NCBI GenBank assembly: GCA_964187785.1
Contig: OZ076414.1
Location: 42,222,001 to 42,286,000, forward strand
Length of the DNA stretch: 64,000 bases
DNA from: Amphiscolops sp. MND2022
Taxonomy: Eukaryota
Direction of reading: 5' to 3'
In this document: positions 1-64,000 of the stretch, piece by piece
Numbering within the stretch: position 1 is the first letter of the stretch
Layout of the letters: the number at the start of each line of letters is the position of its first letter
Made by a program: the position numbers and the translations under genes
The notes under the pieces: model-generated
What the model was told of the DNA's origin: nothing
Databases searched by the model: none
Seen by the model: the letters and a program-made list of their open reading frames with translations, nothing else

Positions 1-1165
1 TGGTGGTTTGTGAAGTTGCCCACCTCAGTCCAGAGTCCTTGTAGGAGGGTGATGTCACCAAAGTAGGGGACAAATAGGCCTATCAAGCTGATCTGGGTCC
101 CTAGACGGACGTCTTCGGGACTCGTCAATCCCCCCGCACTTGCCATGTACTCATCGTAGAAGGGATAGCGCGGGCCGATGTCAACAAGGGGTACCGACTC
201 AAACAATGGCTTCTCCTTTTGAAGCTCGAATGTGGACAGTACGTATCCGTCCTTTCCTCTGACAGCGTGGACAATGGTGCCTGAGACTTTGTCGAGCTTG
301 CCCAAGTGCTCGTATCGCCAACGTTGGTTCTTCCTAAGATGACCCTCAGTCTGATAGTGGCGAACGATCTCACGTGCACCCTTGGAGAAGATGGACACAT
401 TAGTCTTTCATATCTGGCAATAGAATTTGTACTTATTGTGTACAGGATCGAGTGGGCCAGTAACGAAAACTTTTGTCCATTGGATCCCCTTGAAATATGC
501 GGGTTTCATCACTTTACCCGGCCGGCTCATCAATCTTCGCCTCTTTCGAGGGGCGCTGTGTTTGGATGGTTGACGTGCAGATTGGGCCCCCATTTAGCAT
601 AGGGGTTCATAGTCGCCTTCATTGTACCCGGGACTGGGAACGACGGCTTGTTCTGACGAAGTAACGCAATTTGTAGTGTTTGGCGCAAAACACTCCCCGG
701 TGGCAGGTGTGCCAGACTCAGACCCAACTTCTTGGCTGGTAGTTGCCCCGCCTATCTCTTCGTCAGTGGAGTAAGCTCCGCTGGTGTTACCATCGGTGGT
801 GTAGCCTTCCCGTCAGATTCTCCCTCTGAACTGACTGACGTGCGGAGATCGGGGATACTTCCTCGCATTAGGGCTTTCCTTAACTGGCTTGTGGTTTGTC
901 CCTTCCCTCCGTGGACCGCTTGTAGGACTAGGGAACGCATGGAATGCAGAGAAGACTTGGATGTCTCGTCAGAGATGGTCTTCAAGACAGCATGGATTTG
1001 GGGCTCACTAAATGCCACTGCTGTGTGCCCCCTGGGGAGTTCAATTGGAACATTTTGAGCAACATACTTGCGGAGCATAAGTCTCCCGTTAGCAGATAGC
1101 TCCGTGGGCAATGAGGGCTCCTTTTGACCGCGTGGCATCTGGGCTTTGCTAGGGCCCTGACTCAT
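1..1165 (-). pseudogene. Zinc-finger (BED/U1-like C2H2) ORF of a mobile element, disrupted; continues past the window start
   Basis: ATG at 1165. One frameshift near 815 joins ...SSEGESDG to GYTTDGNTSG.... In-frame TAA at 594-596 and TGA at 408-410. Reading through gives FYCQI*(C)KTNVSIFSKGAREIVRHYQTEGH (C-x2-C...H-x5-H). The frame is then open to base 1. Confidence 0.6.
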
Positions 1166-1893
1166 TGATTCCTCAGGCTCGATTGCAGCTGTGACAGGAT
1201 CAGTTCCACGATGCTGGAGGTGGGCCTGTCAGTCAACCCGTCCGCCCCTGCCCTGTCATATAAGTCCTCTACCTCACTCGCATCTGTCTCGAAATAGTTC
1301 CTCTGTCGCTCTTCAGATAAATCGAAAATGCTAGAGTCAAACAATCTGGTGGCACTTTGCTGCTCAACATCAATTTTCTGAATTCTGAGCTGTATGGTGA
1401 TAAGGACTTCAGACTCCGAAACCTTGCTAGCAGTTGGCTCAGGTTCTTTCTGCTGGGAATTTTCATCTGGTGCTGTTAGGAGGCTGATATCCAAAGTAGG
1501 GTCTGAGTGCGCTAAGGTACGCAAGGTTTGATCTGCAAACGCAGACAAGCTTTCTTCGGTGTTGCCACTACTCGAAGACAAGTTTGACAATGGCCTAATC
1601 CCTAATTGTAGTGTTGCTCCTTCCTCTCCAGTCGACTGGGAGTTGTTTCGGTGCTGACGATTCGGCAAGCTCTGAGTGGCCTCAGCAGGATCAGTAATTG
1701 GCGGCTCTTGTGCTTCAGTTTGCTGTTCAGACGACATGTCTAAACAAAAAGAAATGAAATCGAGCGGAAACCTTCCTGAATATGAATCCATTACCGCGTT
1801 GGAAAATGTTCCGGAAGTAGATAAGTTTGAACTCAAGTGAACACTTGGGTTATTGGACAGGAAGTACATGAATGAAATGAGAGTTCTGATCAA
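1162..1893 (-). CDS. Hypothetical acidic/low-complexity protein of the left-end element (likely start MSSEQQ near 1737)
   Basis: 243-codon open frame in GC-richer sequence. Its TGA overlaps the ATG of the next ORF (ATGA, 1162-1165). Confidence 0.5.
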   Translation of the reverse strand: MIRTLISFMYFLSNNPSVHLSSNLSTSGTFSNAVMDSYSGRFPLDFISFCLDMSSEQQTEAQEPPITDPAEATQSLPNRQHRNNSQSTGEEGATLQLGIRPLSNLSSSSGNTEESLSAFADQTLRTLAHSDPTLDISLLTAPDENSQQKEPEPTASKVSESEVLITIQLRIQKIDVEQQSATRLFDSSIFDLSEERQRNYFETDASEVEDLYDRAGADGLTDRPTSSIVELILSQLQSSLRNQ

Positions 1894-2486
1894 ACCTCAG
1901 ATTTGTTCAACTATAACAAAATCGAAAAGTAGCCTAAAATTTACTGACCTATCTGATTTTGACCCTCGGAGAGATCGTGATTTGAGTCTGCCATGAGCTT
2001 CAACGAATTGTGCTTGGAGTTGTTTCTCTTTAAAGGAGGTCGTGAATTGGAGTTGGTTGGTAGTGACCAAAGCCTGGACTGTTAGTCGGTCGGACAAGGC
2101 AATCTGGGTGAATCCTCCACTAGAACAGGGACGAGAGGACACTGAGTCCCAAGACGGAGATGGGATGAAGATGAATAGAAAATATATAAGTAAAAGAGAC
2201 TCAAAGACTAACTACTCACTAAAGATAAGACGGATAAATACAGTGGTGATTAAATACTGGGTTAAGAAGAATGAAAGTAGTGGAATTGGATAATAAAGAA
2301 TTGAAAGGCGAATCGGCAAATTGACAAAATGTCGAAGTTGGAGTTCGTGGCTATACAGTTTGGTGTCAAATTTACAGTTATTTACAATGTACGACGTTAT
2401 GTGGATAAAGTCTGCCAGCGATATCTACATTTCTCCATTTATTTCGAAAACTTTGTTATTTTACAAATTATTTCATGATTTTATCT

Positions 2487-2512
2487 TATTTTATTTTATT
2501 TTATTTTATTTT
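2487..2512. repeat. (TATTT)n microsatellite
   Basis: About five perfect tandem units seen directly. Confidence 0.85.
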
Positions 2513-3006
2513 CAAGGTCATTTCATATTATTCCTTATATGGATTTATGGCCTTGGGGAGCCATCTTGGCTTGGAAGAAATTTTGCTGCATTGCTATTGG
2601 CTGATCACATTATTGGTGGACGACGTGGCTGACAGCCATATCTTCACCTACTTAAAACTCTCAAGTACCTGATGAGTGTTAATAAACACTTGAAGTTACA
2701 CTCCTAGCTTGAAAGTGCTAGCATAACTGATGATGATCAACAAAGTGATTGTCGGCAAATATGAAGCGGCTTAGCGGTTTGATGAAACGTTTAAGGAAGA
2801 AAATTTTGTTATTGAAAAATTACCAGACGGGAAACGAAACAGAAAACCCGGGAAAGTAAAATCGCGATATGGTGGAAATCCCGCGAGGCGATGAAGAAGA
2901 AAATCGCCATTTATACGATTTCAACCGCCTAAGTCAGCTGCTTTCGAAACTCAAAACACTAAAGTTCTTTTCAAAAATTGCCAAAAAAATAATAAAATCT
3001 AGGTTC

Positions 3007-3828
3007 ATGTCTGACTTCTCCGAAACATTCTCGATGGACTTCTTGGGCGCTGCTCAATCTGAGGGAGCTCCTGCAATAATATGTATTTCAAGCGATGAGG
3101 ATGAAAAAATGAATTCCTTTGATGGAGACTCAGTGGACGACGTCTATGTCTCATCTGAAGAGGAAATGCTGGACATCGAGATTATGGCGAGATGTATAGA
3201 AAGTCAAATGGCTGAACCCATCGCTATTCCCAATGCAGACACGACAGGTACTCAAGCTAGATGCGGGACGCCCAAACCAGATTTGCCGCCTTTCCCTACT
3301 TTCACCCAACAGTTTTTCAACCTGGGTATGGGCAATGAACTTATTTGACGGGATGACCGAATTAGACCCAATCATCCCATTAATATCTGCAGAGACCTAC
3401 GACCTAATATTGATACCCCAATCTCGCCGCCACCAGAAGAAAGGGGACCAGTCTCTGAACAAGATACACCAAGTTGTTCTTACACAACAAGCTCAACTTC
3501 AGTCGAGACTGTAGCAAATCATTTCAATGACATGTCAGTGTCTGGCAACGCGGGTTTGTTGGGCTGCTCGGACTGTGTGGTTTGTGGGAAACCAGTCCAA
3601 CAAATACAGGTTGAAGCAGTCAACGACTACCTCAATAAAACAGTGGTGCCAGGCGAGACGTTAGCTGAAACGGAGAGAAGAAAAAGGGCCTTCCTTGACG
3701 GAATGGCCGCTGGCACATTTTTGCTTATGCCAGGGGGAGTGTCGCACGCGGCCGCCTGCGATGGCAACTGGTACACGGTCGCATATGGCTATTGCAGCGC
3801 CCTTCCCGGAACAATTCCACTAGATTGA
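3007..3828 (+). pseudogene. Accessory ORF (~273 codons) with acidic N-terminus and CSDCVVCG motif, one premature stop
   Basis: Track ORFs 2869-3348 and 3532-3828 share a frame. After the TGA at 3346-3348 the frame stays open (RDDRIRPNHP...TVANHFND) into MSVSGNAG. Confidence 0.55.
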
Positions 3829-3999
3829 GGAAGCGCAAGCGATCGGGACAATATGTCCAAGAAATCCAAGACTCGTAATAAAACTTTGTGATAAATTTGT
3901 TTTGTATTACTGTTTTACATTATTGTGTCATTTAATAACATACAGCTAGTGGATATATTCCTTGATAGTTATGTTTTAAAACATGTAAATATAATTAGA

Positions 4000-5293
4000 T
4001 GTAATGTGAATTGGACACCAAGGCGTACAGGTAGGGGAAACGCGTTCAAAGTGTTTTCTCTCCTGTCGCCGTGGACAAACAGTCCAAGCTAAAATCAACA
4101 AATCACATTTCACCATTCAACTAAGCACTCTAATACAGTGCTGTTATTTGCGGACATTATGGCTACGTGCCGTTCATTCTCAAATACTAATACGCTTGTT
4201 AAGGCGATGGGACATTGAGTCCAATTTAATTGGTGCTTTCATGATTATAGTAATAGACTTAATTTTAGGAATAGTGCTAAGTACAATTACATTCTTACAA
4301 ATAAAGGTGCTATATCTGAAGCCCCTTTCTTGGCTCAAAGGCCGATCCTGGCCAAAAGTCTAAATTCTCCTGATTGAAGTATATGAGAATATGATTTGAA
4401 TATGTACGTTACATGAATTTTACATGTAGTGTTGCTTTTACCATCACAAAAGTGCAATTGTCCCTTAAGGACAAGCGAGGTGGTACAAAGCCTTTGATGT
4501 GGCCAATAGGTCAGTACGTCATGTAATCCATATGTAAGTGATGCTATTTTTAGATCAACATTTGTCTATTTTTAGTAACATGACTTGAATTGTTTTGATT
4601 GTCATGCAACTCCTACTATATATACTCCGGGCGCTGAGCCCGCAGGACATTGTTTACGATACTTGTAATATTGAAAGTAAAACAACCACTCAACCATTTC
4701 TTTGCAAGGATAATTCAAATTGTTTCACTTGTAACAAATCCTTATGCCTTCCACGAGAAGACAAAAAGCCAAAGCTAGAAAGTCTAGGGAAATGGACATG
4801 ATGTCGGACATAGATAATCTAGGCGTGATGCTAGGGAGTGGAAATGAAAACCCTATTGAAAGGGAGCTAGCAAATGCAATTGAACAATCCTCGGTCCAAG
4901 GTGACTATGAGGCAAATGAGTACCAAAGGGACAACTATAGGATTTTGGCACAAGAAAATGAATCCCTTAGACAAAATGAGGTTAGACAGTCTTTTGAGAA
5001 CTTCACAAGTGAATTTAATCTTAGGCTGTCCCAAGAAATGGATTCCATGTTGTCTATGGTCCATGGTCAGATAAACAGAGCGATCAACACTGCTATATCA
5101 GAGAGAGTTATCCCTGAGATTCAAATCATTGTCAGTTCTATGTCATCTTCAGGAAATAGGGACACTGAGGTCAGTTTGTCCCCTTGTAGTCAGGAAATCA
5201 GGGAAAATTCATCCGGGTTGAAATCGAAAATAACAAAAAAGGACTCAAGGTCTGTTGGTGATTAAAGAGACACCGCACCTAGTAGTCATTACA
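4000..5293 (+). repeat. Probable LTR (~1.29 kb) of a second large LTR-type element
   Basis: Bounded by inverted TGTAATG...CATTACA; AATAAA near 4300; abrupt change to a host repeat after 5293. No second copy, TSD, PBS or PPT is visible in the window. Confidence 0.45.
4744..5265 (+). CDS. 173-aa helical hypothetical protein (MPSTRRQKAK...) inside the putative LTR
   Basis: Open frame with a basic N-terminus and a coiled-coil-like middle; TAA lies 28 bp before the CATTACA end. Confidence 0.5.
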   Translation: MPSTRRQKAKARKSREMDMMSDIDNLGVMLGSGNENPIERELANAIEQSSVQGDYEANEYQRDNYRILAQENESLRQNEVRQSFENFTSEFNLRLSQEMDSMLSMVHGQINRAINTAISERVIPEIQIIVSSMSSSGNRDTEVSLSPCSQEIRENSSGLKSKITKKDSRSVGD

Positions 5294-5359
5294 CTAGCGA
5301 CAAATTTGGTCAAGGGAGTTGTTTCTTCTGACAAATGGTTTTCGAGATAATGCATTTTT

Positions 5360-5972
5360 AGTCGGCGCTTCATAAAGTGAAACGCGACTATACTAGTGGC
5401 TTTTTTCAATCCACACGAACTGACCAAAATAGTTCTTAAAAGTTCTACGATACTTTAAGGTGTCAAAATTCCATTTGGCCCAAGGAACTTAACTACAAGA
5501 ATTTTTTCGGCATTGTGAGACTTTTTTCGAATTTGTTTTTTCACCAAAGGTCCCCTTTCAATTTTTTAACGTTTAGCGACAGAATGTATGTTGACAAATC
5601 ACAAATGGTCCCCCTTTCAGTTTTATTCGGCATTGTGAGAGTTTTTCGTCCAATTTGTTTTTTCACCAAAGCTTCAACTTTTTGAAGTTTTCCGACATAA
5701 TGGATGTTGAAAAATCCCAAAGGGTCCCGCTTTCAGTTTTTTTCGGCATTGGGAGACTTTTTTCAAAAATTTTTCATGTCTTCAATGGGTCCCCCTTCAA
5801 TATTTTTGATGTTTTGCGACAGAAATATTGAAAATTCCGAAAGGGTCCCCCATTTTAGCGCGTGGATTCGGTCCAACGTTTGGGTTTTTCGGGTACTGTA
5901 AATACTTGATTTTTTGGAGTTCTTTTGCTATTTTTGACCTTGGGTATGGCGCCGACTTATGCCGTTCTCGGC
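5360..5972 (+). mobile_element. Non-autonomous Helentron/Helitron2-like repeat, copy 1
   Basis: TTTTT-AGTCGGCGC at 5360-5368; its reverse complement GCGCCGACT at 5949-5957; hairpin GCCG-ttct-CGGC at 5961-5972; then TTTTT. Body matches 41459-42089 in reverse. Confidence 0.65.
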
Positions 5973-6156
5973 TTTTTAAGTATCAAAATACATAGCCTCA
6001 AAATACTATGTAAAATAATTTTTGTACTTTTAATTTAATTTCGAAATAAAAAACACCGAGCCTATGTTTGAAAAACAATGAATCAAAGAATGGAATAGAA
6101 GTCGCACAATTAGATGGATGTAATTTCAACTGTAGTTTTATATCTTCTTTCATCAT

Positions 6157-6229
6157 AGTGATTTTAGATTTTAATCCCCCAAATTACAGTGATTTTAGAT
6201 TTTAATCTTCCAAATTACAGTGATTTTAG
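6157..6229. repeat. 31-bp tandem repeat, ~2.3 copies
   Basis: AGTGATTTTAGATTTTAATC(CC/TT)CCAAATTAC units start at 6157, 6188 and 6219. Confidence 0.85.
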
Positions 6230-7296
6230 TGATTCCAATACTTGTTAGTAAAAACATAGTTTAGACTTTAATGAGACTACCAGGATTCAGGCCAAAAAAA
6301 GCATCAATCTGCTTCTTAAAAGGCAATGAAAGTGTATTGCTTGATTATAGCATTTGGTAAGCATTTAGTGAAAATCCAATATGGCCTCATATATGTACCA
6401 ACTTCGACTTTTTCAACGGAGTTTTTTTAGAACTGCCAAAGTGTTTGAGAATTTTTTGTGAACTTGAGTTACTCTTGGCACTCGTTGGGATCCTTTGAAG
6501 GAGTTAAGTCCACTCGAGTGTCATACGGGAATGCGATAAGACCACAATTTTCCGGTGATCTTTGTAGTAATTCTGCAACATTAAATGCTATCCAATATTA
6601 TAAAGTCATCAGCTTTTTCAAAAAAAAGTTGTCCGGTAAACCCTGATATTCAAACCTTTTTCATATTTTCATGGTTTCAAATTTTGAAATAAACTGCAGT
6701 GCCACATGTTTGTTGATTTGTATTGATGCAAATGCAAATATCAAGAATGCTGTAACTCACTTCATCACAAATATCTGACCGTGTAAACTAACTCGTGAAA
6801 ATCAATAAACTAGTAACCACGCCATCCAAACAGTCATTCATCACTTCAGTGGGTTCTCTAGAAATTTGATAAACTTGGCCATCTTAAATTTAACCAGACG
6901 ACTTTCTTTACCGACTGATACGATATTGTGAGATACCTCCATAACTTATGGCTTCGTAAAAATAGAATTCGAATTTTCCAATAAAAATCGGAGTCCAGAT
7001 GGAAAATAAAAAGCTAATTTTTTCAATGTCGGATAATCAGAAAATCGGGGTTCAAATTATAGAGATTTTTAGCTAGTTTGAATATTTTGGTTGTAGTGAA
7101 ACAACTTTTTAAATCTCCAAGTACAGCAAAAAACTCTCTATCGGTACCATCATTGAGAATGAGAACATTTCAGAAAATTATACATTTTGTCCATAGGAAC
7201 GAAAAACAAACTTTTTGAAACTGAGAACTTTGTTACATTTTAATCATTCAATGTAAAATTATGGGGTCATTACGCCGAAAGGTCTGAAAGGCTACG

Positions 7297-8866
7297 ATGA
7301 CAACGACCTACAATACCGCCTCAAACGCTGGAAGTGCAGGATCGAAACTCGAAATCAGAATCGATGTTTTCTCAGTCCAGGAAGTTATTTCTTTAGACTT
7401 CATCAAAAGCATCTTGACCGGAGCCGGTGCTCCGCACGGACCCAACAGCAGGGATGAACTGCTAATTATTTGACAAAAAAAGTTGTAACTTTTTCGTCAG
7501 TTATAACTATTTGACAGTATGTGACGTCATGAATATTTTGCCCACTTTTTGGCAAAAAGTGTATGCACAATCTTAGTAATGCAATATGTAATGAGGTACC
7601 CAATGTTGCCAAAGGTCTAAGGTGACAAACTTCTTCTGAGGCTTCGGGAAACTTTCAAAATATCGAAAACTGGGTTTGTTTGAACTCGCGTTTGTGGCTT
7701 CTGGTTGCCAAATGATGTTTCAAACGAATGTGAATTTTTCCCATACTCATAAAATTTCAATTTCTATAAAACAAATTGGTGTGTAAAACTCATTCGTGCA
7801 ATTTTACGAGTACAATTTCATTTACAGTAGAAACTTTACAGTAGAAAGATATTAAACGTGGAATTATGTAATTGGAAAGCAATGGTTGTTTTCAGAACCT
7901 AAAAATAATACTCATTTTGATAAGTTCTTTCAATAAACATCCCTCTTGCCCTCTAGCGACAATTCTGTATCCTCGCAAAGCAGCCATCGCGTGATCAAGG
8001 ACATTACCGTAAAAGGAAGAAGAAGTGCAAAAGGAGAAGGTGTGAAGTTATCGAACTTGCGAGTGTTCTTCAAGAAGGAAAAGGAGCCAGAAATGACAGT
8101 GAGGGTACTCTTGACCGCAGTTCCCCCAGAGAAGGCAACTGTAAGCAAACTGTAATTGAAATGTCGGCGAGCAGGAATAACGTCCCAGAAATAACATCTA
8201 AATGCAAAACGGGAACAATATCTGAAGCCAAGTCATACTTATTGCCTATCTTAAGGCATCGATTTTTCGACGTTATTCATTCAGACCTTATTTCCGAAAC
8301 ACTTATTTTTTAGACGTTATTAATGCTGCTAGAAACAGCCACTTTTGACAATATGCAAACCAATCGTATGCAGTGTTGGTGGTGGCGCGGTAGCTTAGGC
8401 ACTCCTATGTTATGTCGGGATTCTAATATATCCTTTCAAGTGCAAATGATTTAGCTTCCGAAAAAAAAGAAACAGGGGCTCGCAAATTTGAAGTAATAAT
8501 GAGATTTTCGAAGCATCTTTTCTTTGACGCCATTTGTTTGCCTAAAAACCAAATATGGATACCATGAACTTTGAACGTTTGCGCAACTTCCTTTGTGATT
8601 GAGGAAAGATTGCTGAGCAGGAAGTGAAAAGTAGCGCAATTTGCATTTCAGTTGCAGTCCACTCGAACAGACGCCATTGTCTTTCTCTTCGACATCAACG
8701 AAGAGTGCCTAGAGGGAGTTCTGGCTCTCAAGAAAGAACTCACAGAGTCCCTGGGTCACATGTTTTATGGAAACATGCCGTTATTGTTTTTGGTGGGCAA
8801 CAGGTTATAGCTTTATATTTTACCAACAAAAAATGTAGGAATGCTGTACAGAGTCGAATTGTATAG
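7297..8866 (+). CDS. Spliced host gene, Ras-superfamily-like fold with degenerate G motifs (putative pseudo-GTPase)
   Basis: Exons ~7297-7451, 7957-8140 (tag| ... |gtaagc), 8652-8803 (ttcag| ... |gttata) and possibly 8839-8866. Exons 2 and 3 join in phase 0 (PPEKAT|LQSTRTDAIVFLFDIN...MPLLFLVGN), matching the beta4-alpha3-beta5/G4 pattern. The exon 1 donor and last exon are uncertain. Confidence 0.5.
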
Positions 8867-9004
8867 GATCAAAAAAATAGCAAAATTATCCAGGATCGAA
8901 TTCTGACTTGATTTTGTCAAGGATCGAATGAGGTTAAAATTTCATTATTATTACACCATACCTCCAGTGCCCTAAATGCAAAAACGTAGCAACGTGCCAC
9001 TACT

Positions 9005-9366
9005 GGGGAGCATGACGTAGTGGTCAGAGCATTCGGCCTGTGTTGTGGTATCAGATTCGAATCTCTTTCAACTCACCATTGTTGGTCCTTAAGCAAGTCC
9101 TTCATCACTAGCATAGTGGCATGGTCAATGACAAAAAAACACATTTGGTGGAGAAAAGCAAAACAAAAAAGCAACTGTGAGCAGTCAGGCCTTTGTGACC
9201 ATGAGCAAGTCAGTTTGAACCCACAGCTTCAAGCCCACCATTGCTTGACCACTTGGCTGCAAATATGGTACCATAGCTTGCTATGGGGAGATAGTATCCG
9301 AAAGAGCAGATCCTTAGAAGAGCAGAACTACCTATTCGGCGTCCACCCCGCGATAATGGGGAAATT
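9005..9366 (+). mobile_element. tRNA-headed SINE-like repeat, near full-length copy
   Basis: A-box-like TGACGTAGTGG at 9013-9023 and B-box-like GATTCGAATCT at 9054-9064. Body (with palindrome TATGGTACCATA) recurs at 61709-62022 (+) and 62915-63218 (-). Confidence 0.65.
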
Positions 9367-10344
9367 CGTACAGCGACAACTGATATCAAGCGACAACTCA
9401 TATCAGGCAACCACTCATATCAATTTGAAAAAGCGACAACTCATATCGAGCGATAATTCATATCAGTCAAAACTCATATCAGAAAATTAAAATCTTTATA
9501 CTAAAGTTCATTCCAAACAATTCATTAGACCATTAGTGGAAATTAGGTAGTTGATAAGTAATAATTAGAAATTATAAAATAGGGTGTCAGGACATTTTAT
9601 CCTATGCAATTTCAACCTATGCAATTTCAACCGTTGCCATTTCAACCGCTCACAATTTCAACCTATTGCATTTTCAACCATTCGCAATTTCGACCTAAAC
9701 TAATTTTGGCTATTTAGTCTTAATTCGGTTGAGCTATTCTTCCGGTGTAATAATTACTAATGAATCAAACAGCGTTAATTATTTGTAATAATTCATGAAG
9801 AAGCCAAAACGTACCGAAACTGGCGTAAAACTTGGCACATTTGAATTTAGAAATGTATGAAAGTTAAAACCACCAAAATAATTATGTAACTAATTAAGAT
9901 CCATTAGCTAAAATTAGTTTAGGTCGAAATTGCGAACGGTTGAAAATGCACTAGGTTGAAATAGTGAGCGGTTGAAATTGCAACGGTTGAAAGTGCATAG
10001 GTTGAAAGTGTATAGGACGAAATGTCATGTAACCATAAAATAGTAACAAGTTTCTACAGTAAATATTAGTGTAATGGATAATCACTTCTTTATCACACTT
10101 TTGAGCAGAGCGCATAAAATGCGAAATAATTCGAAATAAACGTTGGAATTTCCAATTGCAGCAAATTATAAATTGCACTTGAGGTTGAATTTAAGTATTT
10201 ATAACATATTGGCAAACCTGATATGAGTTGTCGCTTTTTCTAAATTGATATGAGTTATCGCTTGATATGAGTTGTCGCTTTTTCAAATTGATATGAGTTG
10301 TCGCCTGATATGAGTTGTCACCTGAAATCAGTTGTCGCTATGCC
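9367..10344. mobile_element. Mutator-type MITE/foldback A (outer)
   Basis: ~115-130-bp TIRs built of GCGACAACTCATATCA subrepeats. 9-bp TSD GGGGAAATT (9358-9366) / GGCGAAATT (10345-10353), 8/9 identical. Confidence 0.75.
9583..10034. mobile_element. Mutator-type MITE B (inner, nested in A)
   Basis: ~125-bp TIRs of ~15-bp ATGCAATTTCAACC-like subrepeats. Perfect 9-bp TSD ATAAAATAG at 9574-9582 and 10035-10043. Confidence 0.85.
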
Positions 10345-11394
10345 GGCGAAATTAATTTATCTTATCTACTTGACCAGCGGCAGGTTTAGACGAAGGCCGA
10401 CCAGGAGGGTTATCTTTTTTGATCCTGTCTAATTCGATTCTAAATCACTTGACACTAAATAATTCGTTGCTTTTGATTCTAAATAATTCGACCTTGGAGA
10501 AGCAACTCAAAAATGTGACGGTCACTAACGGGGTATCAGAACGTAACTTAAGGCATACCTTGAAGGAAACAAGCTTGGCTCTTTGCTTTGCAAACAAAAC
10601 CATACGGTTTGGTAATAGTTAGAACTAGTTTGGTAAAAAGCAATTCAAATGTGAACAAATCAACGAGAAAAGATTTAGGAAGCTGCAGCGATATTACTTT
10701 TAACGTCTTGTTGTATAATGTTGTAAATTTTAGACAATTTGTCCGGATTGAAAAACAAGACGCCCGCTGAGCAGCGAGATAATTTCCGCCCGAACTGTTC
10801 TACAACTACATAAATTTGAGGCTCAAGGATAACTAATGCACAATAAAAATGCTAAGAAGTTCGAAGAAAAGAAAGCTTCGATTTATCTTTGCCCAGTTGT
10901 GAAGGAAACACCTTTATTTTAGTATTTCTGCAATAGCTGGCCAGTTTTCGTAATTTCGACACTATGCGATTTACCGAGTGAAATTTTTCATTTTTTTTCG
11001 AAGACAATTTTTCTCTAAAGGCCGACTGAAATAAGCGTTCAATCCTTGTTGAATCTTTGCCATTGTTCTGAATCCAAAACGCTTCAAAATGTAGACATGG
11101 GTTGCTTAAAAACGATGATGTTGAAAGCAAAAAAATGTTGGTGTTTTTGAAGCAAAACACTGCAGCGTTCTCTTCGAAAAATGTATTGCATAGCTCGTTC
11201 TTTCGTTGTTGAGCGTTATGGAACTAATAACGAAGACTTTCGGGAATTGCACGGAAATTGCATCAAAAACGACAAAAACGTCGAATTTTTCGACTACTTC
11301 AAGGTCAATTTCAAGCACTTTTGAATAAGAAATTGTTCTTATCTGTTGTCGAAAGCTTACAGAGACAACAACTTTCTCATTTTTTAGGGGTTTT

Positions 11395-12960
11395 AACATT
11401 CTAGTTCACAAAATCTATCAATAGTTTGGCAATAATTGAAAATGATGAAAATAGAAAATTTTGAAATTTTTCCTTTTTCGATGTCAATTCCAGACATTTT
11501 TCATTTGAAAAGCTGCATTTATCGTTCCACTAAGCATACGGGACAACATTTGTTCCTTGTTAACCCTTTCCAACATTCCAATCTCCGGAGGTTGTTGAAA
11601 ATTTTCAAGAAAAACTGCATAAATTTTTGAAAATTGAAAAATTTTGGGATTTTCGTCAATTTCGGTGTCAAGTTGAGACTTTTTCATTCGAAAACTGAAA
11701 CTATCTGATCCCTAAAGACTACCGGACAACAAACTGCTACCTTGGTGAACATTTTCATCATTCCAATCTACGGAGTTTGTCGAAATCGTGACAGAAATTG
11801 CAAAAAAACATTGAAAATAGGAAAATATTGGGTTTTTTGTCGTTTTTGGTGCCAACTTGAGATTTTCTTCATCTAGAAAACTGCATTAAATTCTTCGGAA
11901 AAACTTTTTGGACCAATAATGTTCCTTGCTTACGCTTCGCAACATTCTGATCTACGAAGTCTGTCGAAAATGTGACAAAATTTGCATAAAAACTTCGAAA
12001 AATAGTAAGTTGTGGGTTTTTTGTCACTTTCGGTTTCAATTTGAGACCTTTTTCAATTAGAAAAGAGAAATAATCTTCTCGAAAAAGCCTACTGGACAGC
12101 TAATACGGGCCACTTTGACCGTTTTCAACATTCTAATCAACGAAGTTCTACCAAAATTCGACAAAAAACTGAATAAAATCGTTAAAAATCGGGAAATTTT
12201 TGGAATTTTGGTCATTTATTGGGTCAGTTTTCTCTAACAAAACCGCATTTATCCCTTCCTAGAAAACAATTGGACAACAACCTCGTGCCTTGTTGAACGT
12301 TTGCAACATTCTAATTTGCGATGTTTATCAAAAAATTGACAAAAAACGCATGAAAACGGTAAAAATTGATAAATTTTAGAGTTTTTTTTCGGGGCCAATT
12401 TGAGATATTTTTCAGTAGGAAAACTGCAATAAATTCTTTAGAAAAGCCTACTGGACTAATACGTTTTCCTTGCGGACGCTTCTCAACATTCTAATCTACG
12501 AAGTCAGTCGAAAATGTGACAAAAATTGCATAAAAAATTCGAAAAATAGAAAGTTTTGGGTTTTTTGTCACTTTCGGTTTCAATTTGAGACCTTTTTCAT
12601 TCAGAAAAGATAAATAAACTTTTCAGGAAAGCCTACCGCAGAGCAAATGCGGGCTACTTTGACCGTTTTCAACATTTTAATTAACGAAGTATGTCGAAAA
12701 TTTGACAAAAATTGCCTAAAATTGTTAAAAATCAGAAAATTTTGGAATTTTTGTCATTTTTGGGGTCAATTTTCTGGTACAAAATCGCGTTTATCTCTTC
12801 ATAGAAGACTATTGGAGAATGAATTCGTGCTCTGTTGAACGTTTTCAACATTCTAAATTGCGGTGTCTCTCAAAAAAATGACAAAAGTTGCATAAAAACG
12901 TTTAAAAAATTGAGAAATTTGTGAATTTTTGTCATTTTCGGGGTCATTTCGTCATTAAGG
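11395..12960. repeat. Diverged ~180-bp satellite array with 544-bp trimeric higher-order period
   Basis: AACATT-anchored monomers at ~11395, 11572, 11757, 11941, 12127, 12305, 12485, 12671 and 12847. Pairs 11941/12485, 12127/12671 and 12305/12847 are much closer to each other than neighbours are. Confidence 0.75.
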
Positions 12961-13064
12961 GGTCGTTTTCGTCATTAAAAAAACTCCAAAAATCTCTACA
13001 AATACATATCGCACGAAGCTAAATTTATGTGAGTTGAATTCTACGGGTAACACCCTTAAAGTTA

Positions 13065-13772
13065 TGTAACGTCCGCCTCTGGCATGACAAAATTTCGATG
13101 AAAAATTCGAAATGTGCGACATCGCAATTCAGCAAAAAAGATGGCCGACCTAATAGGAGCGGGAAACTAAAAAAAAGTGAGAGCACGCTGAAGAGAGCAA
13201 AAAAGGAAGGAACCAGAAAGCAGAACGACTATTGACATGAAGATTCGCACAGTGCCGAATGTGACGAGTACTACCCGGTGTTATTCCATCCCTCTGGGAG
13301 AGAATGCAAAACCGTTCCAGAATGGCATGACTGGATCCCCGAAAACCTACAAACAGTAACTGTACTCCCCTTTGGGGCTCATCCCCCTTAATTTGTTGAT
13401 TTGTAATGTATTTTGCTGTTTCGCTTATGCCTGACCTTCTAGATCAGCATTTCATATCTTTAACTGTCAAAATGGTACTTTTTGGATAAACGCTTTTGGA
13501 CCTCGGAAGTATGTAGGAAGTCGTAGGAAGGCTTAGGATTATGTAGGAACGTTTTTACAGGCTTGTGGGGCGTGTCCGGACTTTGAGAGTGCCGGCACGT
13601 CGCCTCGGAGCTCTAACTAGAGGAGCCTCCTTAGACGTTAGAAAAGTCCCCCATGGAGACCGTTTTGGGAGAAAAGCCAGTGTCTAGGAGTGTAGTAAGA
13701 CAACGGTCTCCTGTTTAAGCACCCTAGGCATTGTCCCACTTCCGGGATGTGCGCCGCTAGCCGGACGTTACA
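13065..13772 (+). repeat. 5' LTR (708 bp)
   Basis: TGTAACGTCCG...CGGACGTTACA 11-bp inverted ends. Six substitutions and one 1-bp indel versus the 3' LTR by manual comparison. Confidence 0.97.
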
Positions 13773-13788
13773 TCTGGAATAGTTTTTA

Positions 13789-13806
13789 TGGCGACCACAG
13801 AGGGAT
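13789..13806 (+). promoter_or_regulatory. Primer binding site, tRNA-Arg-like
   Basis: TGGCGACCACAGAGGGAT resembles the complement of a tRNA-Arg(UCG)-type 3' end (...TCCCTYYGTGGTCGCCA). It lies 16 nt downstream of the LTR end. Confidence 0.7.
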
Positions 13807-16800
13807 ATTTTTCCTTACCGCGTCCTGCGAGGAGCAACTCCTGCTTTCCGGCCCTGTAAGGTCCGGATCTAGCAGAAGCCTTTGGGAGGGTCCTAGATTG
13901 TTTTTACTGCTTTTTTCTAGCCCTTTGGGCCTTGTATTAGTGTTTTTCCTGCGTTTCCTGCATGTTTCCGAGGTCTCCAGCCTGAAAAAGACAGTTTGAA
14001 ACAGTGTACCCCCTTGCACCTTATCTGTACTTGTTAAAAGAGCTATTCCGGCCTATCCGGAACGTGTTTTAACGGGTTTTCCAGCTTCTTTTCAGCTAAT
14101 CGGCAATGTACAGGGACTGCGAGGACGGTTCGTGAAGACCCGAGCTAGCTGAGTGCAGGACTACAGGTGCTTCACGTCATAGCCTCTTCCTCCCCACCTG
14201 GTGCCGATTCACCGAAGACAGCTGGGTTATTTCGTTCCCTTTACGTTTTCTAGCCCCAAATTAGTATTCCCAGGCCTGTTTTTGCATAAACTAACTGAGA
14301 AAAATACCCACAGGGTGTTTGCATCAGTTATTTTAAAGTTTGAGCTCGAAAACATCGAAAATAACACTAATAATAGCTCAAATATCGAATTTTCCCGTTT
14401 TGGAAGCCAGAATTTTGTAGAATTGTATACGGCCTATGGGAATACCTGAAAAACGTTCTGTCAGACCTACCAGGTCGAGAACAAAATTTTTGTTGGGCTG
14501 TTTTTTTTTTTGAAAAACATGAAAAATTCAGCAATTTTTGTTTAAAAATCGGCAAAATTGGCCATTTTGACCAATTTTGGTGAGGGCGAAGCCTTGGGCG
14601 TTTGTTCCCAAGCCTCTTGAAAGGCCCAAAAATTTTGTTGTTGAGCTTGGTAGTACGCAATACTACTACCAAGACGATTTTTGACTGCCCCCAATATAAA
14701 TTGAAGTTTTAACATCACTTTTCTTTCATTAAAATAGACCTGAGTGAAGGACCCCCATAGACCTGAGTGTTATTGAAATCAAATTACATATTGCAACTAC
14801 CCCAGCCCCCTGAATAAAGTTATTACGTGTCCTAACTCTACTAATAAAACCAAACGGAACATCAAAAAACATCGGGTTATTGACGAAAACACGTATTTTC
14901 AGTACTGTTCCGAGGGTGTAAAAAGTGCAATCGGGAAATTTTGTGAGAGACCTTGTTTGAAACCTACCAGGTTTCGCTTGCCTATTTCCAGTTAATAGAG
15001 AGCGTAACGTTGCAAACGCCGAAAACCGCAAGCAATTCTGAGCAGTGGTTGTTGAGAAATAGTCGAAAACGCACAATTTTTGCGTCAATTTCGGAATTCG
15101 GCAACCTCGTATTTTCAACAAGTCGAAATCTCTCCTAACAGGAAGAGCTAAAAACGGATTGCACCATCGTGTAGAGCGCAAAAAGTTACGCTAGTAGCGT
15201 GATTTTGATAGCCCTACTTTGAATACCCGCAGAGATAACTTAGCCGCAGTTTTGTTCAGAAAGTGTACCAAATTGCCGAAAAATCGAAAATTTGATTGAG
15301 CCTGGTGTGATATCTCCGGGATATCCCGGCACCCTAATTTTCCTAATTTCGTCCTCGGGGTACCAAATCCCGACGATTTGTGCAATTTGAGCAGCCGACT
15401 ACCAGCCGAAGCTGAGAAATTTACATTTTTGTGATTTTTGACCCGAAAAAATTGGTACCTCTGGTACATCAAGGTTTTGTCACTTCGGATCGCCCGATGT
15501 TGATCCAGGCACCTCGCCGCCAGATTTTTCTGTTGCGTGAGCATAGGTTACGCTCGCATGCGAAATTTCGGGTAGCTGGGACGCCTAGGACGCGAGTTAC
15601 ACCACTTTTTGCGAATTTCACGACATAGTCAATTTTTCGGTAAACATTGTTAAGTGGCCGCAATACCCATTGGGTCACTTTTGGCGCAATCGGAGATTCA
15701 TTCCCCACGATTTAGCCAGTATAATAGACGGTGTGAAAGTTTCAGGTCGCTAGCAGCACTAGAAGTGATTTTCACCTTCCCCGGAGGTGCTACTTGACGA
15801 GAAAAACAGCGTTTCGAGCGAATTTTGACTGAGAACCCGCGCACTTCTAGTCCTGACGTGCCTCACTCAGGGCTGAAACGACCTGTTTAGCGCATCAAGC
15901 AAATCCCACACGGCTCACTGAACTTACAAAATCCGCGTAGGGTTGGCCCCAAGACCAGCGACCTCCCACTAAACACTCTATGAGACTAAGAGACGGTAAC
16001 CCTAAAAACCGAAATTCGTTTCTCGCCCGCCACCAAAGTCGCCTAGGTGCAATTTGCTCGCTATAACCACATGTACTCTGCGCCTCGTGTACCCTGAGGG
16101 TGCGAGAGTGTGCCCGGGAGCACCAAAGCAGTCACAGACCAGGTTTGCGGGACGCGTAGAGAAAGTAGAACAAGTACAGAAGAGACCACCCATATCGTTG
16201 TAAACTCTTTTACCCACGAGCCGTGAGGCCATAGACCAGGGTACCACTCAATACTCAACCCCCACGTTCCCAATCAATCCCCAGATCATTCCCCGTCCAT
16301 CGCCCATCCATTGTTCCCGAATCAACCTCGTCGTACAAGCGTATAAAACAACCTAAAGTGACCCCCACTGCGCTCTGCGCGGGGGATACAAAAAGAAATC
16401 TCCGCCGACGAGTTTGAAGCTAACCCAATAGTTTTCAGTTAACGGTAGCAGCAAGGCCTGCGGTCACCTAAAAGTAGAAGTCAACTTAGCGTGTAGTAAT
16501 CTGTAGTTGTGATCGCCAAAAAAAAACTGAAAAATTTTTGCTAAGAAAGCCAAACCTTCTCCTAAGTGAGGGAAAAGCAAACGAAATTTTAGTTAAACCA
16601 ACCAGCGATAGTGTGCCTAGTGCACTCCGAGAGTGCAGGAAGGAGTTCAAGCCCACACAGTAGGTCTCAACCTCAATACACAAGAGACCGGCCACTCCGA
16701 GCGGCTAGGCACGCCGAATAGCTTAGTAGGTTAGTTAGTTAGTGCAGTTTAGATAGTACCCCTTTGAGTCATTCAGCCAAAGCAAACCCTTCTCACTCCA

Positions 16801-16926
16801 TCATTTACCACTTGTTTTGCGGGGGGAAGGGAGTAGACAGAAATCAAAAAAAAATTTTTTTTGCTTGTTGCGTGCCGCGTGGAAACTTCGTACGCAGCGC
16901 GAGCTAAAATATCTCATCCCGTGGCC

Positions 16927-19900
16927 ATGGAACGACGCGAAGCTAACGCTACCATAAGCGACCTCCACGCCACCAATCCTTTCAGAAGGGGAACGGAAGC
17001 CACGACCGAGCAAAACGAATGTAGACTAGATTCCGCCATAGCAGCCATGTTTTCAGAAGTCATGTCTTACTACGTACCGAGCCAGGAACAAAACGCGGAG
17101 ATAGTCGTTGCCACCAGCCAGCCTAACTCCTCGCGAGCCTCCCCCGACAGCACCAATCCACAGGATGGTGCTGAAACCACCATACAAAGAAACACATGGC
17201 CTCCGCTGGAAGTCACTGACTACAGCTTGGAAAATTGGCCAAACTCCAACCAAGGGCCCACATGTGAGCCCAGCACTGCTGACACCCCCATCGAACAAAA
17301 TGACACTCTAACGACTCCACAGGTGGACCCACGGACGGCGGTTGTCGAGAGGAACCCCTCGGGTTCCCAGGAGATAACCAATAGCATAGGCGGGAATCCC
17401 TTTCGGAGCGGATATACGCTACTGGGAGCACCGGCGAAAGCGTCGAGTAGGCCGGCGGAGAATTTGAAAACAACCGTGACAGAGAATCCGTTAAGATACG
17501 TTTTTCGAACGCCACCCTCGGCGGGTCCAAAAGTTAACTACGCGAATGCGAGCCGAGCATCCCACACGCCAAGCTCTCAAGCCAGCGCCGACACCAATCC
17601 TGACTCAACGATAACCAAAGCAAGAAAGGAAGCGCAAGCAATTCGAGAAGACTTTCAGAGTAGCCTAGCTCAGCTAGCCCAAGTCCAGACGAAGCTGGCG
17701 CGGGAAAACAACGAACATGAAATGCGCGCCGACATGATAATGAGGGACATGGACGAGCTGCGAAGAGGTCTTCTGGAAATTCAAGCGGAAGGACGACAGA
17801 ATCAGGGCCGACTGGAGGCGTCTATGGCGTCTCTCAACGATCTGATTAAACAGAGAGAGACCACGGCGGATGCCCGCATGGCTGAGATGTCTGCAGTAAT
17901 GAGAGAAAGAGACCGCCAGGCCGACGAACGCATGAAGGCAATGACGAACACAATGCAGCGCCGCGACATGGACTCCAATGTCCGCATGGCGGACTTGATG
18001 ATGGCAATGCAAGATTTGACGCTAGGCGTGAAAGCAATTGTGTCGCAGACCCCAGCACCGCAGGCACAGACAGCGCCACGGGCGCCCCAAAAATACCAGC
18101 AAGCCGATATGCCCTCTACAAGTGCAGCTCCCCAACCTCCCTACCGGACGGTAGCACAGCACACAGTGGAGCCTGCTAGGCCCCCAAAACTAGTGCCACC
18201 CGCGACGTACAGGCGTGACCCGTCGAAAGCTAGTAAAATGGCTAAGGTATCCCACGCAGAGTCACGAGACGCCGGCACAGACCCCATGACTGACCCGCCG
18301 TCGTTCGACCAGTACGCCCGCGGGGCATCGACCTCGGGCGATTTCCACTCCGTTGCCGACGAAATGAACACCCGCAGGACCAGCTATTATACGGCCGATT
18401 CCAGCGCGGCATTCCGCCTACCTGCGCGAACGCAGACGTTCAGGGACTTTGTTCCGCGGCCAGTGGCCACCAGCACGCAGCGCAAGGTGACAACCAAGCG
18501 GAACCTACAACAAAGCAAAGGCGAACATGGCGACCTGGAAGAGATGCCCTCGGTGGCAGAAGAGGCCCCGGACACGCCGAGGACTACCCAACGACAGGCA
18601 CTAGCAGAAGCAATATCCACAGCCATGTCTAAAGGCTTGGAGCCGTTGCTCGCCGTCAAAGAGTCTAAAAACAAACCCACGAAGTACAGAGGAACCCGAG
18701 ATGGAAATGCAGATGGGTGGATGATGCTGATGAAACGCCACTTGGAAAACGCACACCCGAAGGCGACCCCCCTTGACAAAGCATGGACGATAATTGAGTA
18801 TCTGGAGCATGAAGCCAGAGACTACATCACGAACAAGTCCGAGGCCGAGAGGGACACGGATGAGAAAGTGTTCGCGCTGTTGGCGCGTCGCTTTGGGACC
18901 GGCTCCAGCAAAATCCACATCCAGCAGCAATTCAGAACCCGCAATCAGAATAGCGAAGAGGACTACATGCAATACCTTGATGCCCTCGAGGGCTTGCGTA
19001 GCCAGGGTTACCCTAATGAGGAGGTAACGGTTCGTAGATACGAAATCATGCAAAGATTCATCGAGGGAGTACGCAACTTTGAATTGAAAAGAAACCTCGC
19101 GCTGATGTACGCACCGGAACAATACGTGGAGGCTCCGCCGACAGTGGAAGCCCTTCGCTTCACGGTACAACAATATTTACGCATGCGCGGCTCCGCTCGC
19201 TCGGACAACTACCCAATGATACCCCCTCAACAACAACAGGCCAACCTCCCACAACCTAATCAGTCTCCGGCAGCACCCCTGCCGGCCCAAAAAATGCAGC
19301 AGCAGCCCCCCCAACCAGCGGCATACCAACAACAACCTGCGCCACCGGCAGCCTACCGACAGCAACCCCAACGGGCGTGCTTCAATTGCGGAGATCCGTC
19401 GCACTTCGTGGTGGACTGCCCCCTGAAGGACCGCGCACGGAAGCCGGTGCAACAGCAAGTGAACTCCTGTCACACGAACCCGTCCGGCAGTTGGATGTGC
19501 CCCTCTCAGCCACATGGCTTGAACTATGATGTTTTCCCAGCATCCCTACCAACCCAAGGCACAGTTGCCTTCTGCATCAATTGCGGCCGTACCGAGCACT
19601 CGGCGTCGGAATGCATGGCCCCGGAGCACATGAGCCACGAAGAGCAAATCCGTGCAGCGTGGTATGCTCCTTCGCCAAGTCAGTTCGACGGCCTGGGGCA
19701 AGACGACCAGGTCCGGGTAATATCGATAGCGGAAGATGGAGGCCCCTCCCGACCGGTGGTAGTCACCTGTGGCGAGAAGCAGGTACTCACCACGCTGGAG
19801 GCACCCGCCCCAGATTGCACAGAAACACTTATCTCGATACACCTACTTCTCTCGGTCGAGCAGAAGTCGAAGCCCACGCTGACCTTAACGAAGCTGAAAG

Positions 19901-22500
19901 AGGAGTTATGCAGAAACGTGAAATATACGATCGCCGCGCGACCGCTTCCGCATTTTGCAAGGGAAGACGAAACGAAACTGGCCCCAATACAGAAAGTCAA
20001 AACCATCTCTCCGGTGCCGGTAGCCATCAACGTCGACGGTGTAGACATGAAGTTCGACGCTATCGTAGTCCTAGAAGGTCACTTCCCTCAGGGATTGTAC
20101 TTGGGCCGCCAGGAGCTGCGGTGTTACAACATCGGGGTGCAAGACGCCCAGGGGGAGGCTCGCATAGATGAACGGGCATCCTTGGTGGTTGCCTTTGGCA
20201 ACACGATCCAGGAGCCAATACCCTTGTACGGGATGGTTGACACCGGCTCGGGTGTTTCCATCCTCTCCCTCAAGGCCTATCAAAAGATTGCAGCAGCCCA
20301 CGCCTTGAGCCTCCTGCCTTATGACATCCAGCTGTATGCTGCCAATGGCAAAACGATCAACACCATCGGCATTGCCGAAGATGTCAGCTTCCAGTTGGGC
20401 GGACATACCCTTCGAACCAACTTTATAGTCATTGCCGATCACCTAGGTGCGGAGGACTTTTTACTCGGCAGAAACTTCTTGCGCACGTACAACGTCCTCG
20501 TGGACTTGACGGCCATGAGGGTCACCATACGAGACCCCAAAGCGCCACGCCACTTCAAACCCGTCCATGAGGTAAGTGACCACGAGCCATCCTTAGTGAT
20601 ATCCACCGAAAAGGTAGTCCTAGGCCCCTATGAGCGTAAGCTAGTGCGAGCCCAAGTTATTTCTCAAAAGCACAATGAGTACCACTTCCGGAACGTAATG
20701 ATTCGCCCCCTGGGGGTGCATAAACGGTGCCCCTTTGTTTCAGAAGATACATTGACGTCTGTTGGAGACGAGGGCATTGTTTTCATAGCCGTACGAAACA
20801 CTGCCGCCTTCGAAAACGTAACTATTCCAACCAAAATTGTCCTTGGTAAGGCAGAACCTACAAACTTTGTGTTGCAAACTGTGGCTGCCGATACGTCAAC
20901 CGAAATTGATAAATCTTTGTTTGAACAAGTTAATAGAGTTTATACAGATGAATGGTTGAGCGAAACGAGTTCGAAATTCAGTTCTTTTGCTCAAAACTTT
21001 TTGTCCTCTACTGAGATGTCCGCGGAAGGGTTGTCGGAAAGTGAGAAGCATGCTAGGACAGACCCACAGTTACTAAAACATATACCAGGTCCAGACCTCT
21101 CTTCCGTCCTTTCTTCATGGGGGGAGGGGGCGAGAGATCAACTAGCAAGCGTCTTGAGTGAGTACGATGATCTTTTCATGAAGCACAAGGCTGACATAGG
21201 GAGGTGCAAAATAGCGAAACATCGCATAGAACTAGAGCCAGAGGCTATCCCGCACAGAGAAGGCGCTCGGCGCATGTCCCCTGATAAGGCGGCGAAGGCC
21301 AACCAAGAGGTGCAGAACTTGTTGGCCCTTGGCCTAATTCAACCCTCCTACTCGCCGTGGGCAAGCGGGATAGTCATGGTCAGGAAGAAAACAGGCGAAC
21401 TTCGCTTCTGCTGTGACTTCCGGCCGCTCAACGACGTGACGGTCAAGGACGCGTTCCCATTGCCCAGGATCGATGAAAGTCTATCCCGGATTGGCAATGC
21501 GAAGATCTTTACAAGTATCGACCTAGCGTGGGCCTTCTGGCAGATACCGCTAAAGAAACGCGATAGGAGGAAAACGGCGTTTGCCTGCGAACTGGGCTTA
21601 TTCGAATGGCGGCGCATGCCCTTTGGGCTGTGCAACGCTTCAGCCACATTCCAGCGCTCCATTACACGAGCCCTGCAACGGATCCAGCAGCGACACGGGA
21701 GTGTCGTCATGGCTTACATTGACGACATCGTCATCGCCACGGAAACCATAGAAGAACATATCGCACGAATCAAGGAAGTGTTCGAATGTCTCCGAGAGGC
21801 TGGATTCAAGATACGTGCCGAGAAATGCGACTTCATGCGCACGGAGACAAAGTACCTGGGACGGGTGGTATCCTCAGAAGGCATCAAGCCAGACCCCGAG
21901 GCAGTGATTAAAATCCAGGAATGGATGCCCCCGAGAAGCAGAGAGGAGCTTCAGAGCTTCCTGGGGTTCGCGAACTACTACCGGGACTTTGTGCCGTTTC
22001 ATGCAGCCAAGGCGCAACCCCTGCAGGAGTTGCTCAAGAAGAATCAGCATTTCCACTGGGAAGTGAAACACCAAGTGGCCTTCGATGCCGTGAAAGAGGC
22101 CCTAGCAAACGCGACCGCTTTGGCAGCCCCAAACGAAGACGGACGGTTCGTGCTCGATACCGATGCTAGCGCGGTAGCAATAGCTGGAATCCTGCACCAG
22201 GAACAAGAACACAATGGGAAAACCGTCCTACGGCCAATAGTCTTCGAAAGCAAGTCCCTGACGAAGACGCAACTGAATTATGGAGCGCCCAAGTTGGAAA
22301 TGTATGCAGTGTTTTACTTCATCGAGAAGTTCCATTCGTACGCTCCGCGTGGACAACCAGGCCCTATCATGGCTTAAAACATACTCCATGGACCAAGCCA
22401 TGATAGGCCGCTGGATAGCGCGTCTGGATCAGTACAACTTCGAGACGATCCACCGACCTCGCGCGCAGCACCGGACGGCCTCAGCAAACGGACTAACGAC
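16927..22500 (+). CDS. gag-pol: Gag-PR-RT-RNase H part of the polyprotein (frameshifted in RNase H)
   Basis: GCCATGG start at 16927. Two CX2CX4HX4C knuckles (19378, 19573); protease VDTG (20239) with LLGRNFL; RT SPWASGIVMV...FCCDFR...AYIDD (21715-21726); RNase H TDAS (22162). No stop or frameshift between gag and pol. Confidence 0.95.
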
Positions 22501-24525
22501 TATGTGCACCGAGAGAAAATCCTTGAGAAGTTGCCGGAAGTGAGCGAGGGGTTCAACTTCATGACCCAGAAGGACTATGAAGCGCTCCCCACCGTGCCAT
22601 ACTTCGATAAACACGGACGCCTGATACCAGACCACCCAGAGCTTCCACCGGAAGCTCGAGCCCAACTCCCACTGCTGTATATCTTGGGGAAGGGGCCCAA
22701 AAGGAGCTTGCAAGAGCCCTCGGCGAGTGATGCCCCGTGGTACCCTCAAGTACAGTGGGAAACGACGCCCACCATCGATGAAGATCACCGACCAAATCAC
22801 ATCCTCAGCATCGCAACCGGAGTGCCACCGGCACGCCTAGACACTGGAGAACCTGACCCTGCGCTTGACGGGATGCCTCCCGAGTGCCAAAGACAAGCCC
22901 ATGCCCTCAGGACTGTCGGGACAGAGCTGCAAGAACACTTTCTAACTAGGCGCGGCCTCAAAGATCTGCACTTAGCGCAGAGTGGGGACGTGCACCTCTT
23001 GGCGCTGAGGAAACTCATGAAAGGCGAACCATTGGATGACGCCATGTTCCCCGAAGACGTGCAGGACTTCGCTCGGCGCTACTTCCACCAAAAGAAAGAC
23101 CTGCTCTTCCTGAATCCGGACGACATCCTCTGCGTCAACTACGTTCCGCAACAGCGTGCGCTGCACGTGCGACCGTGCATGATAGTCATGCCCCAACTAT
23201 ACCAACACGAGATCTTGTATAGGGCGCACGACGAATCGGGACATCAGGGCGTAGGGAAGGTGCTAGCAAGAGTACAAGAGCGGCACACTTGGCCGGGCAT
23301 CAAGCGTGACATAGTCAATCACATTAAGCACTGCCTAACCTGCCAGCAAACCAAACACCCTGCCGGAAACCCCTGCTACCCCCTGCAGAACATCAACAGC
23401 AGCAACTTCAACGACCTGGTGCAATTTGACCATCTGAAACTGTGCAAAACCGAGTCGGGTAACACCGGTCTCTTGGTCATAATAGACCACTTCACGAAAT
23501 TCGCCGAGGCTATCCCGTGTGCCCACGACGAATATGATGCCCAAACCACTGCCAAGATTATCCTCAATAAATGGTTTGCCAGGCACGGCACTCCAGCTCG
23601 TATGCAGTTGGACAATGCCACGAATTTCACAGCTGAAATCGCGCAGGAGTTAATGAATGCATCACAGGTGACAAAGGTGACATCCACACCGGCGCATCCC
23701 CGAGGAAATGGACTTGTGGAGAGACAGAACCGAACACTGCTTACGCTGCTCCGAGTCTACACGTCGCGGCGAATGCAGGATTGGGACGAGCACATCGATG
23801 GAATCCTTGGTGCCTACAACTCTACTAGGCACGCCACCACGGGATTCTCTCCCTACATGCTCCAACATGGAGCCGAAAAGTCCATTCCCTTGTCATTCAT
23901 CTACCCGGAGTTTGCTGCGCGAGGATTCAACTCCAAAGAAGAATTCGTAGAACACCTTCTAGCCAGGCAACAAGAAATCCATGAACTAGTTAGAAGAAAC
24001 ACGCACCAAGCACAGCTAAGGCAAAAGCTAAAGTTTGACTGCCACCTCAAGGCCAAAGCGCACGCCGTAGGCGATGCGGTGTGGGTGTTCTGCCATATCA
24101 TACCCAAAGGTGGCACCCGCAAGCTGATCCGCGCATGGCGTGGACCCCACAAGGTGACTGATGTGTTGCAGGACGGACGACTATATGTGCTGGACACCGG
24201 TCAAAAGGTCCATTACGAAAGATTGAAAAGACACGTGCCCGCCCCCTGGGACTGGGCTGCACACCAGCCCTTTGGGCTGGACCAGAATGTAGCCATTATT
24301 GCCGATCCGTACGTAGAGGAAAGCAACGAGGAGATAACATCGGACGTCTCTCGAGACTCTTTCCTACCAGAACAACTTCCGGAAGTGTCGTTCGAAATGG
24401 AGCCGACAGGATCGGTTCACCCCGCACCATTCAGACTCGTACGCAAACGAGCGAGGAATACCCCGAAGAAGATTCAGCCACTTCGGATATCCCTCCGACT
24501 CGGACTCAGAAAGGGAAGAGAATGA
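22477..24525 (+). CDS. pol: Tether plus integrase part of the polyprotein
   Basis: HHCC (AHDESGHQG...HCLTCQ), DDE core (QFDH, LDNATNF, LVERQN) and GPY/F-like WRGPHKV. Confidence 0.93.
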   Translation, partial: GLSKRTNDYVHREKILEKLPEVSEGFNFMTQKDYEALPTVPYFDKHGRLIPDHPELPPEARAQLPLLYILGKGPKRSLQEPSASDAPWYPQVQWETTPTIDEDHRPNHILSIATGVPPARLDTGEPDPALDGMPPECQRQAHALRTVGTELQEHFLTRRGLKDLHLAQSGDVHLLALRKLMKGEPLDDAMFPEDVQDFARRYFHQKKDLLFLNPDDILCVNYVPQQRALHVRPCMIVMPQLYQHEILYRAHDESGHQGVGKVLARVQERHTWPGIKRDIVNHIKHCLTCQQTKHPAGNPCYPLQNINSSNFNDLVQFDHLKLCKTESGNTGLLVIIDHFTKFAEAIPCAHDEYDAQTTAKIILNKWFARHGTPARMQLDNATNFTAEIAQELMNASQVTKVTSTPAHPRGNGLVERQNRTLLTLLRVYTSRRMQDWDEHIDGILGAYNSTRHATTGFSPYMLQHGAEKSIPLSFIYPEFAARGFNSKEEFVEHLLARQQEIHELVRRNTHQAQLRQKLKFDCHLKAKAHAVGDAVWVFCHIIPKGGTRKLIRAWRGPHKVTDVLQDGRLYVLDTGQKVHYERLKRHVPAPWDWAAHQPFGLDQNVAIIADPYVEESNEEITSDVSRDSFLPEQLPEVSFEMEPTGSVHPAPFRLVRKRARNTPKKIQPLRISLRLGLRKGRE

Positions 24526-24556
24526 ACCGACGGTCCAGAACCCAGCACCGCCAGCG

Positions 24557-26557
24557 GTGTTCCCCGACCTGGACGACCTAGAGCCACTGTACTCCGACCA
24601 GGAGGAAATTCAGCCAGCCGCACCTCCAAGTCTGATACCATGCCCCTCAGGGACCTCGGCCCCGCTACTATCTAATCCGTCTCTGACGGATACCCTAAGC
24701 AACTTTCCCCTGTTTGGCCCCCGATCGGAGGACCCAATCAGTCCGGTGGAAATAAAACCACCGTCAGGAACCGAGGGCGAGGAGGAGATGGTCCATCGAA
24801 GTCCAGTCCAGTGCTCAACACAACCCGGTACCACCAACCGCAGAGGACGGCCTCGAGGCCGACCACCAGGTCGAGGACGACCACGCGCCATACCATCCAG
24901 TAAGACCACAACATCTTCGCGAACACAAACCACGCGATCCAGAAGAGGCCCTAGGACAAGGGTAAGCACTCGTGCACCCCCTCGAATACTGGACCGAGCT
25001 ATGACTCTGCCAGAGATACCCGAGACCCAATCACCACCGGAAAACCAGAACTCTGAGCTGGGACCGTCATCGCGAACATTACGATATCAACTGCGAGCTA
25101 ATAGAGCACCGCGGTACAAGTGTGGAACCTGTGGTTCCCGCAACTGTAGTTGCGTCAAGCGACTGGCCTGCGACTCGCCGGACCACCGATTGGCCCGGGG
25201 AGCGGTCATCCCTGCAAGGGAACTCTCAATGGCCAGGGCACCATATCATCCACAACACGAGATCCTGACCGTGCAAGCCCAGCGAGAAAAAGTTGAGGCC
25301 CCTCCGCTGGTACACCACCTAGTCATCACGGTAGAGAAAACATTCACTAGTGTAGAGCCAGAAGTGATACCACCGCTGGAAGAAACGCTCAGAGCAATGC
25401 ACGCGACATCTCCCTCCGACTGCCCCACTTACCGATTCAAGGAGTGGACACCACCTCACCGAGGCGGTCTGGAGTTCACTCTCCATGCCATCATACCGCC
25501 CTTGCCACCCTCAATAACGTTCGGCGAGCTAGCGGAAGAGGATAGCAGCCCGGAGATGGTTCGCTGTATCACCGCACACCAACTGTGGGAGAAATACCGC
25601 ATTGCCTCCCCGCCGGGAGACATATACCAGCCCACCAAAGGATGGTGGCTACTCGTCACCTCTCTCGACGCAACGACGTTGGTGTCTCCCACAACGCTGT
25701 TGATGTGCTTAGAGAGCTTGCGCACTGTAACGGAACCTGAGAGTACACTCTGTTTCCACCTGGCCGACATCCATCGCGGCAAGTTCCTAAGCCAACTTTG
25801 GCTACAATTGATTGCGGTCATCTTCTGCCGACAGGCGAAGATATACTTCTTGGATCGGCAATCTTATACGCCGGAAAAACCTGTCACGGTCAACGAAGCA
25901 CTCTCCATAGCACACGATTGGTCATCCACCAACATGGGAGGTAGACCGCTACGCCGCACCGTCTGGGAGGACCGCAAAGCGATCTTACAGCATCTAGCAC
26001 CCCAACCTGATGGTGACCAGAGCAATACCACTGGTAAATGGCTCATAACCCAGCCCAAGACCAGGCCGAACTACCTACCTTGGATAACTTATGCCAATAC
26101 AGATATCCTGCAGGCCCCTGGCACTGTGATACTGTGTTGCCCTGCAGATTTGCTCTCCTACTCTGCCACCACCCGTTATGTTATTCGCGAATACGGTCAG
26201 GAAAACATATTTCGCCTAAGGCCGGCAGTTGGCACCGCAATTCGTTTAGTCCGCTCGCCAACTGCACCTTGGAATAACGAAATTTTCCTTCTATGTACCC
26301 GAGCATCGAATAAACACCCACTCTTACATGAAGTACTCCATGCGTGTTTGACGAATTTGATACTCCAGCTCCATCGAAACCGAATTACCAGAATCCACTT
26401 GCCCATGTATGATCCCGAGCGGTCGATGAACCTCCTAGCAGCCTGGTACGCCACGCTACGCGATCACTTTGCAGACCAGAATATTGCGATAAACTTGCAC
26501 GATCGCGTCTATGTCTCGATAGCATCGGTGACGTCAGTCGATTTTGGCGGTAGTTAG
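24557..26557 (+). CDS. Probable C-terminal extension of Pol: Pro/Arg-rich linker, CxxC-x4-CxC cluster, two TARG1/OARD1(Poa1p)-like macrodomains
   Basis: The frame is open upstream of the GTG (RGIPRRRFSHFGYPSDSDSE). RYQLRANRAPRY resembles an integrase C-terminal basic motif. Segments ~25469-25858 and ~26081-26503 follow the TARG1 pattern (ITY..D, G..I.L, IFLLCT, L..L...I..I.LP, F....I.I.L). Confidence 0.7.
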   Translation: MFPDLDDLEPLYSDQEEIQPAAPPSLIPCPSGTSAPLLSNPSLTDTLSNFPLFGPRSEDPISPVEIKPPSGTEGEEEMVHRSPVQCSTQPGTTNRRGRPRGRPPGRGRPRAIPSSKTTTSSRTQTTRSRRGPRTRVSTRAPPRILDRAMTLPEIPETQSPPENQNSELGPSSRTLRYQLRANRAPRYKCGTCGSRNCSCVKRLACDSPDHRLARGAVIPARELSMARAPYHPQHEILTVQAQREKVEAPPLVHHLVITVEKTFTSVEPEVIPPLEETLRAMHATSPSDCPTYRFKEWTPPHRGGLEFTLHAIIPPLPPSITFGELAEEDSSPEMVRCITAHQLWEKYRIASPPGDIYQPTKGWWLLVTSLDATTLVSPTTLLMCLESLRTVTEPESTLCFHLADIHRGKFLSQLWLQLIAVIFCRQAKIYFLDRQSYTPEKPVTVNEALSIAHDWSSTNMGGRPLRRTVWEDRKAILQHLAPQPDGDQSNTTGKWLITQPKTRPNYLPWITYANTDILQAPGTVILCCPADLLSYSATTRYVIREYGQENIFRLRPAVGTAIRLVRSPTAPWNNEIFLLCTRASNKHPLLHEVLHACLTNLILQLHRNRITRIHLPMYDPERSMNLLAAWYATLRDHFADQNIAINLHDRVYVSIASVTSVDFGGS

Positions 26558-26977
26558 GAACACGTTTCGCTCTCTTCTTGGCAAATCAGACCACTGGCCT
26601 TTTGTATTGCCTTTTGTAACTTGGAAAGCACTTTAGGTTTTAACAATAATGCACCGGTGAGTGCAAGTTTTAGTAATAACCACATGAACTTTTTAGCCTT
26701 ATGTTTTGTGTGTTCGTCCTAAAAAGTTTGAGTGACCATCCGTTTGCGTGATGTTTTAACCCCAACTGTGACCTGTTTTTTCAGTTTTGTCCTGTTGCTT
26801 CGCCTCTGCGCGGCTTCCCCAGTTATCACATCAAACAAATCAGTCTTGCCATCACAATCTTCGGTGCTAAACACTCCTTTATTATCATTTCCAACGGACG
26901 CATCTGCGCGAAACCGCCTGCCTGCACCCCAAAACGCTGCGCGTGCCCAACAAACCACAAGGAGCGATGCACCTCCA

Positions 26978-29900
26978 ATGATGAGCGAAATAGATGGTCG
27001 AGTCGACCAACTAGCTCTCGTTCAAGACACTCTACTAAACGGAGCGACACCCACAATGATCGCTGGCTTTGCCATGATCATCGCCCAAATCCAAGCCCAG
27101 GCGGCGTACCCTGATGTCAGTCTCACCATCACCAGCCGGGTCGGCCCGATAGAGCGCTCTGCCATCTTTCGCGACGGTGCCTGGCACGGGTACGACTTGA
27201 CCCATAGCCTGATTGATCCCCGCTCCCACTTAGTCTTTGGAGAGCCTACTAGGCCTCCCATGGACCAGGAGCGATCACTGCGCATTTCGCAATCGGCAGT
27301 GCAGACACCAACTACAACCCCGTTGCCCTCACCACACCCTGTACGATTCAGCTGCACACTGCCAATGGTGCCACCCCCAGTGCTAACACCGCCCATGCCT
27401 CTGGCATCGGACGGTATCCGACTACTGACAACCCAGACATCCAACTTCATGCTTCCATCTGCCTTTCAGGGGGAAGGGGTGCAAGTAGGCAACACAACAA
27501 GCACCACCCTGAGCGAGGAACAGCCCAGAGACAGCCGCCCCGCGAGAACAGTGACGTTTAAGGACTCGTATGAAGAATTGATCCAATCGTCCTCCAGAAC
27601 CGAACCACAAGTCTCGGAACCAGCCAGCCTAGTAGGCTTCCAGATGGACCCACAATTGCGACAACGCCAACGAGAACAGCAGAAAGCTGAGAGCAAGGCG
27701 GCCAGCACCGTGGTAGACCTCCGGGAGAAGATTAACGCTGGAAAGCGAGCTAGAGAGGCGGCCGAACAGGCTGGGCAATCGAGCTCGACTACTACCCCGC
27801 AACCCCCCGCTGCATCGCCCACACAACCAGAGGCCAGGAGACCGAGAGTAACGCGCGAGCTCCTCACACATGCAGAAAAACGGCAGCTGGACATCACTGC
27901 ACGCGACGCACTGCGTCTCCAGCGGGAAGTGCCAACCACAACGTCACCAGAAGACCCACTACGACAGAAGTTCGAGGTCGCTACTGGAACAGGGGACCTC
28001 GCCACTAGGCAGAAAATAGAGAAAGCCACAGTGGGAGTACTCTACAATCGCCCCGTCAAGAAACCCGTGTTCACTCGGGACGGATGCCCCCCATGGTTCA
28101 ACCGCATGCGGGCAGAACTGGAGAGAGTGAACTCAACGTACATGCGTGTTCCCGACAGCTTCCTCCGACAGCGCCCTGGCCGCTTTGACGAAGACCGCCT
28201 GCGAACCAAGAACTATGCGCGGAACCCTGTTACAATCTTGCCCATGGGAAAGGACCTCCTACAGAAAACTAGGATAGCCTTCTTCGTCGACTCGACGATG
28301 AAGTCTTCCTTCAATTCCCACAACACCCTCATGGATGTCAGAATACTGAATATGCCTTGTACCACACTGAATGAGATGGCCGAGGTGACTGACAAAATGT
28401 TCACCCAAGCGGGAGCAGAGACCATCCCACTTCCTCCGTTGTTGGTGTATTCGAACGTGATAGACCACCTCGCTCTGCGGGGCACCCTGGAATTCTTCCG
28501 GCCGGACCATGAGAGGTTCACCGAGGGGTTCGTCACTGACGAGGTAACTAACTATGTGCAGACCATGGCCAACATTGTCCAAGCCATGCGCAGAAAGAAA
28601 GCCACCACTGGGACGGTGTTTATGTCACCTCCAGGCTACGTATACTTTCCCCGGACCCTTCAACAATTCTTGTACTTAGTGACGGAGGCCGCATATGCGA
28701 GAGATCTGCCTTTCTACATTGTGGCGCCCAACCTACGCATCAATAACAATAGTTGGCGTCCCTGCGAAGCCTCATACCCGGCCTTCATCGCCGAAGTCTC
28801 CAAGGCCCTCCAGTCATACGTTGGTTACCGCGGCAATTCCCAAATGATAATAGATGAGGCCACAGCGTTCGACTATGGCATGGAAATGGCCCGTCGATCA
28901 ATGAAAGAGCGCGGAGACCGGGTAGTAAATGACCCAAACGAGAACGAGCGTGATAACCTGGTGGATAACCTCTGGTTTGAACGCCGGGATGAATCCACCC
29001 TGGATGAAAAGACGCACGAACCCAAATTCCACAAAGAACTCACGAGCCTGATGAAGAAAACTGAAACGATTCAAGGCGATAGGAAGAACTCGTCCATCTT
29101 CCCTATAGCGCAAGTGTCGTTGGACGCTGAACCTGGGCTAAGATCACCCACCTTAGCCATGCTGTCAATACTGGCCCAAGATATCGTACGAAGGAATACT
29201 CGAGAGCCAACACACACGTACCAAACATGGCACGACCAACTGCGGGAACCTCTAAGCCAAGTCGCGGAGCGGCTAGGCATACCATTTCCTGTGTTCCTTC
29301 ATAACATCTCTCCCTTCTGGCTTCCCTCCCTAGTACAGGCCGAGTACGGCCTAGATGAGCAGCGGATGCGCTTGTACATGGACGCCATGGAAAGAGCCAC
29401 CATCAGCGAAATGCTAGCATATTTGATGGCCGTGGGGTTGACTATGATGTACCGAGGACCGTCATCCCTCATACAGAAACTCGTGCTTAACAAAGGAGGC
29501 TCAGCCCTGTTCAGCTTCTTGGTCTTTTCGCAAAATCAAAGGAGCTGGATATATGCGCTCATTGAAACTCTGGACCCGGTGGGTTCCTTGAAGTTGAAAG
29601 CGCAACTAGATTTGAACATTCAAGCTCTCCTGGTGTGGATTTATTCCACCTGGGTCAATGTTGCTGGCATCATGCATCCTCTGGATGAGTGCCCGGCTAT
29701 CAGCCGAGACCCCAGTCAGCTTCCAGGGTTCCTGTTCCCGACACAAATGGCAACATTGATGCTCGTGGAAACAGAGGACCTGATCCCACTCATCGCTCCT
29801 TTAATCTGGCCCATCTTCGGCGCAGTTATGGCCTTGCGGTATCCCACGCAGGCCTTGCGAGTGGCTGCAGTAGCCCCATCGCTCTCAATTCTGCACTTCG

Positions 29901-31009
29901 TGACCTCCAATGGGCCCCTTCAGGGTCCCACCTATCAATCAATAATACGCAGCTTCGCCAACTTGCGACCTCCCATGGCATACACCATAATCAAAGACCG
30001 CCAGCAGGTGGAGCACAACTACCTAATGATGATCAAAGCGCGAGCACGCAGCTCGCTCCCACTGCCAATGGAAATCCACCCGGTCGCTTGGCTACATGCC
30101 CCCCTTAACCCAAACAATGGAACAGTGGCAACTTTTGATGGGTGGGACGTGCCAGTTGTCTTGCGCATCTTGAGCACGATTATCCAAAGATTGGGTGGTC
30201 GCCGCAAAGGAGAGGAGCCCACTGGGTTGTTATATCCCTATGCATGCGACATTTCCAGGGTATACTGTGCGAGAGCGGAGCCCCGCGATCATACCGCCAG
30301 AATTCTAAATACCATCACGTGCTGGGCCCAGCCGGAGCTCGTAGACCTCGCCATCCACCAGACTTTTCAACAGCTGCTAACGACTGTTCCAACTGTAGCG
30401 AGAGAACCCAACAGGAAGGACCTGCCCGTGAGCACAGACGTTCCCAGTAACCCGCGCATTGCGCTAGAGATATTCGTGCGCCTGCATGGTCTCCAGCGAG
30501 AACAGACTCGAGCTGTAGGAGAAGAGTACGCTAGGGGAATACAAACATTCAAGCAGCTATTCACCCAGCATGGTCATCAAGAACTGGCGGACGGACTGCC
30601 AAACCTGGAGCCAACCGAAGCTATCCCGGGAACTAGCGGGTTGGGCGAAGCTGCCTCTGACGGCCCCCAGACCGTCCCTCCCACATCCCACCTCACTCAA
30701 GACACCGATGAGTCATTGATGGAAGGGGTACAAGACGATATCTCAAACGTCATGCCACCATCAGAGGAGCCCATGACCGACAATAATTTCACACTCTCTG
30801 ATGCCGCTACCCCTGTAAGAGACGAAGCGGAGACTGGTATCTCAAACATGGAGGCGGCGGATATAGAGTCGGAGCTTAACAACCTACTGACTATGGATGA
30901 GGAATCATCGCCCCCCTTCGAGGCGCCCGATTCGGCCGTCCAAAATACAGTGAACACCATGGCCAGCACTTCCACGCAGGAAGCCCCACAAGATCAGCTG
31001 TTGGAGTAA
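26978..31009 (+). CDS. ORF3, intact 1,343-aa protein (frame open from 26732): N-terminal domain, Pro-rich/coiled linker, SGNH-like domain, hydrophobic helical domain, acidic tail
   Basis: Over 4 kb without a stop, between pol and the PPT. IAFFVDSTM / NMPCTT / VYSNVIDHL / NSWRP occur with the order and spacing of SGNH blocks I, II, III and V. Confidence 0.8.
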   Translation: MMSEIDGRVDQLALVQDTLLNGATPTMIAGFAMIIAQIQAQAAYPDVSLTITSRVGPIERSAIFRDGAWHGYDLTHSLIDPRSHLVFGEPTRPPMDQERSLRISQSAVQTPTTTPLPSPHPVRFSCTLPMVPPPVLTPPMPLASDGIRLLTTQTSNFMLPSAFQGEGVQVGNTTSTTLSEEQPRDSRPARTVTFKDSYEELIQSSSRTEPQVSEPASLVGFQMDPQLRQRQREQQKAESKAASTVVDLREKINAGKRAREAAEQAGQSSSTTTPQPPAASPTQPEARRPRVTRELLTHAEKRQLDITARDALRLQREVPTTTSPEDPLRQKFEVATGTGDLATRQKIEKATVGVLYNRPVKKPVFTRDGCPPWFNRMRAELERVNSTYMRVPDSFLRQRPGRFDEDRLRTKNYARNPVTILPMGKDLLQKTRIAFFVDSTMKSSFNSHNTLMDVRILNMPCTTLNEMAEVTDKMFTQAGAETIPLPPLLVYSNVIDHLALRGTLEFFRPDHERFTEGFVTDEVTNYVQTMANIVQAMRRKKATTGTVFMSPPGYVYFPRTLQQFLYLVTEAAYARDLPFYIVAPNLRINNNSWRPCEASYPAFIAEVSKALQSYVGYRGNSQMIIDEATAFDYGMEMARRSMKERGDRVVNDPNENERDNLVDNLWFERRDESTLDEKTHEPKFHKELTSLMKKTETIQGDRKNSSIFPIAQVSLDAEPGLRSPTLAMLSILAQDIVRRNTREPTHTYQTWHDQLREPLSQVAERLGIPFPVFLHNISPFWLPSLVQAEYGLDEQRMRLYMDAMERATISEMLAYLMAVGLTMMYRGPSSLIQKLVLNKGGSALFSFLVFSQNQRSWIYALIETLDPVGSLKLKAQLDLNIQALLVWIYSTWVNVAGIMHPLDECPAISRDPSQLPGFLFPTQMATLMLVETEDLIPLIAPLIWPIFGAVMALRYPTQALRVAAVAPSLSILHFVTSNGPLQGPTYQSIIRSFANLRPPMAYTIIKDRQQVEHNYLMMIKARARSSLPLPMEIHPVAWLHAPLNPNNGTVATFDGWDVPVVLRILSTIIQRLGGRRKGEEPTGLLYPYACDISRVYCARAEPRDHTARILNTITCWAQPELVDLAIHQTFQQLLTTVPTVAREPNRKDLPVSTDVPSNPRIALEIFVRLHGLQREQTRAVGEEYARGIQTFKQLFTQHGHQELADGLPNLEPTEAIPGTSGLGEAASDGPQTVPPTSHLTQDTDESLMEGVQDDISNVMPPSEEPMTDNNFTLSDAATPVRDEAETGISNMEAADIESELNNLLTMDEESSPPFEAPDSAVQNTVNTMASTSTQEAPQDQLLE

Positions 31010-31589
31010 AGGAGTCCTCTGGACCCTCCAAGACCACTGGAATACTGTAAAGCACAAAAGACCTTATCGTGAAAACATTGGTGCAAACTTTTGGTTTTAG
31101 TTATGCTACGCTATCTCACCTGTGCTGAAAACTTTCGGTGCAATAAAGTTTGATTTCGAATTTTTTTTGTTTGATATTTATTTCACTATGCTACCAATGC
31201 AACAATACGATATAGCTACGTCCTCTGGGCGGGTCCCGGTTCGGTGCCCTCCCGTTTTGATTTGAATTTAAAACTTCTACTAAGCCCAAAAGCTGTTGTT
31301 ACTCACCTGGCCGCGCAGGGGCCCAATTTTAGAAAAAGAAATTTTAACTTGGACTGAGTGATTAGTGAAATTTTTTTTTTAGAGCCGACTGTAGAGTTTT
31401 TAACCTCGAAACTAGTGCTTTTTGAATTTTATGGCTTTGGAGTGCTAAACATGCAGTAACGAAACGAAAAGAATAGTAATGTGAGATCAATTTAGTTCAG
31501 CTCTGATGCAAGATTTTTTTGTGTAAATCTCAGAGTACCCTTTGGGTGCGAGCATCCTCTCGTTTGCCGAGGACGACAAACTACGGCCC

Positions 31590-31597
31590 GGGGAGGA
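31590..31597 (+). promoter_or_regulatory. Polypurine tract
   Basis: GGGGAGGA directly abuts the 3' LTR. Confidence 0.8.
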
Positions 31598-32304
31598 TGT
31601 AACGTCCGCCTCTGGCATGACAAAATTTCGATGAAAAATTCGAAATGTGCGACATCGCAATTCAGCAAAAAAGATGGCCGACCTAATAGGAGCGGGAAAC
31701 TAAAAAAAGTGAGAGCACGCTGAAGAGAGCAAAAAAGGAAGGAACCAGAAAGCAGAACGACTATTGACATGAAGATTCGCACAGTGCCGAATGTGACGAG
31801 TACTACCCGGTGTTATGCCATCCCTCTGGAAGAGAATGCAAAACCGTTCCAGAATGGCATAACTGGGTCCCCGAAAACCTACAAACAGTAACTGTACTCC
31901 CCTTTGGGGCTCATCCCCCTTAATTTGTTGATTTGTAATGTATTTTGCTGTTTCGCTTATGCCTGACCTTCTAGATCAGCATTTCATATCCTTAACTGTC
32001 AAAATGGTACTTTTTGGATAAACGCTTTTGGACCTCGGAAGTATGTAGGAAGTCGTAGGAAGGCTTAGGATTATGTAGGAACGTTTTTACAGGCTTGTGG
32101 GGCGTGTCCGGACTTTGAGAGTGCCGGCACGTCGCCTCGGAGCTCTAACTAGAGGAGCCTCCTTAGACGTTAGAAAAGTCCCCCATGGAGACCATTTTGG
32201 GAGAAAAGCCAGTGTCTAGGAGTGTAGTAAGACAACGGTCTCCTGTTTAAGCACCCTAGGCATTGTCCCACTTCCGGGATGTGCGCCGCTAGCCGGACGT
32301 TACA
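31598..32304 (+). repeat. 3' LTR (707 bp)
   Basis: ~99% identical to 13065-13772, with the same inverted ends. Confidence 0.97.
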
Positions 32305-32856
32305 TTAAACATAAATAAATTCTTGGCAAATTTTGTAAAAAAAAACCCGTTTGATTTAAATATTTTCCTTTCCCATATATGAAATATGGGCGGAAAATGA
32401 AAACATGACGCACCCCTCAAAAACAGCAGAAGTGCGAGCGTTTTACTCTGAGTTGGCAAAAAATGAATTGAAAAATTCTATATCGAACCAGCTGTTTTGG
32501 GGATTTATACGTCATTTTCTGCCAATATTTCACCTAAAAAGAGAGAGAAAATGTTTCTCCCCCAGCGTTTTTGAAAAATTTTCTTCCATTTTTACAAGCC
32601 TCTAATTTTGTGGTCAAAAGATGAAGTTTTTTTCAAAAAAAACCCAAAAAACATTCCATTTCATGTATTTCATGTATTTTTGAAAATATTTGAAGTTATT
32701 TGTTAAAAGTGTCGAATTGTCGTAAAATACCAAGTGTTTCGAGTTCCGGATCTTTTGTGAAATTTTGTAAAAAGTATGAATGTTCCAGTCGATATTGATA
32801 ACTACAAAGTTCAATGACTACAATTCGCTCCTTGATATATAATTTTTGAAAGAAAA

Positions 32857-33781
32857 CCCTAGGTTACAAAAATTACAACTCTTGCAAAATTCGTACGAGA
32901 GTTCTTGTAAGATGTTGTAGGAAATTGCAATTTTAGAATCTAATCCTTGCAAAAAACTTGTAAGAATTGCTTGCATTTTTCTGCTCAGAATGTTACATAA
33001 AATGCATAAATCTGAAAAATTTCTTACAAAAATTGCATTTCCTGCCTCAAAACAAAATTTAAACGGCTGCAAAAAAAGATATCTGATCGTGAAAAATGCG
33101 TAAAGCTAAGCTATTTTAGAGTAACAACTCTTCCTTCTCAGCAACTTATATCTAGAGCATCCAGATCTTAAAGCATCGGAATGTTTAGGTGATTCTAGAA
33201 ATTGAACTGAAGGAATTTTTGAATATTTTAGATCTTTTTCACTTCAAATTCCCTAGGTTCAAGCTCACGAAGAAACGTTTTCTCTCTGAAATCACGATAT
33301 AAAAAAGCTGTGGAAAAACGTTAAATCGGGAATGTTTTCAGAAAACACGTCATTTCTTCTGGGCTATTTTCATTTAAATTTTATGACAATCTAACCCAAA
33401 ATCCTACCTACAGGCGGCTTCAGAAAACGCGGTGCCGACAAGCGTCCTTAATATTACCCGGGCCATTAAGGTAACCCTGTTAGAGATACAGACCTTTAAT
33501 ACAGATGTTTTTCAAAAAAGACACACAAAATTGAACGAATGTTACCATCTTAACGAATTTTTGGTTGATATTATACATCGCATTTTTTTGTAAGAATTTC
33601 TTACGGAAAACTGCAACTTTTGCAAAAATGTTATCAGAATCTTGTAAAAAATGTTCGACATTGTGAAAAATTTGCAAAATTTGCGACTCTTGTACAAACT
33701 TGTAAGATTTTTGTAAAAAATGCAAAGTTGGCCAGAATTTCGGAAGAATTTTGCAAGATTCTTGATTATTGTAACCTAGGG
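32857..33781. mobile_element. MITE-like TIR element
   Basis: 13-bp TIR CCCTAGGTTACAA / TTGTAACCTAGGG; internal TCTTGCAAGA-like subrepeats near both ends; AAA on both flanks (TSD uncertain). Confidence 0.55.
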
Positions 33782-35056
33782 AAACTGTTCAAAGCAAAAA
33801 GTTTCTGTCATAAAACGTGCCTAAAATGAGCCAAAAAGCGTCAAAATTTCTAAATTTTGAAGCTTTTGCGTATGTTATGAACATTTCGTTGGTGTTCTTT
33901 TAGTTCTTTGCTTGCTTTGTTTCAACCTTCAAAGTATATATTTTTGCTAAAAAAGTTATAAACCGGAAGAATCTCGGTTCTCAGCGTGAATTTAGATACT
34001 ACTATTTTCGTTGAATCAACGGGATGGTCGAATCAAGTAATCCACTTCAAAAATTGACAGAAAGTGGAAAATAGTAAACGGAGTAAATTATGCAACATGT
34101 TACTGCTTACTGCGTGCGATAAGGTTACAAAGAGATACTTTTGGTTGTTTCGTTCAAAAAACTAGTGATTGTGGTACAACCTTGGCATTTAAGGAATTTG
34201 TGAAGTTTACCCTGAATAAAAAAGTGGTTACATAAAAATGCGGTTAGATAATCGAGTGAAAATTCATAGAAATGCATTGCTCTTCAAGACAAAATAGTAG
34301 TTAGGATTTGGATGGTGCAATGGCCAATTATTGTAATTTTGTCAGCATTTGTTGTTACTGTTATTACAGCATCTGTCACCGCTGCTGAACTCGATTTCAG
34401 CCATTGGTGGCATTTCAGCCAAAGTCAAGTGCGTTTTGATTCATGGGAAGCAAAACCCTTAAGCCTTTTACATCCATCTTTTGACCTTCGTTTACCTAAA
34501 TCAGCAGTTTTTCCGCACTTGCTGTCAAGTTCGCAAGCTAAGACTTGCCAACACGTCGATGGTGTATGAGAACTCTTAAGTGGTTTTGAACCTCAGTGGC
34601 TTTGAACGCAACACAGTGAAATAAAATGAAACGATTTAAAATCTGTTTTTTGAGGGAAACTGTTGAGGTTCAACGTGTGGCAACGGAAACGTGGAAGTCT
34701 TGGTTAGATAACCATACCGGACACACGATGATGGATTCAAACTGATTCTCAATGAAAAGTGGAATTCGGTCTGAGGTATTGCCAAATATAGTCAAGTTTG
34801 GTCTGATTGGTGGAAATAAAACGGAAATCTTTTATCGAAATTTTCAAATCTCATTGAGTATCTGTCGCTCAGACATCAAAGATTTTTACTAGAAATTTTG
34901 ATCTCAAGTTTCAACAGAGCACATTGGTAGATTCATAGAAAACTATCCATAACTCACCCATATGGCAATTCGGTACATGTAATACCAAAATGTAACATTT
35001 CTGCTCTGTTAGAATCTGCCGTTATTGATGTTTTTTTTCCGGAAACTTGATCAGAT

Positions 35057-35247
35057 ACGATGAGAACGAAGACGAAAAAACTGCTTTGAAGCGTGAACAG
35101 TTTCACCAGAAACTGAGTGAAGAACACAAGATGAAGAAGTACTATGAAGTGTGTCTCAGCACCGGTCAAGACATTCTTCAGTGTGTCAGTGACATCGCCT
35201 CACTTGTTATGCGGCACGACGAACCCACAGCCGAAATAATTTGCTAG
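35057..35247 (+). other. Possible isolated coding exon
   Basis: Charged, protein-like frame (YDENEDEKTALKREQFHQKLSEEHKMKKYYEVC...) after a cag; no gene model or family assigned. Confidence 0.3.
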
Positions 35248-36099
35248 TTGTGCTATTATGTTGTGATGCCCAGAGGAACTGTTTATGTAGTTTTGACCAA
35301 TTCGGAAGCTCAGAAACTTATGAAAAAGATGTGAGAAAATGTTCCTTTACCTTCCAATTTTCTTCTTTTTTGTCATTTAGAACATCATATCAGTTTCCGT
35401 TTCCTCACTTCAAAATAACTGCCAATTTGAGGTAAATTCTGAGCCCAAGTTGAGAGTTCTGAGCCAGAAAATATCGCATTTTTGTCCACTGAAATTGACA
35501 GAACAAAACCAAGAAAGACTTAGTTTGCTACAAACAAAAACAGAAGGGAACGGTCCAAGCCGGCACCCGCTGAAAGCACCAAAAGAGCAAGTTTTAATCA
35601 AATATGGAAAAGAAAAAAACTACTGTGAAAATCATCAAGACTCGAAATCGGATTTTTTATCAACTGAAATGATAACAAGACACCCGCTGACCAGCAGGAA
35701 ATTTTCCGTGCAAACTGTTCTAGAAAGGACAGATTTTTGAGACTCAAGAGTAGTCATTGCACTATGAAAACGCATAGAAATTTGATGAAAAAGACTTGAA
35801 ACTTTTTGAATAATGTCATCCCATTGCAGGAGGAAACACTTCAAGAACACACCAAAGACCTTCTTGTTTTTGTCGGTTTGTGTGTATACCAAATCCTAAC
35901 CAATCATTTTTCATACCTTTGCGCGAAGTCGCCAAATACGTCAAAATTTGGAAACTTTGCGACAACTTTGGGACAGATTTTTCGACAACTTTGCGGTCAT
36001 CCGAGAAACTTTTCTGAAAAACTGTAGATGTCTTAGTAAAAACGCCTATTGGATACCGGGTCCAGTCGTAATTGAATTTCAAAAGTGTTAAGTGTTCGA

Positions 36100-38480
36100 A
36101 ACGTGTACAAAAAAAACATCAATATTTCAAAAACAAAAAAAATGAATTTTTCACTTTTCTCAAGTCGTTCTGACGAATTTTTGGCATACAAAATTGTAAA
36201 TTTCTCTCGTTAGAACATTCTGCATGCCTATTCAGAAAATTGAGATACTTAGAAAATTGCGAAATTCTGGTAAATTTTATTTTAAATTCACTATTTTGTC
36301 AAACAACGACCGAAACATTTAAACAACTATTCTGGGGTCATTTTGAGGCTCTTCTTTAACTCGAAACTGCAATTGACCTTCAAAAAGTCTACTGAATAAC
36401 ACTGACCTTCAAAAAGCCTACTGAATTTGTTCGCTGTTGAACGTTTTCAATCTTCCAACTATGGAAACTACTCAAAAAGTACGGAACTTTGCATAAGAAA
36501 AGTTGAATTTGGATTTCTTTCATTTCTGACTCATCAGGGTCATATTTGAAGTGATTTTGAAGCAAAATACTGCAACTCTCTTCAAAATATCATACTGCAT
36601 AGCTAGTTTGTTCGTTTTGGAGTGTTTTGAACTTTCATAGTCATAAAAATTTTAGGAACTGTACACAAACTGCGGGAAAAACGACAGACTGGAAAATTCG
36701 TGTTTGATTTTTTGGGGTGAAATTGAAGCAAATTTCCTTTGATAACTTGACTTCATTCTTTCGAGAAGTTTACTCGCCAATACTTTTAAATGCTAATTTG
36801 ATGTTCAATGTTCTAATTCACAATATCCTTCAAAATTTTGAAAAAAAGTGTTAAAATTGTGAAAATTTGTGGAAATGTTTGAAATTTTAGTCATTCGGCG
36901 GTCATTTTGAGGGTTATGAAACTGCAATCAATTTTCAAAAACTCTACTCTATTTCGCGTTTCTTTGATGCTGAGTGTTCTTATTTTCCTATCATAAGAAA
37001 ATAACGCAATTTCCAACAAAATTCGTTTTTCAGAGAATTTTTGTCTTTTCGATTCGTTTGGGGCATTCTGAGATAATATTCGTTCTACGTGGGAAACTAC
37101 AAACTTTTCGTCAAAAAAACGTACTGCATAGTTTGATAATTCGTCTGGTGCTTTAGGAACATTTAATTCAAAGAAAGCTCCACCAACAACCTCTAAAATT
37201 GTCAAAAAAGGAAACTTTCGATACTTTATACATTTTTCGAATCACTTTGAGACCTTTTCCAAATACTAATCAGCAAATACCTTCCACAAAAGCCAACTGG
37301 ATATCAACTGGATTTGTTGTTGAACCAATTTATTATTCTAACCCTCGAAATGCTTCGAAAAGTTCAGAGACTTTGCACAAAAACGCTTAAGATTCCAATC
37401 CACTTTCCGACTCACTTGTCGTTTTGAATTATTTCTGATGTAGAACACTTTATTTTTTTTCATTGAAAAAAGAAACTACATACCTGCTTTGTTTGTGATA
37501 GTTCTGAACCTTCTTATTTGTAAAAATTCTCAAAAATTGTACTCAAATAACATGAAGAAGGTACATAAACTGGAATGTTTTAGATTTTCGACAATTTTGT
37601 GTCAAATTAAAGCTCATTTTCACCAGTAAGAGGCACTTATCCCATCAAAAATCTTACTAGGCAACGCATTCAATTGTTTTTCAACAGTTCCAGAAATCTA
37701 ATCTATGAAAACGTTGAAAATTTCACAACGTTGGAAAACAAGCGTGGAAAATGAAAAATAGTTTTCAAAACGTTTTTTTTACTACTATGGGGTCATTGCG
37801 GCATTTTTCCTTGTTTTTCCTTTACCTGTCACTAAGTTTTTCGAAAAATAGACAAAATTTCTCACAATTTTTGAAAATCCGATTTTTTGCGATTTTCGTC
37901 GATTTCGGTCTGTATTTGAGGCGTTTTTTCAAAAGAAATTGCTTCTCTATTTCGAAAATGCCTCCCAGACCATGATTTTTTCCGTATTTAACGTTTTTAA
38001 ATTTCTAAGTTAGCAAGTGTATCAAACATTTGGCAAAAATTGCATGAAACCTTGAAAAACTGAACTTTTAGGAGTTTTATTCAAATTTGGTCTCAATTTG
38101 GGGCATTTTTGCTTCCAAAAATTTCACTTATTCCTTCGAAAAGCTTCTTGGATAACTAAGTGTTTCCCTTCTGGACGTTTTCAACATTCTAAGCCACGAA
38201 ATTTATCAAAAATTTGACAAGAATTGCATAGAAATGGTAAAAATCGAAAGGAAAATTTTGCAGTTTTTACTGTTTTTGAAGTCATTTTTGAGTCATTGTG
38301 GGGAGTTTGATGTCAACCAAAATGTCTAAAATACTCTATAAATACATACCGCATGATACTAATTTTGCGTCAGCTGAATTGTATGGGTGCAACCTTTTAG
38401 CTTGGATATAAATTTGGTGCTTGGCAAATTTTGTTAAAAGAATCGATCCTTTTCCATATGAAATATGGGCGAAAAAATTA
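36100..38480. repeat. Second, more diverged array of the ~180-bp repeat family with the same terminal segment
   Basis: Monomer motifs at ~36440, 36805, 37998 and 38184. Segment 38310-38480 aligns to 12975-13064 joined to 32305-32400. Confidence 0.6.
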
Positions 38481-41458
38481 ATAAACAAAATTTGTGAGGA
38501 AACATGAATAGTGCCAAAAAACCTGAACGGATCACATTTGAGCTAGCAAAGCGCTTTGTCCGAACCAAAAACTTCGAAAACAAAATGAAGGAGACTTTTG
38601 TAGGAAAAGAATTTTCAAGAAAGTTGTTCAGTGCCGAATAAATACACAAAGAGGACACCCTTTGGTATTTTAGTCTTCGGGAAAATATCCTGGTTTCCCC
38701 GTAACGCACTCTATCCACTGGGTCAAATGGTGCTGAAACGAACACTGAAGTTAGCGAAGTTTTTATAAGGATCTCTCAGACCGTTGGTCTCAAAAAAAGA
38801 AAAACCATCACACAAGTAGGCTGTGATTTCTACCGAAGCACTGGCTAAAATAGTGGAAGTCATTTTCAAATCCACTTTGTATATGGTTCACCCTGTTTTC
38901 CCGCTTCTGCAAATCCAATTTGATCCCAGTCTGCTACATAAAACACAGCAAGAGTTCAGGCTACTCATAGTATGATCATTTGTGTATGGTGAACAGGGAA
39001 AATAGGAATATATGTTGATGGTTACAGGATGACCATAGATGAACTATATGTTTCAGTGTGTGGCTCCTCTGTTTCCGTAAATGATATTTTTGCATGGCCC
39101 AGCTAATCAACGCTGATAATGATGATTTTCAATTTCTCTGAGTCCATTTTCAACACAGGAATGGAAACAAAACCAAAATTACTATTATTTGGCATCTCAT
39201 ACTGAATTATGCATGTTTGTTCCTCAATTGGAGAACTAAGCTCCATTGGAATGAAAAGCACTGCAACTAAAAGTTATTACGTAGAAAAATAGTTGCTGAG
39301 AGGACTACTGGGTTTCGACTTTTTGTATTTTTTGAATGCCGGTTCTACCCTTAGCTGATATCTCTTGTGCGTTGAAAGTACAATTATGTAAAAACATTTC
39401 AGACCTTTAACCGCGAGAAACGTTCCAGACCGGAAATGGTTTTAACGAAAAATTGGAAACCACTGTATTTTTTGTGTGATAAATAAGTATGATGGAAACA
39501 AAATTTCTTGAAATTCTTTGTAGTTTAAATTTCAATGACTTGGTAAATATTAAGATCAAAAGCACGGAACGTTTTACTTGAATGACGACATGTATGGTCC
39601 ATAAAACATTCAACATGACCAGGAGAGCCAGGCTACCAAGCTTGTGAACCAGAGAAGACGAATTGCACAAAAATTACAATCTCCAAAACAATATTTTTGT
39701 GAACGAGCCACAGCAAGTTTTTCAATTCAATAAACTACTCAAACATAACTTATATGGCTTGGAATTTGATTTTCAGAAATTAAATGATACTGCAAAAAGT
39801 TGTGTTGAATAGTTGGCAAGCTGATATGCAAGTTTTGAAACTGTTGGAAAAAATGTTTCGGAGCAGTTGCATCCAAATTTTCAAAAAATTTGTCGATTCT
39901 GTTTATGGCCTTTGTTTGTTTGGTTCACTAGTTTGGTTCACTAGTTTGTTTGGTTCACGCGGAGGGAAACCTTTTTCGACAATTCGAACTGAAACTTGAA
40001 AAACTAAATAAGAATTAATGCGCCAGAAATTGTTGCCAAAGTTCATGTATTTCATGTCTCCAACAATGTTTCTGTTACGAAGGAAAAGGTCTTTTTTGGA
40101 ACAACGTTTGGCAAAATTTGTTCAGAAAGAACTAAAAGAAAAATCAATTCTCCTAACAGGTATCCTTACGCCTCGAGAGTTATGGGAATCAATGTTACAA
40201 AAACAACACTGCGAATATCATGTATTATATTTCTATGGAGAAGTTTCTGTTACGGAAAAACTGACTTTTAAACTGTTGTGAAACTTTCGCGAAAAACTTT
40301 CCGACTGGAATTTATTCTCGCAATACAATCATTCTCGATTCATTTATCCAGATGGAAAGAAGTGTGTCCAATCTGAGCACACTGGAATGTGGGTGTCCAT
40401 AGATGCTACAACTACAGTCTGTGAATTTCTTTTGGGCGTTCAGCTTCTCCAACTTGAGCACTTCTCTATAAAAATACTGGCTATAATAGACGACCTAGAG
40501 CTAACAATACTACACAGTTGACTACTGTTCTTTCGTTCTCTCTGCAAAACTTCGCCGTCGAATAATCAAGTAACTTGTGCTTTGGAAAAAATATTTCTGT
40601 CGCGGTTAAATTGGCCGTTATTTTCCGGAACGTTTTCGCAAAATTTCTGTTAAAATTTGCTGAGAAAAATTATTGCTTCAATAAGGCATCGTTTTGTATC
40701 GGGAGTTTAAAGAAGCAATGCGCGAACAACCGCTGCAAATATTCATGTAAGTTGAGTCTCCAAATATGTTCCTGGAACGGAGAAACTGGCCGTAAATTGT
40801 TGTGAAACTTTTGCGAAATGTTTTCTGAGATGTGACAACAACTATGCTGCAACTACAGTCGGTGATTTTTTGGGCAATCAGCTACTCCAGTTTGAGCACT
40901 TCTCAAAAAGTTCTCTCAAAAGACGACATTCTACACAGTTATCTACTGCTTTTTCGTTATCTCTGAAAAACTTCGCCGCTTATTGTCGGTACTTTCAACA
41001 ACAGTCCAAACCCTGATGGCTCTACTTTTGGAAACTTTCTGACTATGTTGGGTTATCTTCGTGTCAAAATCCTCTACACTACAAAAAAAAACAAAATAAG
41101 TTTACCTAGTTTTTACAAAAATGCCTCCCGTCGTTGAGGATATCTTCGAAATTTTTTTCAGTTTTCTCCTGCCTATGTGCATACATTTGTCTGTTACACT
41201 GGAATTTATTCAATATATAGCAAGACGGGAAGGTCTCAAAAAGCGCAAAGTTTTTAAAATATTTTGAGGACTTTTTAAATGAAAATCTGACGTAAGTGTC
41301 GAAACACCAAAAAGTTTCATTCTTGGAGAAATGGGTTCGCTTGTTTTTCTCCGCTTTAGTAAAACGCTATATAGTTCGGATTTAACGCAAAAATTCGCAT
41401 CGAGTTGAAAAAAATAGTGGTCGATATAAGTTGAAATGTCTTAATTTCAGTCAAACAA

Positions 41459-42089
41459 GCCGGGACCGGCCCAAGTCGGCGCCATATCCAAGGCTCAAAA
41501 ATAGCAAAAAGACTTCCAAGTGTCAAGTACTCTTTTACAGTACTCGAAAATCGAAATTTTTTGAAAAATTTTTTTCGAAAAAATTACATACACAAAAAAA
41601 TGGACCGAGTGGCGCTAAAGTCTCACAATGCCGAAAAACTGAAAGGGTGGACCCTTTGAGGTTTTTCAACATCCATTCTGTCGCAAAACATGAAAAAATG
41701 GAAGAAAACAAAAATTTTAATTTTCGGGAAAAAATCTCACAATGCCGAAAAAAAACTGAAAGGGGGACCCTTTGGGATTTTTTAACATCCATTCTGTCGC
41801 AAAACATCAAAAAAAAATGCAGGGGGGACCCTTTGGGGAATTTTTTTTTCGAAAAAAAAGTCTCGCAGTGCCGAAAAAAATGAAAGGGAGGAGTCTTTGG
41901 TCTCGCCCGGTATGGTATGTTACGCGGAAAAACAGGAAAAACCTTTTTGGTTCAGTTCGCTAGACCAAATAGTGCATTTTGATGCAATAATATTTTGTAG
42001 AACTTGTAGAACTATTTTGGTCAGTTCGTGTGGATAGAAAAAAAAAGAGTCACTATAATAGTCGCGTTTCACTTCATGAAGCGCCGACT
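41459..42089 (-). mobile_element. Non-autonomous Helentron/Helitron2-like repeat, copy 2
   Basis: Hairpin GCCGG-ga-CCGGC at 41459-41470, AGTCGGCGC at 41474-41482, GCGCCGACT-AAAAA at 42081-42089; internal ~120-bp subrepeats. Confidence 0.7.
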
Positions 42090-42094
42090 AAAAA

Positions 42095-42474
42095 TGAGAT
42101 GTTTGAAACTGTCTCATGGTGCCAAAATTGTAGAAGGGGGACTCTATGTGTTTTTTTCACATGCATTTTTTTGCAAAAAAAACGAACAAATGAAGGTGAG
42201 CTTTTGGAGACATAAATCTTTTTGAAAACATGTCTCTTAGTGCCGAAATATAATTGAAAAGGGGACCTTTTAGTGTCGTCCGGTTTTGTATCTTACGTTT
42301 AAAAAGTTACAAAATGAAAGTGGGTCCTTTGCAATAATTTAGATGCGTTTCCCAGGTATTCGTTTAGTTGTACAAACTGAACAAAATTTTCAAAATTTCG
42401 TCGCATTAGAGTCTGCCGTAAAAAAATGAGTATTTGTAATAGTCGGGCTCTTTAATTGTATGAAAGCGCCGACT
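42095..42474 (-). repeat. Partial tandem copy of the Helentron-like family
   Basis: Ends in GCGCCGACTAAAAA (from 42466); body is similar to 41880-42089. Confidence 0.55.
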
Positions 42475-43266
42475 AAAAATAGTCTTTATTGATTCTGATA
42501 TTCCGACGGGCAAACTAACCAATAGCTGCTTCGGTTGCATTTGCTAATGCTGATAATAAATTGAATTCTTACGCGATTCGATAGATAATCAGTGAAATCA
42601 TTGTTTTCAAATTCAGCTAGGTCAACTTTTGCAAAATTCGATCTCATAAATAAGTCTTTTTGTCATCTTGCTTTTACCTCGTGTGATCTATTAACGTAGA
42701 CAATTTAACGTCCCTTTTAGACATTAGTTGATTCGGCGGACGCTGGAAGTAGGCAAAAAAAATTCGAAAAAAGTAACGTGGAATCTGACTCATTTTCTCA
42801 AAAGTTAGTTGGAATTCTACTGATGCATATCTCGCCGCCGTTAGCTGTATCTGTTAGGTTTTTCATAGGTCCTTTTTCAAAACTCCTTTGCGACTATGTT
42901 TTTTTCTCCAGTTCATTCGAAACAATTCGCAAATTTTTACTGACCAAGCATTAAAATTGACTTTTCTCTTGAGCTCCATTGGGCCGATTTCTGGATCAAA
43001 CCAAACGTCAGCTAATTTGACTTCAGTATGCAAATTTGGTCAGCTCGAATATTTAACAAAATTAGTTATTTGGAATAAGTTTGGAATCGTGAGGAATGGA
43101 GTGATGCGATCAATCCGGGTGTTTATGACCCTGAACAGTAAAATGCTGAGGAATTCAGTTTCATACGTCATTTCCCACTTCTGCTCATCAGAAAACAGAA
43201 AAATGATTACTGCTTATCTGGCAAAAACTAGCAGTATTCCGTCAGGAATCTCAAGATTTTGACCAA

Positions 43267-44272
43267 TGGTGGCGCCTCAAAACAGTTTTAGGAACTTTGA
43301 TGAAAAAACAGGTGAAAATAGCCAAACATAAAATGCTCTAGTATGGTGTATACTTGGAATTGAGTGCTAGTTTTTTGCCAATCGACATATTTTGACCCAA
43401 ATGAGAGATTTAGGCTAAAAAAATGAAAATCGAAGACAAAAATTTTTAAATTCTTGTCTTACGTCCCAATTTTGACCCTTTCTTTAATTTAAGTGTATAT
43501 TTGAACTATAATCTTTGTTTAATGTGTTAAAGTCGTTACGAGCCCCTTGTTTGGGCTACATGGGTGCTCTGAGGATCCAACAGCACCATTTACAAACATC
43601 GTTGATTTTTCTATAGCAAATAACATGGTAAATTTAACCACAAACATCCGCCATTTGGTATTTCCTGTATGATAAAGTAACCAGAGTTAACTCCTACTAA
43701 GACCTCGTAGAGATTCAAATCAGTCGACTTTGCTACTCAAGTATTGAAGAAAGTGAAAGCTTGGAAGTTTCTCGTAAAATTAATTCAGTTAACTCTGGCT
43801 ATTGAAGAGCTTTTTTGGAGTTGAACAGGTGATATTATATTGTTTCGAAATTCCAACGTCAATTTATTATATTGCATATAGTTGCGATATTTTTGCTTGA
43901 GATCGTTTTCGTGGACACAAGGATTGGATCGATTAATTAGTTTAGCAGATCAACAGAAGCTACTATTCATCAGGACAGCTAAGTTGATTCCTATAGTCAC
44001 AGTTTAAAGCTACTTTATGTTTGTGAAACAGAATAAGTGCAAAGTCAAAGATGCAGCAATTGCATCACCGACTTCCGAAACTTATTCAAAGTAACGCAAG
44101 CTAAAATTTTCATTGAAATTAGTTGCAAATCACCTATTGAAGGTTCTTGATTAGTGGTTTGAGGCAAGTGCCTTTCCTGGACAAATCAGATATGGAAATT
44201 GTCCGCAAGTTGTCAACCAGGCCGTCGTAAAGCTTGGTAGGTGTTTCTGTTAGTTTACCATGCAGACGTAAA
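43267..44272 (+). repeat. BEL 5' LTR (~1,006 bp)
   Basis: Roughly 96% identical to the 3' LTR outside indels (manual estimate); lacks the 135 bp present at 51246-51380. Confidence 0.9.
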
Positions 44273-44276
44273 GTTT

Positions 44277-44294
44277 TGGTGCCGCGACACGGGA
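44277..44294 (+). promoter_or_regulatory. BEL primer binding site (tRNA-Phe/His-like)
   Basis: TGGTGCCGCGACACGGGA matches 15/18 to the complement of a typical tRNA-Phe 3' end. Confidence 0.65.
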
Positions 44295-44363
44295 AGGCAA
44301 ATTTAACCCATTTGAGCTTTGTGAAATTTGCCTATCTGACCGCTGTGAAAAAAGCAAAAGACA

Positions 44364-47300
44364 ATGGCTGAAGGTGGGCTTTATGATCCTCAATTCATGA
44401 CCGTGTCGAAAAACGGAACTGAAAGAAAAGTCCCGTTTTCGGAATCGCTAAAAAACTCATCCACGTTGAGCGACTGGATCAATCATGAAAAACGGGTAGT
44501 TGACATTGTCTCGACCTTTCGAAATATGGAACATGACTTGCGAAATATAAAGTCAAACAATCCAGTTGTTTGGATCGATAAGGGCAATTTTTGTTTAAAG
44601 TTTTGGGCGTCTAAGGATGAATTGAAGAAAGAATTCGAACTGTATCTCCCAATGTTGAAAGAAAAGAACCAAAGTGATCGCAGAACGGCTCTCAGAAAAC
44701 TAAATTTGGAATTCGAAGAACGATTCACAGAATGGTGTAAACACCCCAGAAATCTTGCATTTATCGATAGCCTTCCCCAGAAGTTGAAAGATGAAAGAGA
44801 TATGCTGAAGTTTTGTAGGTCCGTGGATCAATTTTCCGAAATGACACGAAACTTGTCCAGTGAATTAGATACGATTAACAACTTGATGAAACAGGAAGAA
44901 AGTTCAAGTACAGTGAAGTCATCTATACAAAAACTTCAAGAATTCAAAACTAAGCTGGATAAGGTTTACGAAAGTGTTTGTATCCAACTAAAAACGGAAT
45001 CAATTGGAGAGTTGTCAAGGTTTGAAAAGGAAATTAGAGAATTTAGTGTGAAAATTTAACAAGCAACGACAGATTCATTGAACTATGTCGATGGTTTGAA
45101 TGATGTAAAAGATCCTTGGAACCAACCAATAACGTCAGATGGGTTGGGGGAAACTACCTCCATGAAAAACATTCCAGTGACATCGACTGGCGATGAAGAT
45201 AGTCAAACTCGGAATTTGCGCCAAAGTGCAGACGATACACTGGAAAAGAGTCTAAAATTGCTGAGAGATGTTAACCAATCCACAGTGTTCGACAAGAGTG
45301 AAAACCGTACGGAGGTTGCTCCTCGGCAAACAGGATCAGCGACTTTGAGTACAGTGAAGCGACGTTCATTAGTGGACTTCTCACCTTCAAGAACTTTGCC
45401 GAAAAGTGATACCTGCAAACCGTTGGGCTCAAGAGTGGGTTCCGAGTTGTCAAGGGCTAATGAACTACGACGCTTAGAGATGCCTGCTAAAGTACTAGAG
45501 CAAAAGTCTTAGTTAGAAATTGAGAAAAGGCAGCGAGAACTGAAATTGGAGAAAACGAAAAAACAAATGGAAATGGAAATGGAGATACATCAGAAGCTCT
45601 TAGATCTACGAGCGAAAGCTGAAATTGCTGAAATGGAAAGCAGAAAAGCGCTTGAGCAGCACTAATTGAGACTGCAAATAGAAGAAGCTGAGGGGTCAGT
45701 TCGTGTTTTGTCGGTTTGTCCCAGCTTGATGTCTCTCACACTAGAAGAAGACAAAAGCAGTGACATCAGAAGCTAGTTAGAACGAAGTGATGAAAGTCTC
45801 GAAAAGGGTTTTTCACAACCGAACGAATTTAGTAGAGAAATTGTGGATCAAGAAGACTACCTCAGAGATTTCCAAAACACTCTCCTCAGAGAAATCAATT
45901 GCTGCCTTCGCAACCTCAAAGCAGAGGTATCAGTAAGTCACCTCCGAGAAAAAACACACTGGAATTACTTTTACGAAAACAAAACCTTCACTTCAGCAAG
46001 GAAATGACGAACCGAAGCCTAAACATGAATTCGGGATTCCCACTTTCAAAGTACAAAATACGTTTCCTTTCTTTTTCCCAGCAGTACCTGTACAGCAACC
46101 TGTAAATTTTGTTCAAACAATTTTACCTAAGTTAAAATTATCTGAATTTCACGGAGATCCATTGGAATGGCCGGAATGGTCCAGCTTGTTTACAGCAACC
46201 ATCCATAACGCACCAATCGATGACAATGCAAAAATGAGTCATTTGAAAACGCTCGTTAAAGGTAAAGCCAAGGCGGCAATTGCTGGTCTTGGGTACACAG
46301 GAAGCATGTATAGTGCTGCATGGAATGCTTTGGTTACCAATTTTGGACGTCCGCAAACAATTGTGAATGCGCAGATGAAGCAAATCCATTTGAGTCCGTT
46401 CATCAAGTCGCATGACTCAGCGGCTATTATAAAGTACGCTCAGTTGATCACTACATGTGTCAATGTGTTGAAACCATTCGGTTTTACAAGAGATCTATAT
46501 TCAGAGTCCGTTCTGAACTCGGCATTGAGAAAATTACCACCTGAATTGAAAACTAAGTGGTTTTTCCTTGCGAAAAGCAAAGGTTACTTCCATGCCGATC
46601 TTTGCAAATTTAGCGAATGGCTTAACGAAGTTGCTTTTGTTCATGATGAAATGACAGTGCAATTCAAGTCTCAACCAGAGAAAAAGGTCTCTACGCAATC
46701 GGAAAAGGTAAAAACTTCAACCTTTGCAGCAAATGAACAAAACAAAACGTCATCTGCTTCTAGTAAGCAATGTCCTTTGAAAGATGGCGATCATAAAATT
46801 GGGATGTGCACGAAGTTCAAACAGCAAAGCGTTAATGACAGATACGAAACGTTGAAGAAGTTAAAGTTATGTTTTTGTTGTCTACGTTCCCATTTGATAA
46901 AGGATTGTAAGTCAGATAGGCTTTGCGGAGTGAACGGATCCACCAGAAAACACAACAAACTTTTGCATTCAGACGCTCAGAAAACAGAGAAGGACAAGAA
47001 ATTGGACGAACCCCAGTCTCAAAACAGGGCCGGCGGTTCTTCAATACTTTCAACAGGAAGCAGTGGTTTCTTACAACTGATACCTATTTCGATAGCTAAT
47101 GAGAAACGTAGTGTTGAAACGATAGCACTCTGCGATACTGGTTCAACTGTGTCCTTTCTAGATCAAACTTTAGTTAGTCTTCTGAAATTGAAAGGAAAAG
47201 AATCAGTAATGTCGGTAGCAGGATTTCATGGGCTATCTGATATTAAAACAAATTGTTGTTGCAAAAATTGGTCCCAGTGAGGCTACTACTGAGGTAGAAG

Positions 47301-50300
47301 AACTGACATTCTGCAGTTCCAAACCTGAGTGTCGGTGATAAATGCTAAGACTTCACAAAAATGAAAGAGAAATTTACTTACTTGAAGAATTTGCCTGATA
47401 TAAAAGTCTCAATTAAAGATGTCAAGGTCATTCTTGGTCAAGATGCTTATCACCTCATCAGGTATCTTGAATATTAATCAGTTGATAGGAATGAACCTTG
47501 GGCTGTCAAAACTTCTTTAGGATGGACAGTCAGTGGAGCATTACCAAAAAGTGAGACAGTTAGTTTAACAGCGTCATGTAATCTTTCCGTAATTTCTGAT
47601 CCTCTAGCAGATCAGATGGAAAAATGGTGGGATATGGAAACATACGCCTCTGTATGTGATGTCTCAGGACGTTCAAAGGAAGAGAAAAGAGCCCAAATTA
47701 TCTTGGAAAAAACCACGAAGTAAACTGTGAACGTTATGAAGTCGGTCTCTTATGGGCTAACGATAATCCCGATCTACCAAATAACTATTATTCGGCTTAT
47801 CAACAGTTCCAATCAATGGAAAAAATTGAAAAAAGATCCAGAGTTGAAAGACGCGTACAAAGCCACCATTGAGAAGGACTTGGAAAACAATTTCGTCCGG
47901 AAACTAGATCAAAAGGAAATAGACGATACAGAGGATGACATCCAATGGTATTTACCTCATCATCCTGTCAAACATCCACACAAACTAGGCAAGGTCAGAA
48001 GAGTTTGTAATGCAGCTTCCAAATTTAGAGGAGTTTCTTTGATTGACAAACTTCTGAGCGGGCCTGATCTTTTGCGAAACCTGGTAGGAACCGTTTTCAG
48101 ATTTAGAGAAAACCAAATAGCGATTACTGCCGATATTGAGTTGATGTTCTTGCAAGTTGCGGTTCCGAAAAATGAATGCAAATTACTTCGTTTTCTATGG
48201 AGAGATAGTGCTGACGAAAGTGTCGGTGTTTAAGAATACAATAGACACGTGGTTGGTGCAAAAAGCTCGAACTACGGTTTTCAGCAAGCAGGGAGAGACA
48301 ATAAAGATGAATTTCCTTCAGCAGCCTCAACCATAGATCAAAATTTTTACATGGACGATTTAGTTAAAAGTGTTGATAGTCCAGAAGAGGCTATTACATG
48401 TTACCGAGAGTTGGTAGAGACTCTTAAACGTAGTGGATTCACATTGAAGAAATGGGCTAGCAACTGTCTAGAGGTTTTGCAAGAAATCCCAGTTGAAGAT
48501 CGATTAGAAGCAAACGAATTCACGCTCAACGCAGAATCATCTCCCATTTTAGGTCTGGAGTGGATCATTGATAAAGATTGTCTGCAAGTATGTAGATATC
48601 CTAATAAAGAATGTCCTCAAGATATCACTCAACGAGTAATGCTATCCTTTGTTTCATCTGTTTTTGATCCAAAGGGAATTTTTGCACCTTTCACTATGCG
48701 CATGAGAATGCTTTTGAAAAGTATTTGGATTCGATTTGGACAAATCTGGGATGAAAAAATCACCGAAGAAGATGGAAAGGTTTTCCTTGATTGGGTGGCA
48801 GAAATGCAAACAATCAAATACACTTCACTTCCCAGAAAATATTTTTCAGCTACTCCTAAAAACGTCCAGTTACACATTTTCAGTGATGCGTCCTTGGACG
48901 CTATGTGCATCGTAGCTTACTTTCGAGCGGAAGTCAATGATGGAAAAGAAATATCCTTTGTTTTGGAGAAATGCAGAATTACTCCCATCAAGCAGTTATC
49001 TATTCCTCGACTCGAGCTTCAAGCAGCCTTATACTCAGTTCGGTTGAGAACACTCATTGTTAAAGAACATGACTTACGAATCGACAGTGGTACTCACTGG
49101 ACAGATTCAGTCACTGTTCTCCAATGGTTACATTCGGCTGACAAGAAACAAAACGTCTTTGTCGCAAAAAGAGCAGCTGAGATTCTAGAAAGCTCCACAA
49201 TTGATGAATGGAAGGGTGAATTGAATTCATCGGATATTGGAACTCGTGGAACTACCATTGAAAAATTGAATGAGAGCGATTGGCTCTCAGGACCGATTTG
49301 GTTAAAAGACCATCCTGATGATTGGCCTTTGTCTCTGCAACCAATTAACTTGGCATCTGCTGACCTTGCTCCAGTTGCAGTAATTGCGAACACCAGCATG
49401 ACTCAGGAGCCAATTGTTGATTGTAGCAGATTAAGCAAATTTTCCAAATGTGTGCGAGTTACTGCATTTTGCCTGCGGTTGAAGTTCAAGAGTCAATCTA
49501 AAATTCTGCTTCCATGTGAACTTGAACTAGCTGAGGAAAACGTTTTGAAATTAATTCAACAAGAAACATTTCCTGAAATGTATGAAGGAAAGCAATCATT
49601 TGGAAAGACAAGCAAAGGCGGGAATTTCGCAAAATATTCTCCGTTCCTCGATGAAAAGGATTTGATTCGAATCAGAGGTCCCATTAAACATGCAAATTTG
49701 AGTTTCCAACAGAGACATCCAATTCTTATGTCCACAAAACACAGTTTTGTTGGTGTAATGTTGCATGATTTACATTTGGAACATAATCATGACGGAGTAG
49801 AGTATGTAAGAAGCGTAATTCAGCAGAAAATTAGGATTTTGGGTTTACGAAAGGCTTTGAGGAGCATCAAAAGCAATTGTGTTTACCGTCGCAAACTACT
49901 TGCACAGATAAAATCTCCTTTGATGGCTGATCTACCTGCAGAGAGGCTTGATTATCAGTCATACCCTTTTACCAACGTTGGAGTTGATTACTTTGGTCCT
50001 TTCAAAGTTAAATTGTTACAAAGGTCAATGAAACGCTGGTGTTGTCTATTCACCTGCCTAACAACCAGAGCAGTTCATATCGAGGTAGTCCGAAGACTGG
50101 ACACTGACTCTTGCTTGGTAGCAATCAATAGATTTATTGCCCGACGTGGTAAGCCAACGACCATTATAAGTGATAATGGCACTAACTTAGTTGGATCCGC
50201 GAGAGAGTTGAAAGATTACATCAACTCATGGAACAAAGACAAATTACATCAGAATTGGCTCAAAAATATATTACCCCGAACTTTAACCCTCCTGGGGGAC

Positions 50301-50870
50301 CTCATTTTGGGGGGTGTTTGGGAACGGTTGGTCAGGAGTTACAAGAAAGCAATGATGGCAATTCTGGGAAACCGATCATTGACGGATGAATCTTTACCAA
50401 CTTTAATGTGCTTAATTGAACAAACATTGAATGCTCGCCCTATTACCCCAGCAAGCGACGATCCTGCTGATCTGGAGGCAATTACGCCAAATCATTTCCT
50501 TTTGGGTCGTGCTAATGTTTGTATACCGTTTATTCCCAACGCAGAAGTTTTATCCAATCATCGCAAGATGTTTCGTTCGTGTCAAGCTTACGCTGATATG
50601 ATTTGGAAGAGATGGGTTCGAGAGTATCTCCCCCAAAACAACCTTAGATCACAGTGGAACAAAACCGGAGCCAATATTCAAGTTGGTGATTTGGTGTGGT
50701 TTGTAGAAGACAATGTGAAAAGGTCTCATTACAAGATGGCAAGAATCAAAAAAGTATACCCAGGAAAAGATGGTATAGTTAGATCCGTGCTCATCAAAAC
50801 TTGTGACGGCACCTTGAAGCGGCCTGTGGTGAAACTGGCGCCCTTATTTAAAGAGCGTTTTCATGCATAA
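44364..50870 (+). pseudogene. gag-pol: BEL gag-pol with multiple stops and frameshifts
   Basis: LPKLKLSEFHGDPLEWPEW (BEL gag core), three Cys/His knuckles, protease LCDTGS, RT WYLPHHPV...FYMDDL, RNase H FSDAS, integrase GVDYFGP/SDNGTN/WERLV, C-terminal WKRWVREYL. Confidence 0.93.
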
Positions 50871-50884
50871 AACGGGGTCGGCAT

Positions 50885-52035
50885 TGTTGGCGCCTCAAAA
50901 CAGTTTTAGGAATTTTGATGAAAAAACAGGTGAAATTAGCCTAACATAAAATGCTCTAGTATGGTGTATACTTTGAATTGAGTGCTAGTTTTTTTGCCAT
51001 TCGACATATTTTGACCCAAATGAGAGATTTAGGCTAAAAAATGAAAATCGAAGACAAAAATTTTCAAATTCTTGTCTTACGTCCCAATTTTGACCCTTTC
51101 TTTAATTTAAGTGTATATTTGAACTATAATCTTTGTTTAATGTGTTAAAGTCGTTACGAGCCCCTTGTTTGGGCTACCTGGGTGCTCTGAGGATCCAACA
51201 GCACCATTTACAAACATCGTTGATTATTCTATAGCAAATAACATGTGTAAATGTATGCCTTAATCTTGCTTAAGTGTATGCCTTGTAAATATACTTTTCC
51301 ATATTTTGGTGTGTCCCTCCAGCCCAGTTAACTACTTTGTTTCTGCTTATTCTATATATCAAGGCGCTTGTATGGTGATGGTAAATTTAACCACAAACGT
51401 CCGCCATTTGGTATTTCCTGTATAATAAAGTAACCAGAGTTAACTCCTACTAAGACACAGCAACAAAGTAGAGATTCAAATCAGTCAACTTTGCTACTCA
51501 AGTATTGAAGAAAGTGAAAGCTTGGAAGTTTCTCGTACAATTAATTCAGTTAGTTCTGTCTATTGAAGAGCTTTTTTCGGAGTTGAATGAGTGATTTTAT
51601 ATTGTTTCGAAATTCCAACGTCAATTTATTATATTGCATATAGTTGCGATATTTTTGCTTGAGATCGTTATCGTGGACACAAGGATTGGGATCGATCAAT
51701 TGGTTTAGCAGATCAACAGAAGCTACTCTTCATCTGGACAGCTAAGTTGATTCCTATAGTCACAGTTTAAAGCTACTTTATGTTTGTGAAACAGAACAAG
51801 TGCAAAGTCAAAGTGGCAGTAATTGCATCACCGACTTCCGAAACTTATTCAAAGTAACGCAAGCTAAAATTTTCATTGAAATTAGTTGCGAATCACCTAT
51901 TGAATGTTCTTGATTAGTGGTTTTTGCGAGTGCCTTTCCTGGAAGAATCAGATATAGAAATTGTCCGCAAGTTGTCAACCAGGCCGTCGTAAAGCTTGGT
52001 TAGTGTTTCTGTTAGTTTACCTTGCAGACGTAAAA
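50885..52035 (+). repeat. BEL 3' LTR (1,151 bp)
   Basis: Begins TGTTGGCGCC; followed by the TSD ACCAA. Confidence 0.9.
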
Positions 52036-52412
52036 ACCAAAGTACATGAGCTCATGAGTTTTTATTCCAAAAAATCAGAAACTCAAATTTTTGTGTTTTT
52101 TTGAAATCTTCAAATATTAATAAGGGGATTTATCAAAGCCAAAAGAGCAGGGTTGAGCAGGGTGAAGATAATTTCAACTTAAAACTGAACCTTCATGTAG
52201 TTATTGTTATGATTAATTTGCCATCATTGTTAGCTCGAGTTCTCATCGGTGGCACTTAAACTAGGTGAAAGATAATATTGCCAAATCGTACTACAGCAAA
52301 ATTTTTGTGCATTATCCTACATTTGCAAGGGTTTCTTGCAAAAATTTCATTCGGAGCATTAGCATCGTTCGGCATTATTACCTTTCGGCCATGGTACTTA
52401 TAAGTCTCATTC

Positions 52413-55400
52413 TCATCGGCTGCTTGACGGATTCGGTTTCGTAGATCCCGTCGTGCCACTGCTCGAAGTAGGAACGGCTTGTCGTTGTGCATCCTTTTTG
52501 CAGAGCATTTTGGACCAAAGCGATTTGATTGGATGCTGGAACGAGCGAGAAATGAAGAGGAATATCAAAGGGTTCAAGAATGACACGTTGATGTATAGAT
52601 AGTCCACAAGTTGCATCCATACGAAATAAGCATAGCCCATCTTTGAGTACTCCTCGAAAGACATATTCACACTGTATTCGACGTATAAAACGTTAGGGGC
52701 CCACAAAACGATCCATAGCATGGTGGAAATCAAAAACGCCTTCAGCAGACATTACCAAAAATGCACAAATACGCATCTAAGAGTTAATTGGAAAGTGGAA
52801 TATAGTGACTTTTTTGGAAACTGTAAATCTACTGTATATTTTGGATATAAAATATTGGTCAGAATACAAAACTGCTAATCTGTGAAAAGTTTCAGCTGAA
52901 ATGTTTCAGCAAAACGTTTAATCAGAAATTATAGTTCAAAAATTCATCACTCAACTTTTATACATCTGAATTCTTTCATGCTTGGTTAGTTTGAATCATT
53001 TGTGATAAAGTTGAAGTTTTTTTTGCTATTTTAGTATATCATAACCAATTTTTAGTGGATTAACTTGGATTCTTAGTAATTTCTGCCTTTGTGAGACTCC
53101 GGTTTCGGGATCGTTGGCTTCGGGTTTTCAGCAAAGTTGAAGCGACTCGAAAATACAACACCAGACAGATGATGGCTGGTAGGACGAAAAATAGTGAGTT
53201 GTCAACTCGATTTCTTATCTTCAGACTAAAGTTAGCAGGGTAGTAAAAATGAGAAAAACAAGTAGACTGATTTTTGAGATTTGAAGAAAAAATACAAAGT
53301 TCTTTTTTTATCTGTTAAAAAACCAACATTGTTTTACAGGGTGCAAAAATTGTGTACCTAAAAATAAAATCCGAGAAGATTGTTAGTTGCGTTAATTAAT
53401 TAATTAATGCGGTTGATTTTACGAGTTTTACGTTGTAATGTTGTCGGTTTTCAGCGTGAATCCTGTGTTTTTGATAGCTTGAGTCTTCATTGAGAATTAT
53501 TTTCAAATATTTTAAAAACAATTATATAATAAACTTCAACAGTATTTTCTCAATTTGAATTGACCCGCCTTGTACGTTATCGAAAGAAAAATGAAAATTA
53601 GTTCATGAGGTATAATATACATACAATTGAAAGTGAAACTCTCGAAATCTATTACTATCGGTTTAAAGAAAATAAAATAAATTATAATTAATATAATTAA
53701 TATAATTAATTAATAATTAATTAATAATTAATTAATTAATAATTAATTAATAATTAATTAATTAATAATTAATATAATTATAATTAATTATAAATTATAA
53801 TTCATTTTACACCCCTGGGGTAGAAGGACTTGAGACAGATTTCAGCGTTTCTGACAACGAATGTGGAGTAGGATGCTGCTAGAGAGGGTCCCAATGTTGC
53901 CAAGAACACGGCTGAGCATAGACCGATTCTCACCCGGGGTGTCATGATTTGTTTGGCAGTGGCGGCGCAGCATACAATAATATACCTGGGAAAAATGAGT
54001 AAAAAGTATTAAAGAATTTCACAAAAACAGGGCTGGTTTTTCAATGCAAACTTGCACGTTAGTTTTAACATTATAGCCAAGGGACAAGAAACATTTAAAA
54101 AGACAATGCATTATTCGCAAATGTATTAAATGGGATTTTTCAAGATTATCTTTTCATATGCGGGTTCAAAAACAATTTCCGAGCTTGCCAACGCTGCAAA
54201 TAAGGCTAAAAACATCAAACATCTTATGCAAATGCGCTACCATTCTTTCAGTTGTATTTAAGACGTTGTATTTTTAGTCCATGCAAGGTAGAGCATTTTA
54301 CTGGAGAATCTTGAAAAAATTCTTGTGTGCAGAGATTCTTGGCAAATAATTTAATCCATCGTATTTGATGGCATCAGTAATTAGGATCTTACGAGATCCC
54401 ATAAATGATTGTTTTCGTTTCTGACCTAATCGATAAGGCTGATTAAAACGTTTTCATCCTTAATATGTCCAGCTTGTGTTTATATTATTATAACTTTTTC
54501 TATCTTCCTCCAAAATACTTTCCTGATATCTAAAGTTGCTTCGAAAATGTTTCTGAGTAGATACATATAGCTTCTATAGAACTTTCTAGAGAATTTTCTG
54601 GATTTAATTTTGAAAAGTACACCATAAACTAGACATTGCGGAGTGATTTCAGAAAGTTTAACCTGTCAATAGCCATAGCCAGAACACAAGGACCTGTGCA
54701 ATATGTGTTCACAATTCGTCTGAAGTAGTACCCAATACACTGAATTGTGCCTGAACTATCAAAGAATTGTTCGCGAAGGACTCTGCATATGAACCCGTCG
54801 AACTTATATCGAAAGTTGTCCCAATCGTATATGAAGCTGATATAGAACATCATGGAGTTGAAATCTTTTCATGTCAACTATATATCACTGGTAAAACTTT
54901 CGTTTTTTGTGCATTAAAAAGAATCAGCTTAATTTCGTAAACATAGCGACTTTAATTACCTCGAGTTGACCCGTAGATCATAAAAAGTCATATATAGTGA
55001 CGTTTGAAATCAGTTCAGCCATACAATGACCATACAAAAGAATAAACCCATGCAAGTCATACAATTATCATGATACTGTCATCGTATGGTAAACATGTTT
55101 TTCATACCATGTTCCATGTATGGAAGAAATGTTTTCCACACTGCTACGCTTCCATCGATTACATGTTTCAACACGTGGCATATTATGAATACAGTCGCAT
55201 AAAGTCAGTTGACGTTAATTTTGATGAATTTATTGACTATTCATCAATCGAGATGGCAATTTCTATCGAAAACTTGAAATTGTTCTCACAATCGCAACAT
55301 TTTAAGACCTACTCATGATTCATCAATGATTGATCTCGACTAAAGCACAAAAATCGAAAGTGAAATGGCTGGAACAAAAGATTTAATGCTGAGGTAAGCA

Positions 55401-58400
55401 CTGGTTGAAGCGAGTTGTCTGAAACTTTGCGAAACCAGACAAAAACGACCGAGATCTTACGAAACCTGAAAAAAACAAGACTTTGGAAGTAACCTGGCAT
55501 AATAATTATTCTGCTTTAGAGCTTAAAAATTAAAGTTTATTTTGCTTCAAAGCATAAAATGCTAGGTTTCGGACAAAAAATCTGCCACTTTATCTCATTT
55601 TCGTCTGAAATATAATCTGAGTTTTTATTTGGAAGTTGGCTTATTTCAACATCCCTGATTCTGACAGCTTCAGTGAAAATGACAATGACGCCCATTGCCA
55701 AGAGGTCTGCGAGTGACTGGAGCATAGCGGGCACATACATCAGTGTACGGAGATCCTTCTTGCTTGCCATCACACCCAAAAAGTAGCTGTTGAGAATGAT
55801 TGACAGGGATGACCCAGTGAACTGTGAACAGAAGCAATTCGACATTAGTTAAATGTTATGATACTCTTACGAAATATTATAGTGTGTTCCACTATTATAC
55901 CGGTGAAACCGGAATCCGAATATTTGGTGGTGCAGAAACTTAAGAAGCAAACTGGTACACGTTATTCCTAGTATCAACAGATGTTCACAGACGCAGATAT
56001 AAAAAGCTGCCGCCGTTTTCTAAAACTAATTTGATTCCAATGTTTTTGTTGTTACTGCCGCAATGAAAGGAAACCCTTAAAAGACACATTTACTTTCAAC
56101 AAGCTGGAACTACAACGCAAACAGTATCTAACGACAAGCTTCCACCATTGTCGTCATCTCGTCATAAAGAAGGAGGAACCTATGACATGGGTGTTTGCCC
56201 GGGACAGGCGCTCATGGCAACAGGCCCATTTTGCCTCCTGGGTAAAAGTTGTCCCCTTCAGGAGGGGGTAGTCGTCTCTTAAGGAGCCCTCGCCAGCTTT
56301 ATCCAGTCTTTTATTGCTAACAGTAACGGGCATTTCGCTTTGTCTTCGGAGCCATCGCTTAGTAAGCCTTTAAAAACATTCCGAAATGAAGTATAAATGT
56401 AAATTTCGCCATTCAGGGTGACTTGGGGAATACTATCTAAAATAGCTAAGTAGCCATAAAATCACAACAAATTGCAACAATTTCGTCGATAACAATTATT
56501 TGGCAATGTCCACATTCAGCTCACAAGCTGGGGCACAACGAGCACAGAATCGCGAAGTAGACGGAAAGACTAATTTTTACGGTTTTCGCTACTTAAGGTA
56601 GCATACTGCTGAAATCAAGGTTAGCACCTGTAAAAGAGTCTATTTTCAGAAGTTTTCTGCAGTCTCTGGCATCTGTTGTTGCGGCTGCATCTATGTTTTT
56701 GCTCGTTCTTGCTCTTTGTTGTCAAAGTACCTGCAAATTTTGTAGAAACAGCGAAAAGAGCAATCACATGCTTAGTGCCACGTCAAAGATCGAATTAGAA
56801 TTTTTCAAAAATTTACTGGACATGTCCAAAGTCTAAATTCCAATATCGACTGAATCTGCTGTACCAGAGGGTGCCGTTACAGTATATAAAAATGTGTTGC
56901 TCGTTTTTCAGAACGGTTCATATCTGAATCAGCAAAAAGTAGAATTTCATTGCCCTACTTGGCGTTGTTCCTCAAAAAAGTTATTTTATATCTCTACAAA
57001 ATTTGTTTTCATGGCGACTCAATTCAATCGTGAAGTCTAAAAGCCTAGGAAATTGGAACCTTCCGTGGACACATCGACAGAAAACGACATGTACATTTTG
57101 CCTGATACGTTCGAACACTGTGAGCGAAAAACTGCTGAGATTCTTCCAATGTCTATAACTTTTTTCCGAGGACTGTTCTGAAAAAAACGCGTTTACTTGA
57201 AAGGCACTCCCATTCTAATGTTGAGTTCGGTAGCTTTTCGCCATGTTTTGGCAAGATCTCAGCAACGCACATAAGTCCTTGGAAGTTGCAGTTGTATAAT
57301 TATATATTATATATTATTATAGCAATTATATATTATTGTTGGCCAAAATAACACTGAAAAAATTAGTATACTCTTTTTCCAAAGTGGTGCATATAATGGG
57401 ATTCCCGAAGAATTCCAGGAGTGTGCATTGCAAAGCCTTTGTGGGGTTACAACGCAGTTTCAACAGTGTCAACCAAACTACTTATGATATTTCACTTCAT
57501 CTCTGTCTGGATCACTTTGTTCTTACACTTTAACTGCCCAGATACTTCTTTTATGTCATTAACGTTGTTAAAGCGGAAGCTAAAATGCAATTTAGGAATT
57601 GACGAATACCAAATGATGCCTGATTGAAGCGGACCGAAATTTTCAAATATTTTTGTAGGTTGCCCATCAAATCTATCATGATTTTTTAAAACTTCAAAGT
57701 AAATTTTCACCCATTAAATTTGCACTATTTGTTCATGTAGAAACTGTTAAATTGCATAAATATGCGCATAAATGACTTACTTTGACTAACGATGTTTACA
57801 CTGGTGGAGCACTTGATCAACTGAAGTGTGAAAACAAAGTGATCGAGACGATGAAGATGCAAGGATATTTTCAGTTCTGATTGAATTAGAGGACACTGCA
57901 TTGTAATCCTACAACTTTTCCTCAAGCAGATTCCCTGAATTGCCCATCTTTTGGTTTGCAAAAATAGCCTTGTAAACATGAAAACAGCAGAATAAACTTC
58001 CCAGCAGATTCAACTAGGTACTGTTTTCAAAGCTCGGCTAACGGAGTTGCTACCTAACGCCCGACAGTCTAGCAGTCTAGCGAAGAATCAACGGAACAGG
58101 GTCCAGTAGATAGATAGATGGATAAAGAGTTAAATTCATTTTCAGAAGCAAAGAACAACAGCAAATATGCGTTTACCACAAAAGTAAACAATCGAACAAT
58201 TATTATTGCTAAATAAAACATGGTGTGTTTTAACATAAAGAAATATACTCGAAGTGTATAGGTGACGTGAGTCCAGAAGACTCAGCAGTCATTTTTGAAG
58301 TTGTATAGGAGACATTTCCGAAGTTGTATAGGAGACGTGTATAAGTTGTATATTTACGAAGTTGCATAGGAGACGCGAGTCAAGAAGACTCAGCAGTAGT

Positions 58401-59193
58401 AAGATCAGAAGAGAAAGTTTCTACGATAAACGCTCCGATCACACGATCCAGGACGAACAAACAATGCAATTTGTTTCCTTTGAGGATCGTTTTGAGATGC
58501 TGCTGTTTGGAGTGTATTTTGGAATGCTTCGATTGACTTCTGATACATTTGAAAACTTATGAGCATTCTGTTATAAGTTGGTTTCTTGCAATAATACTTT
58601 GAAGTGATTCCTTTAAAAAAGTAGTTTTGAGACATTGACAGTCATCGCTATGGCACATCGATGGGAGCTCAACACGGTCCCATCGATGGCCCATCGATGA
58701 AGAAGCGATGGTCTACCGATGGCCCATGGATAAGCTGCACTTGATTCCTATCTCAAGTTGGCACTTTCTGAGCTTCAAAATTATTGTTTCGACTAGCCAT
58801 GAGAAACATGCCTTGGAAAATTAGTAAGGAGCGTTGCATGCTGTTTTACCACTATAACAGTTCCTCGGTGCAAATCTTTCTTGAATTTAATATAGAAAAA
58901 CTTCGGTAAAATCGATACTTTAATGTCTTAACGATAATCTTTGGTGGCCTGTATTACCTCTCTATATAGCTTTTCAAACCGTCCAGTCGTGTAATTAAGG
59001 TTGACAGGTTCGTTTTTGCTCTTACCAAATACGCAGATGACATCATATTGGCAGTGTTGCTGTTGCGCATATACCATTTGTATGCGTCAGAAAAGTCCCC
59101 TGTGGCTGTAGCAGTTGTCGTAGTAGTCGAGGTTGGATCAAGAGAAGTCGCCTCCGATACGGATCTCACTGGGAGGTGTCCCAAATTCGACAT
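52413..59193 (-). CDS. Class-A (rhodopsin-like) GPCR, multi-exon host gene
   Basis: Exons 59193-59026 (Thr-rich N-terminus, |gtaaga), 55821-~55590 (TM1/TM2 IILNS...SLADLL), ~54850-54663 (TM3), 53985-53811 (DR|YIIVC, TM4), 53266-53087 (TM5 LFFVLP) and 52739-52413 (TM6 WAP, TM7 NPLIF). Resolved phases are consistent; ECL1 exon boundaries are unresolved. Confidence 0.8.
53676..53802. repeat. Almost pure A/T low-complexity (TAAT/ATAATT)n tract inside a GPCR intron
   Basis: Seen directly. Confidence 0.9.
58264..58398. repeat. Short composite direct repeat
   Basis: Two GACG(T/C)GAGTCCA(A)GAAGACTCAGCAGT units bracket 3-4 GAAGTTG(T/C)ATAGGAGAC units. Confidence 0.7.
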
Positions 59194-60489
59194 CTTTCAA
59201 ATTTATGGCTTTGTCAGAATTCCTTTGCGTTTGAATGTTTCAAAGTGAATACGGTTTGTACATGCTTTTGTTTCGCATTTGTATCGTAATTTCGATCCTG
59301 TATAGCCTCAAAATTCAAAAATGCAGAAGTGCAATAGCAGATGCTTTCAAAGTGATTAGGATATTTTGTTAATGTATTGATGGGATTTTTTATACGTTTA
59401 GTTTATATGTCTACAGCTTTTTAAAGCCCTTTTTTACAAATAGAGAGTTTCCAGAAACGCTATATTACATACGAGCCTACTCTTTGCAACAAAATTGGAT
59501 CCAAAACAACATTAATAGCTAAGCAAAACAAGTGAATTTATTCGACTGTTCTGATAGGCTAGTTTAGGACACCTGATGGAAAGTTGTCTCCCAGAGTTTC
59601 ATTCATGACGGAGCTGAAAAATCTTCTTTTCTGAACAGTAATATTCGTGAGAATAGTATCTCACTAGAATGAGTCGATTTTATTCTAACAGTAGTAGTTG
59701 AAATCTCTGAATCATAGAAGTGGAAAAAAATTTTAAAATAAGGACTCAGTCGTGATTTATTACAGTGATTTTGGTAACTTACAGTAACTTTTATCAAAAA
59801 TTTATCAAAATTCGTTGCTTTGAAATTTGGGCGATTTTAATAAAGAGAATGAATTTGAATGCAAAATTAATGTATTTATCATTAATTGTACCAAGATTCG
59901 ATAAATCGAAATATATCGGCTCAATTGTGAATATTCAATTTGGTGATGTAAAACAGAAAAGATTTTTGCAGCTGATTGAATGAAATCTATAAACTAGAAA
60001 GCCGCATGCAAATTTGATTCAATTGAGTCGACGCCAGTATTTTGGCGACAATTCTTCAAAAAAGAAACTTTAATTTCAGGTAGTCAATTAAGTATTGGGT
60101 CGTCTATTTAAGAAAAAAAACTTTAAGATTAGATAAAGAAAGAACAGAAGTTTCAATGCTTGAAATACATTCCAGAACTATATACGTTCTGGATACAAAT
60201 CTTTATGAAGATACCAGCAGGAATAATTGCCTACACAACTTGTCCACATCCAAAAATTAATTTATCATTATTTTTGCACTGTTTGGTAATTTTCAGATTC
60301 TAAATCCCGGTACGTTGAGATATCCCAAAAATGTTCATTCCATTCAAGACGTCATCAGAACCTTCGTAGAATTTCCTTTTGTTGACTCGGTATTCTTTTG
60401 CATGCCGTTCTGGAAAATATTCTGTCACTGAGTGTTCTTTTTATGAAGAACAAATCGGTAACGGGCAGCTCAAGTTAAAACAAGGCTAT

Positions 60490-60833
60490 ATCTAAGCTAT
60501 ATCTAAGGCTCAAAAAGCGCAAACTTTTTAAATTTGTAAAAGGGGGACCCTTTTGGCTTTTTGAAAATCCAGTTTGTTGCAAAACATCAAAAAATAAAGG
60601 GGACCTTTTGGAGACAAAAGAAAATTTCAAAAAAATTCAAAGGGGGGCCCTATAGTCTCGTCCAGTTTTGTGTCCTACGTTAAAAAGGGAGTAAATGGAA
60701 AAAGGGACCAATTGCACTAACTTAGATGCGTTTTCGTTTGCCGGCCCAGTAGTCTAGTAGTTCTGTAAAAAGTGTCCACTACACATACATTCTTTTATCT
60801 GACAAAAAAAAAACAAAAAAACATGCGCTGACT
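60490..60833 (-). repeat. Diverged copy of the Helentron-like family
   Basis: AAGGCTCAAAAA and GGGGGACCCTT motifs as in 41459-42089; ends GCGCTGACTAAAAA. Confidence 0.5.
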
Positions 60834-61708
60834 AAAAAACAAGTTTCTTAAATATGCAAAGCATGCTTTTGTTAAAATTTTATCAACTTTAAAGTGCCGG
60901 AAAATATCCGAAGAGATACTCATTCGAAAACCACTTTCGCCCCAACTGGAAACAACAAAAAACCTTTAATAAAAAATTATGTTAACGAAACTTTTCTCTC
61001 CGGAAAAAAGTCTCATGATGCCAAAAAAGGAGCCGTAAGCTCGCAAACCGCTTTTTAAGCTGAAAACATTTATGGAAATGAAGGTGGTACCCTTTGTTCA
61101 AATAAAATAACTTTCGAAAAAATTTCGCGCAGTGCCGAAAAACTTCCTATCAACTTTTTATAGAAAAATATCGTCATATGTTTTCAACAGAAGGAACGTG
61201 ATGATGTGACAACTGACTTTTTCAATAGAATTTCTTGATCCATAGATCCAACAGATCTATAGATCTATCATCACAACTGTTTGATAATGAATTATAACTT
61301 TGATTTTCGATGAATCTAATTGACACTTTATTTTATATAATTCTCGTCGTGAGTCCTGTCACGTGTGTTACATAAATCGACAACAGCAGAGAGCCTCCGA
61401 CTCAAAATAATGGCATTGTTCGGTTTCTGGAAGCGTTGCTTACAGAAAAACTACATGTTAGACAAAAATGTTCTTGACGTTTTCTTGTTCAGTTTCCTAA
61501 CCCGTCATTTGTTGTAGTTCCAGATTTAGGTGTCTCTTTTTCTGGATACAAGTATTGTTACCTCGAAAATTTACGGGATACTCCTGTTCCGTATGTTTTG
61601 CTTTTTCAGCGATTTCTGCTGGACGTTACATATCTTTCGTACTATGAGTGATCGATAAGTTAACTTCTCATTTTGCGTTCGTTTTCTTGTCTTGAAAGTT
61701 GTTTATTT

Positions 61709-62022
61709 GGTTCGAATCTCTCTCAACTCACCATTGTTGGGCCTTAAGCAAGTCTTTCATCCCTAGCTTAGTGGTATGGTCAGTGACAGAAAAAAACGCA
61801 TTTGGCGGCGAAAAGCAAAATTAAAAGAGCAACGGTGAGCAGTCAGACCTTTGTAACCGTGAGCAAGTCACTTTGAAACCGCAGCTTCAAATCCACCATT
61901 GCTTGACCATTTGGCTGCAAATATGGTACCATAGCTTGCTTTGGGGAGATAGTATCCGAAAGGGCGCGGACTTAGAAAAGCAGAGCTGCTTATTCGGCGT
62001 CCACCCCGCGGAATTGGGGAAA
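61709..62022 (+). mobile_element. SINE-like copy 2 (5'-truncated at the B box)
   Basis: Starts GGTTCGAATCT; colinear with 9054-9366. Confidence 0.7.
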
Positions 62023-62914
62023 TAAACTTTCTTCTATTTGATTCGTGTTTTTTTTTCAGAATGAATGTCTTCTGCCTTTTTCATGGGTTGTTTATGATGA
62101 TGTCATCTGACTACATTTCCTTTTCTAATCCTTGTAAAAGTTCTCCTTTTTGAACTGTTCCATATAATGGGCTGACGTGTATGTCAGGTTTTCCCGAAAT
62201 TCGGCGGTCATGTTTTCGAAGCTGTCAATTTGTTTATTTTTTATTTACAAACTTTCATTAAAGCTAATTGCGCGATATGTTTTTTTTCTCTCCTCTTGCG
62301 CTGTTTTTGTTGCGAGTTTTGTTGCAATTGGTTTTCAATGACCTTACTTCCGAGAAATGTGCTTAACATAAACCTTTTTTGGAATAGAATCTGTGTAATG
62401 GTCAGTCGTGTCGGAGTGGCAACTTTCAAAATGACTACCTCCAAAAACGTTTGTAAAGAAAAGTTTTTCTGACCTGATTTAGGTTTTGTAACTTTTTTCT
62501 ATGTTAGAAACTCGTGCGATTGGTGAGGAGTTGAACGGCTGCTTTTCACTGGCTTATGCCCGTTTTATGAGAAATTTGTCTGGAATTTCGGTTGCCGCTT
62601 GGTACTGTGTCTGCGATGAATGCCAACGCGGCTCTGCTTCACCTGTTGTCCTATGCTATGTCTCCAAAAACGTGATATGCGATGTTGGTGGCGTCGAATC
62701 CGAAGGTATTGGATTGTCCCAATAATCTGATGATACAGTTCCCGGTGTTAACGACATCTCCATAACAGCTTAGAGAGACTTTGAGCCCGATGTGTGCGCT
62801 TGCCTTCTCAGTCATATTTCCTTCTTTCAGTCAACTCGGGGTAATCCTGGCAAAGTGCGATTTTCCAATCCGTTCTATTGAATTTGTGCCGTCTAGGACT
62901 ACTCCTAGTCAGTT

Positions 62915-63218
62915 ACCGATGGCCGAATGAACAGTTCTGGTTTTCCAAGTTAGCGCCATTTTCCAGATGCTATGTCCCCATAGCAAGCTATGGTACCATA
63001 TTTGCAGCCGATTGGTCAAGCAATGGTCAGCTTGAAGCTGTGGTTTCAGAGCGACTTGCTCAAGCTCACAAAGGTCTGAATGCTCACCGTTGCTCTTTTT
63101 TAAATTTTGCTTTTCACCGCCGAATGAGTCATTTTTGTAATGGACATACTACAACGCTAGGGTTAAAAGACTTGCTCAAGGCCCAACAATGGTGAGTAGA
63201 AAGAGACGGGAATCTGAT
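62915..63218 (-). mobile_element. SINE-like copy 3
   Basis: Reverse complement is colinear with 9050-9345. Confidence 0.65.
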
Positions 63219-64000
63219 GTCTCCTCGGTGCAGGCATTACATTCTAATCATTAAGATAACATGAAAGCTGTTTTATGAAACGTTACTCGTGAATGGTAAG
63301 TTTTGTCTGATTTTGTGTATGTAACTTGTGAAGAGTTCGGGCAGAGTTTGTGCCATTGTCTTGACTAATTTGTCTGAAAAAAACTATTCAGTCTTTTGCG
63401 ATGTAATCCGTGCCTAAACGAGAAATACGTGACATGGGGTGGGCTCTTATCCGTGGTTAGAATTTTTCGATTCTTGGGTGTAAGAAAGTTCGACTCGCCT
63501 TGAACATGGTATCCCATTGACAACAGAAAAACTGGACGTCTAGTGCTGAAATTGCAGAGTGGTGCTCTTGCATGGGAAGCTACTGCACGAGTCGTGTAGG
63601 CACTACTTTGTTAGTAACGTCTAGCCAGCGATATTTATGGAACAACGTAGGAAGAGCGTTTGGGATACGGTTCCGGAACATTTGGTTTCGAGGCCAACAG
63701 CAAGGCTTCCTTTGCAGTGTCAGTGTTTATGAATGCTCTAATCTATCAGTTGTACAATACTAGAATCTCAAGGAGGGACCGCGTCTTCTTCTAATAGAAG
63801 AGTGGGAAAGCAAACCACGTCCGGCAAGTTTTCATTGAAGTCAAGCAGCCCAATAAATGATGTCGATATAATAAAAAAAACAGGAAAGTTTCAGAGGCGA
63901 CAATGACAAATTGCTGGATTATTGTACAGGCCCCAAAAACTCTTGCCCCAAGATGACGACTGACGTGATTCATAAAAGTGAGCAAAGGCTACGCTCAAAC

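Follow-up and report, generated by a model that had tools for sequence, protein, structure and literature searches.

A Ty3/Gypsy LTR retrotransposon in the window (the whole 64,000-nucleotide stretch of Amphiscolops sp. DNA analysed here) carries, behind its integrase, two tandem macrodomains of the TARG1 class, which in intact relatives are fused in frame to the end of Pol. Residues of the ADP-ribose pocket are substituted in both domains, and these substitutions are conserved among relatives. On comparison with TARG1, the domains very probably do not hydrolyse ADP-ribose in the manner of that enzyme, and they probably do not bind it in that manner either. The explanation that we consider best, at about even probability, is a pseudo-macrodomain module located at the position of the chromodomain, which would bind a partner other than ADP-ribose and act as a tether in integration or assembly.

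The element belongs to Ty3/Gypsy by its direct TG...CA LTRs and by its order of gag followed by PR-RT-RH-IN. All features described below lie on the plus strand, and positions are those of the window. The 5′ LTR (13065..13772) and the 3′ LTR (31598..32304), which is preceded by a short purine-rich tract, are the same at 703 of 709 aligned bases and enclose an element of 19,240 bp (~19.2 kb) from LTR to LTR. A 4–6 bp target-site duplication was looked for in the flanks, and only TTA is shared on both sides. A primer-binding-site-like sequence beginning with TGG (13789..13806) was recognized from the sequence 16 nt past the 5′ LTR; no tRNA gene was found in the window. Gag with its CCHC knuckles, the protease, the RT, and the start of RNase H occupy 16837..22377, based on Pfam (RVT_1, 7e-37; RT_RNaseH_2, 1e-22; also zf-CCHC and aspartyl protease) and a three-frame view. 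They are followed by the RH-IN spacer and the integrase (22378..24525), which comprises an H2C2 finger, an rve core, and a GPY/F-type tail (Pfam Integrase_H2C2, 4e-17; rve, 2e-7). The integrase of one relative, P0349, has Ty3-G Gag-Pol as its best PDB match (E 2e-33). The window copy is frameshifted, with a first disruption within RNase H (~22,340–22,480) and a second at ~24,410–24,500, where tblastn with intact relatives changes frame; those relatives carry the same domains in one Gag-Pol polyprotein.

The Pol tail lies in one open frame (24338–26557), which is shared by all of the motifs that were checked. It starts with a long low-complexity linker of about 400 aa (24338..25555), whose motifs were identified by eye: three RGRP motifs (24842–24883), presumably AT-hook-like and shared with two intact relatives (P0267, P0314), and, further along, a Cys-rich, putatively zinc-binding CGTCG..C.C box (25112–25153). 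Macrodomain 1 (25556..25855) has a shortened TARG1-class fold and includes the motifs PPGDIY, WWLLVT, TLCFHL, and AKIYFL (starting at 25610, 25643, 25745, and 25835, respectively). Macrodomain 2 (26069..26515) has a complete fold of this class, includes WITYANT, EIFLLCTRAS, and RITRIHLPMY (starting at 26081, 26279, and 26381) as well as FADQNIAINLH (26468–26500), and stops 14 residues short of the stop codon at 26555–26557.

An earlier note, made from the sequence of the window, had proposed tandem TARG1-like macrodomains with the more diverged copy in front, and had suggested structure prediction as a check. The predicted structures of both domains are indeed macro folds. For domain 2, contained in a 362-aa model, the best eight Foldseek matches are all TARG1 (C6orf130), the best having an E-value of 2.6e-9, a TM-score (target) of 0.83, and an rmsd of 2.3; VIA also places TARG1 first (Z 16.6, rmsd 2.6, 138 aligned residues) and DarG second (Z 15.3), and PARP14 macro 1-2 is among its fold matches. 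Domain 1, modelled alone by AlphaFold (pLDDT 80.7), likewise has TARG1 as all of its best eight Foldseek matches (best E 3.7e-5), and in VIA TARG1 (Z 11.4, rmsd 3.0, 109 aligned residues) is tied with DarG (Z 10.8). The predicted folds thus assign both domains to the macrodomain superfamily, in the ALC1-type (TARG1/DarG/Poa1p) class. Sequence profiles also indicate homology of domain 2 to TARG1, its sole significant match of this kind: a profile of 12 domain-2 sequences reaches TARG1 with an E-value of 2.2e-7 over chain residues 7–144 of 146, and narrower profiles gave only 0.55 and 0.089. In hhalign, the two domains match each other with a probability of 86.8 (E 4.3e-6) when the alignments are trimmed to the domains, compared with ≤3.1 after shuffling of the columns (20 replicates); the untrimmed alignments were uninformative.

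Routine searches do not detect these domains. At the curated cut-off of PF01661, Pfam found no macro match in the window ORFs, and its best Macro hit among relatives was E 0.064 (a stretch of P0343; 1 of 12 members). Neither PHROGs nor NCBIfam yielded a macro family with a useful E-value when the domains and their relatives were scanned, and phmmer of the window domain pair against the PDB gave 0 matches. Since the domains are invisible to these three family collections, such elements are probably unannotated. The nearest Atlas clusters of the domains are phage hypotheticals (0.91–0.92) and a Macro cluster (0.90); a tblastn search of phages produced no macro match, so the phage clusters do not point to a phage origin. 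In a viral fold library, the matches were assorted macrodomains of invertebrate RNA viruses, poxviruses, and phages, with no retroelement names among the top 50.

With regard to the pocket, residues were counted, in TARG1 numbering, in 21 domain-2 sequences less than 70% identical to each other, drawn from 135 near-complete sequences among 225 matches, and in 17 non-redundant domain-1 sequences. The earlier note had stated that the catalytic set of TARG1 is lost, which the counts bear out: in domain 2, K84 is Arg in 20/21 (Lys only in P0159), and Asp remains at D125 in 1/21. It had also described the GCGLD loop as missing. In the window, this loop is instead replaced without a gap by D-P-E-R-S (26411–26425), and Arg occupies the K84 position (T-R, 26297–26302), while the Asp20 equivalent is kept. 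Across the domain-2 set, G121 is Asp in 21/21 and L124 is Arg in 17/21; G123 is Gly in 0/21 and Glu in 15/21, with Asn or Asp among the other replacements, in a register taken from HMM alignments, not superposed coordinates, so that a shift of 1–2 residues would alter the claim for G123. Glycine is absent from the window domain-2 loop whatever the register. G43 is Ala in 18/21 and G41 is Gly in 0/21; the adenine-side Asp20 equivalent is retained in 18/21 and Asp37 in 16/21. Median identity in this set is 33%, yet several near-invariant polar residues line the old pocket. Domain 1 is shorter by about 14 residues in the loop-1 region. In the window, it has Ser at the K84 position and D-I-H-R-G (25766–25780) as the loop; among the 17 sequences, Lys was found at the K84 position in none, and the Asp and Arg of the loop in 15 and 14, respectively, the K84 position being Ser or Ala and the G123 position, never Gly, mostly Tyr, His, or Phe.

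The published TARG1 pattern, TKx(30,35)Px[IL]GxGxD (PMC6397177), is absent from the window ORF and from all 382 fetched proteins. By sequence, the window domains thus lack what defines TARG1 proper, namely the catalytic Lys84 and the GxG loop with Asp125. It was reported that TARG1 K84A loses DNA de-ADP-ribosylation (PMC8501950), and that neither ADP-ribose binding nor catalysis survives any of the substitutions G123E, G43E, and I44E, with RNA binding, which lies outside the pocket, retained in G123E and G43E (PMC5928194). By likeness to G123E, loss of ADP-ribose binding and hydrolysis is predicted for the domains studied here, and domain 2 would represent a natural, long-conserved version of this binding-dead mutant.

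Of all the proteins fetched, 60 long integrase-containing ones carry domain 2; the frame is open to its end in these 60 polyproteins, 59 of which end no more than 30 aa past it. A search for longer relatives yielded 59 proteins of 1,099–3,091 aa, and for 58 of these an rve domain had been precomputed. In intact relatives the domains form the end of a Gag-Pol polyprotein that is about 3,000 aa long; their location downstream of the integrase, as noted earlier, therefore stands, but they are not separate from it, being the fused C-terminus of Pol. When three deep lineages are compared, domain 2 can be aligned at 27–33% identity (E 6e-14 to 2e-17), whereas the linkers cannot be aligned (best E 0.04–0.18), which argues that domain 2 is under selection and agrees with the non-neutral evolution expected in the earlier note. 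Between P0267 and P0314, identity is 43–45% in the domains, 35% in the linker, and 67% in the integrase, and neither domain contains indels. The macrodomains are hence only modestly better conserved than the linker in this pair and less so than the integrase. The protein data imply that dN/dS between subfamilies would be well below 1.

The most TARG1-like relative, P0343, retains G43 and D125; its segment upstream of the domain resembles a second degenerate copy at a probability of only 4.5 against domain 2 and 0.3 against domain 1 (HMM iE 0.014), and is not claimed as one. The tail of P0349, which has Arg at K84, is provisionally regarded as a distant macrodomain on the basis of profile comparison (hhalign probability 76, score 35.4 versus ≤19.1 in 30 shuffles; HMM iE 2.9e-5); as a single sequence, it gave 0 matches against the PDB. 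A further related element, P0348, has a helicase in its Pol tail instead. The family is very abundant, with protein clusters of up to 1,094 members.

In the scenario that would account for these data, an ancestor of the Gypsy clade gained a TARG1/DarG-class macrodomain at the C-terminus of Pol, behind the integrase. Its ADP-ribose pocket would then have been remade, the catalytic Lys becoming Arg and the pyrophosphate-binding GxG loop becoming D-x-[E/N/D]-R, and in the window lineage the rebuilt domain was duplicated and its first copy shortened. Of this, the analysis shows the fold, the fusion found in intact relatives, the duplication, and the conserved substitutions. At the integrase end of the polyprotein, the domains would form a binding module, their ligand most likely being a host protein or chromatin feature. 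Chromatin targeting of integration, which the earlier note had raised, is plausible because the domains are in frame behind the integrase, and it is somewhat short of an even chance that the integration complex, or else its precursor, is tethered jointly by the domains and the basic RGRP linker. Such a tether would have analogues in the chromodomains that chromoviruses carry at this position and in the coronavirus SUD tandem macrodomains, which do not bind ADP-ribose but bind other ligands. Acidic residues stand where TARG1 offers backbone amides, so that the charge of the pocket is reversed, and a basic peptide is therefore our guess for the preferred ligand. A bolder version, which we think unlikely, is that the clade turned a DNA/protein de-ADP-ribosylase into a new reader, whose charge-reversed Arg84, D-x-E-R pocket recognizes a specific host chromatin peptide or a non-ADP-ribose nucleotide adduct and thereby steers or protects integration. 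If so, the reader would be to macrodomains what the chromodomain is to chromoviruses, and it would found a new subclass of macrodomains, with a series running from near-canonical relatives (P0349, P0343) to the rebuilt and duplicated form of the window.

Against the tether, the retained Asp20/Asp37 and the invariant polar pocket residues are enzyme-like. As the main alternative, domain 2 may be a remodelled enzyme, still catalytic via Asp20/Asp37/Arg84/Asp121/Arg124 on another nucleotide-like substrate, for instance RNA or cDNA ends that bear an ADP-ribose cap or adduct; it would then protect the element's nucleic acid, with domain 1 as a dead helper copy. Near-invariance of the old active-site residues at such low identity favours this, as do the Arg at K84 in the distant P0349 tail and the G43 and D125 kept in P0343; replacement of the phosphate-binding glycines by acids does not, and D-x-x-R persists in domain 1 despite loss of the K84 residue and of the loop-1 residues, which speaks for a structural or binding function of this motif. 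We regard catalysis of this kind as rather unlikely. Also against the tether, the invariant Asp could be a simple helix cap.

The earlier note had favoured binding-only or decoy domains directed against PARP or DNA ADP-ribosylation. Catalytically dead domains of this kind would still bind mono- or poly-ADP-ribose, and would shield the element from a PARP-type defence or home to ADP-ribosylated chromatin. The TARG1 fold, the widely kept Asp20 equivalent, and a tandem layout as in reader macrodomains such as PARP14 macro 1-2 are in keeping with this. However, the pyrophosphate-binding glycines are replaced in both domains, with Asp at G121 throughout and mostly Glu at G123, the change that is the standard binding-dead mutation in TARG1 (PMC5928194); the substitutions most likely remove the very binding that a decoy needs, and such a role is quite improbable. 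It is also doubtful, and to a very similar degree, that the module has a purely internal role, in which it would bind the RNA of the element or its proteins (Gag, integrase, ORF3) to promote particle assembly, translation, or entry into the nucleus, with no part in target choice. The RNA binding of G123E outside the pocket (PMC5928194) would permit this, and the linker before the module is cleavable in principle; the protease might free the module from the integrase, which would also count against an integrase tether. Yet domain 2 ranges from 10/18 to 17/16 in K+R versus D+E, with no conserved basic excess, which argues against simple nucleic-acid binding, and the helicase in P0348 hints that this place in Pol is an exchangeable accessory slot and not a core component of assembly. 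Neutral decay of a captured gene within the polyprotein can be rejected as very improbable: the lost catalytic residues, the upstream frameshifts of the window copy, and the failure of Pfam, PHROGs, and NCBIfam to match the window domains are compatible with a relic, but lineages with unalignable linkers have preserved the fold, the length, and specific residues, and the frame remains open through domain 2.

Among known systems, TARG1 (OARD1/C6orf130; ALC1-type class with DarG, Poa1p, and SCO6735) is the best structural match of both domains. Domain 2 has the same length and topology and mostly keeps the equivalents of Asp20, Asp37, Thr83, and Pro118. The domains differ in having Arg (domain 2) or Ser/Ala (domain 1) for K84, D-x-x-R-x for GxGxD, and no G41 or G43, and in being tandem, fused to a retrotransposon integrase, and only about 18% identical. 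In chromovirus-type Gypsy elements, a chromodomain is reported to be fused at the integrase C-terminus (10.1101/2021.11.30.470311). The window element similarly ends Pol with an accessory host-derived domain after the integrase, although the fold is macro rather than chromo and lies beyond the linker; no chromodomain was detected by Pfam in the window ORFs or intact relatives. Targeting has been shown for MAGGY, a chromodomain-bearing element. To our knowledge, LTR retrotransposons have only a few known targeting modules at the integrase tail, chiefly chromodomains; a module with the macro fold would extend this short list, and could reveal how so abundant a family chooses sites or escapes the host. 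The role of macrodomains without ADP-ribose also becomes testable with a 150-aa domain and graded relatives.

Coronavirus SUD (Mac2-Mac3) consists of tandem polyprotein macrodomains reported to bind other ligands and not ADP-ribose (PMC2674928), but it belongs to another macro class and matches the window domains far more weakly (Z 6.6–7.5), and is thus an analogy only. Macro domains are described as additional ORFs in epsilon-like endogenous retroviruses of ray-finned fish (PMC4977317, citing Basta et al. 2009). These are likewise LTR retroelements carrying a macrodomain; judging from their description, the present case would differ, its domains being part of the Gypsy Pol reading frame, present as a pair, and rebuilt in the pocket. 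Our literature search did not find a macrodomain fused to a Gypsy integrase. Some arthropod Gypsy polyproteins probably carry Macro_Poa1p-like annotations, which, together with the fish retroviruses, limits the interest of the present case. Large Gypsy elements with captured host domains and an extra ORF3 have been reported, such as planarian Burro and bdelloid Vesta/Juno, the latter with a GDSL or DEDDy ORF3 (PMC6431247, PMC5408684); neither paper uses the word "macro" in its main text (0 occurrences), and the window element differs in combining 19 kb and 0.7-kb LTRs with macrodomains.

An accessory ORF3 follows Pol in the window as an open frame of 1,425 aa from stop to stop (26732..31009). 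Its Pfam scan gave no match; a PPR assignment was considered owing to PPR matches and rejected, as no stretch passes on its own. Atlas scores of ORF3 are 0.80–0.82, with Lipase_GDSL_2 on 21–30% of the members of two clusters, and a possible degenerate SGNH/GDSL-like region at ~28,250–28,950 may be noted as a lead.

The block of high GC at 16-31 kb (52-57% GC in 2-kb windows over 16-30 kb; the flanks lie mostly at 32-42%) is a 19,240-bp Ty3/Gypsy LTR retrotransposon, and the macrodomain pair lies inside it. The 5′ LTR (13065-13772) and 3′ LTR (31598-32304) match at 703 of 709 aligned positions, which marks a young insertion. According to Pfam, one ORF (16837-22377) carries CCHC knuckles, protease, reverse transcriptase (RT) and RNase H, and the next (22378-24525) carries the integrase finger and core; the macrodomain pair is encoded in a third frame (24338-26557), 3′ of which lies ORF3 (26732-31009, + strand; 1,425 aa). 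The frame breaks in Pol, one within RNase H and another directly past the integrase, could be mutations or assembly errors. The untranslated leader of ~3 kb from the 5′ LTR to gag (13773-16836, +) is unusually long; its only + strand ORF of at least 100 aa is a 103-aa one beginning in the LTR (13688-13999). At the LTR ends (13064-13075 and 13762-13773), a 12-bp terminal inverted repeat goes one base past TG...CA. A clean target-site duplication was not found at the element ends, although the LTRs are 99% identical.

The earlier note had placed the pair downstream of the integrase; this order holds, but in relatives the pair is the in-frame end of Pol itself. A search for longer relatives yielded 59 proteins, mostly Gag-Pol polyproteins of ~3,000 aa, in which protease, RT, RNase H, integrase and a GPY/F-type tail are followed by an RGRP-bearing low-complexity linker, a cysteine box (CGTCG), domain 1, a ~70-aa spacer, domain 2 and the stop. 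Of the 60 long proteins that have both integrase and domain 2, 59 end at most 30 aa past domain 2; the sole exception (polyprotein P0336) continues into a further integrase. Pol thus naturally ends with the pair, which frame breaks sever in the window's copy. The Cys-rich box (CGTCG..C.C, 25112-25153, +), a possible zinc site, is 58% identical between the related polyproteins P0267 and P0314 within a divergent linker. The ~240-aa spacer between RNase H and integrase (about 22600-23180, +) is 43-45% identical between subfamilies, like the macrodomains, and is much longer in a further relative, P0344.

All checked motifs of the earlier note were present, in frame and at the positions it gave. 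Direct family and single-sequence searches with the window's domains gave no macro family match. Homologue searches returned 158 sequences at E ≤ 0.001 (the best 120 of which supplied a 41-sequence alignment) and, in a second search, 380 matches (best 150 of 380 listed). In a 362-aa two-domain model (mean pLDDT 68.5, pTM 0.49), the domain 2 part (26069-26515, +) is confident; TARG1/C6orf130 takes all of its first eight places in Foldseek (E 2.6e-9, TM 0.83 by target), and a Foldseek-independent search of 48,161 chains also put TARG1 at the top (Z 16.6, rmsd 2.6, 138 aligned), with DarG next (Z 15.3). Domain 1 (25556-25855, +), modelled alone (pLDDT 80.7), likewise has TARG1 as its best Foldseek match (E 3.7e-5), and in the independent search TARG1 (Z 11.4, rmsd 3.0, 109 aligned) is tied with DarG (10.8). 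Domains 1 and 2 are themselves homologous (hhalign 86.8%, E 4e-6, where 20 shuffles reach no more than 3.1%), and a domain-2 profile including distant relatives matches TARG1 at the sequence level (E 2.2e-7). The predicted structures and the profile match bear out the tandem TARG1-like macrodomains of the earlier note, and the pair is confirmed well beyond chance. By fold and profile it belongs to the ALC1-type macro class, though not to active TARG1.

Catalysis by TARG1 uses K84 as the nucleophile and D125 to resolve the intermediate, and the pyrophosphate is held by the GxG loop (PMC6397177); K84A cannot reverse DNA ADP-ribosylation (PMC8501950), and G43E, I44E and G123E are each reported to abolish ADP-ribose binding and catalysis (PMC5928194). 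HMM alignments to the TARG1 structure (PDB 4j5r) agree on the register and run gapless through the loop, and an offset of +6 assigns G43, I44, K84, G123 and D125 correctly. From 225 domain-2 matches, 135 were near complete, and 21 remained once redundancy was cut to below 70% identity (pairwise median 33%); this set contains decayed fragments, and its members are not independent. The K84 position is Arg in 20 of the 21, G121 is Asp in all, L124 is Arg in 17, G43 is Ala in 18 and S35 is Pro in 15, while the Asp20 equivalent is retained in 18. The G123 position holds Glu (15), Asn (2), Lys (2), Asp (1) or Gln (1) and never Gly, the window's own domain 2 having a natural Glu, and D125 is Asp in one sequence. 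Among 17 non-redundant domain-1 sequences (of 158 near-complete), none has Lys at 84, the D-x-x-R motif recurs (Asp 15, Arg 14) and the loop-1 region is ~14 residues shorter. The TARG1 pattern of PMC6397177 occurs in 0 of 382 retrieved proteins. The loss of the catalytic set noted earlier stands; the GCGLD loop, reported there as missing, is instead replaced by a conserved substitute. Since both copies share this replacement, the alignments suggest that rewiring preceded duplication.

With roughly even probability, we regard the pair as a pseudo-macrodomain binding module at the integrase end of Pol. It would be no TARG1-type eraser and probably does not bind ADP-ribose; its likeliest role would be to tether the integrase end to a chromatin feature or host protein. 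Gypsy chromodomains occupy the same position in Pol (10.1101/2021.11.30.470311), and the tandem macrodomains of coronavirus SUD ignore ADP-ribose and have other ligands (PMC2674928). The net charge of domain 2, which is not conserved, counts against such a module, as does the possibility that the invariant Asp merely caps a helix. Also against it stands the rather unlikely alternative that the invariant polar residues of domain 2 form a new active site, as does the retention of G43 and D125 by a relative, P0343. The binding-only or decoy role of the earlier note, in which ADP-ribose is still bound, is improbable given that Gly is absent at the G123 position and the prevailing Glu reproduces the binding-dead TARG1 G123E (PMC5928194). 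RNA binding is retained by TARG1 G123E and G43E (PMC5928194), and an internal assembly or RNA role is likewise judged improbable.

A neutral relic is barely credible, because domain 2 remains alignable at the protein level among three deep lineages (27-33%, E 6e-14 to 2e-17), whose linkers give E 0.04-0.18. Between P0267 and P0314, identity is 83% in RT, 67% in integrase, 45% in domain 1, 43% in domain 2, 35% in the linker and 34% in the interdomain spacer, with zero indels in either domain. In these comparisons the domains are constrained yet faster-evolving than the core enzymes. The rebuilt TARG1-class pair at the Gypsy Pol end is real and under selection.

Macro_Poa1p-like annotations are present in some arthropod Gypsy polyproteins, so macrodomain capture by Gypsy may, by itself, already be known. 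In addition, macro-domain ORFs have been reported from fish epsilon-like endogenous retroviruses (PMC4977317). No macrodomain fused to a Gypsy integrase was found among the open full-text matches listed, which were the best 15-25 wherever many papers matched, nor by term look-ups in PMC6431247, PMC5408684, PMC6338049, PMC13524379, PMC9503650, PMC7729036, PMC8672886 and PMC4695847. In the literature searched, neither the rewiring to a conserved Arg84 and D-x-x-R nor the tandem layout at the C-terminus appears to have been described.

An integrase search gave 118 matches, with more distant subfamilies at ~50% integrase identity. P0336, P0339 and P0341 have one domain-2-like domain each, and P0343 has one together with a putative degenerate copy upstream. 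The tail of P0349 (33% integrase identity) is macro-like but matches more weakly (hhalign 76%, score 35.4 versus at most 19.1 in 30 shuffles), and on its own it gave no PDB match. P0348 (3,697 aa), a related Gypsy polyprotein, ends in an AAA_11/AAA_12 (SF1) helicase in place of macrodomains, pointing to the Pol tail as a slot for exchangeable accessory domains. An integrase tree of 33 rows (32 selected proteins and the window; midpoint-rooted for drawing only) places every row with a clear domain 2 in one 21-row clade (100/97), and P0348 and P0349 lie outside it on long branches of unsure placement. In several rows of this clade the ORF stops early, so that the protein record lacks domain 2. 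From this pattern, the order of events would be capture, rewiring and duplication.

ORF3 has no Pfam match. Its residues from about 505 to 730 weakly point to SGNH/GDSL (Atlas 0.80), and residues 568-676 align with residues 913-1021 of P0339 (29%, E 4e-7), which has a separate GDSL domain at 420-558. Bdelloid LTR elements are known to carry GDSL ORF3s (PMC5408684). A second LTR element, of BEL/Pao type (about 43264-52034, +; DUF1759, Peptidase_A17, DUF5641), has ~1 kb LTRs at 94-99% identity and several in-frame stops. A degenerate tandem array of ~180-bp units (11381-12949) ends just 5′ of the Gypsy 5′ LTR, and related units recur past the element at 35-38 kb. Dispersed repeats of one family, 200-300 bp long and present in either orientation (9049-9365, 61704-62023, 62961-63218), and 146-bp inverted arms (9580-10037) are probably fragments of non-autonomous transposons.

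Follow-up and report, generated by a model that had tools for sequence, protein, structure and literature searches.

Several classes of retroelements have captured SGNH esterases, for which either catalysis or binding could be the reason. In the rotifer Vesta LTR retrotransposons, ORF3 is a GDSL/SGNH frame of ~1.3 kb with intact catalytic residues (S, G, N, and H), has neither TM nor coiled coil, and is regarded as auxiliary, not env (Rodriguez, Kenefick, and Arkhipova 2017, PMC5408684). The Athena-L GDSL derivatives of Terminons, which are Penelope-like and not LTR elements, carry SGNH domains without the catalytic residues (PMC5408684). The ORF1p esterase of the non-LTR element ZfL2-1 (4c1b) is active, with the triad D279/H282/S143 and N195/G165 (Schneider et al. 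2013, PMC3905857). Oskar is a dead SGNH protein that binds RNA (PMC5785220), its OSK domain (5a4a) being part of a host germ-plasm protein, unlike a retroelement ORF3 (PMC5785220, PMC7250577).

The window analyzed here, a stretch of 64,000 nucleotides from a genome of 1.07 Gb (G000), contains an element of ~19 kb (Table 1) that resembles Vesta, compared by description, in carrying a predicted SGNH domain in the ORF3 of a gypsy-like LTR element, an ORF3 that likewise lacks TM and coiled coil and is probably auxiliary, but the domain lies inside a 4.3-kb ORF and has lost the His, the Asp, the Gly, and the canonical Asn position. It shares the absence of catalytic residues with Athena-L and the retroelement setting with ZfL2-1, the latter being a weak structural match. 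Given the Vesta ORF3 and a second LTR family of the source genome, described below, SGNH capture by LTR elements is not new; the published GDSL/SGNH ORF3s of LTR elements (PMC5408684) had been overlooked by the preliminary description of the window, which lessens the novelty. In the literature, taken without Repbase and supplements, no strongly selected SGNH domain with a fixed His-to-Arg change was found inside a giant ORF3.

Table 1. Features of the ORF3-bearing LTR element, in window positions
Feature	Position	Strand	Remarks
5' LTR	13065..13772	+	708 bp, TG..CA, ~10-bp terminal inverted repeat
Primer-binding site	13789..13805	+	complementary to tRNA-Arg(TCG) 3' end, 16 nt past LTR
gag-protease-RT-RNase H frame	16837..22377	+	knuckle CX2CX4HX4C; RT motif YIDD
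Integrase frame	22378..24525	+	H2C2, rve
pol C-terminal part	24338..26557	+	separate frame in window copy; conserved alpha/beta pair at end
Splice-acceptor-like motif	26776..26786	+	T-run then CAG, upstream of ORF3
ORF3	26732..31009	+	1,425 codons stop to stop
Predicted SGNH-hydrolase fold with N-terminal extension	28151-28834	+	ORF3 aa 474-701, model residues 13-240
Block I Asp520-Ser521	28289..28294	+	nucleophile position retained
Block II Cys543	28358..28360	+	oxyanion-Gly position; C, L, H, G
Block III N-x-x-D-H	28454..28468	+	Asn575, Asp578 invariant; His579
Block V Asn673, Arg676, Pro677	28748..28762	+	673, catalytic-Asp position; 676, catalytic-His position
3' LTR	31598..32304	+	polypurine tract before, 3-bp target duplication after

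The placement of the domain in an LTR element is borne out by gag-pol-IN upstream of ORF3 (Pfam matches to zf-CCHC, protease, RVT_1, RT_RNaseH, and rve) and by the 3' LTR downstream, the LTR pair being 99.0% identical over 710 nt. In the window copy, pol is broken at two places, one interruption lying near the end of RNase H, and many other copies have a single frame of ~3,250 codons; the order gag-pol-IN-tail-ORF3 is identical in the three divergent elements examined (3/3). An AT-rich leader of ~3.1 kb (13806-16900) with ORFs of at most 153 codons extends from the primer-binding site to gag. At the pol end, two segments (25541-25900 and 26051-26554) are conserved at 41-46% identity in distant families, and both look by eye like TARG1-type macrodomains; searches for a macrodomain identity of these segments gave no confirmation. 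The primer tRNA, tRNA-Arg(TCG), has 255 pattern matches genome-wide, and a tandem array of its genes with a spacing of ~173 bp starts at ~57.54 Mb of G000:C9 (L156-L158).

The TG..CA LTRs, primer-binding site, polypurine tract, and gag-PR-RT-RH-IN order are those of Ty3/gypsy elements, but the target-site duplication is 3 bp in all 13 complete LTR pairs ending in TG..CA (L125/L126, L129/L130, L133/L134, and L137-L154; three further pairs without one end were left out), including the window copy (13062-13064 and 32305-32307), and not the typical 4-6 bp given in PMC12440569. Within the text available from PMC12440569 and PMC11673190, 3-bp duplications are described only for Troyka (Kuafuorterviruses), with CG..CG ends, a CX2CX8-10HX4C knuckle, I/V/LADD, LTRs of 100-400 bp, and no extra ORF, whereas the present element has TG..CA, CX2CX4HX4C, YIDD, 708-bp LTRs, and ORF3. 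Membership in Troyka/Kuafuorterviridae was rejected, since termini, knuckle, and RT motif all differ. No TG..CA element with 3-bp target duplications was found in the literature, with Repbase and supplements outside the scope.

The five peptides from which an SGNH-like domain had originally been proposed lie in one frame (28274-28813, ORF3 aa 515-694), and the matched fold slightly exceeds the span first given (28274..28812). The predicted structure is a flavodoxin-like three-layer alpha/beta arrangement with SGNH topology, and on this model the domain almost certainly has the SGNH fold. The proposal held in structure searches. In profile searches, Pfam gave no match for the domain (one of 42 members reached E 0.27), and hhalign placed blocks I-III in register at a probability of 0.1-2.6%, which did not in every run exceed that of reversed or shuffled controls. 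Atlas feature matches to SGNH/GDSL were obtained for the domain; the sequence tests, taken by themselves, would not show SGNH kinship. The best structural matches, which include the N-terminal extension, were PAF-acetylhydrolase Ib (1bwp) and BDI_0976-type SGNH esterases (3p94), active cellular enzymes with 12-14% identity to the domain; having the fold in common with them shows neither origin nor function. In Foldseek, the ZfL2-1 esterase ranked 15th, with E 0.016, and was not among the nearest structures.

With block registers taken from the secondary-structure order of the model and the profile alignment, the hallmark residues of an active esterase reduce to the block I Ser; the block II Gly, the block III G-x-N, and the block V D-x-x-H are missing, and all of GDS, G, GxND, and DxxH are retained in bona fide SGNH domains of the source genome. 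Ser521 follows the first strand of the model and, as first supposed, is retained across copies and families (30/30, 19/20, and 16/16 loci; 13/13 covering representatives), Asp520/Ser521 persisting in 13/13 representatives down to ~30% identity. The assumed Gly-to-Cys register is corroborated by the distant relative P0280, the only one of 14 representatives with Gly at this position, which is C, L, or H in the other 13. The oxyanion G-x-N-D is replaced by N-x-x-D, position 577 being I/F/L/M/V/R; Asn575 and Asp578 occur in 15/15 representatives, and, judging from its place two residues before the canonical Asn, Asn575 could partly substitute for it. In block V, D-x-x-H-P has become x-x-x-R-P before the last helix; the Asp position takes eight different residues, and the His-to-Arg change is fixed as suspected (Arg676 in 16/16 representatives and in 30/30, 20/20, 15/16, and 14/14 loci; the exception among the 16 is a decayed copy with His). 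Since both triad and oxyanion residues are replaced, canonical catalysis is very probably lost, and the absence of any catalysis is likely, although Ser521 and His579 leave room for a rewired site.

The domain is under strong purifying selection and holds a fixed place in ORF3 across families. In comparisons with five copies of 93-95% protein identity, its dN/dS was 0.038-0.048, and in four of these the value was below that of the five other ORF3 regions; against a copy at 97%, it was 0.12. The domain was the best-conserved ORF3 region in all eight distant loci (8/8), and its motifs are conserved in relatives at 29-35% identity. The domain is thus not decaying. The element is very abundant in the source genome, with 150 scored domain matches at 92-100% identity from 2,960 candidates (a figure that does not count copies); domain families at ~75, 60, and 30-37% identity occur as well. 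Some relatives lack a close match there (P0141 reaches 36-37%), which makes it probable that the lineage is also present in other hosts. The source labels were, with one exception, ENA contigs. The relative P0133, on a contig of 816 bp, bears the label of a Bacteroidota MAG protein and is probably host DNA in a bin.

ORF3 proteins of the lineage (~1,350-1,400 aa) comprise a small conserved N-terminal domain, a low-complexity linker, the SGNH-like domain, a region of ~600 aa, and an acidic tail, which was found in 8/9 proteins; in the window protein, the last 135 aa contain 29 D/E and 1 K/R. Sister copies have an upstream start Met, which the window copy lacks. The N-terminal domain (26978-27230, ~80 aa) shows 32-34% identity in distant families, is present in P0280, and gave no match in a family search. 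The ORF had been called env-position, which holds for its place between pol-IN and the 3' LTR and not for its nature: hydropathy and motif scans of the window protein found no signal peptide, furin motif, fusion peptide, or C-terminal anchor of an envelope glycoprotein. On these sequence features it is env by location only. That ORF3 is nevertheless an envelope substitute, which by modifying lipids or by fusion would let the element spread outside the cell, would suit its position, the splice-acceptor-like motif before it (in 9/12 related loci, which share descent, against a background of 0.1-0.5 per 500 nt), which suggests a spliced message, and a single moderate hydrophobic stretch (aa 1017-1035, KD 1.8-2.5) in 9/9 proteins. 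However, this stretch lies 390 aa before the acidic C-terminus, a real env-like ORF from the source genome combines 15 Cys with a C-terminal stretch of KD 3.0, and the BFVD matches of the SGNH-like domain include no viral fusion protein; together with the missing signal peptide and conserved furin motif, this makes the idea extremely doubtful.

We favor, with a probability of about 40%, the reading that ORF3 is a non-envelope accessory protein whose SGNH-fold pseudo-esterase holds an acyl lipid or phospholipid in its pocket; if catalysis is absent altogether, lipid as the ligand comes close to an even chance. In outline, (i) ORF3 would be translated from a subgenomic RNA produced by splicing and would act inside the cell, (ii) the former active-site pocket, lined by the invariant Asp520, Ser521, Asn575, Asp578, and Arg676, would bind its ligand instead of cleaving it, with acyl lipid or phospholipid likeliest because an anionic head group would go well with Arg at the His position, and (iii) lipid binding would hold the particle or RNP at membranes where it is assembled or transported. 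With 18 K/R and 17 D/E, the domain is charge-neutral, unlike a simple electrostatic membrane binder. The lipid reading draws on analogy to ZfL2-1, which is itself an active esterase that binds acidic liposomes (PMC3905857). An Oskar-like pseudo-enzyme, in which the dead SGNH domain and a basic N-terminal flank bind element or germ-granule RNA, ORF3 steers the RNP, and the acidic tail is a nucleic-acid mimic or chaperone, is unlikely: OSK ranks 46th of 50 structurally, below ordinary esterases, the domain itself is neutral, and conservation focused on the former active-site blocks would be needless for RNA binding. The fold might also pack on the ~600-aa region as a scaffold for host or element proteins, for instance blunting host silencing, the conserved residues being structural; that region is almost as constrained (dN/dS 0.055-0.11 in five copies) and, by weak Atlas features that fall below the trust line (recognition 1734), resembles helical scaffold proteins, but the invariant polar residues sit in the SGNH active-site loops, which suggests a used pocket and renders the scaffold improbable. 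A rewired hydrolase or acyltransferase, with Ser521 as nucleophile, His579 (and Asp578) as base, and Arg676 stabilizing the oxyanion or an anionic substrate, would accord with the invariance of Asp520, Ser521, Asn575, and Asp578 noted above and with His579 in 13/15 representatives and 20/20 of the 30-37% loci. It is quite unlikely, as P0097 has Tyr and P0280 has Asp in place of His579 although Arg and, where covered, Ser are retained, and as His579 is modelled in a helix. We know of no SGNH site with the block III His as base. Decidedly improbable is the fuller version, an undescribed LTR group (19 kb, TG..CA, 3-bp duplications, 1,400-aa non-env ORF3) whose Ser521-His579/Asp578-Arg676 enzyme would aid replication by acting on an acylated substrate of the host or an anionic lipid.

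Across this entire LTR lineage, loss of the catalytic His is fixed, yet the domain evolves at a dN/dS of ~0.04, and in another LTR family of the source genome the esterase has stayed intact next to a real env-like gene; such a natural pair suggests that selection can keep the fold for a binding role. It also cautions against annotating ORFs of giant gypsy elements as env when they lie in the env position.

That second, distant gypsy-type family (L119/L120 at G000:C7 ~61.296-61.310 Mb, L121-L124, and L031-L038; RT ~41% identical, LTRs ~1.7 kb) has, ahead of the protease, a macrodomain like that of TARG1/OARD1 (PDB 4j5r, E 8e-9); the intact SGNH esterase follows the integrase (Pfam E 7e-12), and the family also carries an ORF of 198 aa and an env-like one of 699 codons with 15 Cys and a C-terminal TM. 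Intact SGNH esterases also lie upstream of endonuclease ORFs at L039, L047, and L057, the usual L2/CR1-type ORF1 arrangement. Elsewhere in the window, an LTR element at 43264-52034, which we take from its motifs to be BEL/Pao-like, has direct repeats 95-99% identical and broken gag-pol frames; degenerate tandem repeats of ~180 bp occupy 11381-12949 and 36235-38243, with dispersed copies further right, and a MITE-like repeat occurs as inverted copies at 5353-5977 and 41454-42188.
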